Below, in pieces: positions 1-38,365 of a stretch of 38,365 nucleotides of DNA. The notes under the pieces were generated by a model. That model saw only the letters and a list, made by a program, of their open reading frames with translations. It made no database searches and had not been told where the DNA came from. Location: the UHGV virus genome UHGV-0208091. One strand, written 5' to 3'. The DNA comes from a virus. Both the position numbers and the translations under genes were made by a program. Each line of letters starts with the position of its first letter. Within the stretch, counting starts at the first letter, position 1.

Positions 1-270
1 ATGTCATTTACCCTCACGCAAAATTTGAAGTCGTTTCGTACCATCCCATACCTTAATCTCGTTGAGCCGCTTAGTGCCGCGCCTGTAGCTGTGACATATA
101 CCGCAAAAGGGGTCGACAGTATCAACGGGACTACTGCAACGGTGCTGTTTGATACGCAGGCTGAGGGGCTGGAGGCTACAGGCCAGTTCTACTACTCTTT
201 CGAATTTACTGACCTTGCAACAATTTTTGAGGATGCAGAAACGGCACTAAAAAAAGAGATTTCAGAGTAA
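1..270 (+). CDS. hypothetical 89-aa protein inside the invertible segment, translationally coupled to the tailspike (orientation-1 companion gene)
   Basis: ATG at pos 1 sits 6 nt after AGGAG at 38355-38359 (window end) and directly after tailspike stop 38362-38364; open to 270; followed by terminator hairpin. Confidence 0.5.
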   Translation: MSFTLTQNLKSFRTIPYLNLVEPLSAAPVAVTYTAKGVDSINGTTATVLFDTQAEGLEATGQFYYSFEFTDLATIFEDAETALKKEISE

Positions 271-276
271 AATTCA

Positions 277-303
277 CCGCCAGTGTTAAGCTGGCGGATT
301 TTT
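277..303 (+). terminator. rho-independent terminator after ORF 1-270
   Basis: stem CCGCCAG / CTGGCGG with 7-nt loop followed by ATTTTTA. Confidence 0.55.
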
Positions 304-340
304 AATGAACAATAACTCGCGTTGTGATATTTAAACACCA

Positions 341-487
341 TTAGCACTTATGTAATCTGAACGCCAGGAGAATCGAAGTAATCAAAACTACAATCCATGC
401 TTCGGAAGCAAAAACCTGATGCATTACAGTGCCCCAACTAAATATTACGTATGGATAGATAAAATTACCCCACTTCCAGGTAACCAT
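341..487 (-). CDS. small hydrophobic ORF (48 aa, two hydrophobic stretches) downstream of the silent tailspike cassette
   Basis: ATG preceded by GAGGTGAAAA RBS on minus strand; not in the >=60-aa ORF track; would be co-transcribed with cassette 2 after inversion. Confidence 0.25.
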   Translation of the reverse strand: MVTWKWGNFIYPYVIFSWGTVMHQVFASEAWIVVLITSILLAFRLHKC

Positions 488-571
488 TTTTCACCTCATG
501 ATTTTTTTCATAATTAATTCCTTATGTGTAGAGGAACAATTCCGCGACATCTTAACATTTTAATAAATAGT

Positions 572-2236
572 TCAATCGATAGCTTCGATTTCAATGGATA
601 CAGGATACTCGTCATTAATAACGTTTGGTTGTGTGCCATCCAGATGAATATCGAATCCCTGCTTATTTGTTTCGCTAAATGTATTATCAGGAAGATTTCC
701 AGCATTAGTAATAAATACTGGCTCGAAGTTTTTATTTTTAGCAGTTGAGGTACTGGTTGCTAACCCTCCGCTTATAGTGGTTGTTGTCGTTACAGCTGGA
801 ACTGAGTCGGTGCGTGTAGTAATGCCAGCGTTCGCTCCGTTTGGAATATTTACGATATATTGCTGCTGAGAGGTGCTTGATAAATCACACCGGGTAGTAA
901 CTTTATATCTGTGCCATGGCGGCATTCCAACGACAGAGATAACTGAGTTCTGCCCTTTAAATAAAGTCCCCGTTAGTTTGCACTTCATTCCAGGCACGCT
1001 GATTATGCTTTCAGCCGGAAGAGTCGGGTGTGGGGTTGCCACACCGGCAACTGCCTCCGCAATGGCTAACCATGGACGGATTGTTAGCTGTGTAACCCCA
1101 GCAGTCAGGCCTAAACCTGCATTATGTTTATAGTTTTTGCAGTTTAGTTTTACATACCCAGTCAATCCAGCCTTTCTTACAAGGCGGCATGGTTGAGAGC
1201 TTGATGTAATTGGGTTTGCGGCAAAACCGTCATACCGGAAATCAGCAGATCCATCAACGCGCGCTTTATCAGCTGCATAAAGTGCCGTGCTGTTACCGCC
1301 GACCTCCCACCATCCCATCATGTCGATATCGCAGTTATACAGATTATCTGCGCGTGAGCCGTCACCGACATAGATGCCATATGACGCCGCAGTGATTCCG
1401 TGCTGGAAGCCAAAGTTGGAAATGCTGGCGCCATAAAACGAAAGCGTTTGATCGTCAGTAGATGCAGGGTTTGAGTGGAACCAGATCCCACGCTGTGACG
1501 TCCTGACGACGACATTATCTACCCTGATAACTTCAGTCCATCCTTTGTCGTTGTATACATCTATTGCTGTTCCAGTAGTGTAATCTCGAATTACGGAGTC
1601 AAATACTGAACCGCCATAAAAATCTGAGAACCTGACAAACGCAGTAGCAAGGGCGTTCCCAACTGCGGTGAAATTTTTAAGAATTACCGCATTAAACAGA
1701 CTCTGCGCCTGCGCAGTACGCTTAAACGTCAGGGCGACGTTTGCGCCGGTATGGGTAATTACTGGAATGTTGCCCTTCGTTCCCATTCCTGGGCCTTCAA
1801 TGATAAGCCCGTTTGTTGAGTTAATGAACTCCAGCCCACCAACTAACGTATACCCGGCAGGCCCCAGTGACGGGGTTGAGAAGTAACCAATGGAGTTCTT
1901 AATGCAATAGTTAATTGCACTGGTCCAGATGTCGTCAAGAGCAGCACCATCATAAAGACCGAACTCTGTCGCGCAGACTTTGCCGGGGTTTTTTGGGATG
2001 CGTTGCCAGTAGTACTCAGATTGACCTGTCGGCACGCATATATAACCACCATCATCCTCAGCTGAGCCTCGCCTTGAAATAAATTCTCCGCCACCAACGG
2101 GACCGTGAGACATTGCGGCCCAACCGACAGGATGGGCGCGCAATAAAATACTTTGACCTTCATATGAAGGAACAACAGAGCGCAGAGCAGTAAATGATGA
2201 TACCTGCCCCACCAAAGCAAAGCCTTCGCCTGAACC
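572..2236 (-). CDS. promoterless alternative tailspike C-terminal domain cassette (right-handed beta-helix / pectate-lyase-like, depolymerase-like), 554 codons; reading frame continues through the crossover site with no ATG
   Basis: 547-aa ORF (track start is TTG) stays open upstream through 2225-2250 to a stop at 2264-2266; peptide across site NLGSGEGFALVG matches junction motif NLGSGEEGVG of tailspike 36259-38364; beta-helix-like G/N/T-rich repeats. Confidence 0.7.
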   Translation of the reverse strand, partial: GSGEGFALVGQVSSFTALRSVVPSYEGQSILLRAHPVGWAAMSHGPVGGGEFISRRGSAEDDGGYICVPTGQSEYYWQRIPKNPGKVCATEFGLYDGAALDDIWTSAINYCIKNSIGYFSTPSLGPAGYTLVGGLEFINSTNGLIIEGPGMGTKGNIPVITHTGANVALTFKRTAQAQSLFNAVILKNFTAVGNALATAFVRFSDFYGGSVFDSVIRDYTTGTAIDVYNDKGWTEVIRVDNVVVRTSQRGIWFHSNPASTDDQTLSFYGASISNFGFQHGITAASYGIYVGDGSRADNLYNCDIDMMGWWEVGGNSTALYAADKARVDGSADFRYDGFAANPITSSSQPCRLVRKAGLTGYVKLNCKNYKHNAGLGLTAGVTQLTIRPWLAIAEAVAGVATPHPTLPAESIISVPGMKCKLTGTLFKGQNSVISVVGMPPWHRYKVTTRCDLSSTSQQQYIVNIPNGANAGITTRTDSVPAVTTTTTISGGLATSTSTAKNKNFEPVFITNAGNLPDNTFSETNKQGFDIHLDGTQPNVINDEYPVSIEIEAID

Positions 2237-2250
2237 CAGGTTTACGCGAA
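2225..2250. other. gix/hix-like recombination crossover site (right), TTCGCCTGAACC-CA-GGTTTACGCGAA
   Basis: 26-bp imperfect palindrome matching Hin/Gin/Cin site architecture (TTC..AACC-NN-GGTT..AA); lies 44 bp upstream of invertase gene; reverse complement is 24/26 identical to 36668-36693. Confidence 0.8.
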
Positions 2251-2293
2251 CAATATCGGCAATTTACAATCTGCCTTTTCAAAGGGTTGCATA

Positions 2294-2845
2294 ATGTTGA
2301 TTGGCTACGCGCGGGTGTCTACCGGCGATCAAAACCTCGATTTGCAGAAAAACGCGCTGGTTCGCGCAGAATGTGAGCACATTTTCGAGGACACAGCGAG
2401 CGGGAAAAATGCCCGGCGGCCAGGGTTAAAGCGAGCGCTTCGGCGGCTCCGCCCGGGTGATGTGCTGGTGGTCTGGAAACTGGATCGGCTTGGCCGCAGC
2501 GTGCGCGATCTGATTACGCTCGTATCGGAGCTACAGGCGCGCGGGGTAAATTTCCGAAGCCTGACCGATAGCATCGATACCAGTACGCCAGCAGGCCGCT
2601 TTTTCTTCCACGTCATGAGCGCCCTGGCGGAAATGGAGCGCGAGCTGATCGTTGAGCGTACCCGTGCCGGTTTAACCGCTGCGAGGGAGCAGGGGAGAGT
2701 CGGCGGCCGCCGCCGGATAATGACTGAAGAAGTGGTGGAGCGGTGCCGCCGAATGCTGGAGAACGGCGCTACCCGGCAACAGATCGCAGATGTGATTGGG
2801 GTGAATGTGAAGACGCTATATAAGTACCTACCAGCCGCTGTGTAG
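2294..2845 (+). CDS. serine recombinase, DNA invertase of the Hin/Gin/Cin/Pin family
   Basis: 183 aa; GYARVSTGDQNLDLQ catalytic Ser motif, VVWKLDRLGRSV, FFHVMSALAEMERELIVERT, C-terminal HTH; near-collinear with Hin. Confidence 0.95.
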   Translation: MLIGYARVSTGDQNLDLQKNALVRAECEHIFEDTASGKNARRPGLKRALRRLRPGDVLVVWKLDRLGRSVRDLITLVSELQARGVNFRSLTDSIDTSTPAGRFFFHVMSALAEMERELIVERTRAGLTAAREQGRVGGRRRIMTEEVVERCRRMLENGATRQQIADVIGVNVKTLYKYLPAAV

Positions 2846-2855
2846 TCATTGGGAT

Positions 2856-2872
2856 GGGGCATGGATGGGGCA
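2856..2872. repeat. arm-type-like direct repeat GGGGCATGGATGGGGCA (copy 1, embedded in tandem 11-mer GATGGGGCATG x2 at 2853-2874)
   Basis: exact 17-mer repeated at 3063-3079; G-tract rich. Confidence 0.5.
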
Positions 2873-3035
2873 TGGGAAGTCAGTGAAATCCGCCAAATAT
2901 TGCAAACAACGCATGTTGATCACTACATCCAGCCATTGAAAATGGCGCTCCTGGACGATATTTGTCGATTTTTAAAACTAACTCATCACCGTGGTGATAT
3001 GACGAGGGTGACTCACTACCTTGTTGATATATAAG

Positions 3036-3054
3036 GTTATTGTTTTCAAATAAC
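3036..3054. other. candidate attP core: inverted repeat GTTATT-(GTTTTCA)-AATAAC with 7-bp spacer overlapping int stop codon
   Basis: 6-bp inverted repeats flanking a 7-bp spacer, typical of tyrosine-recombinase core sites; immediately at 3' end of int; flanked by repeated 17-mers. Confidence 0.35.
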
Positions 3055-4299
3055 TATGCCTTGGGGCATGGATGGGGCAAAGTCCGATAATTTCTGGTTC
3101 AACATAGCAATCTGATCGCTGTTACTGTCGGCCATCCAGGCGCCGTAGACATTGAAAACCATTTGGGCGCTTGTGTGCCCCATCTGGCTCGCAATGAAGC
3201 TGGGGTTGGCCCCGGCTGAAAGTGACCAGCAGGCATAAGTGTGTCTGGACTGATATGCTTTGCGATGCCTTAAACCAGAGCGTTTCAGCGCCGCCTCCCA
3301 TGAGTCACCAATTGAATCAACCTTGTAATGATAACCAACATTACTGCTTTTTCTGACCAACAAAGGATTGAACACAAATGTACAGTCATGAATAGCCGTT
3401 CGACCATACTCCCGTAGTTGTACCTCAATCTGATACTGCCTTCCCAGTCTGGTCATTTCCGCCTGGTTCCTCAAAGCGCTAATGGCTGGTTTGATCAGAT
3501 GCACGACCCTGTCGGTGCCGGCTTCGGTTTTTGGTAGAGTGAAATCACCAAGTTTCGTATAATTTCGGCGTATGGTCATCGTTCCAGCTTTCAGATCTAT
3601 GTCTTCCCATGCAAGGGAGACCAGCTCACCGTGGCGTAATCCTGTGTAAACCGCAACAGACCACAGGTTTTTCGTTTGCTGATGCGGGCAGGCATCTATG
3701 AAACGAATAAATTCGTCACGAGTGAGTGGATCAGGTTCTATCCTGGCCCTTTTAAGCGGCCTGATTCCGTTAAACGGGTTTTCTCGGATATAACCATTAT
3801 CAGCGGCAAACTGAAACATGCCCGCTATGGTGGTCATGTAATAGTTTACCGTCGCCACGCTCAACCCCTTTCCCCCCGACAACATATCCTTCCTGACATA
3901 CAACAGGTCTTCCCTAGTCACGGATGAGGAAAGCTTGTTTCCGCCAATCCTCAGCAGCATATTCCTTACAACCGATTCATACCGGTCCAGAGCATTAGCG
4001 CAGATCTCCATCCGTTTCAGGTCAAGCCATTTTTCAGACAGCTCTTTCACGGTAATTTCTTTCTTGCCGATACCGAAAATTTTCAGGTTTGGCGAGTTGG
4101 GGAACTGCGCCGCATAGTCAAAGGTCCCCATGCGGATAGCAAAACATACTGACGTTCGCAGATCCCCAGCCACCTTCCTGTTTTTAGCGGTGTCAGGGAC
4201 ACCGAGGTTTTCCCTGACACGCTTACCTTTAAAAATGAACCATATGCGGAGTGATTTTCCGTGGTTCTCAACGCCCGTTGGGTATGATTCTTTACTCAT
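3046..4299 (-). CDS. int: phage integrase, tyrosine recombinase (lambda-Int family)
   Basis: 417 aa; C-terminal R...HxxR...Y catalytic signature (LRHRKAYQSRHTYACW...GHTS...YGAW); N-terminal arm-binding-like domain; position next to att and xis-like gene. Confidence 0.9.
   Translation of the reverse strand: MSKESYPTGVENHGKSLRIWFIFKGKRVRENLGVPDTAKNRKVAGDLRTSVCFAIRMGTFDYAAQFPNSPNLKIFGIGKKEITVKELSEKWLDLKRMEICANALDRYESVVRNMLLRIGGNKLSSSVTREDLLYVRKDMLSGGKGLSVATVNYYMTTIAGMFQFAADNGYIRENPFNGIRPLKRARIEPDPLTRDEFIRFIDACPHQQTKNLWSVAVYTGLRHGELVSLAWEDIDLKAGTMTIRRNYTKLGDFTLPKTEAGTDRVVHLIKPAISALRNQAEMTRLGRQYQIEVQLREYGRTAIHDCTFVFNPLLVRKSSNVGYHYKVDSIGDSWEAALKRSGLRHRKAYQSRHTYACWSLSAGANPSFIASQMGHTSAQMVFNVYGAWMADSNSDQIAMLNQKLSDFAPSMPQGIVI
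3063..3079. repeat. arm-type-like direct repeat GGGGCATGGATGGGGCA (copy 2, inside int 3' end)
   Basis: identical to 2856-2872. Confidence 0.5.
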
Positions 4300-4354
4300 T
4301 GTTCCCTCCCGACGCCCAGGAGCTGTATAAGCTTACCTGTTTCATGTTGCCCGA

Positions 4355-4594
4355 TCACCAAATTGGTTGCTTTTGTGCTGCAATCCACGCATCAACCGCT
4401 TTGCGGTTATACATGCATTCGCTGGTGGGCTTTGGATCACCCTCTGGGGAAACGTGCTTATACTCCCTACCCAGCAGCCAGGACTTTTTGCGGGCGCGGG
4501 TAATTGTACCGCGCTTCATGCCAGTCACTGCGATCAGCAGGTCCTCAGATACCCACTCGTTCGGCTCAAGTTGAATGATTGTCTGCATACCCAC
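4355..4594 (-). CDS. xis: excisionase-like small DNA-binding protein
   Basis: 79 aa, basic, immediately upstream of int in same orientation; winged-helix-like excisionase family features; functional call by position. Confidence 0.5.
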   Translation of the reverse strand: MGMQTIIQLEPNEWVSEDLLIAVTGMKRGTITRARKKSWLLGREYKHVSPEGDPKPTSECMYNRKAVDAWIAAQKQPIW

Positions 4595-4645
4595 CTCACA
4601 CCACGTTCAGGCCACGACAGTGGCGCCACAGTTTAAATTCTCGCT

Positions 4646-4858
4646 TCATTCAGCTGTCTCCTGTTCAGCTTCGATGATGGCATCCACAGCCATCATCAGA
4701 GTTCTGGCGAGGTCGTCGTAATCCGTCCAAGCATCGTTGCTGAAGAAGTTCGTGATCATAACTGGTGCAATTTTTGCGATAAGATACTGACGATAAGTCA
4801 TACCACCAGGCGTTGCGTTGCTTGGATTTGGGTATGCATAATGCTGGCCGTTTCTCAT
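4646..4858 (-). CDS. hypothetical early protein (70 aa)
   Basis: ORF in early-left operon, ATGA overlap with upstream gene. Confidence 0.45.
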   Translation of the reverse strand: MRNGQHYAYPNPSNATPGGMTYRQYLIAKIAPVMITNFFSNDAWTDYDDLARTLMMAVDAIIEAEQETAE

Positions 4859-5079
4859 TGCTTAGCCTCCCGGATCAGATGTTTATAGGCCCGCAGCGCG
4901 TGATGTGTCTTCCCGCTTAAGATCGTTTTCATAATGAAAAAACCGCTGCTCTGGCTGGTAATTTCAGGCGTGAGGAACAACGCGACATCAATCGCCCGGT
5001 TGTGCCGGCGGAACTCAAATACAGTGCTGGTGACCGTGATGACTGATACCGAGCCTTGATCATTAAACTCAACCTTCAC
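4855..5079 (-). CDS. hypothetical early protein (about 74 aa from GTG start)
   Basis: track ORF 4855-5145 overlaps Rha gene by 76 nt; GTG at 5079 preceded by GGGAGG RBS gives non-overlapping gene. Confidence 0.4.
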   Translation of the reverse strand: MKVEFNDQGSVSVITVTSTVFEFRRHNRAIDVALFLTPEITSQSSGFFIMKTILSGKTHHALRAYKHLIREAKQ

Positions 5080-5794
5080 AATGTTTTTCCTCCCATCCGA
5101 TAGCCTGAAAGAGTCCCATTTTCGGGTGATACCAACGGGTCCCACGTGGTTCGGCTTCTGCCATCATTTGGCGGAATGCTTTCATAAAAGGTTCAAACTC
5201 CACGATAGCCCGCCGTGAGAGCAGGCCGTCAGGTGTCATAAACTCGTGAGTATCGGTGGGGATACGGTATGCGTTAACAAGGTTTCGGCACTTGGCATCG
5301 GTCATGCCGCTTTTTGCGACCACCTGGCGATAACCGACATACCCGGGCCGCATATTTCCTCGCTTAATGTTTTCGACAGCTTCCGCGACGGTTTCAACCT
5401 GTTCTTCAACCTGGTAGAGGCGTCGCTCCTGCTCAACATTCAGCAGGGCCATTTCAGCGATCAGCTCTGCCTGCGATTTTGGCCGGGAGCGTTCTTCTTC
5501 CAGCTCTTTCCAGCGATCTACCAGCCTGGCGGTAAACTCGGGGCTAAGTTGCGCGACCACAATGATGCTGTCGCGTTTTCCTTCTTCACCTGAAAATTTG
5601 TAAACCTCGTCATTGACGGCAAATCCTAAGTTATTGATTCTTTCGAGAACCTCAATTTGAGGAGACCGGATAACGTCCTTTGAAGCCAGTGTCACAATGG
5701 TACGTTTCACGTTGTCGTGGCGTTTCTCTACCAGCTCGGCGATCTCAAGGCTGGTCATGGATGGTTTGTTAGTGATCAAGTTATTCATCATCAT
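5069..5794 (-). CDS. Rha-family phage regulatory protein (antirepressor-like)
   Basis: N-terminal MTSLEIAELVEKRHDNVKRTI motif typical of Rha (KilA-N/ORF6N like); about 241 aa; start among three consecutive ATGs 5794/5791/5788. Confidence 0.75.
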   Translation of the reverse strand: MMMNNLITNKPSMTSLEIAELVEKRHDNVKRTIVTLASKDVIRSPQIEVLERINNLGFAVNDEVYKFSGEEGKRDSIIVVAQLSPEFTARLVDRWKELEEERSRPKSQAELIAEMALLNVEQERRLYQVEEQVETVAEAVENIKRGNMRPGYVGYRQVVAKSGMTDAKCRNLVNAYRIPTDTHEFMTPDGLLSRRAIVEFEPFMKAFRQMMAEAEPRGTRWYHPKMGLFQAIGWEEKHCEG

Positions 5795-5799
5795 TCCCC

Positions 5800-6378
5800 T
5801 CAATGCATAATCGGTGCTTCTGGCACACCTTCGATCTGGATGTGTTCGATAAAGCTGTCATGGAGGAGGTTAAGCCCCTCCCGGCCAAGTGCTGATAACC
5901 TGAACCCAAATTCTTCGTCAGCAATAACCATGTCCTGATACATCCGCAGCGCCAGCTGCTGGCCAACCTCTGGCCCATATTTCTCGATTGCCCCCAGCTC
6001 AATATGGTTGGCGAGCGCAAAGCGTTCAGGTCCCGGATAGATGCTAATGGCGCCATGCTTGCTGGAATAGATAACAGCAGTATCAACACCGCCAGTATCA
6101 TTCGGAACGTCGACAGTTCCGTTTTTCTCCAGCTCCTCAGTGATGAACACGGCAGCCAGTAGCCAGCGCCAGAGGATCAACTCTTTTTCGATATTGAGCG
6201 TGATCCAGTTGCTTTCTACCGCTTCCATGATGCAGGCCAGAATTTCCATTCCATCGGCAAGGTGTTTGTCATAGCGACCGTTATCCAGCAGGCGAATTGC
6301 AGCGGAGTAGCCAATCACCCGGTTTCCAGACCGGATCCCTGTTGAGGTTGGTTCCGGGTTAAGCATGTTGTGAAGCAT
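5800..6378 (-). CDS. hypothetical early protein (192 aa)
   Basis: ORF with GAGGTG RBS; operon context. Confidence 0.5.
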   Translation of the reverse strand: MLHNMLNPEPTSTGIRSGNRVIGYSAAIRLLDNGRYDKHLADGMEILACIMEAVESNWITLNIEKELILWRWLLAAVFITEELEKNGTVDVPNDTGGVDTAVIYSSKHGAISIYPGPERFALANHIELGAIEKYGPEVGQQLALRMYQDMVIADEEFGFRLSALGREGLNLLHDSFIEHIQIEGVPEAPIMH

Positions 6379-6790
6379 TGCGCACCTCTGCTGGTTTGCT
6401 GGCCTGAAGTTCTTCGCGCTCTTTCACGTAGCGGTCGTGCATGGCATCCCACTTTTCGCACCACTTTTGCATTTCTCTTTTGCGGGCGAGGATGCGACGC
6501 AGTCGGCGAACGGTGCGCTGGTGGGCGCGGTGGTATTCGTCGGTAGTTTCGCCACGGCGCCACATTTCGTTTCCTTCATGCTCCACAAGGTAATCAGGGT
6601 GGCGTTGCTTAAACCCGGACAAAGCGAAGGTATGCGACGTCAGAAAGTGGGCCAGCCAGCTGATGGCGGTACCGCGGCTAAAGCAACGCTTCATGCGGCC
6701 GTGACGAATAGCGGCGTACAGGTCGCCGACTGGCGTGTGGTGCTTCTGTAATGCCAGATCAATAGCGCTGGCAGTGCGGTTGTCGATCAT
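6359..6790 (-). CDS. hypothetical early protein (143 aa)
   Basis: ORF with GGGAGA RBS. Confidence 0.5.
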   Translation of the reverse strand: MIDNRTASAIDLALQKHHTPVGDLYAAIRHGRMKRCFSRGTAISWLAHFLTSHTFALSGFKQRHPDYLVEHEGNEMWRRGETTDEYHRAHQRTVRRLRRILARKREMQKWCEKWDAMHDRYVKEREELQASKPAEVRNASQHA

Positions 6791-7005
6791 TTGTCTTTCT
6801 CCCGGTTATAGGTTTCATGACTCATAACTTCCCAGTTCCGGCCATCGTCTTTCGATAACAGGCGCCAGCGTGGGTTAACCTTCAGGCTGAGGTAGCCGGT
6901 GCGGCGCATTCGCCGCGGGAATATCCTCCGGCGCCGATACCGCAGCAGGACCTGCAGCGCCTGCAGGTGAACCCTCTCAGGAATTCGTATCGCTGTCAGT
7001 GCCAC
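6787..7005 (-). CDS. hypothetical small basic protein (61-72 aa)
   Basis: ORF overlapping 3' end of upstream gene by 29 nt; alternative GTG start at 6972. Confidence 0.3.
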   Translation of the reverse strand: MALTAIRIPERVHLQALQVLLRYRRRRIFPRRMRRTGYLSLKVNPRWRLLSKDDGRNWEVMSHETYNREKDK

Positions 7006-7231
7006 CAGCTACCTCCTCAAATCTCAGCTCCATTTCTCGCGCCATTTCGATAAACGTGGCCAGTGTGCAAATGTGCTCGTCGTCGAACAGCTGGCGGTCG
7101 CATATCACCCTCCCGTTCTCGATGTGCACGACTACCCGCCCGGTAAAATCAGGGAGGACATGCAGATCCACGTTCAACACGGGGCGGGGGATCAGCACAC
7201 CCTGATAGAGCATTGTTTGCTGGTTATTCAT
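6977..7231 (-). CDS. hypothetical early protein (84 aa)
   Basis: ORF with GGAG RBS 9 nt upstream. Confidence 0.5.
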   Translation of the reverse strand: MNNQQTMLYQGVLIPRPVLNVDLHVLPDFTGRVVVHIENGRVICDRQLFDDEHICTLATFIEMAREMELRFEEVAGGTDSDTNS

Positions 7232-7589
7232 TGCCGGACTCCGCAGTAACTGGTTTCTGCTTTTTGACGAACTCCACCAGTTCAGAAATAAGCTCGTCGA
7301 TTAACTCTTTCCCGCTTTCTGTGAGGAATTCGCCGCTGCCATTAACATCAACAGAGTTGCTGTAAATTCCCTTAAGAACTTTCACACCTTCCACATTTCC
7401 GTATTCACCGAGCGCCAGTCGCTCGAATTTCCGCAACAATCCATCAAGAAGAATCTCAGTTAATTCGATAGTACTAATCCCACCCTTGTTAAGCTTAATG
7501 ACAAGTAAGCTACTCCCAGTCTTTCGCTGGTGGCGTAACAAGGCTGCTTTTAAAATTCGGCGGCGATAGGTAGTAATTAAGTTACTCAT
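7224..7589 (-). CDS. hypothetical early protein with arginine-rich N-terminus (TYRRRILKAALLRHQRK)
   Basis: 121 aa; AAGGGG RBS; TAGATG junction with upstream gene; ARM reminiscent of N-type antiterminators (weak). Confidence 0.5.
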   Translation of the reverse strand: MSNLITTYRRRILKAALLRHQRKTGSSLLVIKLNKGGISTIELTEILLDGLLRKFERLALGEYGNVEGVKVLKGIYSNSVDVNGSGEFLTESGKELIDELISELVEFVKKQKPVTAESGNE

Positions 7590-7814
7590 CTAATTACCCC
7601 TTCTTTTGTGTTCTTCATTTTGCTGTACAATCTTTTCCTCTTTTTCCATCCATGAATAGACCTCGCCAGCAAGGTCATATGCAAGACCTAAAACCCCATC
7701 AAGTTGATGGCAGTCAAAGTCCTTATGATGTGTGAAAATTGTCTGCATAAAGAAGTTAAGTTGCTCAGCCTTAATGGTGACGCACTGAATATCTTGGCGG
7801 CGCTGCATACCCAT
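7590..7814 (-). CDS. hypothetical early protein (74 aa)
   Basis: GGAGGT RBS 5 nt upstream of ATG. Confidence 0.5.
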   Translation of the reverse strand: MGMQRRQDIQCVTIKAEQLNFFMQTIFTHHKDFDCHQLDGVLGLAYDLAGEVYSWMEKEEKIVQQNEEHKRRGN

Positions 7815-7996
7815 AATTACCTCCCGTAGGCTTTACGCAGATAAAGGCCTGCTATTATTTCGTGCCCGTTAGCTGCATAAAGCAGGGCGGTTTTATATGC
7901 GTTGCGGTCAATAATGAAACTCATAACAAATACCTCGCAATATTTAGGGGGCAAGAACCCCCGGCACCCCAAGGCCGTTCTAAACTGGTTTCGTAA

Positions 7997-8410
7997 TTAG
8001 CCTATTTTATTCTCGATAGCCTTAAGATCAGTGCAAAGTTCACGAGCATAGTCAAATATCACAGCTGACATATGGCACGCGGGGTTGTCATTGTCCTCGT
8101 CAGTAAAAAAAGACTCACTATAAGTTTGTGCGAGTGCTTCAAGTTTTTTAGCAGTAAGAATCACATCGAATATATCATCAGCCAGATCGTTTCTGGCCGC
8201 TACAGGTATGCAGGGTTTGACTGAATTAATATGACTCTTAATATATCCGTTCATGTTATCTACGGTCTTTTGCATTGAACGAATTAGGCTGTTTATAGAA
8301 CAATCTGTTTCGTAATTCTCGTTACTTTTTTTATAGATCTCCTCCAGAAGAACAGTGTTTTCTATTATGTCTGATACAAACACTTCAAGCATTTGGATTG
8401 GAGTTTTCAT
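7997..8410 (-). CDS. AT-rich hypothetical protein (137 aa), first gene downstream of OL/PL (moron-like)
   Basis: GAGGTG RBS; markedly lower GC than neighbours; immediately left of OL palindromes. Confidence 0.55.
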   Translation of the reverse strand: MKTPIQMLEVFVSDIIENTVLLEEIYKKSNENYETDCSINSLIRSMQKTVDNMNGYIKSHINSVKPCIPVAARNDLADDIFDVILTAKKLEALAQTYSESFFTDEDNDNPACHMSAVIFDYARELCTDLKAIENKIG

Positions 8411-8445
8411 TGTTCACCTCACACAAGTATTGAGCGCTTACTAAA

Positions 8446-8460
8446 TCAAGTTAAACTTGA
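8446..8460. promoter_or_regulatory. operator OL site, perfect 15-bp palindrome TCAAGTTAAACTTGA
   Basis: perfect palindrome, repeated exactly at 8493-8507, between cI end and first PL gene. Confidence 0.7.
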
Positions 8461-8492
8461 TAGTGAGAGGTTAGCTTTATGATTTTATGCAG

Positions 8493-8507
8493 TCAAGTTA
8501 AACTTGA
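8493..8507. promoter_or_regulatory. operator OL site, perfect 15-bp palindrome TCAAGTTAAACTTGA
   Basis: second exact copy, centres 47 bp apart. Confidence 0.7.
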
Positions 8508-8572
8508 TTGTTTTTTTGGTATAGGTAGATTTAAAAGGGAGGAACGGGCAAAAGCCCGTTGTCTATCAATAA

Positions 8573-9247
8573 TTAACCGAATCTGTTAATGTTGAAAGGA
8601 ACTGATGAGATAACTTTTGACTGGATGTAGAGCATATCCAAGGCATCCTTCTCGATGCTCCAAGATTGGTAATTCGAGTTGTCAGATAATACTACAATTT
8701 TGCTGCCTATTTTTTGCAGCCTCTTTACATAACATTCACCTTCAAAACAAAAAGCATAAATCCCGTCACCATCGAAGTATGTTATTGTTTTATCTAGAAA
8801 TAATAAATCACCCGGTGCTATTGTTGGCGACATGCTATCACCCCTGGCATTGCCAATCTCAATGTTCTTGAAGGGTCTGTTGCCTACAACTTGACGGGCG
8901 TACTCGGGGTCTAACTCTATGGAGCGGACCACATCAATGAAGTCACTTTTCACGCTAACTCCATCACCACAACTGAATTCAATATCTAATACTTTGAATT
9001 TAACGCTATCAGTATCTCCTTTTTGAGCGGACGCAGGGAAGGTGGCGGGTTGTCCCTCACCCAGAAACCAGGATTGTGGGTATCCACTGATTTCAGAAAG
9101 CTGGGCTAATCTCTTACCCCTTGGGACAGTGTCTCCCTTCGTCCAGTAGACAACCGTCTGCGTGCTAACCCCTAACTGACGAGCCAGCTCGGCTTTACTC
9201 CACCCTTTTTCCTTCAGAAGTTCTTGAATCATGTTTGCCATGGCCAC
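8573..9247 (-). CDS. cI: CI-like prophage repressor (HTH_XRE + S24 LexA-like autopeptidase)
   Basis: 224 aa; N-terminal HTH (SKAELARQLGVSTQTVVYW), C-terminal GDSMSPT Ser and KR Lys dyad; divergent from cro. Confidence 0.9.
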   Translation of the reverse strand: MAMANMIQELLKEKGWSKAELARQLGVSTQTVVYWTKGDTVPRGKRLAQLSEISGYPQSWFLGEGQPATFPASAQKGDTDSVKFKVLDIEFSCGDGVSVKSDFIDVVRSIELDPEYARQVVGNRPFKNIEIGNARGDSMSPTIAPGDLLFLDKTITYFDGDGIYAFCFEGECYVKRLQKIGSKIVVLSDNSNYQSWSIEKDALDMLYIQSKVISSVPFNINRFG

Positions 9248-9299
9248 TGTATCTCTCCAAAAGTTTCATTAAAGCCATTATCTAAAGCAATGCTTGATC

Positions 9300-9314
9300 T
9301 CAAGTTTAACGCAT
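9300..9314. promoter_or_regulatory. operator OR half-site (TCAAGTTTAAC...)
   Basis: left half matches OL palindrome 7/7, right half degenerate. Confidence 0.4.
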
Positions 9315-9363
9315 GGTTTTACTTCTTGCATGTTAATTAAATCTTGATATAGACTCATTCAAA

Positions 9364-9378
9364 TAAAGTTTAACTTGA
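9364..9378. promoter_or_regulatory. operator OR site TAAAGTTTAACTTGA (14/15 match to OL palindrome)
   Basis: in cI-cro divergent intergenic region 10 bp before cro ATG. Confidence 0.6.
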
Positions 9379-9387
9379 TGGTGATTT

Positions 9388-9621
9388 ATGAACGAAGAGA
9401 TTCGGGTGAAATTGTGTGCCATTACTTCCCAAAGAGCGATTGCTCAAGGCTTGGGAGTAACTCCCCAGGCAGTGAATCAGTGGTTTGCTAAGTCTGTAAT
9501 CCCTGCTCGCTTTGTATTGAAACTTTGCGAATTTGTCGGCTGGGCCATTACCCCTCATCAGGTTCGCCCTGACTTGTATCCAAGCGAGCTTGATGGGATG
9601 CCACGAATTGCAGAGGTGTGA
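9388..9621 (+). CDS. cro: Cro/YdaS-like HTH regulator
   Basis: 77 aa; QRAIAQGLGVTPQAVNQW HTH; divergent from cI. Confidence 0.8.
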   Translation: MNEEIRVKLCAITSQRAIAQGLGVTPQAVNQWFAKSVIPARFVLKLCEFVGWAITPHQVRPDLYPSELDGMPRIAEV

Positions 9622-9622
9622 C

Positions 9623-9742
9623 ATGTCACAACAGTCAACCGCTATGCCTGATCCGCGCTACTTCCTGAAGTTGCTGCCACGCAGCATCAGGTATGACCCA
9701 ATAAGCGGGATTTTTTACCTCATTGCGAAGCGGGCAGAGTAA
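9623..9742 (+). CDS. small ORF (39 aa) immediately after cro
   Basis: ATG 5 nt after GAGGTG; below ORF-track size cutoff. Confidence 0.3.
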   Translation: MSQQSTAMPDPRYFLKLLPRSIRYDPISGIFYLIAKRAE

Positions 9743-9745
9743 GCA

Positions 9746-10030
9746 ATGCAACAGGATTTCGTCAGGGTTGAAATGCCAGCGCTTTACTGCCATGCGGATG
9801 CTCAGTGGATACAGGAGCAGTTGTTGAGATTGCCTTCATCACTGCGCCGGAAAATAGCTCTGAAGTATTCAGAGGTTTACGAAATTGAGTTTAACGCCGA
9901 GCCCGTTTCATTCCGACAGGAGAACCGAGCTCGGCATGAAGCCAATGTGAGGCTTCGCAGATTCGTGGATGCGCACGGACGCGCACTGCAGGGGTATACG
10001 ACCCAGCCACCCCTGGCCGGATCACGGTAA
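9746..10030 (+). CDS. hypothetical protein (94 aa) in cII/O position
   Basis: ORF; weak RBS; alternative start at M10. Confidence 0.4.
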   Translation: MQQDFVRVEMPALYCHADAQWIQEQLLRLPSSLRRKIALKYSEVYEIEFNAEPVSFRQENRARHEANVRLRRFVDAHGRALQGYTTQPPLAGSR

Positions 10031-10339
10031 CGATCCGATTGTCACCGGGCTTAAAGGTGCCGGGTGATAGCAGGGTAACCACCTTGACTGTTTTTTGTTC
10101 TGCGTACCAGCTTGCGAGTACATGGGATGGGGAAGAGGGAAGAGGGGGGTTTGGGGGGAGTTGGGAGTTAGGGCAGGAATAGCGTCCTTTTCCAATAGAC
10201 AGGTACATGGGTTAAGTAGGTACCGATCTTGAAGGCAGAGCCATAAAAGAGCGGTGCACTAGCAAACTGGTACGCGGGATCCCGATAAGAGGTAGGGAAG
10301 GTTTCTTCCTGGAAAAGTAGAACTCAAAAAGGGCTGACA

Positions 10340-11998
10340 ATGCTTAACATCACACCGAACTTTGCACAGGAACGCGGGCTTAACATGCTGCGGCGCACCT
10401 GGAAGGCGCACGATTCCTTCATGGTCTACGCACCGACCGGAAGCGGAAAAACAGGCCTGGCTGCGTTTATCGCTTCCGGCCTGGTCAGTCGTGGTATGCG
10501 TGTTCTGTTTGTCGCCCCGTATACGATCCTGATTAACCAGACCGCCCAGCGCTTTACAGAATACGGGTTGCCGGAAGACCAGATTAGTTTTATTTGGCGT
10601 GATCACCCGAACTACGACCCTAATCTGCTGATCCAGATTGCGAGTGCTGACACGCTCATTAGGCGTGAATTTCCCAAAAACATCGATCTGCTTATTGTCG
10701 ATGAGGCGCACCTGCGTAAACGCCGTATCCTGAAAGAAATCGAACGGATCACAGCGGAGAAAAAAGCGAAGGTTATCGGTTTATCTGGTACCCCTTTTGC
10801 GCCGTTCCTGGGCCATTACTATCAACACCTGATTAAGCCAACGACGATTGGCGAATTGATCCAGCGTGGTGACCTCAGTAAGTACGAATTTTTCGCCCCA
10901 ACAAAACCAGATCTTAGCGGGGTAGAAACAAAGCCATCTATAGAGTTCGGTACTGATTACGACGAGTCCCAGCTGGCGGAAATCATGTGCGGTTCTGACC
11001 TGGTGGGCGATATCGTCGATAACTGGCTTCGTCATGGTCGTGACCTTCCTACGGTGGCGTTCTGCGTTAACAAGGCTCACGCAAACTTTGTAACCATGCA
11101 GTTTAACAAGGCGGGTATTAATGCTGAGGTCATGGTCGCAGAAACACCCCACGAAGAACGGCAGGTGATGATTCATCGCTTCGAGACTGGCGCCACAAAA
11201 ATAATCGTCAGTGTTGGTGTTTTGGTAGCCGGTTTTGATAGCGATGTTCGCTGCATTATCTACGCCCGGCCGACAAAGAGTGAAATCCGCTGGTTGCAGG
11301 CGCTTGGCCGCGGACTGCGAACTGCACCCGGGAAAGATGCCTGCCTGATTTTTGATCACAGTGGCACTGTGCATCGCCTCGGCTTCCCTGACTCCATCGA
11401 ATACGACGATCTGCCATCCAAAAACGACGGCATGAAAGCGGCCGCTGCCGGCGCAACTAAGGAACGCGAAGAAAAACTTCCGAAAGAATGCCCCGAATGT
11501 CATTTCATGAAGCCATCCGGCGTTTACGTCTGCCCAAAGTGCGGATTTAAACCGCTCGTTGGTCAGGACGTCGAGACTGACGGCACCCGCAACATCAAAA
11601 AAATGAGCAAGCACGAAACGGTTTATACCAAAAGCGACAAGCAGTCCTGGTGGAGTCAGATCAAGTTTTACCAGCGTCATCGTGCGGCGCAGGGGAAACC
11701 TGTCAGCGATGGCTGGTGTGCTCATACCTTTCAGGAGAAATTCGGCGAATGGCCCAACGGCTTAAGCGACTTTCCAATGGAGATCACACCGGAGGTCAGC
11801 AATCACATCAAACACAAACTTATCAAATTTGCTAAACGCCGCGAACGCCTGCAGCAGATGGGGAAGAAACCTGACCAGGATCTATTTCCACCTCCGAGCG
11901 CCAGTATCAAATATGAGCCTCCTGAGGGTAGCGATGGGCAATTAATTATCGAAGCAAAACGAAAGTTTCAGGAAAACGTAAACAGAGTGAGTCAGTGA
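10340..11998 (+). CDS. phage replicative SF2 (DEAD/DEAH) helicase with C-terminal zinc ribbon
   Basis: 552 aa; Walker A APTGSGKT, DEAH box LIVDEAH, motif VI QALGRGLR, CPECHF...CPKCGF zinc ribbon. Confidence 0.85.
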   Translation: MLNITPNFAQERGLNMLRRTWKAHDSFMVYAPTGSGKTGLAAFIASGLVSRGMRVLFVAPYTILINQTAQRFTEYGLPEDQISFIWRDHPNYDPNLLIQIASADTLIRREFPKNIDLLIVDEAHLRKRRILKEIERITAEKKAKVIGLSGTPFAPFLGHYYQHLIKPTTIGELIQRGDLSKYEFFAPTKPDLSGVETKPSIEFGTDYDESQLAEIMCGSDLVGDIVDNWLRHGRDLPTVAFCVNKAHANFVTMQFNKAGINAEVMVAETPHEERQVMIHRFETGATKIIVSVGVLVAGFDSDVRCIIYARPTKSEIRWLQALGRGLRTAPGKDACLIFDHSGTVHRLGFPDSIEYDDLPSKNDGMKAAAAGATKEREEKLPKECPECHFMKPSGVYVCPKCGFKPLVGQDVETDGTRNIKKMSKHETVYTKSDKQSWWSQIKFYQRHRAAQGKPVSDGWCAHTFQEKFGEWPNGLSDFPMEITPEVSNHIKHKLIKFAKRRERLQQMGKKPDQDLFPPPSASIKYEPPEGSDGQLIIEAKRKFQENVNRVSQ

Positions 11999-11999
11999 T

Positions 12000-12962
12000 A
12001 TGAAAACAGCAGAAGCTGCAAAAGGCCGGTGGGCTGAAATCTTTGAATATTACGGCTTACCTCCTTTCACCGGGAAACACCATTACAAAGGTGAGTGTCC
12101 GGTATGTAAGGCGAGGGGGAAGTTCCGCGTAGATGACCGTGATGGTCAGGGCACATGGATTTGCGTATGCGGTAGCGGCGACGGTATGAAGCTGCTGACC
12201 CTTACCCAGTCAAAAAGCTTTTCCGCCATCTGCGCAGAAGTGGACCAGCTCATCGGGAATAACTATCAGCGCATCAACGTGCCTGCTAACAGTTCGGCGG
12301 CGCGGCAGCGCCAGCGAGTCATTAGTAAGTTTTCAAAGTTGCTCGATTTAAGGGGAACTAGCGCGGCTGGTTACCTTCTGCAACGTGGGATAAGCCGCCT
12401 GCCGGCAGAAGGCATCCGTTTTTGTGACCGCCAACGCCATGCGGGGCGCGTTTATCAAGCTCTGTATGCCCTGGCTACCGATGACAAAGCTGAGCTTTGT
12501 TACCTGCACCAGACGCTGCTGGACGGCGACAGGAAGGCAGATATTGATAGCGCCAAACGTCTTAAGTCGCTTCAAGAGGACAGCTATCTGGATCACGCCC
12601 GCTCTGTGGCCATTCGCATGTTTCCGGTATCAACGACGATCGGCATCGCCGAAGGTATCGAAACAGCACTCTCCTGTAATCAGGTTTATGGCGTCAATAC
12701 CTGGGCGGTAATCAACAGCGGGTTTATGAAGAAATTCCGGGTACCGGCGGGTGTGAAGCATCTGATTATTTTTGCCGACATGGACAAGCACTCTGCAACT
12801 GGACATGCCGCGGCGTTCGAGTGCGCCCACGCAAACCTGCTGGCGAAAAACGACCTGGTGAAAGTCAGCATACGCTGGCCGGATAACGGAGATTTCAATG
12901 ATATGCTTATGAACGGCGATCAGGTTCGTGAACAAGTTTTCTATAAAAAGGTGGCAGTATGA
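12000..12962 (+). CDS. DNA primase, P4-alpha-like zinc-binding domain + TOPRIM
   Basis: 320 aa; CPVC...CVCG zinc ribbon near N-terminus, TOPRIM-like IAEGIETALS and FADMD acidic motifs; follows helicase with 1-nt gap. Confidence 0.75.
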   Translation: MKTAEAAKGRWAEIFEYYGLPPFTGKHHYKGECPVCKARGKFRVDDRDGQGTWICVCGSGDGMKLLTLTQSKSFSAICAEVDQLIGNNYQRINVPANSSAARQRQRVISKFSKLLDLRGTSAAGYLLQRGISRLPAEGIRFCDRQRHAGRVYQALYALATDDKAELCYLHQTLLDGDRKADIDSAKRLKSLQEDSYLDHARSVAIRMFPVSTTIGIAEGIETALSCNQVYGVNTWAVINSGFMKKFRVPAGVKHLIIFADMDKHSATGHAAAFECAHANLLAKNDLVKVSIRWPDNGDFNDMLMNGDQVREQVFYKKVAV

Positions 12963-13435
12963 TGAACAATAACAATCTGCAACATAACCAATTCTTCACC
13001 ATCGAACAGGACTTTTCGCCTGAGAAAATTACTGATGCTGAGCGTCTTGTTATGGAGTGCTTCAGTCATATTTATGCAAACTGGGCCGATGAAAAAAACT
13101 TAAGTCGTGAGGCAGAAGAACTTCGCGTAAGAGAAATAAAAGGTTTTAAAAACATCCTCCTCTCTCCCTGGACATTAAGCGATGTAACCATTGAATGGGA
13201 TTATTGGGAATCTGTACTTCGTCACAGGTATAAAACACAAAATGGCGATGGCTACGTCCAGATTATCTGGGATCGGCGTGGGTGGCTCACTGACCTTTTG
13301 TGCGTCATGAAACCTGTTACCCGGGCTGAAGCATTAACAGTCTGCAAGTGGTTACTGGCATGTGACTATTTTGAGGAACGGGATTCGCTGTTTGATTGCA
13401 TTATTTTGAACCTGGTCGGGGAGTGCGAAGAATGA
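12959..13435 (+). CDS. hypothetical nin-region protein (158 aa), lower GC
   Basis: ORF overlapping primase stop (ATGATG) and Q-like start (ATGA). Confidence 0.55.
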   Translation: MMNNNNLQHNQFFTIEQDFSPEKITDAERLVMECFSHIYANWADEKNLSREAEELRVREIKGFKNILLSPWTLSDVTIEWDYWESVLRHRYKTQNGDGYVQIIWDRRGWLTDLLCVMKPVTRAEALTVCKWLLACDYFEERDSLFDCIILNLVGECEE

Positions 13436-14214
13436 AACTGGAAGCCTCCCTCAAACACTTTAGCCCGCAGGGGATGCATATCAGCGACGACGTGAAAAGC
13501 ACATCGCCGAATCGCCTGAATGGCACAGACATTATGACCGGGATCGGTGTGACCAGCAGCAGGGCACGCTTCGGCTTGGCCGCTTTCTTCGGAAAGGCTG
13601 GTATCAGCAAAACGGATGAACAGCTCGCAGTTCAAGCGCTGGCGCAGTTTGCCATCAAAAACGCTCCTAAAAATGTCCGCAAAGCCGCTGGTGACGAGCT
13701 CGGAGGCTGCATGTTTACGCTGGCGCAATTTGCCTTTGCGGAATACTCACGTTCGGCGGCCACCAGCGCAACGTGTCACAACTGCAGCGGTACCGGCTTT
13801 ATTTCCCGCCATGAAGATGTAATTAAGCACCCTGGTATTTTCGATGCAGACGGTGTCGAGGTGAAGGCCCCAAAGATTAAAAATGAACTGGTGAAAAGGG
13901 TCTGTGGAGTGTGTGGAGGAAAGAAAGTGATCCATGCGCGATGCAGGTGTGGTGGTAAAGGGGAGGTGTTAGATCGCAAAGCGACCAAAGAACTTGGCGC
14001 ACCGGTTTTCAAAACATGTGAGCGCTGCTCTGGAAATGGCTTCTCTGTTGTACCCTCAGCGACGGTTCACCGCGCCATTCTGAAGCGTCTCCCTGATCTC
14101 CATCAGTCTTCGTGGTCACGCAACTGGAAACCGTTCTATGAGGGGCTGGTGGACATGCTGCGTAAGGGTGAGCGACAAGCGGCTGTAGAATTCGAGAAGG
14201 CAACGACTTACTAA
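13432..14214 (+). CDS. Q-like late antiterminator candidate with four CxxCxGxG zinc-finger repeats
   Basis: 260 aa; CHNCSGTG, CGVCGGK, CRCGGKG, CERCSGNG; position immediately upstream of PR'-like promoter/terminator and lysis cassette. Confidence 0.5.
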   Translation: MKLEASLKHFSPQGMHISDDVKSTSPNRLNGTDIMTGIGVTSSRARFGLAAFFGKAGISKTDEQLAVQALAQFAIKNAPKNVRKAAGDELGGCMFTLAQFAFAEYSRSAATSATCHNCSGTGFISRHEDVIKHPGIFDADGVEVKAPKIKNELVKRVCGVCGGKKVIHARCRCGGKGEVLDRKATKELGAPVFKTCERCSGNGFSVVPSATVHRAILKRLPDLHQSSWSRNWKPFYEGLVDMLRKGERQAAVEFEKATTY

Positions 14215-14255
14215 TGTGATCGGAGCAAATGGCGACATTTTTTTGCACGTTAATG

Positions 14256-14285
14256 TTGACTTTGCATAAAAGTGTCCTGTATGCT
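14256..14285 (+). promoter_or_regulatory. candidate late promoter (PR'-like): TTGACT-N18-TATGCT
   Basis: -35 consensus 6/6, -10 4/6, 42 bp downstream of Q-like stop; followed by terminator at 14328-14358. Confidence 0.4.
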
Positions 14286-14327
14286 TCTAATCATGGATAC
14301 GTACATCCAAATGAAACTGATTCTGAA

Positions 14328-14358
14328 CCCTGCCAACCGGCGGGGTTTTTGCTTTTCT
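14328..14358 (+). terminator. rho-independent terminator (tR'-like) ending a roughly 65-nt leader
   Basis: stem CCCTGCC/GGCGGGG, loop AACC, then TTTTTGCTTTTCT. Confidence 0.6.
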
Positions 14359-14410
14359 GGGGGAAGATTACGCGCTATAACAAACTCTCCCAGATCAGGA
14401 GATATCAGTT

Positions 14411-14656
14411 ATGGAAAATAAACCATTAGATCCGAATCAAAAGGCAAAGATAGTAGCAGAAGCAATGGTTAAACATATGGCTCCGGTGGCTCCCCCTGTG
14501 GCCCAGGTAAAGGAGATTATTGCCAGGGTTCGACGTGGCGGTGAAGAAAGCATGCTGGAATTGGATGTAATGAAAATGCTGACATCATATTTTTTGGAAG
14601 CGACGAAACTTCGGGATTCCATGCCAGAAGAGGTAAAAAAAGCACTTGGTAAGTAA
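14411..14656 (+). CDS. hypothetical protein (81 aa) between two terminators
   Basis: AGGAGA RBS; coding-like composition. Confidence 0.5.
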   Translation: MENKPLDPNQKAKIVAEAMVKHMAPVAPPVAQVKEIIARVRRGGEESMLELDVMKMLTSYFLEATKLRDSMPEEVKKALGK

Positions 14657-14732
14657 TCTGGCACCTACATACTGGCTATTTCGGTAGTAGCTTTCCTTAA
14701 GTGACGTAAAAATATTACCCACGACAATAACA

Positions 14733-14760
14733 GGCTGCGCATTAGCGCGGCCTTTTTTAT
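14733..14760 (+). terminator. rho-independent terminator
   Basis: stem GGCTGCGC/GCGCGGCC loop ATTA then TTTTTTAT. Confidence 0.6.
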
Positions 14761-14929
14761 TTGTGCCGCCAGAACGTCACTCACTCTGTGCTTTGTCGTA
14801 AATCCATCTGGCGGCCTTTCCCCATACAGGGCTCACCTGCGACGGTTCATAACCCAATCGCAGGGCGCTTGCGCAGAGCCCGCACATTTATTCACTCAGC
14901 TTCCCGATCTTTCATCGGAGGCGGTAACT

Positions 14930-15241
14930 ATGGCTAAACGTATGCAAGACAAAGAGAGCATTGCCGGGATGTCCTGGCTGGTTCTGCTGATTATTGCTTG
15001 CTGGGGTGGACTTGTCCGCTACCTGATAGATGTGAAGCAGAGCAAGGCAACATGGAGCTTGATCAATGCTCTTGCCCAAATGGTGGTTTCAGGGTTTACC
15101 GGCGTTATTGCTGGCCTGGTGAGCATTGAAAGCGGACTGAGCATTTACATGATACTGGCCACTTCCGGGATTAGCGGGGCAATGGGTTCTGTTGCTTTGA
15201 CCTATTTCTGGGAGCGCATTACCGGAGTCAAGGCGCCATGA
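14930..15241 (+). CDS. holin (103 aa, three predicted TM segments)
   Basis: small membrane protein immediately upstream of and overlapping endolysin (ATGA). Confidence 0.65.
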   Translation: MAKRMQDKESIAGMSWLVLLIIACWGGLVRYLIDVKQSKATWSLINALAQMVVSGFTGVIAGLVSIESGLSIYMILATSGISGAMGSVALTYFWERITGVKAP

Positions 15242-15777
15242 CAGCAGACCAGATTATCGAGGGGATCCTCGGCAAAGAGGGTGGTTATGTCGATCACCCC
15301 TCTGATAAAGGCGGGCCAACCCGCTGGGGCATCACGCAAACCACCGCCCGTGCACATGGCTACACCGGTGATATGCGAAACCTGCCAAGGGAAACAGCAA
15401 AGCAAATCCTGCTGAGCGATTACTGGACCGGCCCCCGGTTCGACCAGGTAGCGAGTTTGTCTACGTTACTGGCGGATGAGCTTTGCGACACTGGCGTGAA
15501 CATGGGGCCCAGCGTCGCCAGTAAGTTTTTCCAGCGCTGGCTCACTGCTCTGAACATGCGCGGGAAGCTATACCCCGATCTGATCCCGGATGGCGCCATT
15601 GGCCCCCGAACCATCACCGCGCTTAAGGGATACCTTTCAGCCCGCGGGAAAGAGGGTGAACAGGTTCTGTTGCGTGCGCTGAACTGCAGCCAGGGTGCCA
15701 GATACCTCGAACTGGCGGAGGGCCGCGAAGCCAACGAGGATTTTCTCTACGGCTGGGTTAAGGAGCGTGTCATGTGA
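15238..15777 (+). CDS. endolysin, glycoside hydrolase family 108 with C-terminal peptidoglycan-binding domain
   Basis: 179 aa; EGGYVDHPSDKGGPTRWGIT signature of GH108. Confidence 0.85.
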   Translation: MTADQIIEGILGKEGGYVDHPSDKGGPTRWGITQTTARAHGYTGDMRNLPRETAKQILLSDYWTGPRFDQVASLSTLLADELCDTGVNMGPSVASKFFQRWLTALNMRGKLYPDLIPDGAIGPRTITALKGYLSARGKEGEQVLLRALNCSQGARYLELAEGREANEDFLYGWVKERVM

Positions 15778-16121
15778 AGATGATTATTTTCGCTTTGCTT
15801 GTGCTGGTGGCTGTGCTCGTTCTGTTACTTCTTCGCAAATATACCCGGCTGGAGTTCGTAGGGCATGCCAGCTTGCTGCTGAAAACGTGGTCTGTAAAGC
15901 TGGGAGCTATCGGCGCGCTGGTTGGTGTATGGGCGCAGTCGTTCCCGGATGCTGCGCTGCACGCCTGGGCGATGCTGCCGCCGGATATCAAAAATATCCT
16001 GCCGCCAAACATCGTTGCACTGATTAGCCCGGCGCTGGTGGTGCTGGCCGTGCTATCGCAATACGTGCGCCAGCCAGCATTGAAAGAGAAGGCCGACGAA
16101 CTGAAGGATCCGCAGCAATGA
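15774..16121 (+). CDS. lysis-cassette membrane protein (115 aa, 3 TM; holin/antiholin-like)
   Basis: overlaps endolysin stop; hydrophobic segments. Confidence 0.5.
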   Translation: MKMIIFALLVLVAVLVLLLLRKYTRLEFVGHASLLLKTWSVKLGAIGALVGVWAQSFPDAALHAWAMLPPDIKNILPPNIVALISPALVVLAVLSQYVRQPALKEKADELKDPQQ

Positions 16122-16393
16122 GCTTTGAAATTATTGCTGGGCTGGTGGTTGTCATCCTGGGTGCTATCGCTGGTGCGTTCGGCATTGGTCATTCACGCGG
16201 GACCAGTAAGGCAGAAGCCAAAGCCGATCAGCAGCGTACCGAAGAGAACGCCGCCGCCACCGTCGCCGCGGCAGAACGTAAGGCGGAAGTTGTGAAAGAG
16301 GCAAGCGATGTACAGGAAGACGTTAAGCGTATGGGCGATGACGATGTTGATCGCGAGCTGCGCGAAAGATTTACCCGCCCCGGTAGTCGTTGA
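16118..16393 (+). CDS. i-spanin (Rz-like), N-terminal TM + charged periplasmic coiled coil
   Basis: 91 aa; IIAGLVVVILGAIAGAFGIG TM then KAEAKADQQRTEE... Confidence 0.65.
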   Translation: MSFEIIAGLVVVILGAIAGAFGIGHSRGTSKAEAKADQQRTEENAAATVAAAERKAEVVKEASDVQEDVKRMGDDDVDRELRERFTRPGSR

Positions 16394-16538
16394 TACGGCC
16401 TGCAGCTGGGTGAGGGTCATCTACCTGACCGACCACGATATCGACGTGCTGGATAAGCAGACCAAGCGTGACATCCTGGCGCAAAACAAATCAGTGCAGG
16501 CTAACTGCCCGCAACTAACCGGCAGGGTTACGCGATGA
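16308..16538 (+). CDS. o-spanin (Rz1-like) lipoprotein overlapping the 3' end of the i-spanin gene in another frame
   Basis: 76 aa; lipobox LIASC; starts inside i-spanin gene in +1 frame and extends past its stop. Confidence 0.65.
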   Translation: MYRKTLSVWAMTMLIASCAKDLPAPVVVDTACSWVRVIYLTDHDIDVLDKQTKRDILAQNKSVQANCPQLTGRVTR

Positions 16539-16628
16539 CCAAGGCAAAGAATATTGAATTTCGACTGAGCAAACTTGAGAAAGGGCCAGACGAGAACGTT
16601 CTGGCCATCATGGAGATAAGGTCGAGAG

Positions 16629-16913
16629 CTATTGCAGGTAGCTTGCTGAAGCAGATTTCCTGCCAGGCGTTGAAAGATCGATAATGTCAGTGAAGATTGC
16701 CTTGTAGGCTTTATTTAACTTCTCAACTGTTTTCGGGGTGATATCACTCGTAGGCGGCGCGTCGATACCATCCATTAATTCTATTTCAGCAAATTTTTTC
16801 AAAACCTGAAGGACACTCTCTTTTTGTTCTTCAGGCATCGTTTGCACAATAAAAGCAACAACGTTTCTCAGCGCCAGGAGTTGAGCATGAGTTACATAGT
16901 AATGATCGATCAT
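16629..16913 (-). CDS. hypothetical moron protein (94 aa from ATG with AGGAA RBS)
   Basis: minus-strand gene convergent on lysis cassette; palindromic ATGATCGATCAT at start. Confidence 0.5.
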   Translation of the reverse strand: MIDHYYVTHAQLLALRNVVAFIVQTMPEEQKESVLQVLKKFAEIELMDGIDAPPTSDITPKTVEKLNKAYKAIFTDIIDLSTPGRKSASASYLQ

Positions 16914-17045
16914 ATTTTCATTCCTGTTCTGTTGAGCTCGGCGATTTAACAGTATAGCGGAGAAATATTGCCCGCTACTCTGTGGCAACTTTCAATCGTG
17001 ATGACTGGCAATAGCGGGACTTTTTATGCCCGGAACGGAGTATTT

Positions 17046-17318
17046 ATGAAAGAACGAAAACTCGTAATTGAAATTGATGACAACGCCATTGATTCAGTCA
17101 TCGAAAAGGTGCGCCTGCTCAAGGATGAACTGAGAAGCCTTAACCTGCCGATCAACATCTCTGTTGCAGTGCCGGCAGCATTAAAGCCGGAAGAGGAAAG
17201 GAACACGCAGGATGCCAGAAGCGTATTCCTTAGCAACCTTGATGCCGAAATTACTCAGGCTTGGTCATCATTGACAGAGCTTTTGAATATACGTCGCGAC
17301 GCGACCTCCTCCGACTAG
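17046..17318 (+). CDS. hypothetical protein (90 aa)
   Basis: GGAG RBS 8 nt upstream of ATG; divergent from 16629-16913; 3' end overlaps convergent gene 17251-17502 by 68 nt so one of the two may be spurious. Confidence 0.35.
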   Translation: MKERKLVIEIDDNAIDSVIEKVRLLKDELRSLNLPINISVAVPAALKPEEERNTQDARSVFLSNLDAEITQAWSSLTELLNIRRDATSSD

Positions 17319-17502
17319 CTGCTGCCGCTGTTTTTAGTTCATTCACGGATTTTGTGAATTTAGCCCTCACGTTACTGGCGCTATCTGTTGGCAACTCGCT
17401 GAAGAGGCAGGATACAGCGATAGATAAGATCTCGGTCTCACCTTTGAGTGACTCCAGCTCCTCGACGATTTTCTGTAAAAGTTTCTGATTATCAACGGAC
17501 AT
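17251..17502 (-). CDS. hypothetical protein (83 aa)
   Basis: AAGGAG RBS 8 nt upstream of ATG at 17502. Confidence 0.45.
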   Translation of the reverse strand: MSVDNQKLLQKIVEELESLKGETEILSIAVSCLFSELPTDSASNVRAKFTKSVNELKTAAAASRRRSRRDVYSKALSMMTKPE

Positions 17503-17628
17503 TAAAACGCTCCTTACTTTTTGTGTGAAAACTCAAAGATAAGCGAGCGTTACTTTTTGCAACATCCTGATATTCGATCAGTGCCGCCACCGTGCGGCAT
17601 TTTTATTACCAGAAGTAGGAGAAGAAGC

Positions 17629-17828
17629 ATGTTGACAGTAAAAGTGATGTCGCCTGGCGGCGGCGAAGAAATCCATAGCGGCCTGAGCGTTGGTTTCAAC
17701 CCCAATCAGCAGAGTATCTCAGTGTCTGGAATGGACCAGAACGTGTTCCTGAAGCAGGGGAGGTGGCCTATGTGATGAACGCAAACGGCAAGACCATTTC
17801 CCGTTACGAACACAGGGCCCAGCAGTAG
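17629..17828 (+). pseudogene. small gene apparently split by a -1 frameshift in a G4 run (48-aa ORF 17629-17775, continuing frame to 17828)
   Basis: AGGAG RBS before ATG 17629; adding one G in GGGG at about 17757 gives a single 64-aa ORF ending TAG 17826-17828. Confidence 0.3.
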
Positions 17829-17868
17829 GCATTACAGAAGCTCCTGAGCTAAGGGGCTTCGATAATGC
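17829..17868 (+). repeat. conserved-flank hairpin element copy A: GCATTA-CAG-[GAAGC..14 nt..GCTTC]-GA-TAATGC
   Basis: outer stem GCATTA/TAATGC, 2x2 internal loop, inner 5-bp stem; begins 1 nt after TAG. Confidence 0.6.
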
Positions 17869-17893
17869 TAAACCGAAGCATCTGCCTTAAGTG

Positions 17894-17933
17894 TTATAAA
17901 AAACCCCGTGGAGGAAATCCCAAAGCTACGGGG
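17894..17933 (-). terminator. minus-strand rho-independent terminator in a region with no minus-strand ORF
   Basis: minus-strand stem CCCCGUAG/CCACGGGG followed by UUUUUUAUAA. Confidence 0.5.
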
Positions 17934-18161
17934 TGCTGTACAGCCAGCCAATGACTGATTGTAGCCACGAAGTTGGTTTATTTTCTACTGGTTGAGAATA
18001 AAACTGAGAGCCAGGAAGGCTTGAGAGTGGCTCATCCATAAGCTCACGGGTAGAACGGCAGACTTTGTCATGGCAGAGCAAAGTCATAAGTTAGTTTAGG
18101 TAACATTTCGGATATAACAAGCGTAGCGGGGCATTCCTAATAATGGAGCACCGCAGCTAAA

Positions 18162-18201
18162 GCATTACAGGAGCCATTCTGCCGAGTGGCTTCGATAAGC
18201 T
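18162..18201 (+). repeat. hairpin element copy B (slightly degenerate outer stem): GCATTA-CAG-[GAGCC..12 nt..GGCTTC]-GA-TAAGCT
   Basis: shares GCATTACAG and GGCTTCGATAA with copy A; inner stem sequence differs but pairing preserved. Confidence 0.5.
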
Positions 18202-18225
18202 CCCCACATCGCACAGAGGTAAAAC

Positions 18226-18471
18226 ATGGCAGAGATCACACCGGCAGAACAGATTCGACTGAATCTGCTTTCCACCCTGAACTACGACACCGCGGCCGCT
18301 GCTAAGGCGATTGAGTTCGTCCAGGATAGCCAGCTCAAATATCAGCTGTTCATCCAGCAGTACAGTCGCGTGACAACTGAATCCGAAGTGGTGGCGCGGA
18401 CCATCAAAGCAGTTCAGGAGTCGACCGAGGCGCTGGCGCTGTTTGATACCATCGCAGAACAGGCGAGCTAA
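18226..18471 (+). CDS. hypothetical protein (81 aa) flanked by hairpin elements B and C
   Basis: GAGGT RBS; coding-like. Confidence 0.5.
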   Translation: MAEITPAEQIRLNLLSTLNYDTAAAAKAIEFVQDSQLKYQLFIQQYSRVTTESEVVARTIKAVQESTEALALFDTIAEQAS

Positions 18472-18472
18472 G

Positions 18473-18511
18473 GCATTACAGCAGGCACTCGCTGAGCGCC
18501 TGTGATAATGC
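18473..18511 (+). repeat. hairpin element copy C: GCATTA-CAG-[CAGGC..11 nt..GCCTG]-TGA-TAATGC
   Basis: perfect outer stem, fully substituted but complementary inner stem; begins 2 nt after TAA; ends just before AAGGAG RBS of HNH gene. Confidence 0.6.
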
Positions 18512-18526
18512 TCAAGGAGCGATTAC

Positions 18527-18868
18527 GTGAACAAAGAGCCCCGTATCTACGGCAGCAAGTGGGACCGAGAGCGTCTTATCTTCCTACGTGCGCACCCCTT
18601 GTGCGTCATGTGCCAGGAGCAAGGCAGGGTGACAGCGGCAACGGTGGTTGACCACATCATCCCGCACAAACTGAAAGAGGCTCTGCGCTCTGGTGACAGC
18701 CAGGAAATAGCGAAGGCGCAAAAGCTTTTCTGGAGCCGGAAGAACTGGCAAGGGCTGTGCAAGCAGCACCACGACTCAACGAAGCAGCGAATGGAGAAGC
18801 TTGGCACCGTCATCGGTTGTGATGAGAGCGGAATGCCCCTGGATCCTAACTCACATTGGTTTAAATGA
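18527..18868 (+). CDS. HNH endonuclease (terminase-associated, HK97-type packaging)
   Basis: 113 aa; CxxC...HH...C..HH HNH motifs; GTG start after AAGGAG; directly upstream of cos-like region and TerS. Confidence 0.8.
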   Translation: MNKEPRIYGSKWDRERLIFLRAHPLCVMCQEQGRVTAATVVDHIIPHKLKEALRSGDSQEIAKAQKLFWSRKNWQGLCKQHHDSTKQRMEKLGTVIGCDESGMPLDPNSHWFK

Positions 18869-19050
18869 TATTTAATCTCATTTTTTGCGGGGGAATGATT
18901 GCAAATGAAATCATTTTGAATCAAATGATATCAATTCTCATCTGAGGGGGAGGGGCGGGTCAAAAGTTCAGAACCTCGAACCCAAATGACCGCCGCCAGT
19001 CCTTTTTGTGCACAACCGCGAAATGAAAAGTTTTTTTCCGGGAGGTTCCG
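18864..19050. other. candidate cos/terminase-binding region
   Basis: two about 20-bp direct repeats AAATGATATYWAWTCTCAT (18864-18886, 18923-18945), palindrome AAATGAAATCATTT at 18905-18918, G-rich block GAGGGGGAGGGGCGGG; between HNH and TerS. Confidence 0.3.
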
Positions 19051-19515
19051 ATGGCAGGACGACGCCCGAAACCGACCCACCTCAAAGTGGTTACCGGCAA
19101 CCCGGGCAAACGCAAACTTAACGACAAAGAACCATCGCCAGCGCGAGAAATACCAAGCCCTCCAGAGCACCTCACTGACTGGGGAAAGGTGGCGTGGGGG
19201 AAACTGACCGTGCTGCTGGATGGCATGGGCATTTTAACCATTGCCGATACGCTGGCGCTCGAACGACTCTGCGATATTTACGCCGACATTCTGCAGCTTC
19301 GCCTGACTATTGCTGACGAGGGGCGAACTTACACCGTGAAGACAGAGGGCGGGTTTTTGATTAAGGCTAACCCGGCAGTAGCAATGTTGGCGGATGCAGA
19401 TCGACGTTTTAAAAGTTACCTGGTTGAATTCGGTCTGACTCCGGCCGCCAGAACGAAGGTGAAAGTGGATGGTGGAGAAAAAGAAGAAGACCCGCTCAAC
19501 CAGTTCTTCGGTTGA
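19051..19515 (+). CDS. terminase small subunit, P27 family
   Basis: 154 aa; MAGRRPKPTHLKVVTGNPGKR N-terminus characteristic of P27-family TerS. Confidence 0.8.
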   Translation: MAGRRPKPTHLKVVTGNPGKRKLNDKEPSPAREIPSPPEHLTDWGKVAWGKLTVLLDGMGILTIADTLALERLCDIYADILQLRLTIADEGRTYTVKTEGGFLIKANPAVAMLADADRRFKSYLVEFGLTPAARTKVKVDGGEKEEDPLNQFFG

Positions 19516-21211
19516 TCCCGCCACGCAATATGCGCGGGATGTAGACTCCGGCAAAGAAATCGCCGGTCCTGATATTAGAAACTCCTGTAAACGACATCTC
19601 AGGGATTTGGAGTCCTGTCATGCTCGCGGGTTGGTATGGGATGTTGCAGCGGCGCAGCGTGCCATCGACTTTTTTGCAAAAGTACTGAAGCTCAACGGTG
19701 GTGAGCATGAGGGAAAACCCTTCAACCTGCTACCGTGGCAGTGCTTTATTGTAGGGTCGATATTCGGCTGGAAGAACTCGGATGGTTATCGTAGATTTCG
19801 CATGGTGTACGTTGAATCTGGTAAGGGTTCCGGCAAATCACCACTGGCTGGCGGAGTGGGGCTTTACTGTCTAACAGCAGATAAGGAGCCTCGTGCCGAG
19901 ATATATGCAGCAGCAACGAAAAAAGACCAGGCCATGATCCTTTTTCGTGATGCTGTCGCGATGGTGGAGCAGTCCCCTGCGTTAGCACAGCGAATAAATA
20001 AATCAGGCGGTGCCGGGAAAGAGTGGAACCTTGCGTTTCTTCAGACAGGCTCATTTTTCCGGCCTATCAGTTCGGATGATGGGCAGTCAGGGCCACGCCC
20101 ACACTGTGCACTGATTGACGAAATTCACGAGCACAAAAACAACCAGGTTGTGGAAATGATGCGCGCCGGGACGAAAGGTCGTCGCCAGGCGTTGATTTTC
20201 ATGATCACTAACAGCGGCCACGACAAAACCAGCGTCTGCTACGACTATCACGAGTATGGGCGTAAAGTTGCCGAAGGCTCGATTGAGGATGACAGTTTCT
20301 TTTCTTTCATTTGCTCCCTGGACGAAGGAGAAGACCCATTCAAGGACGAGTCCTGCTGGAAAAAAGCAAACCCCTCTCTTGGTCATACTTTTACCGATCG
20401 CTACCTGCGTGAGCAGGTTACTCAGGCTCGGGGGATGCCGTCGAAGGAAAGCATTGTTCGGCGGTTAAACTTCTGTCAGTGGGTGGATGCCGATAACCCA
20501 TGGATGAGTAGCGATGTGTGGATGGGGTGCGAAGAGGACTTTGACCTGCAGGAGCTGCAGGGAGAAGAATGTTATGGCGGCCTGGACCTTTCAGGAACTC
20601 GCGACCTTACGTCTCTGGCGCTCTTTTTCCCTAAAAAAAGAAAGCTGCTGGTGGAGTTCTGGACACCAAAAGATACTTTGCTGGATAGAGCGAAAACAGA
20701 CCGCGTACCTTACGACGCATGGGAACGGGGAGGCTATATTCATACCACTCCCGGAAAGGCGGTGAAATATGGCTTTGTTGCTGAGCGCATTGCTGATCTT
20801 TCCATGTTGTTCGATATCAAGGCGATCGCCTTCGACCAGTACCGCATAAAATATCTTGAGCCGGAATTAGAGAGCGCTTCTGTATCAGTACCGCTGATAC
20901 CTCACGGGCAGGGATACTACAAGGCGCAGGATTCCGGACTGTGGATGCCTCATTCCATCGAACTTTTTGAACAGATGCTCGATGATGGCGTAATCATTAT
21001 TAAAACAAACCCCTGCCTCCGATGGAACGCTGCTTCCGCCGTAACCGAAGCCGACCAAAAAGAAAACCGCATATTCGCCAAGAAAAAGAGTACTGGTCGA
21101 ATAGATGGTGTGGTTGCGTCGGCGATGGCAATTGGTGCTGCAGAAGGTTATGAGCCTGATGATGGCGATATAGAGGGCTTTTTTGACGATCCGATCATAG
21201 TGGGTATCTGA
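19469..21211 (+). CDS. terminase large subunit
   Basis: 580 aa; ATPase and nuclease domains; overlaps TerS end; followed by portal. Confidence 0.85.
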   Translation: MVEKKKKTRSTSSSVDPATQYARDVDSGKEIAGPDIRNSCKRHLRDLESCHARGLVWDVAAAQRAIDFFAKVLKLNGGEHEGKPFNLLPWQCFIVGSIFGWKNSDGYRRFRMVYVESGKGSGKSPLAGGVGLYCLTADKEPRAEIYAAATKKDQAMILFRDAVAMVEQSPALAQRINKSGGAGKEWNLAFLQTGSFFRPISSDDGQSGPRPHCALIDEIHEHKNNQVVEMMRAGTKGRRQALIFMITNSGHDKTSVCYDYHEYGRKVAEGSIEDDSFFSFICSLDEGEDPFKDESCWKKANPSLGHTFTDRYLREQVTQARGMPSKESIVRRLNFCQWVDADNPWMSSDVWMGCEEDFDLQELQGEECYGGLDLSGTRDLTSLALFFPKKRKLLVEFWTPKDTLLDRAKTDRVPYDAWERGGYIHTTPGKAVKYGFVAERIADLSMLFDIKAIAFDQYRIKYLEPELESASVSVPLIPHGQGYYKAQDSGLWMPHSIELFEQMLDDGVIIIKTNPCLRWNAASAVTEADQKENRIFAKKKSTGRIDGVVASAMAIGAAEGYEPDDGDIEGFFDDPIIVGI

Positions 21212-22518
21212 TGGCTAAGAATAAACAGCAACCAGGGCGCGTTAAGAGCGCTCTTTTAAACTGGCTTGGTGTTCCCATAAGCCTGACGACCGGTGAATTC
21301 TGGCGGGAGTGGTACGGAACCAGCAGTAGCGGAAAAGTGGTTACCGCTGACAAAGTTATCCGGCTTTCTGCTGTCTGGGCGTGCGTAAGACTCTTAAGTG
21401 AGTCAGTTTCCACGCTTCCGCTTAAAATTTACGAGCGGCAGGCTGATGGATCGCGAAAGCTGGCCCAGAACAATCCCGCCTACCAGATATTATGCAGGCG
21501 TCCTAACCCGGAAATGACCCCTTCCCGTTTCATGTTGATGATTGTGGCCAGTATTTGCCTGCGTGGTAATGCATTTGTCGAGAAGCTATATATCGGCAGC
21601 AAATTGGTTTCGCTGGTGCCGTTACTTCCGCAGAAAATGGTTGTAAAGCGACTCGATAGCGGGAAGTTACAGTATACATACACGGAAAATAGCGTTAAGC
21701 GGATCATTCCAGTAGACCGGATGATGCATATCCGCGGATTTGGTCTTGATGGTGTGTGCGGGATGATGCCGACAATGGCCGGGGTTGACGTTTTCGGCGC
21801 TGCTATGTCGGTTGATGAAGCCGCGGCAAAAATCTTCGAAAATGGCCTGCAAAGTACCGGTTTCCTGTCGTCAAAAACGGCGCTTAATAAGGAACAGCGA
21901 GAAAGATTGCGTCAAAACCTTCAGTCTTTTATTGGTTCTAAAAACGCCGGGAAACTGATGGTTCTGGAAAATGAACTGACTTACCAGAATGTCACTATGA
22001 ACCCGGAGGCCGCGCAACTCCTTGAAAGCCGTTCATTCAGTATTGAGGAAATTTGTCGCTGGTTTCGCGTACCGCCATTTATGGTCGGCCATACGACAAA
22101 ACAATCCAGCTGGGCTTCGAGTCTTGAAGGGATGAACATGCTGTTCCTGACTCATACCCTGCGTCCTCTCCTGGTCAATATTGAGCAGGAAATATCGCGT
22201 TGTCTTCTGAACAGTGATGAGGACTTGTTTGCTGAGTTCTCCGTTGAAGGGCTTCTGCGCGCCGATAGCGCTGGTCGTGCTGCTTACTATACCAGCGCAC
22301 TGCAGAATGGCTGGATGTCTCGCAATGACGTTCGCCGTCTTGAGAACATGCCGCCGATAGAAGGGGGCGATATTTACACCGTTCAGCTCAACCTGACGCA
22401 ACTGAAAAATCTCGAAAGCAGCAACCCTGCCGTTCAGGCGCTGGCTTTGCGAGAGCTGCATAACCATGTATTCCCCGACATTTCCTTTGAACAATCTCCG
22501 CTGAAACAGGCCGCTTAG
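21211..22518 (+). CDS. portal protein, HK97 family
   Basis: 435 aa; canonical position and conserved portal core. Confidence 0.85.
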   Translation: MAKNKQQPGRVKSALLNWLGVPISLTTGEFWREWYGTSSSGKVVTADKVIRLSAVWACVRLLSESVSTLPLKIYERQADGSRKLAQNNPAYQILCRRPNPEMTPSRFMLMIVASICLRGNAFVEKLYIGSKLVSLVPLLPQKMVVKRLDSGKLQYTYTENSVKRIIPVDRMMHIRGFGLDGVCGMMPTMAGVDVFGAAMSVDEAAAKIFENGLQSTGFLSSKTALNKEQRERLRQNLQSFIGSKNAGKLMVLENELTYQNVTMNPEAAQLLESRSFSIEEICRWFRVPPFMVGHTTKQSSWASSLEGMNMLFLTHTLRPLLVNIEQEISRCLLNSDEDLFAEFSVEGLLRADSAGRAAYYTSALQNGWMSRNDVRRLENMPPIEGGDIYTVQLNLTQLKNLESSNPAVQALALRELHNHVFPDISFEQSPLKQAA

Positions 22519-22531
22519 GAGCACTTTCCTG

Positions 22532-23380
22532 ATGAGCAAAAAACAACTTCCGGTGGCGCCGGCGGGTCGCCCCTGCGCGCGCGTTACCTGTGAAACATTA
22601 CCGTCCGCACTGGACCGCTGGGACGGTGGGATCAAGGCGGCGACTACTGACGATAACACTATTTCTGTTTTTGATGTTATAGGGCAGGACTACTGGGGTG
22701 AAGGGATAACAGCTAAACGTATTGCCGGTGCGCTTCGGGCGATGAACGGCGCAGATGTTACGGTGAATATCAACTCGCCGGGTGGCGACATGTTCGAAGG
22801 TCTGGCTATTTATAACCTTCTCCGCGAATACGAAGGCCATGTAACGGTGAAGGTGCTGGGCATTGCCGCCAGTGCCGCCTCAATAATTGCAATGGCCGGG
22901 GATGATATTCAGATTGGCCGCGGTGCCTTTCTGATGATCCATAACTGCTGGTTGTACGCGATGGGAAACCGCCATGACTTCGCTGAACTGGCGCAGTCAC
23001 TGGAGCCATTCGATACCGCAATGGCTGATATTTACGCGGCGCGATCCGGCCTTGATATTGCCGCCGTTCAGAAACTAATGGACGCCGAAAGTTATATCGG
23101 TGGCAGCGATGCTGTGGCGAAGGGACTGGCAGACAGCCTGCTTTCTGCTGATGCGGTCAGCGACGGCGACGAATCACCTGCAGCTGCGCTTCGCAAACTT
23201 GATGCACTGCTGGCGAAAACAAATACCCCCCGGTCCGAGCGCCGGAAATTAATCAAAGCATTAACAGGTAACACGCCGGGCGCTGTTACCGATCCCGATG
23301 GTAAGCCGGGCGCTGCCGAAGATATCAAACCTGAAACCCTCAATTCACTTGAAAGCGCTCTTGCGGCGTTAGTCAAATAA
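22532..23380 (+). CDS. prohead protease, ClpP-like (S14) serine protease
   Basis: 282 aa; INSPGGDMFEG...AASAASIIAMAG ClpP fold motifs. Confidence 0.85.
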   Translation: MSKKQLPVAPAGRPCARVTCETLPSALDRWDGGIKAATTDDNTISVFDVIGQDYWGEGITAKRIAGALRAMNGADVTVNINSPGGDMFEGLAIYNLLREYEGHVTVKVLGIAASAASIIAMAGDDIQIGRGAFLMIHNCWLYAMGNRHDFAELAQSLEPFDTAMADIYAARSGLDIAAVQKLMDAESYIGGSDAVAKGLADSLLSADAVSDGDESPAAALRKLDALLAKTNTPRSERRKLIKALTGNTPGAVTDPDGKPGAAEDIKPETLNSLESALAALVK

Positions 23381-23389
23381 GGACCATGT

Positions 23390-24607
23390 ATGTCTGATGT
23401 AAACGAGATTCTGAAAAAAGTCACCGCTTCCATTGAAGAAGCAACCGGCAAATTTAACGCCAAAGCGGAAGAAGCGCTGACTGAAGCGAAAAAGAACGGC
23501 AAATTGTCGGCGGAAACCAAAGAAACCGTGGACAAAATGGCGACTGAGTTTAATGCGCTGAAAGAAGCCGAAAAGACTCTTAAAGCAGCGCTGGGCGAAC
23601 TGGAGCAGCATGTTGCACAGATGCCGCTGGCAAACGCAAAACAGGTTATTGAAACTGTCGGCCAGCAGGTTATCTCTGCTGAAGCCATTAAAGTTCTGTC
23701 GTCCAGCATCGAAGGGAACAAGCGTATTTCTGTTCCTGTAAAAGCTGCTCTGATTTCCAGTGACGTTCCTGAGGGGGTTGTTGAACCACAACGACTGCCG
23801 GGTATTGATGTAGCGCCAAAGCAGCGGTTATTTATTCGCGATCTTATCGCGCCAGGCCGTACGGGTTCACCGGCCATTTTCTGGGTGCAGCAGACCGGCT
23901 TTACCAATGCTGCGGCAGCGGTACCGGAGAACACAACCAAGCCGTACAGCAATATTGAGTTCACGCCGAAAATCACTCCTGTGACAACCATCGCGCACAT
24001 GTTCAAGGCATCCAAGCAGATTCTGGACGACTTCGCCCAGTTGCAGTCCATGATTGATGCGGAAATGCGTTACGGCCTTAAGTACGTCGAAGAACAGGAG
24101 ATTCTGTTTGGTGATGGCACTGGCGCTCACCTCCATGGCATTGTGCCGCAGGCCACGGCTTACAGCGCGGCATTTGCCGTTGAACAGCAGAACGGTATTG
24201 ACGATCTGCGCCTGGCAATGCTTCAGGCTCAACTTGCCCGATTCCCTGCATCCGGTCACGTCCTGCACTTCATGGACTGGGCGAAAATCGAACTGACTAA
24301 AGACACCCTGGGGCGCTATATCCTGGCGAACCCGGCTGCGTTGACGGGGCCGACGCTGTGGGGGCTTCCGGTTGTCGCCACTGAAGCAGCAGCTTTCCAG
24401 GGCAAGTTCCTGACAGGTGCATTTAATGCTGCAGCCCAGCTTTTCGACCGCGAAGATGCAAACGTTGTGATCTCGACGGAAAACAGCGACGACTTCGAGA
24501 AAAACATGATCTCTATTCGCTGTGAAGAGCGTCTGGCGTTAGCAGTAAAACGCCCTGAAGCATTTATTTATGGCTCCTTTACTGTACCGGCTTCCGGCGG
24601 CCAGTAA
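23390..24607 (+). CDS. major capsid protein, HK97 fold, with N-terminal coiled-coil delta (scaffold) domain
   Basis: 405 aa; K/E/A-rich N-terminal 100 aa then capsid core; follows protease. Confidence 0.85.
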   Translation: MSDVNEILKKVTASIEEATGKFNAKAEEALTEAKKNGKLSAETKETVDKMATEFNALKEAEKTLKAALGELEQHVAQMPLANAKQVIETVGQQVISAEAIKVLSSSIEGNKRISVPVKAALISSDVPEGVVEPQRLPGIDVAPKQRLFIRDLIAPGRTGSPAIFWVQQTGFTNAAAAVPENTTKPYSNIEFTPKITPVTTIAHMFKASKQILDDFAQLQSMIDAEMRYGLKYVEEQEILFGDGTGAHLHGIVPQATAYSAAFAVEQQNGIDDLRLAMLQAQLARFPASGHVLHFMDWAKIELTKDTLGRYILANPAALTGPTLWGLPVVATEAAAFQGKFLTGAFNAAAQLFDREDANVVISTENSDDFEKNMISIRCEERLALAVKRPEAFIYGSFTVPASGGQ

Positions 24608-24615
24608 TTTTTCTG

Positions 24616-24631
24616 GCGGCCTCCGGGCCGC
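24616..24631 (+). terminator. stem-loop after major capsid gene (partial terminator-like)
   Basis: GCGGCC-TCCG-GGCCGC followed by TATATT. Confidence 0.35.
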
Positions 24632-24649
24632 TATATTCGGAGTAACACG

Positions 24650-24856
24650 ATGAAACTTATCGCGGTGAAACCAATTTATTTTGGTGGGGTAGTGGTGACG
24701 GAAGGCGAGTCACTTGAGACGCTGGAACAGCATGGCCGTGAGTTGGTTCAAAAAGGTTATGCACGGCTGGTAGATGTTGATAATTCTGCGCAGCCGGAAC
24801 AGCCGGAACAGCCGGAACAGCCGGAAACTGTGCCAGAGAAGAAGGCTAAAAAATAA
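24650..24856 (+). CDS. hypothetical head-associated protein (68 aa) with PEQPEQPEQPE C-terminal repeat
   Basis: ORF between capsid and connector genes. Confidence 0.5.
   Translation: MKLIAVKPIYFGGVVVTEGESLETLEQHGRELVQKGYARLVDVDNSAQPEQPEQPEQPETVPEKKAKK
24791..24826. repeat. tandem repeat (CAGCCGGAA)x4
   Basis: four exact 9-bp units inside ORF 24650-24856. Confidence 0.9.
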
Positions 24857-25182
24857 TGTTAGAACTTGAAGTGGTTAAAAAGCACTGTCGCATTGAGCCT
24901 GACTTTACCGATGACGACTCACTATTGACCCTCTACATCGGAGCTGCTTCTCGTTATGTCGAAACATGGACTCGTCGCAAAATGTATGAGTCCGAAACCA
25001 GCGAGGGGTATGCAGATGATCCTGATTCAATTCTCCCTGGCGATGATGTGAAAGCAGCGATGCTTCTGCTTATCGGTCACTGGTACGAAAACCGTGAAAC
25101 GGTCTCTGTTGGTCAGGCTGCTACAGATATTCCGTTTACTGTCGAGGCACTTCTCCAGCCTTACAAAATCTATGGCATTTAA
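24856..25182 (+). CDS. head-tail connector protein (gp6-like)
   Basis: 108 aa; LLLIGHWYENRE motif typical of Phage_connect_1. Confidence 0.7.
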   Translation: MLELEVVKKHCRIEPDFTDDDSLLTLYIGAASRYVETWTRRKMYESETSEGYADDPDSILPGDDVKAAMLLLIGHWYENRETVSVGQAATDIPFTVEALLQPYKIYGI

Positions 25183-25193
25183 TCGGGGGAATT

Positions 25194-25532
25194 ATGCAGG
25201 CAGGACGATTACGGCACCGGATCACCATCCAAAATTTCACCACCACCAGAACGCCTTCAGGTCAGCCGGTTGAAAAATGGGAAGATGGGAAAACCATCTG
25301 GGCCGAGGTTAAGGGGATAAGCGGTCGTGAACTTTTAGCCGCTGGCGCTGAGCGTGCCGATGCCACCATTCGCGTTTGGGTGCGTTTTCGTACAGATATC
25401 TCAGCTTCTTCCCGCCTGAAAGTACGTACCGGCCCGTTTAAAGGTGCCGTTCTTAACGTTACCGGGCCTCCGGTTCCGGATATCAAAGGCACCCGGCTGG
25501 AAATTCTCTGCAAACAGGGGACCGAAAAATGA
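25194..25532 (+). CDS. head closure / head-tail joining protein
   Basis: 112 aa; RHRITIQ N-terminal motif typical of head-tail joining family. Confidence 0.7.
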   Translation: MQAGRLRHRITIQNFTTTRTPSGQPVEKWEDGKTIWAEVKGISGRELLAAGAERADATIRVWVRFRTDISASSRLKVRTGPFKGAVLNVTGPPVPDIKGTRLEILCKQGTEK

Positions 25533-25978
25533 TTGATGTGAATCTGGATTTTTCCGGGTTGCAGGATATTGCCCGCGATCTGCAAACGCTCAGCAAGGCC
25601 GAAAATAATAAAGTTCTCCGGGAGTCGACCCGTGCTGGTGCCGAATTGCTCCGCGAGGAGGTGATTGATCGCGCTCCTGAGAAATCCGGAAAACTGAAGA
25701 AAAACGTTGTTGTCGTCACCCAGAAAAGTCGCCGTCGCGGTGAAATTTCATCTGGGGTGCATATTCGTGGCGTTAACCCGAGAACGGGGAACAGCGACAA
25801 TACAATGAAGGCCAGCAACAAGCGGAATGCGTTTTACTGGCGCTTCGTGGAGTTGGGAACATCTACAGCGCCTGCACATCCGTTTGTTCGCCCAGCTTTT
25901 GATACCCGCATGGAAGAAGCTACGCAGGTGGCGATGCAGCGGATGAATCAGGCTATCGATGAGGTGTTATCAAAATGA
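25529..25978 (+). CDS. HK97 gp10-like tail component
   Basis: 149 aa; family-typical sequence and position. Confidence 0.6.
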   Translation: MIDVNLDFSGLQDIARDLQTLSKAENNKVLRESTRAGAELLREEVIDRAPEKSGKLKKNVVVVTQKSRRRGEISSGVHIRGVNPRTGNSDNTMKASNKRNAFYWRFVELGTSTAPAHPFVRPAFDTRMEEATQVAMQRMNQAIDEVLSK

Positions 25979-26322
25979 CCGAAGATGATCTCTATGACCT
26001 GCTGTCGACGCTGGCAGACGGGCGGGTTTATCCGTATGTGGTGCCGCTAGGCAGCGACGGACTTCCTGCAGTTTCCACTCCCTATGTCATTTTCTCGATA
26101 CCGACTGATGTTGCCGGGGATGTTTTCTGCGGCCAGGCAGAGTCGACACTGCGCATTCAGGTTGATGTATGGGCTGAAACGAATGACGAAGCCAGAGCGT
26201 TACGCCTGGACGCCCTGGCTCGCCTGCAGGTTCTTTCACCTGTCGAGGTGACAAAAATTCCTGGCTACGACACGACAACCCATCTTCATCGGGCAACCCT
26301 CGAAATAACGGTCATTGCCTGA
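25975..26322 (+). CDS. tail completion/terminator-like protein
   Basis: 115 aa; position before major tail protein. Confidence 0.4.
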   Translation: MTEDDLYDLLSTLADGRVYPYVVPLGSDGLPAVSTPYVIFSIPTDVAGDVFCGQAESTLRIQVDVWAETNDEARALRLDALARLQVLSPVEVTKIPGYDTTTHLHRATLEITVIA

Positions 26323-26342
26323 CAAAAACCAATCCAATCCGA

Positions 26343-26360
26343 CCGCCGCTGGCGGTTTTT
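26343..26360 (+). terminator. terminator-like hairpin upstream of major tail gene
   Basis: CCGCC-GCT-GGCGG followed by TTTTTT. Confidence 0.45.
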
Positions 26361-26378
26361 TCATTTATGGAGGCTGCG

Positions 26379-27083
26379 ATGTCAGCACTATTTGAACGTG
26401 CCCAAAAAACGGTAGTAATGATTACCTCTGTGCCGGTCACCTCGGCAGAGCTGGATACCGCAACCTGGTTAAACCTGAGTTGCACTATCAAACAGGCAAG
26501 CTTTACCGCTGGTCAGAAAAACGATATTGACGTGACAACGCTCTGTTCGGATGAAACGGAAAATATCAACGGCCTTCCTGCTCCGTCTGAAATGTCACTT
26601 TCCGGTAACTTCTACCGCAACCCGGCGCAGGATGCACTTCGTGAAGCATATGATAACGACGGGGTTTATGGGTTTAAGGTTATTTTCCCGTCTGGTAATG
26701 GATTCCTGATGCGCGCTGAGGTACGTCAGCACACCTGGGATTCTCAAACCAATGGCGTAGTTGCTGCAACGTTCTCGCTGCGTCTGAAAGGTAAACCCAC
26801 CAATATTAACGCCCCAGGAGTTCTGTCGTTTGCTACTGACCTTCCGGCGTCCCAAATGGTCGCGGCAGGAAGCGCCCTGACCATGGGCGTGGTCGTTCAG
26901 GGCGGTACGGCACCTTATACCTACGCCTGGAAAAAGGGCACCTCGACGGTCAGCGGCCAGACCAGCGCAACGTTTACGAAAGCCAGCGCTGTATCCGGTG
27001 ATGCCGGGGTTTATTCCTGCGTGGTTACTGATGCCGATGGCACTGTGATCACTTCTTCTGATTGCACCGTCACAATCAATTAA
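26379..27083 (+). CDS. major tail protein with C-terminal Ig-like (Big_2) domain
   Basis: GGAGG RBS before second ATG; C-terminus ...YTYAWKKGTSTVSGQTSATFT...YSCVVTDADG Ig-like. Confidence 0.75.
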   Translation: MSALFERAQKTVVMITSVPVTSAELDTATWLNLSCTIKQASFTAGQKNDIDVTTLCSDETENINGLPAPSEMSLSGNFYRNPAQDALREAYDNDGVYGFKVIFPSGNGFLMRAEVRQHTWDSQTNGVVAATFSLRLKGKPTNINAPGVLSFATDLPASQMVAAGSALTMGVVVQGGTAPYTYAWKKGTSTVSGQTSATFTKASAVSGDAGVYSCVVTDADGTVITSSDCTVTIN

Positions 27084-27113
27084 CGGAGCGCCGGGAGACC
27101 GGCGATAAAATTA

Positions 27114-27518
27114 ATGTCAAAACCGAGTCTTAAAGCACTGGCACTGGCACCGATGGCGGGCTTTCGTAAAAAAGAAGTCTCCGTTCCGGAGTGGGATAAC
27201 GCCAAAGTCATCATTCGTGAGCCATCAGCAGAAGCCTGGATTCGCTGGCAGAGCATTGCCAGCCCGGAACCACCCAAACTACCGGAAGGGCAGGAGCCCC
27301 AGGAGGCACCAGAACTGACCCCTTCAGAACGAGCCTTCCGCACGATGCGGGCCGACGTCACGCTTTTCATCGATATTTTGCTGGATACCGACCTGCAGCC
27401 CGTCTTTACTGTCGATGACACCGAACAGGTTGAAGCGATCTATGGCCCTGTGCATTCCCGGCTGTTGAAGCAGGCACTTGATCTCATTCGTGACGCGGAT
27501 GATGCTAAAGCAAAGTAA
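27114..27518 (+). CDS. tail assembly chaperone (lambda G-like)
   Basis: 134 aa, acidic; directly upstream of tape measure region; downstream ORF in -1 frame. Confidence 0.65.
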   Translation: MSKPSLKALALAPMAGFRKKEVSVPEWDNAKVIIREPSAEAWIRWQSIASPEPPKLPEGQEPQEAPELTPSERAFRTMRADVTLFIDILLDTDLQPVFTVDDTEQVEAIYGPVHSRLLKQALDLIRDADDAKAK

Positions 27519-27520
27519 AA

Positions 27521-27826
27521 ATGCCTGGCATGCAGTTCCTGATGGCGCTGGCGCTCCGGATGGGCCGCACGCTGGGCGAACTGCGACAAACCATGACGGT
27601 CGGCGAATTCAGGATGTGGGCTGAATACGATCGTATCAGCCCGATCGGTGATATCCGTGGCGATATTCTCAATGCTCAGCTGGTATCAGCGGTTTACGGG
27701 GCGCAGGGCGGTAAAGTCACCATTGAAGAGGCTCAGCTTCAGTGGAGCACAGAAGAAGATGAGGCAAGCGACAGCGGCGATCCATTTGCCGGGTTAGAAG
27801 CCGCTTTGCTCGCAGCATCAGCTTGA
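27521..27826 (+). CDS. tail assembly chaperone T-like segment, probably expressed as G-T fusion by -1 frameshift
   Basis: -1 frame open from 27509; candidate slip A-AAG at 27512-27515 with TAA stop in A site. Confidence 0.5.
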   Translation: MPGMQFLMALALRMGRTLGELRQTMTVGEFRMWAEYDRISPIGDIRGDILNAQLVSAVYGAQGGKVTIEEAQLQWSTEEDEASDSGDPFAGLEAALLAASA

Positions 27827-27900
27827 ACAAACAATGATAGCTGAAGTTTTACATAACCAATGGTAGGATTTACCCATATCCTTACCAATAGGGGCGCTGT

Positions 27901-28284
27901 GTGAAAAAATTAATAGTTTTGGCATTATCCATTTTATTTCTGGCAGGATGTAAACCCAGCGACGAAAAAGCAATAGATATTGCCAAAAAGGAAGTTGCTG
28001 CTGACATGAAAGATCCAGATAGTGCAAAGTTTCGCTATCTAAGGTTTGTAAAAGCAGGTGAAAAAGATGGACTGGTTGGCGGATTTGTTTGTGGTGAAAT
28101 AAATTCAAAAAATAGTTTCGGAGCCTATGCTGGTTATTCAAAGTTTCAGCTGGCATTAACAATGAAATCGAAAGGTTTTTTCTCTAAAGGCGTAAACTAT
28201 ACCATTGATGATAAGAAGATATACAAGACCCTCATTGGGTCTGATTTGGATTTGTATTATAAGGTATGCGGTCAGGATGAATGA
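27901..28284 (+). CDS. AT-rich lipoprotein moron (127 aa, lipobox LFLAGC)
   Basis: GTG start after AGGGG; about 35 percent GC versus about 55 percent flanks; own terminator downstream. Confidence 0.65.
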   Translation: MKKLIVLALSILFLAGCKPSDEKAIDIAKKEVAADMKDPDSAKFRYLRFVKAGEKDGLVGGFVCGEINSKNSFGAYAGYSKFQLALTMKSKGFFSKGVNYTIDDKKIYKTLIGSDLDLYYKVCGQDE

Positions 28285-28312
28285 TTGATTAAACTAACAA
28301 ATTAGATTAAGA

Positions 28313-28339
28313 GCCTCGCGTAAGCGGGGCTTTTTTTTT
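28313..28339 (+). terminator. rho-independent terminator after lipoprotein moron
   Basis: GCCTCGC-GTAA-GCGGGGC followed by nine T. Confidence 0.7.
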
Positions 28340-28350
28340 GAGGAATAGCA

Positions 28351-31300
28351 ATGGCAACCCTTCGCGAATTAATTATAAAAGTTTCAGCTAATTCTCAGTC
28401 CTTTCAGACCGAGATCGCTCGCGCATCTCGCATGGGGTCCGATTATTATAAGACAATGCAACGGGGTGGGCGGCAGGCGGCTGTTTCCGCACGCGAGACA
28501 AGACAGGCGCTAGCCGAAGTATCTGCACAATTATCAGAAACTAAAAGTGCAGCTATGGGTATGGCTGGTGCGTTTGCCGGAGTTTTTGCGACCGGGCACC
28601 TTATCGCTCTTGCTGATGAATGGAGTTCTGTGAATGCACGTCTAAAACAGGCGTCAACATCAACCGATGATTTCTCCAATTCCCAACGATTACTTATGGA
28701 TATCAGCCAGAAAACAGGGACAGCGTTCAGTGATAACGCAGGTTTATTTTCTCGTTCGGCAGCATCCATGCGTGAGTTTGGCTATTCCTCTGGCGATGTA
28801 CTGAAAGTCACCGAGGCTATCAGCACGGGCCTTAAATTATCCGGGGCCAGCACGTCAGAGGCCAGTGCAGTTATCACACAGTTCAGCCAGGCGCTGGCGC
28901 AGGGGGTATTGCGCGGGGAGGAGTTCAACTCTGTTAACGAAAACGGTGATCGGATCATCCGTGCCTTAGCGGCAGGTATGGGCGTTGCCCGCAAAGACCT
29001 CAAGGCGATGGCTGATAACGGACTGTTGACAATAGATAAAGTGGTTCCGGCTATTACCGCTCAGTTACGGGTGATGCAGGCTGAATTTGATGCAATGCCA
29101 AAAACAGTATCAGCCTCGACTCAAAAGGTTGAAAACGCCTTTATGGCCTGGGTGGGCGGTACAAATGATGCATACGGTGCCTCCGCTGTGCTTGCTGGTG
29201 GTCTTGATTCACTGGCTGAGAACATTGATACCGTAGCAATGGCTGCAGGAGCGTTAACGGCTGTGGGCGTGACCCGGTTTCTGGGAAACTGGACGCTTCA
29301 ACTGAAATCACACACCGAAGAGCTAATTAGGGCCAGAGGGGCGGAAATTTCCAGCACTGCGGCTAAAATCGAAGGAGCAAACGCCTCACTTGTTCAGATT
29401 GAAACGGAAAAATCGTTACTTCTGTCTAATCAGCGCTCACTAGTGGCTCAACTTGAACTGGCGCAGACGGAAAAACAACGCGCATCCATCAGGACACTGC
29501 TTGCAAGAAACTCAATGGAGATGGTCAAAGCGAATAAAGCGGAAACCGCCACGGTCAATGAGCTGTCAATAGCAAATCAGCGGCTTAATGCGCTCACCTC
29601 TGTAACGAGAACCGCATGGGCTGGCGTATCATCCCTCTTTGGTGGCATTCCAGGGATTTTGATGCTGGGTGCAGGTGCCTGGTATACATGGTATCAGAAC
29701 CAGGAACAGGCGCGTCAGTCTGCGATACAGTATGCCTCCACCCTTGATGAGGTGGTGGAAAAGGCGAAAGCCATGAGCGAAATTCAAATCAGAGGCTCTA
29801 TTGCTGATTCTGGTGACTCCATTGACGCGCTCAAAGATAAGCTGGAAGACTTGAGGGATGCTCAAGCCGAGGCCGCTGCTGAAGTTCAGAAATATACGTC
29901 TCTCGCTCGACAGATGGGCGTTCAGAATGATCAAAATAATGGTTACGTACAGAACGCTGCTAAATATCAGAGGGAATATAATAAAATATCCCGAGATATT
30001 GCTGATACTACATCTCAATTAAACAATGCTGTAGATGCGCAAAATAAGTTACAAACTGAGTTAGCCTCAAAAGTTCAGGCATCGGCAGTCGCTTTTGACA
30101 AAATAAAAAGTTCGATAATTGGTGCGCTGAATGTTAATGAAGCAATGGCAACATCGCTGTCAGTTACCATTCAATTCATGGACGAATTAAAAAAGCGTTC
30201 TGGGAACGGCCAGCCCCCAGCACCCCAAACCAATACAGCTTACGATAATTTTATAAAGCAACAGAAGGAGAGCATAGCCCTCTCTCAGAAAGAAGGTGTA
30301 GAGCGGGCCAAGCTTAAAGCTCTTCAAGATGCCATCAAACAGGGAGCGGTTAGAACTGATAATAAAGGTAATATTTTACCTGGGCAGGATGAGCAGATCG
30401 CAGCTATTCAAGGTAATGCTGCTACAGACTTTAAACTTAACGAATCGCAAAAAAAACCTCGCGGAAAGTCAGAGGTAGAAAAAAATGAAGATGCATATAC
30501 CCGTATTGTTAAACAACAAGAAGAACAGATTGCACTCGCCGGACAAAGCAATGAACTGGCAAAAATAAAATATCAGATAGTTCAGGGGGAGTTAGCCTCA
30601 CTCGATCGAGCTAAAAAAGAAACTATTCTGCATAATGCTGCGCTTATCGATCAGAAAAACATTGCTGAACAGTTAAAAACGTTCCGTGATGGGCTGGCTG
30701 ATAGTAATGCTGCTGCGCGTGACAGGGGGAATATTGATTTTCTTGGTGCCGGGATGGGGGGAAAGGCCCGCGACCGCATGAAGGAAATGGCAGATATTCG
30801 CACTGATTTTCTCAAACAGCAGCGGGACCTGCAGCGGGATTTCAGTCGAGGGGAAATTTCTGAGGACCTGTACAAACAGCAAACGGAAGCACTGCAGGCT
30901 GCACTTGCTGAACGGCTGGCGATTCAGGAGGACTACTACAAAAAGACCGATGAACAGCAGTCAGACTGGCGCGCTGGGATCAGCGATTCCCTGATGAACT
31001 ATGCCGATCAGGCTTCTGAACTGAGTTCAATGGCTGCCACTGCAACCAGCGAGATTCTGGATGCCACCACAAACTCTATCTCCAACAACCTGACAAACGT
31101 CCTGACAGGCGCTGCTTCTTTTAAAGATGGGATGTCAAATATTTTCTCTTCCCTGGGCGAAACGGTGATTAAGACGCTGATCCAGATGGCAACACAGGCG
31201 TTGATCACTAAAGCGATTATGGCGTCATTTGGCGGCGGAGCGGGTGGGTTGTTCGGTAGTCTTTTTGGCGGTGCCAGCGGTGCGGCAAGTAGTGGTACCG

Positions 31301-31761
31301 CTATTCAAAGCGCGGGAGCTAATTTTTCATTTAACGCTCTCGGAGGCGTTTACGATTCTCCGTCACTTTCTGCCTACAGCAATGGTGTTTACAGCACTCC
31401 CCAATATTTTGCGTTTGCGAAAGGTGCGGGTGTATTCGGCGAGGCCGGGCCGGAAGCCATCATGCCGCTTACCCGTGGTGCTGATGGTTCGCTGGGGGTC
31501 AAAGCTGTTGGGCGGGAATCGCCGGCGGTACAGAACGCTGCGAGGCAGCAGCAGGAAAGACAACTTCTTTCAACTGGTGACATCAACGTCAATTACCACC
31601 TCACTGGTAAACCGGATGATGTGATGATGCAGACATTGGATGCCCACGGCCGCCGCCTGGCTAAACAGATAAAATCTGAACTGACGAGCGACGTAAACAA
31701 TCCTCAAAATGCCTTCGGTAGAGCTCTTTACTCCAACCTTCAGCCCAAAAAACCACGATAA
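28351..31761 (+). CDS. tail tape measure protein
   Basis: 1136 aa, coiled-coil rich with Gly-rich C-terminal region. Confidence 0.9.
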   Translation: MATLRELIIKVSANSQSFQTEIARASRMGSDYYKTMQRGGRQAAVSARETRQALAEVSAQLSETKSAAMGMAGAFAGVFATGHLIALADEWSSVNARLKQASTSTDDFSNSQRLLMDISQKTGTAFSDNAGLFSRSAASMREFGYSSGDVLKVTEAISTGLKLSGASTSEASAVITQFSQALAQGVLRGEEFNSVNENGDRIIRALAAGMGVARKDLKAMADNGLLTIDKVVPAITAQLRVMQAEFDAMPKTVSASTQKVENAFMAWVGGTNDAYGASAVLAGGLDSLAENIDTVAMAAGALTAVGVTRFLGNWTLQLKSHTEELIRARGAEISSTAAKIEGANASLVQIETEKSLLLSNQRSLVAQLELAQTEKQRASIRTLLARNSMEMVKANKAETATVNELSIANQRLNALTSVTRTAWAGVSSLFGGIPGILMLGAGAWYTWYQNQEQARQSAIQYASTLDEVVEKAKAMSEIQIRGSIADSGDSIDALKDKLEDLRDAQAEAAAEVQKYTSLARQMGVQNDQNNGYVQNAAKYQREYNKISRDIADTTSQLNNAVDAQNKLQTELASKVQASAVAFDKIKSSIIGALNVNEAMATSLSVTIQFMDELKKRSGNGQPPAPQTNTAYDNFIKQQKESIALSQKEGVERAKLKALQDAIKQGAVRTDNKGNILPGQDEQIAAIQGNAATDFKLNESQKKPRGKSEVEKNEDAYTRIVKQQEEQIALAGQSNELAKIKYQIVQGELASLDRAKKETILHNAALIDQKNIAEQLKTFRDGLADSNAAARDRGNIDFLGAGMGGKARDRMKEMADIRTDFLKQQRDLQRDFSRGEISEDLYKQQTEALQAALAERLAIQEDYYKKTDEQQSDWRAGISDSLMNYADQASELSSMAATATSEILDATTNSISNNLTNVLTGAASFKDGMSNIFSSLGETVIKTLIQMATQALITKAIMASFGGGAGGLFGSLFGGASGAASSGTAIQSAGANFSFNALGGVYDSPSLSAYSNGVYSTPQYFAFAKGAGVFGEAGPEAIMPLTRGADGSLGVKAVGRESPAVQNAARQQQERQLLSTGDINVNYHLTGKPDDVMMQTLDAHGRRLAKQIKSELTSDVNNPQNAFGRALYSNLQPKKPR

Positions 31762-31781
31762 CCTGCCCGGAGGGAATATTC

Positions 31782-32255
31782 ATGGCAGATATTTTCTACC
31801 CGGACGAATACCTGCCCATGCCGCTTATGGACGGGTACGGGTTTAAGCCCATATCACCTTTACTGCGAACGGAGATGACGTCCGGTCGCGCTCAACAACG
31901 AAGGCGATATACCTCAACACCCACCCAGGCATCAGTTAAATGGATTTTTAAAACTGATGCTCTGGCGCAGGTGTTTGAGGCGTTTTTCAGGGATGCGCTT
32001 AAAGATGGCCAGTCCTGGTTCTATCTGAAACTCCAGACTCCAGTCGGGGTAAAGCCTTATAAAGCCAGGTTCGTGGATATTTACGAAGGGCCGACGCTGG
32101 TCGCGCCAAAATACTGGCAGTACAGCGCAACGCTGGAATTATGGGAGCGCCCGTTACCGCCTTCAGGCTGGGGAAATTACCCGGAATGGCTGGCGGGCCA
32201 GTCGTTACTGGATATTGCGCTAAACAGAGAGTGGCCTGAGCATGACAATTCTTGA
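31782..32255 (+). CDS. minor tail protein
   Basis: 157 aa; position after TMP. Confidence 0.55.
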   Translation: MADIFYPDEYLPMPLMDGYGFKPISPLLRTEMTSGRAQQRRRYTSTPTQASVKWIFKTDALAQVFEAFFRDALKDGQSWFYLKLQTPVGVKPYKARFVDIYEGPTLVAPKYWQYSATLELWERPLPPSGWGNYPEWLAGQSLLDIALNREWPEHDNS

Positions 32256-32727
32256 GCAACTTTATGCAAGCAGCGGCTCTGAAGTCATTCACGACACGCT
32301 GCAGATCACGGCAGGTGATCAGAACTACTGGCTTACCCGCGGGTGGGACAATATTACTGCCTCGTTAGAAGACGGGCAGCAGGTAACGTTTGAAGGGTGT
32401 GCTATCGATATAGCATTGCCTGCCAGGAATGCCGACGGAACGCAAGATCTGAAATTTTCCATCAGTAACATCGATGGTGTCGTATCCGATACGATTGACA
32501 GAATTCTGGACGAAATGAAATCGGCAACACTGACTTTTCGGCGGTATATCTCCTCTGATTTATCTGCACCTGCGGCATCGCCTTACACCCTTGATGTGAA
32601 ATCCGGATCGTGGACGGCAACTGCGGTGCAGGTAACTGCCGGATATATGAACATCCTTAAAACGGCCTGGCCGCGTAATCGTTATAACCTGGCTGAACAT
32701 CCCGGTCTTCGTTATATGTCTTCCTGA
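32242..32727 (+). CDS. minor tail protein
   Basis: 161 aa; position. Confidence 0.55.
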   Translation: MTILEQLYASSGSEVIHDTLQITAGDQNYWLTRGWDNITASLEDGQQVTFEGCAIDIALPARNADGTQDLKFSISNIDGVVSDTIDRILDEMKSATLTFRRYISSDLSAPAASPYTLDVKSGSWTATAVQVTAGYMNILKTAWPRNRYNLAEHPGLRYMSS

Positions 32728-32736
32728 GGTATTCAC

Positions 32737-33117
32737 ATGTTCCATTCTGATAAATACCTTTCGGTCAAATGGCTGAAGGGCGGGCGCGTTTATCCTGAGC
32801 TCGACTGTTTCGGCATTATCAATGAAATCCGCGGCGATCTCCTTCTCCCGTTATGGCCGGATTTTTCCGGCGTGACGAAAGATGAGGGAGGGCTCGATCG
32901 TGAGGCCAGGAAGTTTATGAAATCCCTCACACGCTGTGAGCCTTGTATCGGGGCCGGGGTTGCTTGTTATTCAGGATCAACCGTGACGCATGTTGGTATC
33001 GTTGTTTTGCTGGATGGCCAGTTGCAGGTTGCCGAATGTAATCCGGGAACCAATGTCACCTTTCTACCTCTTCCGCGATTTGTCCGTCGGTTTAACCGTG
33101 TGGAGTTCTGGCAATGA
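32737..33117 (+). CDS. tail assembly protein, possible NlpC/P60-like (lambda K-like) domain
   Basis: 126 aa with conserved Cys and His (CFGII...HVGIVV). Confidence 0.4.
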   Translation: MFHSDKYLSVKWLKGGRVYPELDCFGIINEIRGDLLLPLWPDFSGVTKDEGGLDREARKFMKSLTRCEPCIGAGVACYSGSTVTHVGIVVLLDGQLQVAECNPGTNVTFLPLPRFVRRFNRVEFWQ

Positions 33118-36100
33118 CGATAAGAATCTACCCTTCCCGGCTCCCCGGAGAACCGCTTGAAACTCATGAGCACGGCAATATTACGCTGCATCAATGGATG
33201 GTCAGAAATGTTCCTGGGTACAGCCAGGACAGATCGCACCCAGTTGCCGTTGAATTAAATGGCCGCACACTTCCTCCCGATGAGTGGCCGCTTTGCCAGT
33301 TGAGCCCTGACAGTGATGTCAGAATTTATCCTGTTCCCTACGGAACGGGGCTGGAAATTGCTGTCTGGGTTTCTGTTGCGATATCAGCTGCCAGCGCAGC
33401 CTACTCGTTGTTCTTCGGGCCGAAAGTCGATCTCGGTGGTTATTCATCGGGGAGTGGTCGCTCACTTGAGCTTAATCCAGCAAAAGCTAACACGGCAAAA
33501 CTGGGTGACCCGATACGTGAGGTGTTTGGTCGATGCCGCATCTATCCTGATTATCTGGTGCAGCCGGTTACCCGTTTTGACCCCGATGATCCAACGCGAA
33601 TGACGGTCGAAATGTTTCTTTGTGTCGGGCAGGGGAGATTTTCGTTTACGGGAGGAGATAAACGGATTGGAGAAACCCCGGCAGCCTCGCTGGGTGATGG
33701 TTTCAGCGATAAGGTGTACCAGCCAGGAGAAGACGTATCTTCTGATCCGCGAAGTGAAAACTGGTTCAACTCGACAGAAGTCGGCGGAACATCAAGCGGA
33801 ACAGGGCTGGATATGGCCCAGACCTCACCTGATTCCGACGATATTATCGCTGACAGCATGACGGTTTCTGGTGCATCCGTAACCTTTACAGGCCTTGATA
33901 CGGATGATGGTGACGATGACGACGAGGACGATAATTCTCTCCCGGACAGCTGGATAACGGGGGCCATAGTTGAAATTAAGGCGCCGACAAATTATCTGAT
34001 CTCCACCTCTTCTGGTTACAGTGTTTTTGCCAGCTCATTGCTTACCGAACTTGCTCCCGTAGCGGGTATGCCGGTGACGCTGAGTTTCAACAGTGTTGAT
34101 TATGACCTCGTCATTGCGTCCTATACCCCGGGTCAGGATGCTGTGCCTGGCGAGGGTGGCAGTGCAGCAAAAATTCAGGCCAGTGCGGCTCCCGTCACCT
34201 ACGATTTTTCGAACAGCTCCAGTACGTTCATGATCACATGGCAGGGCACCACCTATACGGTGTCGCTGGTAGCGAACTACATCTCGATGTCGGGACTGCT
34301 GGCGGCTATCACCGAGGGGCTCACTGGCTCCGGCCTGGTCGCACGGGACAACGGCGGTACCGTACTGATAACCGAGGCGGCCAGTCCGTTCGTTGGTGGG
34401 GCAATCACATCCTCCTCGCTGCCTGCAGCCGTTTTCGGTGATGCCCCGGTTTACACCTCCGGCACGGCATCAACCGGCGGCAGCCCGGCGGTAACGGCAA
34501 ACGTGACGCTTGCGTATAACAGCACTACGGGAACCGCATTCTCGGGCATGCCTGAAGGTGTGCAACGGCTTTCACTGGCTCACCGCGGGAATGAGTACCA
34601 GATCGTCTCTGCCGACGGCACAACGGCAACAGTGGTGCGCCTGGTTAATGGGTCCGTTGATGAGTCGTGGCCGGGATTCACCGCCAGGACGATGATCGAC
34701 TATGAGGCCACTGGTCTTAACGACACGCTGAGCTGGCTGGGGCCGTTCCTGGTTTGCCCTGAAAATGAGACCGTGGATATGTTCGAGGTGAATTTCTCTT
34801 TCCCGAACGGTATCTGCGGCTTTGACAGTAAGGGGAAAAAACGCATTCGCCATGTTGAGTGGGAGATTCAGTATCGCGTCTACGGTTCCGGATCGGGATG
34901 GGTGAGTCACCAGGGCGAGTACGCGCTGAAAAACATCAACGGGTTAGGTTTCACTGAGCGGATCACCCTCAGTTCTCCGGGGCTGGTGGAAGTTCGCTGT
35001 CGTCGACGCAATGAGCAGGGCAGTAATAACTCGCGCGACAATATGTACTGGCAGGCTTTGAGAGGGAGGCTTCTGGCAAGACCGGTATCCTACTCAGGTG
35101 TAACAACCTGGGCAATTACCGTTGAAACCGGAGGGAAGCTGGCGGCACAGTCTGACAGGCGCGTCAGCGTGGTCGCTACCCGTGAATATGAGGGGGGAGG
35201 TAACAGAACTATAAGCGGCGCATTCCGTCATGTGGCAAATAGTCTTGGATTTAATGCTAATCAGCTCGACACCTCTGCAATAAATGCTCTTGAAACTGCC
35301 TGGTGGACGCCGAGGGGAGAATATTTTGACTATGAGGCAAGCAGCGACAGTGCTTCAGCGAAAGATATTTTCGACAAAATCACCGAAGCAGGCATGAGCT
35401 ATTTTTTGCTATCAGATGGGCTCTTATCTGCCGGGCGCGAAGGTATCAAAACCTGGACCGGGATCATCACTCCCCAGGATACGGTAGAGGAAATGCAGAC
35501 ATCATTCAGGGCCCCTTCTGATGATGATTATGATGGTGTTGACGTCACATATATTAATCCGGTTACCTGGGCGGAGGAAATCGTTCAGTGTCGGACAGCT
35601 GATAATCCTGTGCCACGCAAAGTGGAGTCGTACTCGCTGGGCATTGTAATGACTGCAGATCGTGCTTACCGGATAGGTATGCGCAGGCTCATGAAATATC
35701 TGCACCAGCGCAGGACCTATGAATGCACAACTGAGCTTCTTGGCTGGTGCTATCAGTTTGGCGATCACATCATTCTTTCTGATGATATTCCGACGGGTAA
35801 AACAATCAGCTGTCTGATAGAAGGCGTGACATTCGATGATGAAGTTATCACGTTAACAGTCACTGAGCTTCTTGACTGGAGCTATGCTAATCCGCGCTGC
35901 TGGATTCAGTTTCAGGGGGGGCGGCCGTCGACTCGTTTGCTAACGCCGACACGTGTCGATGACTTCACCCTTACTATACCGTACAACGACGACCTGCACC
36001 CGGAAGACTGGATTATGGATGATCCGGATGTTGAATTACCTCGCCTGTTGTTTTGTGACAGTGAGAAGGGGGCGCGGCACGGTATCGTTCAGGAAATTGT

Positions 36101-36197
36101 CCCGTCTGATGACTGTACTTGCCAGGTCACAGCCCCGGAATATAAAGAAATCTTTTACGCATACGACGACGCTACATACCCTGGCGACGTAGCTTAG
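33114..36197 (+). CDS. tail tip / host specificity protein (lambda J-like, possibly I-J fusion)
   Basis: 1027 aa; N-terminal hydrophobic segment, acidic run DTDDGDDDDEDD; position. Confidence 0.7.
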   Translation: MTIRIYPSRLPGEPLETHEHGNITLHQWMVRNVPGYSQDRSHPVAVELNGRTLPPDEWPLCQLSPDSDVRIYPVPYGTGLEIAVWVSVAISAASAAYSLFFGPKVDLGGYSSGSGRSLELNPAKANTAKLGDPIREVFGRCRIYPDYLVQPVTRFDPDDPTRMTVEMFLCVGQGRFSFTGGDKRIGETPAASLGDGFSDKVYQPGEDVSSDPRSENWFNSTEVGGTSSGTGLDMAQTSPDSDDIIADSMTVSGASVTFTGLDTDDGDDDDEDDNSLPDSWITGAIVEIKAPTNYLISTSSGYSVFASSLLTELAPVAGMPVTLSFNSVDYDLVIASYTPGQDAVPGEGGSAAKIQASAAPVTYDFSNSSSTFMITWQGTTYTVSLVANYISMSGLLAAITEGLTGSGLVARDNGGTVLITEAASPFVGGAITSSSLPAAVFGDAPVYTSGTASTGGSPAVTANVTLAYNSTTGTAFSGMPEGVQRLSLAHRGNEYQIVSADGTTATVVRLVNGSVDESWPGFTARTMIDYEATGLNDTLSWLGPFLVCPENETVDMFEVNFSFPNGICGFDSKGKKRIRHVEWEIQYRVYGSGSGWVSHQGEYALKNINGLGFTERITLSSPGLVEVRCRRRNEQGSNNSRDNMYWQALRGRLLARPVSYSGVTTWAITVETGGKLAAQSDRRVSVVATREYEGGGNRTISGAFRHVANSLGFNANQLDTSAINALETAWWTPRGEYFDYEASSDSASAKDIFDKITEAGMSYFLLSDGLLSAGREGIKTWTGIITPQDTVEEMQTSFRAPSDDDYDGVDVTYINPVTWAEEIVQCRTADNPVPRKVESYSLGIVMTADRAYRIGMRRLMKYLHQRRTYECTTELLGWCYQFGDHIILSDDIPTGKTISCLIEGVTFDDEVITLTVTELLDWSYANPRCWIQFQGGRPSTRLLTPTRVDDFTLTIPYNDDLHPEDWIMDDPDVELPRLLFCDSEKGARHGIVQEIVPSDDCTCQVTAPEYKEIFYAYDDATYPGDVA

Positions 36198-36218
36198 CAA
36201 TTTCAAAAAAATCAATTC

Positions 36219-36246
36219 ACCCGCTTCGGCGGGTTTTTTCATTTTT
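36219..36246 (+). terminator. rho-independent terminator after J-like gene
   Basis: ACCCGC-TTCG-GCGGGT then TTTTTCATTTTT. Confidence 0.6.
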
Positions 36247-36258
36247 GGAGCACAATGT

Positions 36259-38364
36259 ATGGCCAACATCGAAAAACTTGGCTCGTCATCACCAGAGGTA
36301 TTGCTTAAGAATGCAACTAACCTCGATAAGTTAGTCAATGGCCGGGAATCGGAATCATTACCTGATCGCTTTGGTGTACTGCGCAAAACCTGGCACGGCA
36401 TGGAGATGATCTTCAACCGTTTTATAGACTACATCACTGGTCGCGGCGAGCAGGCAGTTGCAGCTATCGGCTGGCAGGAGCTTGGCAACTGGGCTGTTGG
36501 TCTGGCTGTAGATAATCGCCAGCAGATCGTCTACTACAATGGCTCCTGGTACAAATACCTTGGTGAGCTTGAACACGTCATTGCCGGAGATTCTCCTGAG
36601 AACGATGGCGGTGTGTGGTCGGCTGCAAACCCCACAGGGAAATGGTCGAACATCGGTGACGCGGCTCTTCGCTCAAACCTGGGTTCAGGCGAAGAGGGGG
36701 TGGGGGATGCGTTACTTGCTGTCAAACAACCATACACAGGGGCTGTAGCCAGGACTCAGCACGACAAAAACTGGGACAGTATTAACCTTCTGGATTTTGT
36801 ATACGCCACGGACGTTGTAGATGGTTTTGTTGATTATGGTCTTGGGCTTAACCGCGCCATTGCCGCTATGAGTTCTTTAGGTTCAACCAGCGTAGAGCAT
36901 ATTCCCAGACGCAGAATCAATCTCCCCGCAGGTCTGCTGCACATCAAAACGAAAGTCGAACTTTCTTTTGGCCCCTTCGCAATGTGCGGCGAGGGGATAT
37001 TCCAGACCATCTTTGCTATACATCCCAGCGCAGCTTCAGATGATGATTATCTGTTTGACTTCAGCTCAGCCGGCTGGGATTCAACAGGAAGGGTCAGAAT
37101 ATCCGAACTTTATCTGAGTAACTTCTCAGTGCTTGGGGAAACTGCGAGCTGGATTCGTAAAAGAATCTTTAAATTCTACGGCGTCGGCTGGGATTTTGCG
37201 ATAGAGAACGTGCAGGTCTGGTCGCCTCCACTTTCGTCATTCGATATGACGGATGTCATGGACGGGGTATTTAATCAGGTGAGGATAAACTCCGGAGGCC
37301 GGTTCCTCACTGCAGGTTCAGAAGTAACGCATCAGATTAACATGCTGAATCAGTATGATAACTGTAATGCAATAAGATACATGAGCTGCCATTTTGAAAA
37401 CAACTATTCAGGCGTCTCTTATATTCGTGGTGGGTCAAACAACATTCTCTTTGGCGGAATGTGTAAATTTGAAAATAACAGCAGAAACAACCTTGTTCCT
37501 GTTAACCAGATTTACGGGTCCACCTCAGATAGTGTCAAATTTGAAAATATCTTCGTAAGCCACCCGGCCCATATCACAGTTTACTGGCTGGACAGCAATG
37601 GCCGCCACGTATCAATTCGCGGAGGCTCACTTATGAGCCCGTCGGATTTAGGTGGATATACCGGTCTGAGGTGGTTCCGCATCCACCGTACAAACTGGGC
37701 GAGTGCGACTGCGTGCGTTCAGCTGGTCGCTGATATTGACATGATGCATGTGGACGGGTACGGATATAACGGGGCGAATCAGCTCTCACCGTTTGATTTT
37801 GAGGGCGAGGTTATTTTCCGGGCAAAGGCTATTCGCCTGGCGCGACCAAATACCTTCATGTACATCAACTGGAACTGCAAAATTGATATTGAAAATCTGA
37901 CGCTGTTAGGTGCTGTTACCAGCGATTATCAGACCTCACTGTTTAATGTTGCCGCGTCATCAGTAAAGGCAGACGTAAACGTTGATAAATATAACGGCAG
38001 CGTTGTTGGAACTGTTTATGTCAATCCAGCAATGACCACCGCATCGCGCCGGCAGTCAATAATCAATGTGAGGGGTAAATCACTTCAGTCTTCATCACTG
38101 ACGCTCTCTGAGGGTACAGACCCTCTTGGTTATGATGAGTCCTGGACGTGGAATGCCTCGGGAAATGTAGCCAACATCGGATACTGCCATACAGGGAAGC
38201 GAATGGTTGTCAGATGTGCAGACACATCAAATTGCCTGATTGTCGGCGGTAATATTTTCCTTCCGGGTGGTGCGGTAACGGCTGCATGTACGATAACCCT
38301 GATGGCGATGAACACATCGTTCCGTCAGGGCTGGGTCGAAGTTTCACGGGTAGCAGGAGTCTAA
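36259..38364 (+). CDS. tailspike: N-terminal anchor (aa 1-141) + C-terminal right-handed beta-helix enzymatic domain (orientation 1 of invertible segment)
   Basis: 701 aa; beta-helix-like Asn/Gly-rich repeats; contains crossover site at codons 137-145. Confidence 0.8.
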   Translation: MANIEKLGSSSPEVLLKNATNLDKLVNGRESESLPDRFGVLRKTWHGMEMIFNRFIDYITGRGEQAVAAIGWQELGNWAVGLAVDNRQQIVYYNGSWYKYLGELEHVIAGDSPENDGGVWSAANPTGKWSNIGDAALRSNLGSGEEGVGDALLAVKQPYTGAVARTQHDKNWDSINLLDFVYATDVVDGFVDYGLGLNRAIAAMSSLGSTSVEHIPRRRINLPAGLLHIKTKVELSFGPFAMCGEGIFQTIFAIHPSAASDDDYLFDFSSAGWDSTGRVRISELYLSNFSVLGETASWIRKRIFKFYGVGWDFAIENVQVWSPPLSSFDMTDVMDGVFNQVRINSGGRFLTAGSEVTHQINMLNQYDNCNAIRYMSCHFENNYSGVSYIRGGSNNILFGGMCKFENNSRNNLVPVNQIYGSTSDSVKFENIFVSHPAHITVYWLDSNGRHVSIRGGSLMSPSDLGGYTGLRWFRIHRTNWASATACVQLVADIDMMHVDGYGYNGANQLSPFDFEGEVIFRAKAIRLARPNTFMYINWNCKIDIENLTLLGAVTSDYQTSLFNVAASSVKADVNVDKYNGSVVGTVYVNPAMTTASRRQSIINVRGKSLQSSSLTLSEGTDPLGYDESWTWNASGNVANIGYCHTGKRMVVRCADTSNCLIVGGNIFLPGGAVTAACTITLMAMNTSFRQGWVEVSRVAGV
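36668..36693. other. gix/hix-like crossover site (left), TTCGCTCAAACC-TG-GGTTCAGGCGAA, inverted relative to 2225-2250
   Basis: 24/26 identical to reverse complement of 2225-2250, identical central dinucleotide, in identical codon phase. Confidence 0.8.
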
Positions 38365-38365
38365 A

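Follow-up and report, generated by a model that had tools for sequence, protein, structure and literature searches.

Probable switching of a tailspike gene by DNA inversion in a temperate siphovirus of Klebsiella pneumoniae

Known inversion systems and the layout of the locus

Phage D108 has an annotated G segment, whose elements run in the order constant N-terminal S, gix, variable S, U, terminator, U', S', gix and gin, and in segments of the Mu G and P1 C type each variable part is accompanied by a U or Caudo_TAP chaperone. Cin of P1 and D6, Pin of e14 and Fin of lambdoid coliphages belong to the same subfamily as the invertase described here and alternate tail fibre specificity; invertases are also found in coliphages annotated as lambdoid or related (mEp237, mEpX1 and LLS 'Fin'). 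In Salmonella, flagellar phase variation by Hin/hix relies on a serine invertase from this family that depends on Fis, acts on 26-bp sites and is encoded beside one of them. Invertases of the Gin/Hin/Cin/Pin group are small serine recombinases (about 180-200 aa) with a nucleophilic Ser near residue 9-10 of the N-terminal catalytic domain and a helix-turn-helix at the C-terminus. They depend on Fis and negative supercoiling, strongly favour inversion over deletion, and use a cis-acting recombinational enhancer with two Fis-binding sites, which as a rule lies towards the 5' end of the invertase gene.

We analyzed a stretch of viral DNA of 38,365 nucleotides (UHGV-0208091, the window), which is a circularly permuted temperate phage of Klebsiella pneumoniae, a J-type siphovirus, whose base 38365 joins base 1. 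The permutation was deduced from the lytic phages Carvaje and KpV17Sklif, in which, by sequence comparison, the region corresponding to window positions 36667-38365 runs straight into positions 1-304. Consequently, the two recombination sites of the locus bracket about 3.9 kb and not 34 kb, and the invertible segment measures 3,922 bp from core to core. Along the locus, the constant tailspike anchor and the first site are followed by receptor-binding domain A with an 89-aa ORF, then by a bidirectional terminator, and then by a 48-aa ORF and the promoterless receptor-binding domain B on the other strand; the second site and the invertase come last. All the elements described in the original prediction, which was made from the letters of the window, are present.

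This layout is the same as that of the G segment annotated in D108, in agreement with the Mu G architecture initially proposed. As in Mu and D108, the segment leaves out the constant fibre N-terminus and contains two convergent variable C-terminal parts, each with a small gene of its own behind it and with a terminator in between (in D108, between U and U'); the sites are 26 bp long with a 2-bp core, one of them lies just upstream of the invertase gene, and the invertase is about 66% identical to Gin. In contrast to Mu and D108, the cargo does not consist of slender fibre tips but of depolymerase-resembling tailspike receptor-binding domains of about 555 aa, U and U' have no relatives in the 89-aa and 48-aa accessory ORFs, and the host of the switch is a J-type Klebsiella siphovirus. 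The cargo of the P1/D6 C, e14 P and Fin systems is likewise fibre genes, whereas tailspike domains are carried here, and in D6 the invertase lies on the opposite side of the segment. Hin switches gene expression on or off by flipping a promoter, whereas here the promoter and the 5' coding part stay fixed and are read into alternative 3' parts. Shufflons, in which the tyrosine recombinase Rci acts on multiple sfx sites, were also considered and rejected, because the recombinase here is of the serine type and the window contains only two sites.

We interpret the locus, with a probability of roughly 0.85, as a switch of the Mu G / P1 C type that works by site-specific inversion inside the tailspike gene. 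This reading is based on the sites, the Gin/Cin-like invertase, the D108-like layout, the in-frame fusion, the occurrence of both orientations and the intact silent cassettes, together with an invertase ORF that is intact in relatives, domain homologues that are tailspikes of lytic phages, and a beta-helix-like model of domain A. According to the proposed mechanism, the 183-aa invertase would pair the inverted 26-bp sites, cut at the TG core, rotate the strands and flip the 3.9-kb segment. Because the tailspike promoter, the start codon and the 136-aa virion anchor would all lie outside the segment, one anchor would serve both orientations, and it would be fused in frame, through the common peptide NLGSGE, to one or the other of two receptor-binding domains that are unrelated and about 555 aa long. 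A small downstream ORF of its own would accompany each of them, and the hairpin terminator between the two units would block read-through into the antisense cassette. A population of lysogens would then release two kinds of virions, which probably recognise and degrade different capsular polysaccharides. We infer catalysis by the invertase, ongoing switching within a culture and a need for Fis and an enhancer.

Multi-tailspike Klebsiella phages (the Menlow group, PhiK64-1 and the KP32 group) meet the problem of capsule diversity in another way, reaching a broader host range by means of several simultaneous depolymerases (PMC6872550). They have in common with the present locus the kind of receptor-binding domain and the junction motif LRxNL(G/A/S)S, but all their spikes are displayed at once on branched anchors, whereas here a single attachment point is present, whose cargo would alternate by DNA inversion. 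The system differs from the known Mu G and P1 C switches and is unreported in the literature searched: no invertible tailspike or depolymerase is described in the literature on Klebsiella phage and prophage depolymerases and receptor-binding proteins that was searched (2019-2026, with subscription journals mostly uncovered), none appears in the prophage and phage genome reports and the preprint on phage hyper-variability hotspots, and the literature searched contains no report of a depolymerase-type tailspike as the cargo of an invertase.

Recombination sites, invertase and putative regulatory elements

The two sites are gix/hix-like, 26 bp long and mutually inverted. Site L (36668-36693, plus strand; TTCGCTCAAACC TG GGTTCAGGCGAA) lies within the tailspike codons for LRSNLGSGE, and site R (2225-2250, minus strand) has the reverse complement TTCGCGTAAACC TG GGTTCAGGCGAA. 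Both have the same asymmetric TG core and share an exact inverted repeat of 20 bp, and their 12-2-12 layout, with imperfect 12-bp inverted half-sites around a 2-bp core, is that required by serine invertases. A gix/hix-type site at 2225-2250 had been predicted and proved to be real; its partner inside the tailspike gene had been missed. A pattern search allowing up to 3 mismatches found exactly these two sites in the 38 kb, as compared with none in 100 shuffled sequences. The site aligns with D108 gix, although the sequences differ (TTCGC..AAACC TG GGTTCA..CGAA here versus TTCCTGTAAACC GA GGTTTTAGATAA in Mu/D108). The TG core is present in 21 of 21 distal and 23 of 23 proximal class-I sites examined, and homology to loci in the inverted state and to myovirus loci starts or stops precisely at site L. 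The distance from the site to the ATG of the invertase is 43 bp, not 44 bp as first stated, and is the same in all 80 closest relatives (the best 80 of more than 597 invertase relatives in one viral contig collection).

The gene at 2294-2845 (plus strand) encodes a serine DNA invertase of the Gin/Cin/Hin/Pin group with 183 aa. Its identification as a serine invertase, already made in the original prediction, is confirmed by matches to Pfam Resolvase (PF00239, E 2e-50) and HTH_7 (PF02796), to PHROG 125 DNA invertase (E 2e-86) and, over residues 1-181, to the Mu Gin structures 4M6F and 3UJ3 (E 1e-71). The protein has a sequence identity of 65.7% with D108 Gin and of 68.7% with D6 Cin, and its catalytic Ser is found in YARVSTGDQ, which aligns with YVRVSTNDQ of Gin. 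A mutated catalytic Ser in natural isolates had been named as evidence against a functional switch; the Ser motif is kept in all 80 closest relatives, and the ORF is intact in 79 of them.

A sigma-70-like promoter candidate for the invertase (TTTACG, 18-nt spacer, TACAAT) was detected at 2241-2270 on the plus strand, where it overlaps site R in its outer half. No other promoter-like match occurs in positions 1-3100, and since chance alone would give 4.7 such matches over a stretch of that size, this is a consensus match only. A candidate Fis-binding element, GCGCAGAATGTGAGC, is located at 2364-2378 (plus strand; positions 71-85 of the invertase gene) and perfectly matches GNNYRNNWNNYRNNC. D108 gin, D6 cin and KPP5665-2 have a perfect match to the Fis consensus at the equivalent position, and a scan with this consensus yielded no convincing second Fis site at the expected spacing. 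A role of this element in a recombinational enhancer is therefore suggestive only.

Receptor-binding domains and accessory ORFs

The constant N-terminal anchor (aa 1-136; 36259-36667, plus strand) is fixed outside the invertible segment. In protein database searches, anchor hits have 93-100% identity over only 21-23% of the tailspike query and are linked to many different C-terminal domains. In the present orientation the anchor is continued by receptor-binding domain A (36694-38364, plus strand), the C-terminal part of a 701-aa tailspike. The nucleotide sequence of domain A is 84-89% identical to tailspikes of the lytic Klebsiella phages HMGUkp5, Menlow (gp048, 88%), Carvaje and KpV17Sklif. 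Its AlphaFold2 model has an all-beta centre, with block-mean pLDDT values mostly of 65-90 over residues 170-570, and its best Foldseek matches are the tailspikes of Sf6, CBA120 (TSP3) and HK620 (E about 6e-6, TM 0.35-0.53).

Receptor-binding domain B (572-2224, minus strand) forms a silent cassette, with neither a promoter nor an ATG in the present orientation. The minus-strand ORF at 572-2215 had been described as lacking an ATG, with a frame that stays open across the crossover site, and both statements hold: the sole start codon is a TTG, and the frame is open upstream to 2263, reading ...VRVNLGSGEGFALVG over the site. The predicted product of inversion is an in-frame fusion of the anchor and domain B with 695 aa, and proteins of 695 aa that are 96-99% identical to this prediction are annotated in many K. 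pneumoniae genomes; at the loci L007, L013 and L014 domain B is expressed as such a fusion. Domain B matches PHROG 9823 tail fibre (E 3e-239), and its nucleotide sequence is 75-81% identical to tailspikes of KP591P1, 0507-KN2-1 (orf97), SopranoGao and AltoGao. We considered domain B as a homologue of the characterised KN2 depolymerase of 0507-KN2-1 and rejected this assignment: the match is orf97 and not orf96, which we take to be the characterised protein, and hence no capsule type can be assigned to domain B through this phage. The searches identified no close homologue that has been characterised experimentally, and a capsule type could not be assigned to domain A either.

Domains A and B were predicted to be unrelated in sequence, and no similarity between them could be detected (best BLASTP E 0.76); neither of them has a match in Pfam or NCBIfam. 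The AlphaFold2 model of the domain B fusion, built with 19 close homologues, has a pLDDT of 34, and with a profile from 30 distant homologues domain B resembles solved depolymerases (7VZ3, 7LZJ, 5W6P and 8IQ9) only over its first 100-150 residues. The depolymerase-like beta-helix body that had been proposed is thus supported by the model and its fold matches for the expressed domain A, but not for the silent domain B. We infer that the two domains have depolymerase activity and different capsule specificities, which would make inversion a switch of capsule type.

Each domain is followed by a small ORF that is likely to be an accessory gene of its cassette. The 89-aa ORF (1-270, plus strand), which matches PHROG 7836 (function unknown), starts two bases past the domain A stop codon and also follows the domain A homologue in Carvaje (gp55) and Menlow (gp049). 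The 48-aa ORF (341-487, minus strand), downstream of domain B, is hydrophobic and is co-inherited with the domain B homologue in the lytic phage KP591P1 (KP591P1_00006; the match covers window positions 346-2250). Neither ORF has a match in Pfam, in NCBIfam or among PHROGs of assigned function, Caudo_TAP included, and the two are analogous by position only to the chaperone genes of segments of the Mu G and P1 C type. Between the convergent units lies a hairpin resembling a bidirectional intrinsic terminator (277-297; CCGCCAG-loop-CTGGCGG), with a T-rich tail on both strands.

Orientations and cassette diversity among isolates and relatives

PCR or long-read sequencing had been proposed as a way to look for both orientations. 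Orientation differences were scored here between isolates, and both orientations were found next to an identical invertase protein: among public K. pneumoniae genomes encoding it, domain A is expressed at five of ten places and domain B at the other five. The two flanks of the window segment, 5,036 bp and 774 bp long, show 100% identity, the anchor included, to those of loci L013 and L014, in both of which the segment is inverted, with the sites as breakpoints. Similarly, a comparison of L005 with L013 gives 2 differences in 3,896 bp (99.95% identity), with the segment inverted and the breaks exactly at the sites. The cassette pair T4/T8 also occurs in both orientations (L067 versus L093). Moreover, both states are present in finished chromosomes (one in CP055451.1, the other in CP141550.1 and CP149899.1), and the states expressing A and B are found on siphovirus as well as on baseplate-type myovirus backbones. 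At least one genome carries several tailspikes of this type on one chromosome, and another has an IS within the segment; contig ends were considered as a hint of mixed orientation and set aside, since features like these could also cause contigs to break there.

Invertible tailspike systems appear to be common. About a quarter of the 80 closest relatives have an intragenic switch, the remainder swapping whole genes, and about 24 domain types in different pairings were observed among them. The silent cassette is open over 500-700 aa in 30 of the 31 loci with both sites; a broken cassette is found in a few loci (L057, L090 and L098), and L004 has an IS inside the segment. The same invertase and cassettes are seen on three tail backbones that are unrelated to one another, where homology begins at the site, identity falls from 100% to 97% exactly at the sites, and homologues in lytic phages have degenerate copies of the site. 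These last features, together with the number of cassette types, would fit a tentative reading that we hold to be doubtful, in which the 26-bp site is a portable docking point for capturing and reassorting receptor-binding cassettes, through the invertase or through site-focused recombination. The site could act in this way because its sequence forms part of the codons for the joint peptide LRxNLGSGE, which many Klebsiella tailspikes have in common at the junction of anchor and receptor-binding domain, and the source of the cassettes could be infecting lytic phages as well as prophages whose tails differ in type. If so, prophages would form a shared, shuffling library of capsule specificities.

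Three alternatives to the inversion switch as interpreted above were weighed. It is unlikely, though less so than the other two, that the switch is real and has a different main role, in which it would select between capsule and O-antigen receptors, yield a soluble enzyme, or serve chiefly as a docking point for cassette exchange. Low-level translation of domain B without the anchor could start from the TTG at 2215, which a weak AAGG precedes by six bases, but the promoter scan of positions 1-3100 gave no minus-strand promoter-like match upstream of this domain. The different cassette pairings and the drop of identity precisely at the sites are compatible with exchange, and neither domain is tied to a specificity; on the other hand, homologues of domain A and of domain B form the distal parts of tailspikes in lytic Klebsiella phages, and tailspikes of this kind set capsule tropism in such phages (PMC6872550).

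It is improbable that the locus is a frozen relic of occasional past inversion, in which the switch is now dead, the minus-strand cassette is decaying and the invertase is inactive or otherwise used. The orientation differences are known between isolates, and some relatives (L002 and L003) have a fixed fusion of the anchor with domain B without an invertase, so that a fixed state is also viable; the broken cassettes and the IS mentioned above could likewise be taken as signs of decay. However, segments with only 2 differences in 3,896 bp are found in opposite orientations, a single cassette pair occurs both ways in approximately equal numbers and on both kinds of backbone, and nearly all silent cassettes remain open. 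The conservation of the invertase ORF, of its catalytic motif and of the 43-bp spacing also argues against a relic. The fusion proteins P0001 and P0003 were set aside, since they are fixed fusions without an invertase and have no bearing on inversion.

Least probable of all, and hardly to be expected, is that the flips arise not through the invertase but through assembly errors or through general, RecA-dependent recombination at the short inverted repeats: the sites do share 20 bp of exact identity and short-read assemblers may misorient a segment bounded by inverted repeats, but 20 bp is a poor substrate for homologous recombination, the finished chromosomes hold both states, and the 12-2-12 repeats with their matching asymmetric core are in every case separated by 43 bp from a conserved Gin-like gene.

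The inversion switch would have consequences for the analysis of Klebsiella prophages, whose tailspikes are mined for the prediction of capsule specificity and for therapeutic depolymerases. Since the silent domain has neither a start codon nor an anchor, annotation pipelines would call it a truncated or hypothetical protein or assign it a spurious start. With such a switch, the orientation in an assembly would be a snapshot and not a fixed property, which can mislead models linking the capsule type of a lysogen to its prophage tailspike. The locus would also represent a natural, compact design for engineered phages with receptor-binding domains that can be switched at a defined joint. In K. 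pneumoniae, phage infection is limited above all by capsule type, and an inversion switch would give each prophage two specificities, one expressed at a time; the phage could thus probably alternate between two capsule types.

The invertible segment and its sites

Nearly all DNA matches of the window are Klebsiella phages and prophages, and the window is a temperate Klebsiella pneumoniae phage, with a tyrosine integrase gene at 3046-4299 (minus strand), a gene for a J-type tail tip protein of 1027 aa at 33114-36197 and a 701-aa tailspike gene at 36259-38364. In the lytic phages Carvaje and KpV17Sklif, the counterpart of window positions 36667-38365 runs straight into the counterpart of positions 1-304, which shows that the window is circularly permuted; the same adjacency of window end to window start was observed in the prophage loci L004 and L005. 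As a consequence of this permutation, which was missed in the original prediction, the tailspike gene, which is the last in the window, lies directly upstream of the region (1-2845) in which a Hin-family invertase and a promoterless second tailspike domain had been proposed.

The 183-aa serine recombinase at 2294-2845 contains Resolvase and HTH_7 domains, and the proposed 26-bp gix/hix-type site at 2225-2250 (site R) has a partner site at 36668-36693, within the tailspike gene (site L). Site L reads TTCGCTCAAACC TG GGTTCAGGCGAA, and the reverse complement of site R reads TTCGCGTAAACC TG GGTTCAGGCGAA. Both sites have the 12-2-12 layout of gix and hix, D108 gix can be aligned with site R, and the two sites are in inverted orientation with an identical asymmetric TG core. 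They are the only two found in the window when up to 3 mismatches were allowed, and none was found in 100 shuffled sequences. The distance between site R and the invertase gene is 43 bp, one base less than the predicted 44 bp.

Site L falls within the tailspike codons for LRSNLGSGE, and reading of the minus-strand frame of the 572-2215 ORF confirmed that it remains open upstream through site R, encoding VRVNLGSGEGFALVG. Exchange at the core is predicted to produce an in-frame gene for a 695-aa protein, consisting of residues 1-141 of the constant N-terminal part of the tailspike (the anchor, 36259-36667) and the alternative C-terminal domain B. Domain B and the currently fused C-terminal domain A are, as proposed, unrelated in sequence (best BLASTP E 0.76). 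The observation in the original prediction is thus confirmed.

The invertible segment measures 3,922 bp from core to core, from position 36681 through the window end and start to position 2237. It contains domain A (plus strand, up to 38364), an 89-aa ORF (1-270, plus strand) that starts 2 bases past the domain A stop codon, a hairpin scoring as an intrinsic terminator on both strands (277-297), a 48-aa hydrophobic ORF (341-487, minus strand) and domain B (572-2224, minus strand). A promoter-like sequence, TTTACG and TACAAT separated by an 18-nt spacer, lies partly on the outer half of site R, at 23 nt from the invertase ATG. The suggested Mu G-type architecture holds, the segment order being the same as that of the annotated D108 G segment (S with an internal repeat, U, two terminators, U', S', repeat, gin). 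The 89-aa and 48-aa ORFs occupy the places of Mu U and U', yet they are unrelated to U-type assembly proteins. The former matches PHROG 7836 and co-occurs with domain A in the lytic phages Carvaje and Menlow; the latter, which has two hydrophobic stretches and no match in family searches, co-occurs with domain B in lytic KP591P1. In L004 (CP055451.1), an IS element encoding a 326-aa DDE_Tnp_1/DUF772 transposase is located inside the segment (10520-11667, at about window position 344), between these two ORFs.

Beyond the invertase gene, the identity of the window to the right end of integrated prophages ends at position 2997 (region 2846-3045, especially about 2978-2997), a point about 20 bp into a chromosomal LysR-family gene as counted from its 3' end. 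This places the attachment site between the invertase and integrase genes, and indicates that the terminal part of the LysR-family gene is also present on the phage.

Segment orientation in public genomes

The detection of both orientations had been named as a check in the original prediction, and both were found by comparing isolates. The look-up of the exact invertase protein yielded ten genomic places, five of which have domain A fused to the anchor (L008, L011, L012, L015 and L016) and five domain B (L007, L009, L010, L013 and L014). Loci L007, L013 and L014 represent the predicted inverted state, with the order J-type gene, 695-aa tailspike, 48-aa ORF (plus strand), 89-aa ORF (minus strand), 554-aa anchorless domain A (minus strand) and invertase. 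Domain A is expressed in L004 and L005, which were obtained by look-up of the exact tailspike protein. Finished chromosomes, such as CP055451.1, CP141550.1 and CP149899.1, are among these assemblies.

The flanks of the segment are 100% identical between the window and L013 and L014, for the 5,036 bp leading up to site L and for 774 bp from site R on, and the 3,950 bp between these flanks, sites included, can be aligned with the window in reverse only. Between L005, which expresses A, and L013, which expresses B, only 2 of 3,896 segment positions differ, yet the two segments run in opposite directions. The outer half-sites remain with their own flanks after inversion, as exchange at the core predicts. 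At the level of differences between isolates, the public genomes indicate that the switch is used.

Two further loci, L002 and L003 (8001-12986), represent a fixed variant, in which the J gene is the same and domain B is again joined to this anchor, but a second cassette and an invertase are lacking; in their place follow genes for a sugar transferase (Bac_transf, opposite strand) and a reverse transcriptase (RVT_1). Positions 1-888 of a deposited Klebsiella prophage record, MK416017.1 (ST101-KPC2phi6.3), match window positions 35800-36687, the end of the record falling precisely inside site L; the inversion site may be a point at which assemblies, or calls of prophage boundaries, break.

Exchanged domains, their boundary and their distribution

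Domain A shares 84-89% nucleotide identity with the distal tailspike parts of the lytic phages HMGUkp5, Menlow (gp048), Carvaje and KpV17Sklif. In its AlphaFold2 model, based on 30 homologues, confidence is limited to the central region (residues 170-570, with block-mean pLDDT values mostly of 65-90), which consists of short repeated strands, and Foldseek matched this region best to right-handed beta-helix tailspikes (Sf6, CBA120 and HK620) and to related enzymes active on polysaccharides (E about 6e-6, TM 0.35-0.53). Domain B is certainly a tailspike receptor-binding module: it matches the PHROG 9823 tail fibre (E 3e-239) and has 75-81% nucleotide identity to the tailspikes of KP591P1, 0507-KN2-1 (orf97), SopranoGao and AltoGao. 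The fusion proteins are assigned to Pfam PF27114 "Phage_tail_beta" in the source database. The proposed structure prediction of both C-terminal domains gave a resemblance to beta-helix tailspikes for domain A, but the AlphaFold model of the domain-B fusion had a pLDDT of 34, and only the first 100-150 residues of domain B were matched, by a profile of distant homologues, to solved depolymerases from Klebsiella and Acinetobacter phages. For domain B, the tailspike-like nature suggested in the original prediction stands, and a beta-helix body and an enzymatic activity are possible.

Elsewhere, both domain types are joined to quite different anchors (T7-type, P22 head-binding and Tail_spike_N), and the peptide LR(Q/S)NL(G/A/S)S at the anchor-to-domain junction recurs in tailspikes of Klebsiella phages that are unrelated to one another. 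In DNA, this junction is a degenerate version of the site in lytic phages and a full 12-2-12 site in prophages. The homology of the window to lytic-phage tailspikes starts at the site, and between siphovirus and myovirus prophages with the same cassettes it begins exactly at site L. Three tail backbones carry the A/B cassettes together with an identical 183-aa invertase, namely a J-type siphovirus (L007, L013 and L014), a myovirus with Baseplate_J and Wedge1 genes (L008, L010, L011, L012 and L015) and a Mu-like myovirus (L009), all beside the same chromosomal flank. The site thus coincides with a natural module boundary, and the invertase may also drive cassette exchange.

A scan of viral contigs revealed at least 597 stretches encoding invertase relatives, of which the 80 closest (88-96% identical) were analyzed. 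A 26-bp site is located exactly 43 bp upstream of the invertase ATG in all 80, and a partner in inverted orientation was detected in 72 of the 80 in the first pass, and in 74 of 81 (the window added) in a later consensus pass. Loss of the catalytic Ser in natural relatives had been named as a refuting observation; YARVSTG(D/E)Q is kept in 80/80, and the invertase ORF is intact in 79. Class I (22 of the 80, plus the window) has a TG core, segments of 3.5-4.8 kb and a distal site inside the tailspike gene, at the same joint peptide. Class II (58 of the 80, among L024-L103), which includes the isolated phage KPP5665-2 (L001; sites at 1473-1498 and 7963-7988), has a CT core and segments of 5.1-7.9 kb, its sites preceding complete receptor-binding protein genes, with about 21 bp between a site and the ribosome-binding site and ATG. 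This position indicates that whole genes, not C-terminal domains, are swapped under a fixed upstream promoter.

The class I loci with both sites numbered 31, including the window and the loci from the exact tailspike and invertase look-ups. Their cassettes form about 24 groups at 60% identity, in variable pairings; the A/B pair occurs eight times with A expressed and eight times with B expressed, and a second pair, T4/T8, likewise occurs in both orientations (L067 and L093). In 30 of these 31 loci, the silent cassette keeps an open frame of 500-700 aa, which is hard to explain without periodic expression. In BUCT708/709, phages reported from Stenotrophomonas maltophilia, DNA 81% identical to the invertase gene and adjacent site region (window 2223-2814) was observed; this similarity suggests that the module may cross genus boundaries, or that the host assignment is wrong.

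Proposed mechanism and biological meaning

Tail-fibre inversion switches are well known from Mu, P1, e14 and P2-like phages, and the coliphages mEp237, mEpX1 and LLS likewise carry invertases. Given the invertase's identity of 65.7% with D108 Gin and 68.7% with D6 Cin, the Gin/Hin pathway is, from family membership and established knowledge, the most likely mechanism. Invertase dimers would bind both sites, a Fis-bound enhancer would aid assembly of the complex on supercoiled DNA, both strands would be cut at the 2-bp core, and the subunits would rotate by 180 degrees before the DNA is rejoined. One perfect Fis-consensus match is present at positions 71-85 of the invertase gene, the same position as in gin, cin and the KPP5665-2 invertase; the consensus scan revealed no convincing second candidate Fis site.

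We consider a working inversion switch highly probable (about 0.85), and the interpretation in the original prediction is supported, leaving aside whether the domains act as enzymes, which capsules they recognise and how domain B folds. By analogy with Mu and P1, and given the known role of such domains of Klebsiella phages in capsule tropism (PMC6872550), lysates are predicted to hold two virion types differing in capsule tropism. A full-text literature search, with most subscription journals outside its coverage, revealed no inversion switch of this kind for depolymerase-type tailspike domains, nor any in Klebsiella. The terms inversion, invertase and invertible are absent in this sense from recent Klebsiella papers on phage or prophage depolymerases and receptor-binding proteins, PMC13123978, PMC12491483, PMC13385381 and PMC6872550; "inversion" occurs only in unrelated senses in PMC7784688, on Klebsiella prophages and capsule serotype, and an inversion switch is mentioned neither in the KPP5665-2 genome report nor in a survey covering 40 Klebsiella prophages. 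The mechanism is classical; its cargo is not, and neither are how abundant it is in a priority pathogen and what it implies for prophage-based prediction of capsule specificity.

Follow-up and report, generated by a model that had tools for sequence, protein, structure and literature searches.

Three hairpins in a virus genome (UHGV-0208091) belong to a family of cis-acting elements of about 39 nt that fold in the sense strand, a family previously unannotated. Selection on secondary structure in one strand is supported by the pairing pattern of its members. The hairpins are the exact edges of exchangeable modules, and they are dispensable, in that orthologous genes exist without them. The best explanation, a tentative prediction that may well be correct, is that they serve as RNase III processing or stability signals on the late mRNA, in the manner of phage T7.

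The window analysed is the whole stretch of 38,365 nucleotides. The hairpins, named A, B and C, sit among small accessory genes between the lysis and DNA-packaging genes of what is a Klebsiella prophage, in the following order:

17630-17828, plus strand: upstream cassette gene (phrog_3909), whose stop codon TAG (17826-17828) abuts hairpin A
17829-17868, plus strand: hairpin A, 40 nt, reading GCAUUA / CA / GAAGCUCCU-loop-AGGGGCUUC / GA / UAAUGC
17869-18161, minus strand: cargo between hairpins A and B, with a 53-aa ORF (17926-18087) that has no family match
18162-18200, plus strand: hairpin B, 39 nt, its 3' basal arm shortened by a 1-nt deletion; bounds the DUF2560 module on the 5' side
18201-18225, plus strand: leader CUCCCCACAUCGCACAGAGGUAAAAC, from hairpin B to the DUF2560 start codon
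18226-18471, plus strand: DUF2560 gene, 81 aa (PF10834, phrog_571)
18473-18511, plus strand: hairpin C, 39 nt; 3' boundary of the DUF2560 module
18527-18868, plus strand: HNH endonuclease gene, the next module 3' of hairpin C, with the RBS AAGGAG at 18514-18519

An initial annotation made from the letters of the DNA had placed three hairpins here, and the sequence itself, folding and a covariance model all bear it out. Its coordinates for A and C are exact, while B ends at 18200 and not at 18201, the 3' arm reading GATAAGC instead of GATAATGC owing to a 1-nt deletion that is evident against an otherwise identical locus (L101). Compared with shuffled sequences, the folds of A (dG -24.5, z -5.15), B (dG -19.3, z -4.5) and C (dG -23.2, z -4.8) are exceptionally stable, none of 200 shuffles of each hairpin matching the native stability. 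The family covariance model (R1), trained on 73 unique copies, scored A with 54.8 bits (E = 4.8e-11), B with 48.3 bits and C with 56.6 bits (E = 1.9e-11). Over the 38-kb window it recognised these three as the sole members (E = 2e-11 to 2e-9), and the remaining matches at E < 0.8 were only their reverse complements. A solitary half-element that had been listed at 421-429 does not belong to the family, having no 3' arm, no stem and no match to the model; exact 9-mers at 6746 and 37362 were also discarded, with neither structure nor a model match.

The inner stem, first described as 5-6 bp above a CAG/YGA internal loop, is in fact 9-10 bp long over a loop of 2x2 nucleotides (CA/GA), because the G of CAG pairs with the Y of YGA. 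Throughout the family a basal helix of 6-7 bp, conserved in sequence (GCAUUA/UAAUGC) and lengthened at its base in some contexts, is followed by this symmetric and invariant 2x2 CA/GA loop with no bulged bases, and then by an apical helix that varies in sequence but measures 9-10 bp in 68 of 73 copies. The terminal loop has 3 nt in 47 of 73 copies, and the overall length ranges from 38 to 44 nt (39 nt in 51 of 73).

Compensatory change, initially read from three copies, proved far stronger than three copies could show. In the alignment of 73 unique copies, 97.9% of cells are paired, versus 85.5% in shuffles and 34-47% when the partners were slid; not one of 500 shuffles paired as well, and 130 cells carry two-sided, compensatory changes. 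An independent sample, seeded by the DUF2560 protein rather than by a DNA pattern, is 96.5% paired. With 2-3.5% of cells unpaired in the two samples, chimeric, mispaired hairpins are rare. The pair formed by columns 10 and 35 illustrates the substitutions: A-U in 23 copies, G.U in 18, C-G in 26 and G-C in 3 of the 73, with A-U, G.U and C-G in hairpins A, B and C, respectively. The apical pairs read, in order, C-G, U-A, U.G and A-U, the U-A pair being present in 72 of 73 copies (69 of 70 in the DUF2560-seeded sample) and the U.G wobble in 53 of 73 (47 of 70). The three pairs beneath the internal loop are invariant A-U or U-A in both samples. Finally, G.U far exceeds A.C in the apical helix (122 versus 8 in the 73 copies) and the folding strand is therefore the sense strand of the late genes; in 64 of 73 copies the plus-strand fold is also more stable than that of the other strand.

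The family is widespread: over 100 viral contigs have copies, as do phages phi80, ST64B, phiP27, mEp390, cdtI and ZF40. Across the phage, plasmid and E. coli collections from which the taxonomic range was drawn, the hosts are Enterobacterales only (Klebsiella, Escherichia, Salmonella, Pectobacterium, Edwardsiella, Rahnella, Citrobacter and Kosakonia). Besides this spread, the constant lysis-packaging location and the coincidence with exact module edges are points that had escaped that annotation. All 133 copies collected by pattern lie between lysis and packaging genes, with lysis and terminase genes as their neighbours within 3 kb, and all 133 have the same sense as the downstream terminase genes, even where the adjacent cargo is antisense. 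Mixed orientation within one locus never occurs. In the 80 loci of the DUF2560-seeded sample every primary match falls on the plus strand, and the single minus-strand match is the reverse complement of a plus-strand one. This fixed orientation, together with the G.U asymmetry, supports the earlier proposal of a structure selected in a single strand. Measured from a stop codon on the same strand, the hairpin starts at -1 to +3 nt in 65 of 123 contexts, and 20-29 nt is the commonest distance to the start codon that comes next. In the window A directly abuts the TAG of a 65-aa ORF, a correction to the initial annotation. C, as that annotation had it, begins 1 nt after the stop of DUF2560, and 2 nt separate its end from the AAGGAG of the HNH gene.

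Neither Rfam nor the phi80 record, carefully annotated as it is, contains the family. No Rfam 15 model matched the window at gathering thresholds, and between 17500 and 19100 even a limit of E = 10 yielded none; a description of the element was not found in the literature, and neither was an annotation. The Pas sRNA, reported in a preprint, is irrelevant to this family. As a negative control only, a loosened pattern (CATTACAGN{18,30}GATAATG) was run over genome contigs, where it produced at least 120 chance matches, in AT-rich genomes, none with the canonical fold.

Repeats of about 39 nt, which is a REP-like size, dispensable in many orthologous contexts and present in up to four copies per locus, might be selfish or neutral palindromes (REP or MITE-like) that spread in phage intergenic DNA with no phage function. 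We consider this very improbable, given that positive E. coli genomes hold one or two copies (233 of 5426 genomes, median of one place each), that the copies keep to a single orientation and a single genomic interval with no inverted pairs, and that no RAYT or transposase is associated with them. The pattern is also one of strong purifying selection, with compensatory changes and the wobble pair kept. Furthermore, no copies occur in the K-12 prophages DLP12 and Qin or in the late region of lambda (Q-cos), for which reason the published K-12 RNase III maps are not usable here.

Hairpins of this stability (-19 to -24 kcal/mol) could in principle be signals for transcription, that is, terminators, pause or attenuator hairpins, or promoters with GATAAT as the -10 element. 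GATAAT does resemble a -10 hexamer, the C type has TGTGATAAT, and some copies come directly after the T-run of a terminator. Yet, as first noted for A, B and C, no U-tract follows these hairpins; the 73 unique copies are likewise without a T-run after them, and the terminator scan does not call the hairpins. A promoter would have a TTACAG-GATAAT spacing of about 21 nt, beyond the range of sigma-70, the promoter scan was also negative there, and a covarying stem would be needless. A role in transcription is thus hardly probable at all.

The hairpins mark more than the ends of genes. Homology among four phages begins at the first base of B and ends at the last bases of C, and megablast breakpoints fall at 18162, 18512 and 18528; the homology between phages stops at the edges of the hairpins, which are therefore markers of module junctions as well. 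Within 3 nt of a hairpin's end the column identity has fallen from 1.0 to about 0.35-0.45, over 29 different downstream and 17 different upstream contexts. The hairpin that comes after rha in phi80 is identical to one that comes after DUF2560 in Klebsiella phages, and deletion variants have one endpoint inside a hairpin. The slot between A and B carries different cargo in different phages: here it also contains, on the minus strand, a hairpin that resembles a terminator and precedes a T6 run (about 17895-17936), and in phage phi7.2 it is occupied by another minus-strand gene. Upstream of A, the phrog_3909 gene (65 aa), intact in phage ST13-OXA48phi12.2, is frameshifted in the window by a 1-nt deletion in a G run near 17757. 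The leader at 18201-18225 is nearly invariant across phages whose DUF2560 coding sequences are just 75% identical.

Such junctions suggest a DNA recombination element, in which folded single-stranded DNA or the shared 39 bp would be a site of cassette exchange and would be kept for that role, either as short homology for phage Rad52-type recombinases or as the substrate of a dedicated structure-specific enzyme, as in integrons. We find this rather unlikely. Shared homology needs neither a hairpin nor compensation, a wobble pair, helices of constant length or an orientation fixed with respect to transcription; the hairpins have no associated recombinase gene; chimeric hairpins are as scarce as the few unpaired cells indicate; and a coincidence of junctions is expected of any conserved intergenic island in mosaic genomes. 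Improbable, too, is a more specific version with dedicated cassette-exchange sites, where a phage or host structure-specific recombination activity would read the folded single strand (conserved base and internal loop, free inner stem), the lysis-packaging interval would be an integron-like platform for accessory genes, and RNA processing would be secondary. The attC-like recombination hairpin that had been entertained at the outset is not supported by the sequence, since the R''/R' consensus, the extrahelical bases and the length of attC are all missing, and the resemblances to dif/XerCD and IS200/IS605 were rejected along with it when actual sequences were compared.

Nor do the neighbouring genes provide a constant partner. 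DUF2560 is the commonest neighbour but not an obligatory one (37 of 102 hairpin loci), and about a quarter to a third of DUF2560 genes are without one or other hairpin; because most hairpin loci have no DUF2560, we rejected it as a trans-acting partner. A coordinating effect on HNH and TerS expression, also suggested initially, is not supported in view of phages phi12.4 and phi17.2, whose HNH genes are 90% identical and have no hairpin upstream. Flanking genes kept without the elements, which the initial annotation had thought fatal to its reading, speak against an essential role in the expression of those genes, but not against the existence of a selected structure.

The role proposed initially that fits best is that of an RNA processing or stability element, which is supported by the G.U asymmetry, the orientation, the intercistronic position and a match to the distal box of RNase III substrates, cleavage itself being predicted. 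The RNase III reading arises because the apical pairs reproduce the distal box of T7 R1.1 at an equal spacing from the internal loop. In this type of substrate the canonical distal box is UA/UG, with U.G stringently required at the second position, the minimum helix between cut and loop is 11 bp, GC or CG pairs beside the cut act as antideterminants, and internal loops limit cutting to one strand, leaving a protective 3' hairpin (PMC1540722). In the family, U-A/U.G lies 8 bp above the A.G mismatch, as U15:G24 does with respect to position 7 of uR1.1, and the invariant 2x2 CA/GA loop takes the place equivalent to proximal-box position 4. Counting the A.G position there are 11 stacked positions; the whole helix comes to about 18-19 bp, slightly under two turns, because the basal helix has just 6-7 bp. 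At the equivalent of proximal-box position 2 (columns 10 and 35), 29 of 73 copies, hairpin C included, have C-G or G-C, pairs that lower the reactivity of uR1.1 about 16-fold (PMC1540722); A and B are free of them.

The upper stem of T7 R1.1 (AAGGUCAUUC/GAGUGGCCUU) has CAUUC/GAGUG in common with the family consensus, and when the family model was run against the whole T7 genome the R1.1 stem was the top match, although not a significant one (10.4 bits, E = 1.3). A reciprocal model built from five T7 early sites matched none of A, B and C at E up to 10. The link to T7 is therefore a 5-bp motif plus geometry and not detectable homology, and our confidence in RNase III is lowered for this reason. 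Cellular RNase III sites are generally without a strong box consensus (PMC5371410), which makes the box match suggestive and not diagnostic.

We infer RNase III as the reader, and with it the cut sites and an effect on expression. According to this proposal, hairpins A, B and C would fold in the sense strand of the Q-antiterminated late transcript, and host RNase III would cut these intercistronic hairpins as it does the early sites of T7, R1.1 above all. The 10-bp apical helix would bear the distal box (U-A over U.G, beneath the closing C-G), and the cleavage region would consist of the 2x2 CA/GA loop and the A/U-only pairs below it, both invariant. The register with uR1.1 would place a cut on the 3' side between GAU and AAUGC, and possibly another on the 5' side between GCAUUAC and AG; the predicted 3'-side cuts lie between 17863 and 17864 in A, 18196 and 18197 in B, and 18506 and 18507 in C. 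The upstream cistron would then retain a 3' hairpin and the 5' end of the downstream cistron would be fixed about 20-30 nt ahead of its start codon, which would turn every accessory cassette of the lysis-packaging interval into a unit insulated at the RNA level. At the DNA level the sequence of about 39 nt would also act as short homology for module exchange, because the same stretch recurs between unrelated genes in many phages.

Not obviously explained by RNase III are the near-invariant basal sequence and the confinement to the lysis-terminase interval. These hairpins could instead be read on the late transcript by something other than RNase III, a possibility with an appreciable, if limited, chance of being right: a barrier to 3'-5' exonucleases and to 5'-end-dependent RNase E, a protein-binding site, or a translational insulator after the stop codon. 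In the protein-binding variant a phage or host RNA-binding protein would recognise the invariant UUA-CA-G / Y-GA-UAA core and the U.G wobble. Structure, strand, orientation and position fit such readers as well as they fit RNase III, the near-invariant base and internal loop point to sequence-specific recognition, which is not normally that of RNase III, and the failure of the T7-site model agrees with them. On the other hand, no candidate partner protein co-occurs with the hairpins, the paucity of DUF2560 being a case in point; the flanks are diverse, with 31 upstream and 43 downstream gene clusters that include several unrelated types of lysis and terminase genes; and a plain exonuclease barrier has no need of a conserved internal loop and wobble pair.

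If the hairpins are indeed RNase III signals, T7-style punctuation of polycistronic mRNA would not be peculiar to virulent T7-like phages, and would be common among temperate phages of Klebsiella, E. coli and Salmonella, in whose late operons it would occur specifically around accessory ('moron') genes, which often bear host-relevant traits. Every cassette would carry its own RNA insulator, a counterpart of the RNase III and ribozyme insulators of synthetic operons, and this would explain how foreign genes can be inserted into a late operon without upsetting their neighbours. The coincidence with homology breakpoints provides a concrete molecular candidate for the 'linker' sequences that have long been postulated in modular phage evolution, and model R1 offers annotators a marker of prophage module edges.

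Among known systems, the early RNase III sites of T7 (R0.3, R0.5, R1, R1.1 and R1.3) are likewise hairpins between cistrons, carried by the long polycistronic transcript of a phage whose host is an enterobacterium. They resemble one another within the genome, R0.5, R1, R1.1 and R1.3 follow a stop codon 20-35 nt before the next start codon, and the T7 sites, too, are dispensable for growth. The closest likeness is to R1.1/uR1.1, with an upper helix of 9-10 bp closed by C-G, U-A, U.G and A-U (CAUUC/GAGUG), an internal loop where cleavage is predicted, at equal spacing to the distal box, and a GAU motif on the 3' side (PMC1540722). In T7, however, the internal loops are larger and asymmetric, whereas that of the family is symmetric; the basal helix of the family is shorter, of other sequence and nearly invariant; its proximal-box equivalents differ, about 40% of copies having a CG/GC antideterminant; it occurs in the late operon of temperate phages and in the lysis-packaging interval only; there is no significant covariance-model match in either direction; and its cleavage is predicted.

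Lambda sib is a hairpin just 3' of a gene, where cleavage by host RNase III decides what becomes of the message upstream; like other lambdoid RNase III hairpins, it arises on read-through (antiterminated) transcripts only. It is a single site in the int region that overlaps a terminator and is not part of a repeated family. The present hairpins share its position just 3' of a gene on a read-through transcript, but they are repeated, and the lambda Q-cos region has no copy. REP/BIME elements are transcribed palindromes of about 35-40 nt that come after stop codons and stabilise the upstream mRNA against 3' exonucleases. They number hundreds of copies chromosome-wide, in both orientations, and are mobilised by RAYT transposases. 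The family shows neither high dispersed copy number nor both orientations with inverted pairs, having instead one to four copies per phage in one orientation and one type of locus.

Integron attC sites share with the family an imperfect hairpin whose outer arms are conserved, whose spacer is unpaired and whose inner part varies, a place directly after the stop codon of the cassette gene, strand specificity and a location at cassette boundaries. The core RYYYAAC...GTTRRRY is nevertheless at odds with the arms GCATTAC...GATAATGC, in which R'' misfits at positions 3 and 5 and R' misfits wholly. Extrahelical bases and an unpaired central spacer in sites of 57-141 nt contrast with hairpins of 38-44 nt without bulges. 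Unlike attC, the family has no apparent integron integrase, its neighbours within 3 kb being lysis and terminase genes, and the DUF2560 module is flanked by a hairpin on both sides instead of one per cassette. Finally, the modular theory of Susskind and Botstein and the genome papers on HK620 and HK97 are said to have put forward 'boundary' or 'linker' sequences in lambdoid mosaicism. This concept is mentioned elsewhere (PMC3233612, PMC3029335), and the hairpins have the feature that it describes, a short conserved sequence exactly at the junctions of non-homologous modules. What sets them apart is the structure at the conserved junction and the strand-specific selection on it, which go beyond a mere patch of DNA homology.

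Over the queried 1.6 kb (17500-19100), the window, a Klebsiella prophage, matches phage ST13-OXA48phi12.2 at 99.9% identity. In its late region three hairpins, A, B and C, sit within about 1 kb of small accessory genes directly 5' of an HNH endonuclease gene. The hairpins were delimited by their fold and by matches to R1, a covariance model built from 73 unique copies of the family to which they belong.

Late region of the window and its hairpins
first in the late region, + strand: antiterminator, holin, lysozyme and spanin-like genes
after the lysis genes and before the HNH gene, + strand: several small ORFs
17829-17868, + strand: hairpin A (fold, R1 match)
18162-18200, + strand: hairpin B (fold, R1 match)
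18473-18511, + strand: hairpin C (fold, R1 match)
18527-18868, + strand: HNH endonuclease gene
19051, + strand: P27-type small terminase gene
19469, + strand: large terminase gene
after the large terminase, + strand: portal gene

All three share a basal helix of 6-7 bp (GCAUUA/UAAUGC), a 2x2 internal loop (CA versus GA), an apical helix of 9-10 bp and a small loop. The initial annotation had described same-shape hairpins with differing yet paired inner helices, and folding, shuffling and R1 bear this out: the apical helices vary in sequence and keep their pairing, the free energies range from -19 to -24.5 kcal/mol with none of 200 dinucleotide shuffles equally stable, and R1 run over the 38-kb window matches A, B and C only, all on the + strand (E = 1e-9 to 1e-11). 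The 3' arm of B lacks one T relative to an otherwise identical contig. The 9-mer GCATTACAG has six exact copies in 77 kb (both strands), against about 0.3 expected; those at 421-429 (+), 6746-6754 (-) and 37362-37370 (-) lie away from the hairpins, and we found no structure or partner arm at any of them. The copy at 421, once taken for a half-element, also has no R1 score and falls outside the family.

An exact-pattern scan of viral contigs returned more than 118 loci and at least 133 pattern matches; the canonical fold was present in 112 of the 133 matches listed, which yielded 73 unique sequences. A loosened pattern, applied as a control to unrelated bacterial genomes, gave no canonical fold among the 120 matches listed. 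Named carriers include phi80, ST64B, phiP27, mEp390, cdtI, Pectobacterium ZF40 and Edwardsiella EPP-1. The phi80 copy lies directly 3' of rha and is unannotated, though that record annotates terminators and promoters. The family extends to 190 plasmid records, most of them from Klebsiella; of 5426 complete E. coli genomes, 233 have it, each at one or two places. The record OM284015.1 ('Elizabethkingia phage EKP1'), whose host assignment looks doubtful, shows the phi80/Klebsiella type at 35845-35883 with 100% identity; all other hosts are Enterobacterales. Rfam gave no match even at E up to 10, and a literature search found no description. The element is real and widespread, and apparently undescribed, probably because no copy is found in the K-12 prophages DLP12 and Qin or in the lambda late region.

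Compensatory change, proposed initially from three copies, holds across the family. Among the 73 unique copies, 97.9% of scored base-pair positions carry standard pairs, compared with 85.5% after shuffling and 34-47% when partners are slid, and both-sided changes affect seven of the ten apical pairs (130 positions). A second sample, collected via the DUF2560 protein and not via a DNA motif, was 96.5% paired with double changes at nine pairs, so that selection on secondary structure is confirmed in both samples. In the apical helix G.U exceeds A.C (122 versus 8), and 64 of 73 copies fold more stably as the + strand; it is therefore the late-gene sense strand that folds. The basal helix does not covary but keeps its sequence: the three pairs adjoining the loop (U-A, U-A, A-U) are essentially invariant, the outer three allow wobble changes, and rare variants carry double compensatory changes, such as GUAUUG/CAAUAC in locus L102 of another contig. 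Geometry is nearly constant, with an apical helix of 9-10 bp in 68 copies, a 3-nt loop in 47 and a total length of 39 nt in 51 of the 73. A variant copy at 52-90 on the minus strand of a further locus, L112, has a 5' arm exactly complementary to its 3' arm (GCATTATCACAGG...CCTGTGATAATGT), so that its internal loop is closed, as if by intra-hairpin templated repair.

A locus has between one and four copies, all in one orientation. Local ORFs lie mostly on the same strand in 121 of the 133 copies listed; the remaining 12 have antisense cargo next to them, yet share their orientation with the large downstream terminase genes. Within 3 kb upstream are endolysins, holins and spanins of several unrelated types, and within 3 kb downstream HNH genes and small and large terminases of several types, including Nu1-like and P27-like; immediate neighbours fall into 31 protein clusters upstream and 43 downstream. 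Of 123 distinct contexts, 65 have the hairpin starting -1 to +3 nt after a stop codon on the same strand, and the distance from the hairpin to the next start codon is most often 20-29 nt. No neighbour is commoner than DUF2560, yet only 37 of 102 hairpin loci have it; of 80 DUF2560 loci, a full hairpin lies upstream in about 54 and a hairpin lies downstream in about 60. HNH genes 90% identical to that of the window have no hairpin 5' of them in phages phi12.4 and phi17.2. The hairpin is therefore tied to no gene and is not essential to its neighbours.

Several features of the window accompany the hairpins. The 65-aa ORF whose stop codon abuts A (phrog_3909, 17630-17828) has lost one nucleotide from a G run near 17757 and is thereby frameshifted relative to ST13-OXA48phi12.2, whether as a pseudogene or through a homopolymer sequencing error. 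Between A and B (17869-18161), a minus-strand 53-aa ORF (17926-18087), with no Pfam or PHROG match, is followed by its own terminator-like hairpin plus T6 at about 17895-17936 on the minus strand; the stretch looks like a small antisense moron or sRNA gene. The Klebsiella phage KP-Rio/2015 record begins at the equivalent of 18032. From B to the DUF2560 start codon runs a 25-nt leader (18201-18225, CUCCCCACAUCGCACAGAGGUAA), with equivalents in loci L002, L003 and L101 of other contigs; it hardly varies between phages that share only about 75% identity in the DUF2560 coding sequence, a pattern suggestive of a separate regulatory 5' UTR. Between the HNH and small terminase genes, 18848-19000 is probably the cos and terminase-binding region. 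It holds a 34-nt direct repeat pair with a AAATGATAT core (18848-18881 and 18908-18941), and then GGGGGAGGGGCGGGTCAAA and GACCGCCGCC, matching the part of phiP27 in which cos is annotated. The phage P7641 record stops at the equivalent of 18868.

Megablast matches to other phages start or stop at window positions 18162, 18512 and 18528. In a four-phage alignment homology runs from the first base of B to the last bases of C, and three unrelated sequences flank it on each side. Over unique contexts, column identity drops from 1.0 in GATAATG to 0.33-0.45 within three bases, with 29 different continuations downstream and 17 different contexts upstream. Phage phi7.2 carries a different antisense gene in the A-B slot. 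Inside the late operon, 5' of the 65-aa ORF, lies a hairpin resembling an intrinsic terminator (17580-17601, +; AGTGCCGCCACCGTGCGGCATT then TTTAT). Nine other contigs have it fused without a gap to what is left of hairpin B, the 3' half (TTCGATAATGC), all between being lost; this is a deletion with one end inside the hairpin. Taken together, breakpoints, context diversity, slot exchange and deletion ends show that the hairpins mark the edges of exchangeable cassettes, as a pattern and not as a mechanism. At 39 nt, an identical copy shared by two phages is comparable to the homology lengths on which recombineering with phage recombinases relies.

As to function, an attC-like recombination hairpin, one of the roles first suggested, is rejected, as core-site consensus and extrahelical bases are absent and the element is too short. 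A REP-like repeat is rejected for low copy number, one orientation and one locus type, a terminator for the missing U-tract (correctly noted at the outset for A, B and C), and a promoter for wrong spacing.

When the T7 early intergenic regions were folded, the family consensus stem, G-N-A-G-S-C-A-U-U-C ... G-A-G-U-G-S-C-U-N-Y, proved to resemble the upper stem of the T7 early RNase III site R1.1, AAGGUCAUUC-GCAA-GAGUGGCCUU. Mapping the numbering of uR1.1, a minimal substrate derived from R1.1, on the T7 sequence places the cut after T7 nt 5887, in agreement with the published R1.1 site. For E. coli RNase III on uR1.1, the distal box is canonically UA/UG with the second position stringently U.G, the proximal box is 4 bp and is blocked for binding by CG/GC at position 2, a GC adjoining the cut blocks catalysis, and the cut-to-loop minimum is 11 bp (Pertzev and Nicholson, PMC1540722). 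Where a site has an internal loop, only one strand is cut and a 3' hairpin remains as protection (PMC1540722). The distal-box equivalents of the family are U-A in 72 of 73 copies and U.G in 53 (else C-G in 14, U-A in 4); they lie exactly 8 bp above the internal-loop A.G mismatch, as in uR1.1, and the pairs directly below the loop are all A/U. On these three features, RNase III would be predicted to cut between GAU and AAUGC, and possibly also between GCAUUAC and AG. Run over the complete T7 genome, R1 scores highest at the R1.1 stem, yet with only 10.4 bits (E = 1.3), a covariance model of five T7 sites gave no match to A, B or C, and the proximal-box position 2 equivalent is C-G or G-C in about 40% of copies, including C; cellular RNase III sites themselves seldom match the boxes (PMC5371410). 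Weighing these points, we put RNase III processing at slightly below an even chance, an RNA-level cis element of some kind being considerably more likely. The element is best regarded as a newcomer to the class of phage intercistronic hairpins of the RNase III type; that it also delimits mosaic modules is an additional, testable property.

Follow-up and report, generated by a model that had tools for sequence, protein, structure and literature searches.

The window, a circularly permuted Klebsiella pneumoniae prophage of 38,365 nt, very probably carries a Gin-type site-specific inversion switch, comparable with the G segment of phage Mu, by which a temperate siphophage would change its receptor-binding tailspike. 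This phage is lambda-like and has a gpJ-type tip. The order of the elements mirrors that of the Mu G segment. The tailspike anchor (aa 1-141) is followed by a crossover site, domain A and an 89-aa ORF, then by a terminator, a 48-aa ORF and an inverted, start-less domain B, and finally by a second site and a Gin-like invertase (Table 1). The invertible segment comprises 3920 bp (36682..38365/1..2236) and is contiguous in the real molecule.

In the proposed mechanism, which was derived from sequence comparison, the serine invertase would synapse the two inverted 26-bp sites, and cutting at the central TG with strand exchange would flip the 3920-bp segment. The promoter, the RBS and anchor codons 1-141 would remain fixed. 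In the present orientation the anchor would read into domain A and the 89-aa ORF, giving a product of 701 aa. Inversion would instead place the unrelated domain B and the 48-aa ORF behind the anchor, giving a product of 695 aa, and the displaced domain would become the silent, start-less cassette adjoining the invertase. A lysogen population would then release virions of two receptor specificities, presumably directed at capsule types.

Table 1. Features of the putative inversion module and their positions in the window
Feature	Position	Strand	Comment
Constant tailspike 5' part (anchor, aa 1-141)	36259..36681	+	Outside segment; RBS-like GGAG upstream of ATG
Anchor-side crossover site	36668..36693		TTCGCTCAAACC-TG-GGTTCAGGCGAA, 12-2-12, imperfect dyad; in frame, encodes (L)RSNLGSGE
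Cassette A, C-terminal tailspike/depolymerase domain	36682..38364	+	Fused to anchor at present; aa 142-701
89-aa ORF, travels with cassette A	1..270	+	Starts 1 nt past A stop codon; phrog_7836, E=4.6e-31
GC-rich hairpin terminator between convergent cassettes	277..297		8-bp stem, then ATTTTT on + strand
48-aa hydrophobic ORF, travels with cassette B	341..487	-	From translation
Cassette B, alternative C-terminal depolymerase domain	572..2236	-	554 codons + stop
Invertase-side crossover site	2225..2250		Minus strand: TTCGCGTAAACC-TG-GGTTCAGGCGAA
Promoter-like element TTTACG-18-TACAAT	2241..2270	+	Overlaps outer half-site; candidate invertase promoter
Gin/Hin-family serine DNA invertase, 183 aa	2294..2845	+	Ser9, C-terminal HTH; outside invertible segment
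Candidate recombinational enhancer region	2294..2383		Inside invertase codons 1-30

Crossover sites and continuity of the segment

Alignment of the anchor-side 26-mer (TTCGCTCAAACCTGGGTTCAGGCGAA) with the reverse complement of the invertase-side one (TTCGCGTAAACCTGGGTTCAGGCGAA) gave 24 identical positions of 26 and a common central TG, in agreement with the first-pass annotation. The two mismatches fell at site positions 6-7. The dyad symmetry of the sites was 9-10/12, and the AAACC-NN-GGTT core was the same as that of gix, with TG at the centre of both sites. This pair was the best inverted repeat of the whole window and the only pair in it with three mismatches or fewer, and the window holds exactly two sites. 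A chance repeat was rejected because the number of pairs expected from 100 dinucleotide-preserving shuffles was zero.

The central TG is located at 36680-36681 and, on the minus strand, at 2238-2237. Translation confirmed the earlier statement that in either frame it forms the second and third positions of a CTG Leu codon. The claim that both arms encode the same linker, LRSNLGSGE, held only for NLGSGE, since the silent arm starts with VRV and reads VRVNLGSGE. Since the outer half does not move, crossover removes this difference.

The record of the window is linear, with the segment running across its two ends. Chromosomal prophage copies and three lytic phages have the end and the start of the window side by side. 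In these lytic phages and in prophages, the 89-aa ORF is found 1 nt after the A domain, which reproduces the junction 38365->1. The window flipped in silico also aligned with chromosomal prophages as a single block. Since the junction recurs in independent phages and chromosomes, the segment is contiguous across the window ends, and both crossover sites are on one contiguous molecule. The concern raised at the outset, that the two sites might belong to separate molecules, is ruled out by this adjacency.

Invertase and candidate regulatory elements

The invertase matched Resolvase (PF00239, 2.1e-50) and HTH_7 (PF02796, 7.1e-9) in Pfam, the DNA invertases of phrog_125 (1.7e-86), and Mu Gin (PDB 4m6f/3uj3) with E=1e-71 over residues 1-181. 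It also matched the Hin HTH domain. The motif YARVS(9)T is present, with the catalytic Ser9 conserved. In the alignment, the invertase has Met where both Gin PDB chains have Val; we take these chains to be the Fis-independent M114V mutant. Inversion in the present phage may depend on Fis and an enhancer.

The 2225-2250 site ends 43 nt before the invertase ATG, and its outer half overlaps the promoter-like element. The ATTTACAAT stretch of this element was invariant among 39 distinct alleles, and the element may serve as the invertase promoter. A recombinational enhancer might be located within the first codons of the gene. Synonymous diversity in codons 1-30 was 0.12-0.17, compared with 0.3-0.5 in the remaining gene, and a degenerate Fis-consensus 15-mer has its centre at +78, where Mu gin has one too. 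When the 5' region of the invertase gene and Mu gin were scanned with the Fis consensus, this was the one shared position, and no convincing pair of sites at the 48-bp spacing emerged.

Anchor and cassettes

The tailspike ORF runs from 36259 to 38364, and its anchor matched phrog_9823 at positions 2-138. Cassette A was 84-89% identical at the nucleotide level to tailspike genes of four lytic Klebsiella phages (Menlow, HMGUkp5, Carvaje and KpV17Sklif), and its residues 143-216 matched the start of the Sf6 tailspike β-helix domain (E=7e-8). Cassette B matched phrog_9823 at positions 134-724 (E=4e-239) and the Klebsiella phage depolymerase PDB 7lzj (E=2.4e-18), and was 75-81% identical at the nucleotide level to the tailspikes of KP591P1, 0507-KN2-1 and SopranoGao. 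Close homologues of the two domains thus occur across several families of lytic Klebsiella phages, and no similarity was detectable between A and B themselves. Only 8 open codons without a start codon precede cassette B, leaving it silent. Pfam and NCBIfam gave no match for the two tailspike forms or the small ORFs, and the assignments came from PHROGs and PDB only. The two cassettes presumably degrade different capsule types; no K-type could be assigned to them from the literature, including via phage Carvaje.

In Carvaje, KpV17Sklif, Menlow and prophage loci, the A-type domain is likewise followed by the 89-aa ORF at the same position. In L011, L015, L017, L018 and L023 a called 48-aa gene follows the B-type domain, and in the lytic phage KP591P1 the region homologous to it includes a small annotated ORF. 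The two ORFs may be cassette-specific accessory factors, with neither a Pfam match nor a tail-assembly PHROG for either of them. The hairpin between the cassettes was also scored on the minus strand. Another terminator-like hairpin was seen just upstream of the tailspike gene (36219-36234), which counts against the model in that it complicates the transcription of the constant part.

The in-frame swap product

When 36259-36681 was followed by the minus strand read from 2236 downward, the result was an open frame of 695 aa in place of 701 aa, exactly the in-frame swap that the first-pass annotation had predicted. The hybrid also occurs in nature, as a 695-aa K. pneumoniae protein was 99% identical to it over 100% of the length. 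The best hybrid match, P0001, came from a prophage with a single tailspike and without an invertase, so the hybrid protein alone is no proof of inversion. An AlphaFold2 model of P0001, based on a 17-sequence alignment, had a mean pLDDT of 33.5 and was discarded. The flipped product predicted from L022 was residue for residue the protein expressed in L016 and L017.

About 115 related loci were compared. Homology to the cassettes began within about 13 nt of the left end of the site for sipho-type, myo-type and Mu-like anchors, and likewise in lytic-phage tailspikes. This convergence of unrelated anchors with the cassettes supported the proposed position of the site at the boundary between the anchor and the enzymatic domain.

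Orientation among isolates

Orientations were compared between isolates, using loci from genome context look-ups, among them an invertase-centred one (loci designated L0xx). This A/B cassette pair was present in 13 loci, 7 with A on and 6 with B on: the window and L011-L020, which encode the identical invertase protein (11/13), and L022 and L023, which encode a 182-aa allele. In L016 and L017 the flanks were 100% identical to the window, and the segment was inverted exactly between the two sites. The left flanks of L016 (B on) and L023 (A on) were identical at 3014/3014 positions, and after reversal their segments differed at 2 of 3920 bases. These flips are recent, because such near-identical prophages show opposite orientations. 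Both orientations also recurred independently on three different tail backbones. In this comparison between isolates, the segment occurs in both orientations in nature, with breakpoints at the two sites, and inversion is probably ongoing. The samples with the exact 701-aa protein and those with the exact 695-aa protein P0026 did not overlap.

The crossover was mapped with 163 sites from the related loci. The outer half TTCGCGTAAACC was present in 50/52 silent sites and in 0/102 expressed sites, whereas 97/102 expressed sites had anchor-type outer halves. Variants of the inner half tracked the cassette cluster in both states, and the centre was TG in 159/163 sites. This pattern indicates that the outer half-sites stay with the flanks and that crossover is confined to the site core.

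Breadth of the module family

We found 36 complete modules, in which the silent cassettes are intact ORFs. In every case, 43 nt separate the silent site from a Gin homologue, and the outer half of the silent site is fixed. A single conserved site serves at least 59 C-terminal domain clusters and 9 anchor clusters, and the module is present on three tail types (sipho-type, myo-type and Mu-like). By these counts, the inversion module for Klebsiella depolymerase tailspikes is widespread. In KPP5665-2, a like site pair is non-coding and precedes two start codons. Some polylysogens, such as CP141550.1 and Klebsiella sp. WOUb02, harbour several sites. Many prophage tailspikes, such as that of L009, have a single site, and the stored locus lacks an invertase. 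The module was lost altogether in L009 and L010, and L022 has an IS inside it.

The LR(S/Q)NL.S peptide at the anchor/catalytic junction is also conserved in lytic-phage tailspikes that have no invertase. In Carvaje and Menlow, for example, the peptide was kept and the DNA dyad had decayed. Because the peptide is kept in invertase-less phages, and single sites occur without an invertase, part of the sequence conservation of the site is at the protein level.

Alternative explanations

A past Gin-type inversion, now locked by an inactive invertase or a lost enhancer, would leave orientation differences that are old and clonal. The separate samples of the 701-aa and 695-aa proteins, the missing Fis-site pair in the enhancer candidate, and the loss or IS disruption of the module in L009, L010 and L022 are all consistent with such a fossil. 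We nevertheless consider it improbable. The invertase ORF is intact, with Ser9 and the HTH, and the identical protein is encoded in at least 24 contigs. The silent cassette is still an open frame over its whole 554 codons, and the near-identity of the oppositely oriented prophages argues against old differences, as does the independent recurrence of both orientations on three backbones.

The conserved linker could instead be a place of RecA-type homologous recombination, with the 26-mer as a peptide footprint and the invertase incidental. This is very improbable, although the junction peptide LR(S/Q)NL.S.. in invertase-less lytic phages and the single sites without a detectable invertase would fit it. 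The arms are identical over only about 20 bp, which is at most the minimum length that RecA exchange requires. The dyad decays in the lytic phages though the peptide is kept, whereas the prophage sites retain the 12-2-12 dyad with its central TG almost throughout, and the constant spacing of the silent site from a Gin homologue with its fixed outer half also speaks against a footprint. The site pair of KPP5665-2 cannot be one, because it is non-coding and upstream of two start codons. Chance similarity of unrelated 26-mers, or an assembly artefact in which the window ends are not joined, is hardly credible: the linear record leaves room for it, but the shuffling result and the reproduction of the end junction in independent phages and chromosomes contradict it. 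A Gin-type switch remains the reading that we adopt.

Comparison with known systems

The proposed mechanism is that of the textbook Mu G segment, and the present system is of interest for its new cargo and the breadth of the family. In Mu (Gin), as in the P1 C segment (Cin) and the e14 P segment (Pin), a small serine invertase gene is located just outside the segment, and the inverted 26-bp sites have 12-bp half-sites around a 2-bp core, as here. The gix sites are identical to the present sites at 17-18/26 positions, differing at 8-9/26, and have a TC core instead of TG. The design with one site in the gene was already known in principle, since Mu gixL is inside gene S at the Sc/Sv junction. 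The constant part is 169 aa in Mu Sc and 141 aa here, and the spacing between site and invertase gene is about 54 nt in Mu and 43 nt here. Both systems have two convergent alternative 3' parts, each with a small accessory gene (U/U' in Mu). However, Mu swaps tail-fibre tips, while the present module swaps tailspike-type capsule depolymerase domains that are dissimilar to each other. The Mu U/U' proteins (Caudo_TAP) function in tail-fibre assembly, and the 89-aa and 48-aa ORFs are not U-like. Unlike in Mu, one site is common to all the cassette clusters, anchor clusters and tail types counted above.

Salmonella Hin/hix has the same recombinase family, 26-bp site architecture and inversion between two sites. 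There, Hin flips a promoter and the hin gene is inside the segment, whereas here a coding 3' half is swapped in frame and the invertase is outside. Variation at the C-terminus of an adhesin or receptor-binding protein is likewise produced by shufflons and diversity-generating retroelements (DGRs). The former use a tyrosine recombinase (Rci) with many sfx sites and the latter a reverse transcriptase, in contrast to the serine invertase and exactly two sites found here. Both were rejected for the wrong recombinase and the wrong number of sites.

Receptor-binding proteins of Klebsiella phages combine an N-terminal anchor with an exchangeable depolymerase domain (Latka et al. 2019, PMC6872550). 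The phages covered in the available part of that paper have several fixed receptor-binding proteins or exchange modules over evolution, whereas the exchange proposed here would be programmed, reversible and driven by a recombinase. A 2018 survey of DNA inversion mentions prophage tail-fibre inversions only generally in the text available (PMC5903667). No invertase-driven depolymerase switch was described in the accessible portions of the literature searched, which included this survey, a 2020 Klebsiella prophage study (PMC7784688) and large Klebsiella depolymerase studies (PMC12491483, PMC13385381).

Implications

As a tentative and rather unlikely extension, the 26-bp site might serve as a common docking sequence through which depolymerase cassettes are pooled across Klebsiella, and the invertase might recombine co-resident prophages or infecting phages in trans. 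If so, capsule specificities would be exchanged in an integron- or shufflon-like manner. Lytic phages may draw on the pool too, and this would account for the degenerate site scars in their tailspike genes. Dozens of natural domain families use the conserved in-frame 26-bp junction, which amounts to a splice point for tailspike engineering that nature has already validated.

Klebsiella phage infection is limited mainly by capsule type, and the host range is determined by depolymerase tailspikes. With a programmed reversible switch, one prophage could release particles of two specificities. The silent cassette need not match the host capsule, and this possible mismatch affects tools that take the lysogen's K-type as a guide to depolymerase specificity. 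Prophage-based depolymerase mining would be affected as well, as would predictions of host range or of gene transfer between capsule types.

Layout of the tailspike locus

The window represents a temperate siphophage of K. pneumoniae, which also encodes a 1136-aa tape measure protein and a 1027-aa gpJ-like protein. Its tailspike consists of a constant anchor fused to the expressed domain A, and the silent domain B lies beside a recombinase gene. The pair of 26-bp crossover sites delimits an invertible segment of 3920 bp and ranked first among the inverted repeats of the window; no other pair matched within 3 mismatches, and 0 were expected (100 shuffles). Alignment of the two 26-mers reproduced the 24/26 identity noted in the first-pass annotation, with mismatches at site positions 6-7 only, and the dyad symmetry of each site was imperfect (9-10/12). 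The in-frame swap proposed there also held. The central TG common to both sites supplies the last two bases of a CTG codon (Leu141) in the tailspike and minus-strand frames, and the in-silico inversion (36259-36681 followed by the minus strand from 2236) was translated into an open frame of 695 aa, versus 701 aa at present. However, the linker LRSNLGSGE had been assigned to both arms, and the silent arm encodes VRVNLGSGE instead.

Features of the tailspike switch locus and its surroundings
Feature	Position	Strand	Details
Anchor-side site	36668-36693		TTCGCTCAAACC-TG-GGTTCAGGCGAA
Invertase-side site	2225-2250		reverse complement, TTCGCGTAAACC-TG-GGTTCAGGCGAA
Anchor, codons 1-141	36259-36681
Domain A	after anchor-side site, to 38364
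89-aa ORF, downstream of A	1-270	+	phrog_7836
Hairpin terminator, after 89-aa ORF	277-297
48-aa hydrophobic ORF, downstream of B	487-344	-
Domain B	2236-575	-	only 8 open codons upstream, no start codon
Spacer, invertase-side site to recombinase	43 nt		promoter-like TTTACG-18-TACAAT, overlapping the outer half-site
Recombinase, 183 aa	2294-2845
Integrase	3046-4299	-
Putative large terminase, from ORF size and gene order	19469-21211

Domains A and B showed no detectable similarity to each other (best E=0.78), and both are tailspike or depolymerase-like. Lytic Klebsiella phages of four families carry tailspike genes with 84-89% DNA identity to domain A, which also matches the beginning of the Sf6 tailspike catalytic domain. 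Domain B matches positions 134-724 of phrog_9823 (E=4e-239) and a solved depolymerase of a Klebsiella phage (E=2.4e-18). In each cassette the domain is followed by a small ORF of its own. The 89-aa protein accompanies A-type domains in lytic phages too (Carvaje, KpV17Sklif and Menlow), and the 48-aa hydrophobic protein accompanies B-type domains, including that of KP591P1. The tailspike start codon is preceded, 25 nt away, by a strong hairpin resembling a terminator (ACCCGCTTCGGCGGGT and then a T run, 36219-36234), with no sigma-70-like promoter detected in between.

The placement of both sites on one molecule was upheld by the junction across the record ends, which is reproduced in lytic phages and prophage copies. 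In the three lytic phages named, the homologue of window 1-270 starts one nucleotide after the A-type domain, and the same gene order is found in prophage copies with an identical 701-aa protein. The in-silico flipped window aligned with chromosomal prophages as a single block of 10.7 kb at 98.9% identity. Identity between window and chromosome ends at ~2997, between invertase and integrase; therefore, the window is a circularly permuted prophage with attP at this point. Within this stretch (2846-3085), GGGGCATGGATGGGGCA is present to either side of the point, near 2856-2875 and near 3063-3079, as a possible integrase arm-binding site.

Comparison with phage Mu

The recombinase contains Resolvase and HTH_7 domains and aligned with Mu Gin over residues 1-181 (E=1e-71), with Ser9 kept. 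At one position it carries Met, in contrast to the Val of both Gin PDB chains. Those chains represent the Fis-independent M114V mutant. The Mu gix site, TTATCCAAAACC-TC-GGTTTACAGGAA, is 17-18/26 identical to the window sites and shares their 12-2-12 plan. One Mu site lies within gene S at the Sc/Sv boundary, as one site here lies inside the tailspike gene; the alternative Sv'/U' is convergent, and gin sits just outside the segment. The architecture of the locus is thus that of the G segment. Among 39 distinct invertase alleles, synonymous diversity at codons 1-30 was 0.12-0.17, versus 0.3-0.5 elsewhere, a 2- to 4-fold reduction relative to the remaining gene. One Fis-consensus 15-mer at +78 is common to the window gene and Mu gin. 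These observations only suggest an overlapping cis element at 2294-2383, possibly the recombinational enhancer by which Gin-family control is defined.

Both orientations among isolates

The exact invertase protein recurs in ten loci of K. pneumoniae, all at a single chromosomal position and each with exactly two crossover sites. In two further loci (L022 and L023), the same cassette types, A and B, accompany a 182-aa invertase allele. Among 13 loci, window included, the anchor is fused to A in 7 and to B in 6. In L016 and L017, both flanks are 100% identical to the window and the inter-site segment is inverted. The left flanks of L016 (B on) and L023 (A on) are identical (3014/3014 bases), and after reversal 2 mismatches remain across the 3920-bp segment. 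L016 and L017 express exactly the protein that inversion of L022 would yield. Annotated K. pneumoniae proteins, likewise of 695 aa, match the window's predicted hybrid end to end at 99% identity. Comparison of isolates shows that the segment exists in both orientations.

In L022 (CP055451.1), an IS element with a DDE_Tnp_1 transposase (8520-9667) lies between the cassettes, inside the invertible segment, which is thereby 5120 bp long. A related prophage in K. pneumoniae (L009, LR890512.1, 8001-12986) has an anchor+B tailspike with a single site and neither second cassette nor invertase; next come genes for Bac_transf and for a reverse transcriptase of 494 aa (RVT_1).

Crossover position and selection on the site

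To map the crossover, we compared 163 domains linked to a site, drawn from some 115 loci. Among the matches listed, the outer half-site TTCGCGTAAACC occurred in 50/52 silent and 0/102 expressed sites, the anchor-specific outer half (TTCGCTCAAACC or TTCGCCAAAACC) in 97/102 expressed sites, and the TG core in 159/163 sites. Inner-half variants (GGTTCAAGCGAA, ..GCGAC and ..GACGAA) tracked the cassette cluster, expressed or silent alike. From this segregation, the exchange falls between site positions 8 and 20, which is the signature expected from reciprocal cleavage at the central dinucleotide.

Domains might instead be exchanged through ordinary homologous recombination within a conserved linker, as LR(S/Q)NL.S persists as a peptide where anchor and catalytic parts meet in lytic phages that lack an invertase. 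However, the DNA dyad has decayed in the lytic phages Carvaje, Menlow and 0507-KN2-1 and is held in prophages. Moreover, Klebsiella phage KPP5665-2 (MF695815.1) has two complete tailspike genes (1221 and 650 aa) that converge, each with one of two identical sites, TTCGCTCAAACC-CT-CGTTTGGGCGAA (4757-4782 and 11247-11272), in the non-coding DNA just 5' of its RBS and ATG; a 94%-identical invertase gene is adjacent. This looks like a whole-gene swap form of the same switch, and a peptide footprint cannot account for the site there. Both lines of evidence favour selection on the 26-mer as DNA and speak against simple linker recombination.

Breadth of the family

An IMG/VR scan returned at least 118 stretches. 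Complete modules, defined as an anchor site, a silent site and an invertase at 86-95% aa identity, numbered at least 36, with site-to-site distances of 3.5-5.1 kb. There were at least 59 C-terminal clusters (>=50% identity), many of them found both expressed and silent, and at least 9 anchor clusters. Some relatives, such as L009, have one site and no invertase; most single-site loci are stored as sequence too short to show whether an invertase is nearby. In species-representative genomes, sites were essentially confined to Klebsiella and close relatives, e.g. Pluralibacter and Sodalis. Klebsiella sp. WOUb02 (L143, L148, L150, L152 and L158, chromosome and plasmid) has at least 5 chromosomal site copies and one on a 276-kb plasmid.

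Ten K. pneumoniae chromosomes (L011-L020; L013, 5580-7688) carry the same invertase and A/B pair at one chromosomal site, adjoining CSD, pseudouridine synthase and T6SS genes. This one pair is used on a gpJ-type siphovirus tail, a myovirus baseplate with Caudo_TAP and a Mu-like baseplate (Gp45-48).

The invertible tailspike switch is a real and well-supported feature. Its mechanism is already known as the classic Gin/G-segment design. Searches of the openly available (non-subscription) literature, large Klebsiella depolymerase studies included, turned up no account of a depolymerase or tailspike switch driven by an invertase in Klebsiella. What is new is the cargo of unrelated depolymerase domains, the in-frame site common to dozens of domain families, and the deployment of the module on several tail types.

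Follow-up and report, generated by a model that had tools for sequence, protein, structure and literature searches.

The stretch of DNA analyzed here (the window, 38,365 nucleotides in its full length) represents, with a probability of roughly 0.93, the whole genome of a temperate Klebsiella siphovirus of about 38.4 kb in its excised circular form, opened inside a tailspike switch that resembles the G segment of phage Mu. Contiguous ends, two crossover sites, an adjacent invertase, the occurrence of both segment orientations in relatives and the features of the excised form together point to a rotated circular map of a whole phage. The linearization point is arbitrary; it is the start codon of a small ORF inside the 3.9-kb invertible segment, and the source molecule itself was probably circular. 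The split tailspike region is an artifact of this linearization. The annotation should rotate the sequence, e.g., to the small terminase gene or to attP. The relevant features are compiled in Table 1.

Table 1. Features of the window related to its closure, integration and tailspike switch (strand "." = not assigned to one strand).
Feature	Position	Strand	Basis or remark
orf89, 89 aa, travels with cassette A	1..270	+	full-length phrog_7836, E 4.6e-31; directly after the tailspike in every relative
Terminator-like hairpin between the cassettes	277..297	.	scored on both strands; terminator annotated at the same spot in Menlow
orf48, 48 aa, travels with cassette B	341..487	-	called as gene; 94-100% conserved in relatives
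Variable cassette B, silent tailspike C-terminus	572..2224	-	no own start codon in frame with the site
Right 26-bp crossover site	2225..2250	-	TTCGCGTAAACC TG GGTTCAGGCGAA read on the minus strand
Sigma-70-like promoter (putative)	2241..2270	+	consensus match only; overlaps the right site, upstream of the invertase gene
Serine DNA invertase, Gin/Hin type, 183 aa	2294..2845	+	Pfam Resolvase E 2e-50 and HTH_7; phrog_125 DNA invertase
attP core	2990..2997	.	CGTGGTGA at minimum
Tyrosine integrase, 417 aa	3046..4299	-	Pfam Arm-DNA-bind_2 and Phage_integrase
Excisionase (DUF1233)	4355..4594	-	
HNH endonuclease	18527-18868		
P27-type small terminase	19051-19515		
HK97-type large terminase	19469-21211		
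TipJ-like central tail fiber/host-specificity protein	33114..36197	+	Pfam FNIII-A_GpJ and Phage-tail_3; phrog_469; last constant tail gene before the tailspike
Tailspike gene, A-on form, 701 aa	36259..38364	+	PHROG tail fiber and tail spike families; weak Sf6 tailspike sequence match
Constant N-terminal anchor, 145 aa, common to both tailspike forms	36259..36693	+	matches phrog_9823 positions 2-138
Left 26-bp crossover site	36668..36693	+	TTCGCTCAAACC TG GGTTCAGGCGAA; inside coding sequence, encodes LRSNLGSGE
Variable cassette A, expressed tailspike C-terminus	36694..38364	+	near relatives homologous only up to the site
AGGAG ribosome-binding site for the ORF starting at position 1	38355..38359	+	sequence; Menlow layout

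The first-pass annotation had claimed that the ends of the window are contiguous. This was confirmed by 13 independent contigs, in which base 38365 abuts base 1 without gap or overlap. The tailspike stop codon was found at 38362-38364 as predicted (TAA, terminating the 701-aa ORF 36259-38364), and the AGGAG motif at 38355-38359 has the spacing ascribed to it, the ATG at 1-3 lying six bases on if 38365 joins 1. An exact 42-nt pattern across 38365|1 was detected in five IMG/VR contigs, for which BLAST maps were also made, and in IMG/VR the first 40 bases of the window turn up nowhere but within these same five longer contigs. Five metagenome contigs related to the window cross the junction in straight alignment. 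The junction is also crossed by three public contigs that encode the identical 701-aa tailspike. Among these, L099 is 100% identical to the window over 34868-38365 (3,498 nt) plus 1-344 (344 nt), spanning the junction, and L098 shows 99.97% identity over 12,107 nt across it. All seven mapped chromosomal or scaffold loci with the identical invertase cross the junction as well. The curated annotation of phage Menlow revealed a matching layout of ribosome-binding site, stop codon, one base and ATG. GTDB representative genomes matched neither the junction pattern nor an interior pattern, no match to the junction sequence existed among 5,426 complete E. coli genomes, and INPHARED and PLSDB contained only mosaic relatives of the window.

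The attP site, expected between the invertase gene and int, has its core exactly in this interval. In integrated relatives, the match to the window extends to 2997 on the invertase side (attR) and begins at about 2990 on the int side (attL); the host DNA past the att core is a LysR-type gene. A tRNA-based att site was rejected, as neither the window nor the first five loci contain a tRNA and the site corresponds to the LysR-type gene. The flank of locus L001 was discarded as attR, the DNA after its invertase gene carrying umuDC-like genes and an IS, which is uninformative. In nearly all of 80 IMG/VR loci, the provirus ends with the integrase gene, which adjoins host genes in chromosomes. The integrase protein is widespread, and the chromosomes returned by the integrase look-up are not those with the identical tail module.

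Annotation by PHROG and Pfam assigned to the window early and lysis modules (int, xis, repressor and cro, helicase, primase, Q, holin, endolysin) and modules for packaging, head and tail (HNH, TerS, TerL, portal, protease, capsid, connectors, tail tube, tape measure, TipJ, tailspike). Host DNA was not detected, and no scanned ORF of the window matched a non-phage family. The gene order had been suggested to close into a circular map, and it agrees both with the completely sequenced, induced phage KPP5665-2 and with the circular record pKPTCM2-4. That the window is an entire phage genome, as had likewise been proposed, is supported by the intact attP, the full siphovirus gene set and the sizes of these relatives (39,241 and 41,452 bp).

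A terminal overlap, named in the first-pass annotation as a check for circularity, was not found between the window ends. The closure is exact and without direct terminal repeat, so the window lacks the assembler signature of circularity. This would also be expected of an internal part of a longer linear contig, such as an integrated prophage with host flanks, whose ends are not joined. Such an origin is, however, very improbable. An integrated copy opens at attP (2990-2997) and has int and the invertase gene at opposite ends, whereas attP of the window is intact and internal; moreover, only phage families were matched by the scanned ORFs, and the ends fit base for base in the 13 contigs mentioned, one of which is 100% identical. 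It would be an unlikely accident if two unrelated cuts had landed one base past a stop codon and on the ATG of the next gene.

A more serious alternative concerns the physical nature of the molecule. The ends may be joined only on paper, the sequence being rotated or trimmed from cos-packaged virion DNA, a concatemer or a tandem prophage rather than a stable circular replicon, in which case a cos site close to the genes for HNH and the small terminase, at about 18.5-19.1 kb, would form the true linear ends. The combination of HNH endonuclease, P27-type small terminase and HK97-type large terminase suggests cos packaging, and with some 60 gene starts in 38 kb, the position of base 1 exactly on a start codon looks like a deliberate rotation. 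An integrase and attP are present, and there are no plasmid maintenance genes among the scanned ORFs. On the other hand, relatives of 37-42 kb from K. pneumoniae assemblies have been deposited as circular records. This alternative, to which somewhat less than even odds are given, is compatible with contiguity and completeness and touches only the word "replicon".

The inverted repeat claimed at the segment edges is real. It is the longest of the window, with arms at 2224-2250 and 36668-36694 that are complementary at 25 of 27 positions. It had been argued that the sites define a segment of about 3.9 kb only if the ends join, and the distances agree: after joining, 3,948 bp lie between the outer site edges and 3,920 bp between the core dinucleotides, whereas the arms are 34,417 nt apart on the linear window. 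In relatives, the sites also form inverted pairs with 3,948 bp between the outer edges. In both sites, a 2-bp core is flanked by two imperfect 12-bp half-sites in inverted orientation, and the core TG is common to both. The 26-bp site pattern TTCGCNNAAACCTGGGTTCAGGCGAA gave exactly two matches in the window compared to 0 expected; in the control with 100 shuffles, no match was obtained even with three mismatches allowed. The polymorphic outer half-sites remain with the flanks in both orientations. An Rfam scan of the window yielded no match.

The invertase gene starts (2294) 44 bp past the right site and thus immediately outside the segment. Its product could be aligned to the Mu Gin structures 4m6f and 3uj3 over residues 1-181 (E 1e-71). 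Ser9 is in register, and the position aligned with it is occupied by Ala in the 3uj3 chain. It is likely that this invertase (2294-2845) catalyzes the flip by acting on both 26-bp sites. The inversion may depend on Fis. When the 5' part of the invertase gene was scanned with a degenerate Fis motif and compared with Mu gin at the nucleotide level, no clear site pair of a Fis enhancer emerged.

The consequences of a flip for the tailspike were deduced by in-silico inversion, in which the 145 N-terminal residues were kept identical. The predicted fusion comprises 695 aa, is in frame and has these 145 residues in common with the 701-aa form. Real 695-aa genes exist in three relatives (L100, L105 and L106), and 671 of 695 residues (96.5%) are identical to the predicted flip product. 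The stretch coding for the anchor, within window positions 30659-36694, is 100% identical in chromosomes with the flipped segment. Cassette B matches phrog_9823 at positions 140-724 (E 3e-237), anchor and cassette B together making up the full-length phrog_9823, and stop codons precede the cassette on the minus strand upstream of the right site. The annotation should treat 572-2224 as a silent alternative tailspike end and not as a broken or hypothetical gene.

Cassette A revealed 85-92% nucleotide identity to tail spike genes from three lytic phages (Carvaje, KpV17Sklif and Menlow). For cassette B, a weak match to the K2 depolymerases 7LZJ and 7VYV was found. The PDB sequence matches of the tailspike forms are limited to N-terminal parts of K2 depolymerases and of the Sf6 tailspike, and of cassette B, the PHROG EPS depolymerase match (E 7e-18) spans no more than residues 4-159. 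A Pfam-A scan gave no family for either tailspike cassette; B-type products of relatives carry PF27114 (Phage_tail_beta) in precomputed annotation. In a DepoCatalog look-up for the K-type, the cassette A homologues Menlow and Carvaje were not mentioned. PHROG names, weak PDB matches and the annotations of homologues suggest, at the level of sequence, a depolymerase-type tailspike, and both tailspikes may possess a corresponding enzymatic activity and specificity.

Both orientations of the segment occur in natural relatives. In L105 and L106, the segment is reversed between flanks of 6,036 nt and 774 nt that show 100.000% identity to the window. Among 21 contigs, an orientation census based on comparison between genomes revealed 12 with A on and nine with B on. 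The identical 183-aa invertase adjoins both orientations, and two lineages with different tails were each found in both states (e.g., L101 versus L109). As these data compare genomes with one another, it is conceivable that the inverted repeats are relics of a segment that no longer inverts and that the orientation differences go back to ancient events or homologous recombination. The missing Fis-site pair would fit this explanation, and so would cassette B, which shows about 94.5-96.6% identity between the window and most relatives beside flanks that are 100% identical, indicating that recombination has also reshuffled the region. Nevertheless, a relic is improbable, given that both sites are intact with the same core, that an intact ORF encodes the invertase, whose Ser9 aligns with Gin, and that the same invertase lies beside both orientations in two lineages with different tails. 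Furthermore, 27 bp is very short for RecA-dependent exchange.

The switch of this phage, a siphovirus with a lambdoid, HK97-type packaging module, has the plan of Mu G, with a Gin-type invertase just outside the segment and the left site in the tailspike gene after codon 145. In the orientation given here, the anchor is fused to cassette A, followed by orf89; after inversion, it is joined in frame to cassette B, followed by orf48. The cassette in the off state has neither a start codon nor a promoter of its own, and the terminator-like hairpin is situated between the cassettes. A lysogen population might thus release mixed virions with two receptor specificities, probably directed against two types of capsule or polysaccharide.

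The mechanism itself is textbook knowledge (Mu, P1). Here it acts on a depolymerase-type tailspike, but its kind is not new. The Mu G segment with Gin (NC_000929; S/U, S'/U') and the window have in common a constant 5' part of the tail fiber or tailspike gene with the left site inside the gene, then a variable part and a small ORF, an inverted small ORF and variable part, the right site and the invertase gene just outside. Both systems use 26-bp sites with an AAACC-NN-GGTT center, the left site being identical to Mu gix at 17 of 26 positions, and the segments are similar in size (Mu about 3.06 kb, window 3.9 kb). The core dinucleotides differ (TG in the window, TC in Mu), and so do the phages: the window belongs to a lambdoid siphovirus with integrase and attP, while Mu is a transposable myovirus. 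Instead of a slender fiber, the window switches a tailspike with relationship to depolymerase-type spikes, and the co-inverted ORFs of 89 and 48 aa have no similarity to the Mu tail-fiber assembly proteins U and U'. A serine invertase beside an invertible tail-fiber C-terminus in a temperate phage or lambdoid prophage is also known from P1 C/Cin and from E. coli e14 Pin, Rac PinR and Qin PinQ (PMC12529663, 10.1101/2022.07.24.501295 and general knowledge). These systems switch fiber genes (stf/tfa-type) in E. coli; the comparison with the window concerns their described arrangement.

Closer counterparts were found in Klebsiella. KPP5665-2 (MF695815), an induced temperate siphovirus, shares 97.5% nucleotide identity with window positions 2263-7598 plus further blocks. 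TipJ, tailspike, reverse-strand alternative, DNA invertase, int and xis are arranged in the same order, and the invertases are 96.7% identical. Unlike in the window, the sites of KPP5665-2 (15756-15801 and 22226-22271) are placed before the start codon, which means that whole genes are swapped and not C-termini; the cassettes are different as well. The genome announcement of this phage does not mention a switch. The circular K. pneumoniae "plasmid" record pKPTCM2-4 (NZ_CP118695) encodes a TipJ with 98% amino acid identity and the same anchor (142 aa, 98.6%). As in the window, the sites are intragenic, and there are two cassettes, both accompanied by a small ORF, as well as a recombinase and an integrase, but the cassettes and the integrase module of the record are others. 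The record demonstrates that relatives of the window have been recovered as circles of such size.

For a temperate phage with two interchangeable depolymerase-type tailspike ends, one lysogen can yield virions of two specificities. The switch bears on the host range of prophages, on the prediction of capsule tropism from genomes and on depolymerase counts in prophages. A 2026 study on the capsular specificity of temperate Klebsiella phages leaves inversion unmentioned (PMC13123978), and for K. pneumoniae prophages only one passing report of an inversion, about 5 kb long and next to a DNA invertase, was found (bioRxiv 10.64898/2025.12.17.694638).

The chances are only just short of even that the A|B segment, the invertase gene and the attP-proximal DNA make up a portable host-range switch that is passed among unrelated Klebsiella prophages. 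If this holds true, inversion site and splice point for module exchange would coincide in the 26-bp site and the conserved linker coding for LGSGE, and the promoterless, start-less silent cassettes would constitute a reservoir of tailspike specificities that is undercounted by gene-based surveys of Klebsiella prophages. In some genomes, the identical invertase together with DNA 100% identical to window positions 2224-2997, ending at the same host attR junction, is located behind a siphovirus tail with TipJ. In other genomes, the same invertase and 2224-2997 DNA follow contractile-tail baseplate genes with a different anchor of 167 aa, and both lineages occur in both orientations.

The first-pass annotation had proposed that the ends of the window are contiguous, pointing to a tailspike stop codon, an AGGAG motif and an ATG at its extremities, and all three are present in the sequence. 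With base 38365 joined to base 1, AGGAG is followed by six bases and the ATG of orf89, while the stop codon lies one base before this ATG. Contiguity was tested on independent copies of the junction. An exact 42-nt pattern across 38365/1 is present in five IMG/VR contigs, and BLAST revealed that in each of them base 1 runs directly into base 38365, at adjacent positions. The junction is also crossed by five of six metagenome contigs retrieved by an interior pattern. An exact look-up of the 701-aa tailspike returned three contigs, all with the 89-aa ORF two bases past the tailspike gene, and an exact look-up of the 183-aa invertase returned ten chromosomal or scaffold loci, with the junction crossed in all seven that were mapped. 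Contig L099 shows 100% identity to window 34868-38365 followed by 1-344; L098 matches at 99.97% over 12,107 nt and runs on into 1-2832. In unrelated lytic Klebsiella phages, among them Carvaje, KpV17Sklif and Menlow, the small ORF likewise adjoins the tailspike end (85-92% nucleotide identity). The curated annotation of Menlow has the layout of the window junction, with an RBS, the stop codon, a single base and the ATG, then a 270-nt CDS and a terminator. No terminal overlap was found between the window ends, and therefore the closure is exact. The independent IMG/VR, metagenome and chromosomal copies, which read straight across the joint, support the proposed contiguity.

Coordinates of features at the joint of the window ends, in the inversion and integration regions, and of short repeats
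Feature	Position	Sequence or remark
AGGAG	38355-38359	among the final 25 bases
TAA stop of the 701-aa tailspike ORF (36259-38364)	38362-38364	one base left before the window end
ATG of the 89-codon ORF (orf89)	1	
Crossover site one	36668-36693	TTCGCTCAAACC TG GGTTCAGGCGAA
Crossover site two	2225-2250	TTCGCGTAAACC TG GGTTCAGGCGAA (other strand)
Invertase	2294-2845	Resolvase domain and HTH_7
attP core	2990-2997	at least CGTGGTGA; common to both junctions of integrated relatives
Decamer	2855-2864, 2866-2875, 3062-3071	CCATGCCCCA, minus strand; three around the core vs 0.08 expected
9-nt unit, four tandem copies	24791-24826	CAGCCGGAA
19-nt partly palindromic element	8446-8464, 8493-8511, 9364-9382	TCAAGTTAAACTTGATAGT
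37-nt element, two copies	17829-17865, 18162-18198	76% identical, 333 nt apart

The longest inverted repeat of the window pairs 36668-36694 with 2224-2250 (25 of 27 positions complementary), and each arm is a 26-bp site composed of two imperfect inverted 12-bp half-sites around a 2-bp core. The site pattern has exactly two matches in the window and none in 100 shuffles, even at three mismatches. Compared to Mu gix, 17 of 26 positions are alike, including the AAACC-NN-GGTT centre. The outer half-sites differ (CTC vs CGT) and each stays with its own flank in both orientations, which is the pattern expected for exchange at the core. The earlier claim that the two sites bound a single segment of about 3.9 kb once the ends are joined is upheld by relatives, in which inverted site pairs span 3,948 bp measured between their outer edges, with the exception of CP055451.1. 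There, an IS with a DDE_Tnp_1 transposase (12452-13647 of locus L097) lies between the cassettes, at the equivalent of about 341-344 in the window, and moves the sites about 5.1 kb apart; the segment is otherwise near-identical. The window match of the short contig L099 ends at base 344, the same point.

Residues 1-181 of the invertase align to Mu Gin (E 1e-71) with the catalytic serine in register. The annotated G region of Mu has the same plan: a constant 5′ part, a site and a variable part with a small ORF, followed by an inverted small ORF with its variable part, a site and the invertase. In-silico inversion fused the first 145 tailspike codons in frame to the minus-strand ORF 572-2224 (cassette B), giving a product of 695 aa. 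On its own this ORF is silent in the window as given, since stop codons occur directly ahead of the site. The constant N-terminal anchor matches positions 2-138 of phrog_9823, and cassette B positions 140-724, which makes the flipped product a complete member of this known tail-fibre family. A Pfam-A scan of the tailspike cassettes returned no family; on limited sequence evidence, both look like tailspike receptor-binding or depolymerase modules. By every tested defining feature, the enhancer excepted, the switch belongs to the Gin/Hin/Cin/Pin class. What separates it from the systems of Mu and P1 is the carrier, an integrase-bearing lambdoid siphovirus, the switched protein, which is a tailspike instead of a fibre, and the co-inverted small ORFs, which are unrelated to U and U′.

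Both orientations occur in nature. Two complete or near-complete K. pneumoniae chromosomes (L105 and L106) carry the segment reversed relative to the window between flanks that are 100.000% identical to 30659-36694 and 2224-2997, and their called tailspike of 695 aa is identical to the predicted flip product at 671 of 695 residues. Among 21 informative contigs, cassette A is joined to the anchor in 12 and cassette B in nine. Three IMG/VR viral contigs of one bacterial genome, 2609459977, all possess cassette A and orf89; two of them (L004 and L005, the third being L002) have neither cassette B nor the invertase in the stretch examined, and L004 retains one crossover site. The most likely mechanism builds on observed features, namely two sites, an adjoining intact Gin homologue, two in-frame alternative C-termini and both natural states. 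Flipping of the segment by the invertase would be infrequent and take place in lysogens or during growth; late transcription from the tail operon would then read either cassette A and orf89 or cassette B and the small ORF orf48. A hairpin at 277-297 would keep transcription from running on into the antisense cassette. The right site is overlapped by a promoter-like sequence for the invertase, a match that is suggestive only.

The point at which integrated relatives have the prophage opened lies between the invertase and the integrase. On the invertase side, chromosomal loci are 100% identical to window 2224-2997 before giving way to host genes (LysR-type regulator, cold-shock protein, pseudouridine synthase, T6SS cluster). 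From the int side, proviruses follow the window down to about 2990 and pass there into the 3′ portion of a LysR substrate-binding domain. In nearly all of 80 IMG/VR loci retrieved, the provirus ends with the integrase gene, which adjoins host genes in chromosomes. The window, with both attP arms joined, is the excised form and a complete genome. The three CCATGCCCCA copies are candidate arm-type Int sites. The integration target is the LysR-type regulator gene, which then encodes a 233-aa product whose end is supplied by the phage; about 69 codons of its original 3′ part sit at the opposite junction.

Every module of a temperate siphovirus is present in the window: int, xis, repressor, cro, helicase, primase, Q, holin, endolysin, HNH, small and large terminase, portal, protease, capsid, connectors, tail tube, tape measure, TipJ and tailspike. 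None of the ORFs scanned matched a non-phage family. The circularised gene order is that of KPP5665-2, the complete 39,241-bp genome of a mitomycin-induced siphovirus, and of the circular 41,452-bp record pKPTCM2-4. Hence, the suggested closure into a circular map agrees with known genomes, and the full module set and joined attP arms bear out the view of the window as an entire phage genome. The inference of circular permutation is correct and ordinary. On a circle, inversion of the 3.9-kb arc and of the 34-kb arc are one event, and the segment stays unbroken in either natural linear form, whether the circle is opened at attP or, presumably, near 19 kb at cos. The source molecule may have been a maintained circle or an excised intermediate, or the sequence may be assembled cos DNA that was rotated to the start of a gene; the exact ATG start of the window suggests deliberate rotation. 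Several non-mobilizable K. pneumoniae 'plasmid' records of 37-42 kb in PLSDB (NZ_LR890473, NZ_CP076549, NZ_CP095237, NZ_AP024758, NZ_CP118695 and others) are relatives of the phage and probably represent its kind of genome, excised or replicating, entered in the database as plasmids.

KPP5665-2, a close relative, differs in the position of its sites (TTCGCTCAAACC CT CGTTTGGGCGAA, in the stretches 15756-15808 and 22218-22271 of its sequence), which are located upstream of the tailspike start codon. Its inverted repeat takes in RBS and ATG, and inversion exchanges entire genes instead of C-termini. In the literature searched, the genome announcement of KPP5665-2 does not mention the switch, nor does a 2026 study on capsular specificity in temperate Klebsiella phages (PMC13123978) mention inversion; one preprint reports an inversion of about 5 kb in a K. 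pneumoniae prophage, beside a DNA invertase (bioRxiv 10.64898/2025.12.17.694638). In five loci (L101, L103, L104, L107 and L109, about 5500-10700 in each) the same segment, with the invertase identical in all 183 aa and an unchanged attR junction, follows contractile-tail baseplate genes (Sheath_initiator, Baseplate_J, Phage_Wedge1, Caudo_TAP), and the tailspike anchor is a different one of 167 aa. This anchor is common to L101 (cassette A on, 723 aa) and L109 (cassette B on, 721 aa). The switch module is thus common to siphovirus- and myovirus-type prophages at one chromosomal site. Cassette A with orf89 and the terminator (36694-38365 plus 1-300) is 85-92% identical at the nucleotide level to a tailspike unit found in lytic Klebsiella phages from other families, namely Menlow (Ackermannviridae), Carvaje and KpV17Sklif. 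This similarity suggests that temperate and virulent phages exchange receptor-binding cassettes.

Some short repeats were also detected. The tandem CAGCCGGAA units lie in a 68-aa DUF7210 ORF directly after the major capsid gene. The three TCAAGTTAAACTTGATAGT copies flank the S24/HTH repressor gene (8573-9247) and are likely operators because one of them sits between this gene and the cro-like gene. The 37-nt elements, for which Rfam gave no match, are located in a gene-poor stretch between the lysis and HNH/terminase genes and could be related to packaging.
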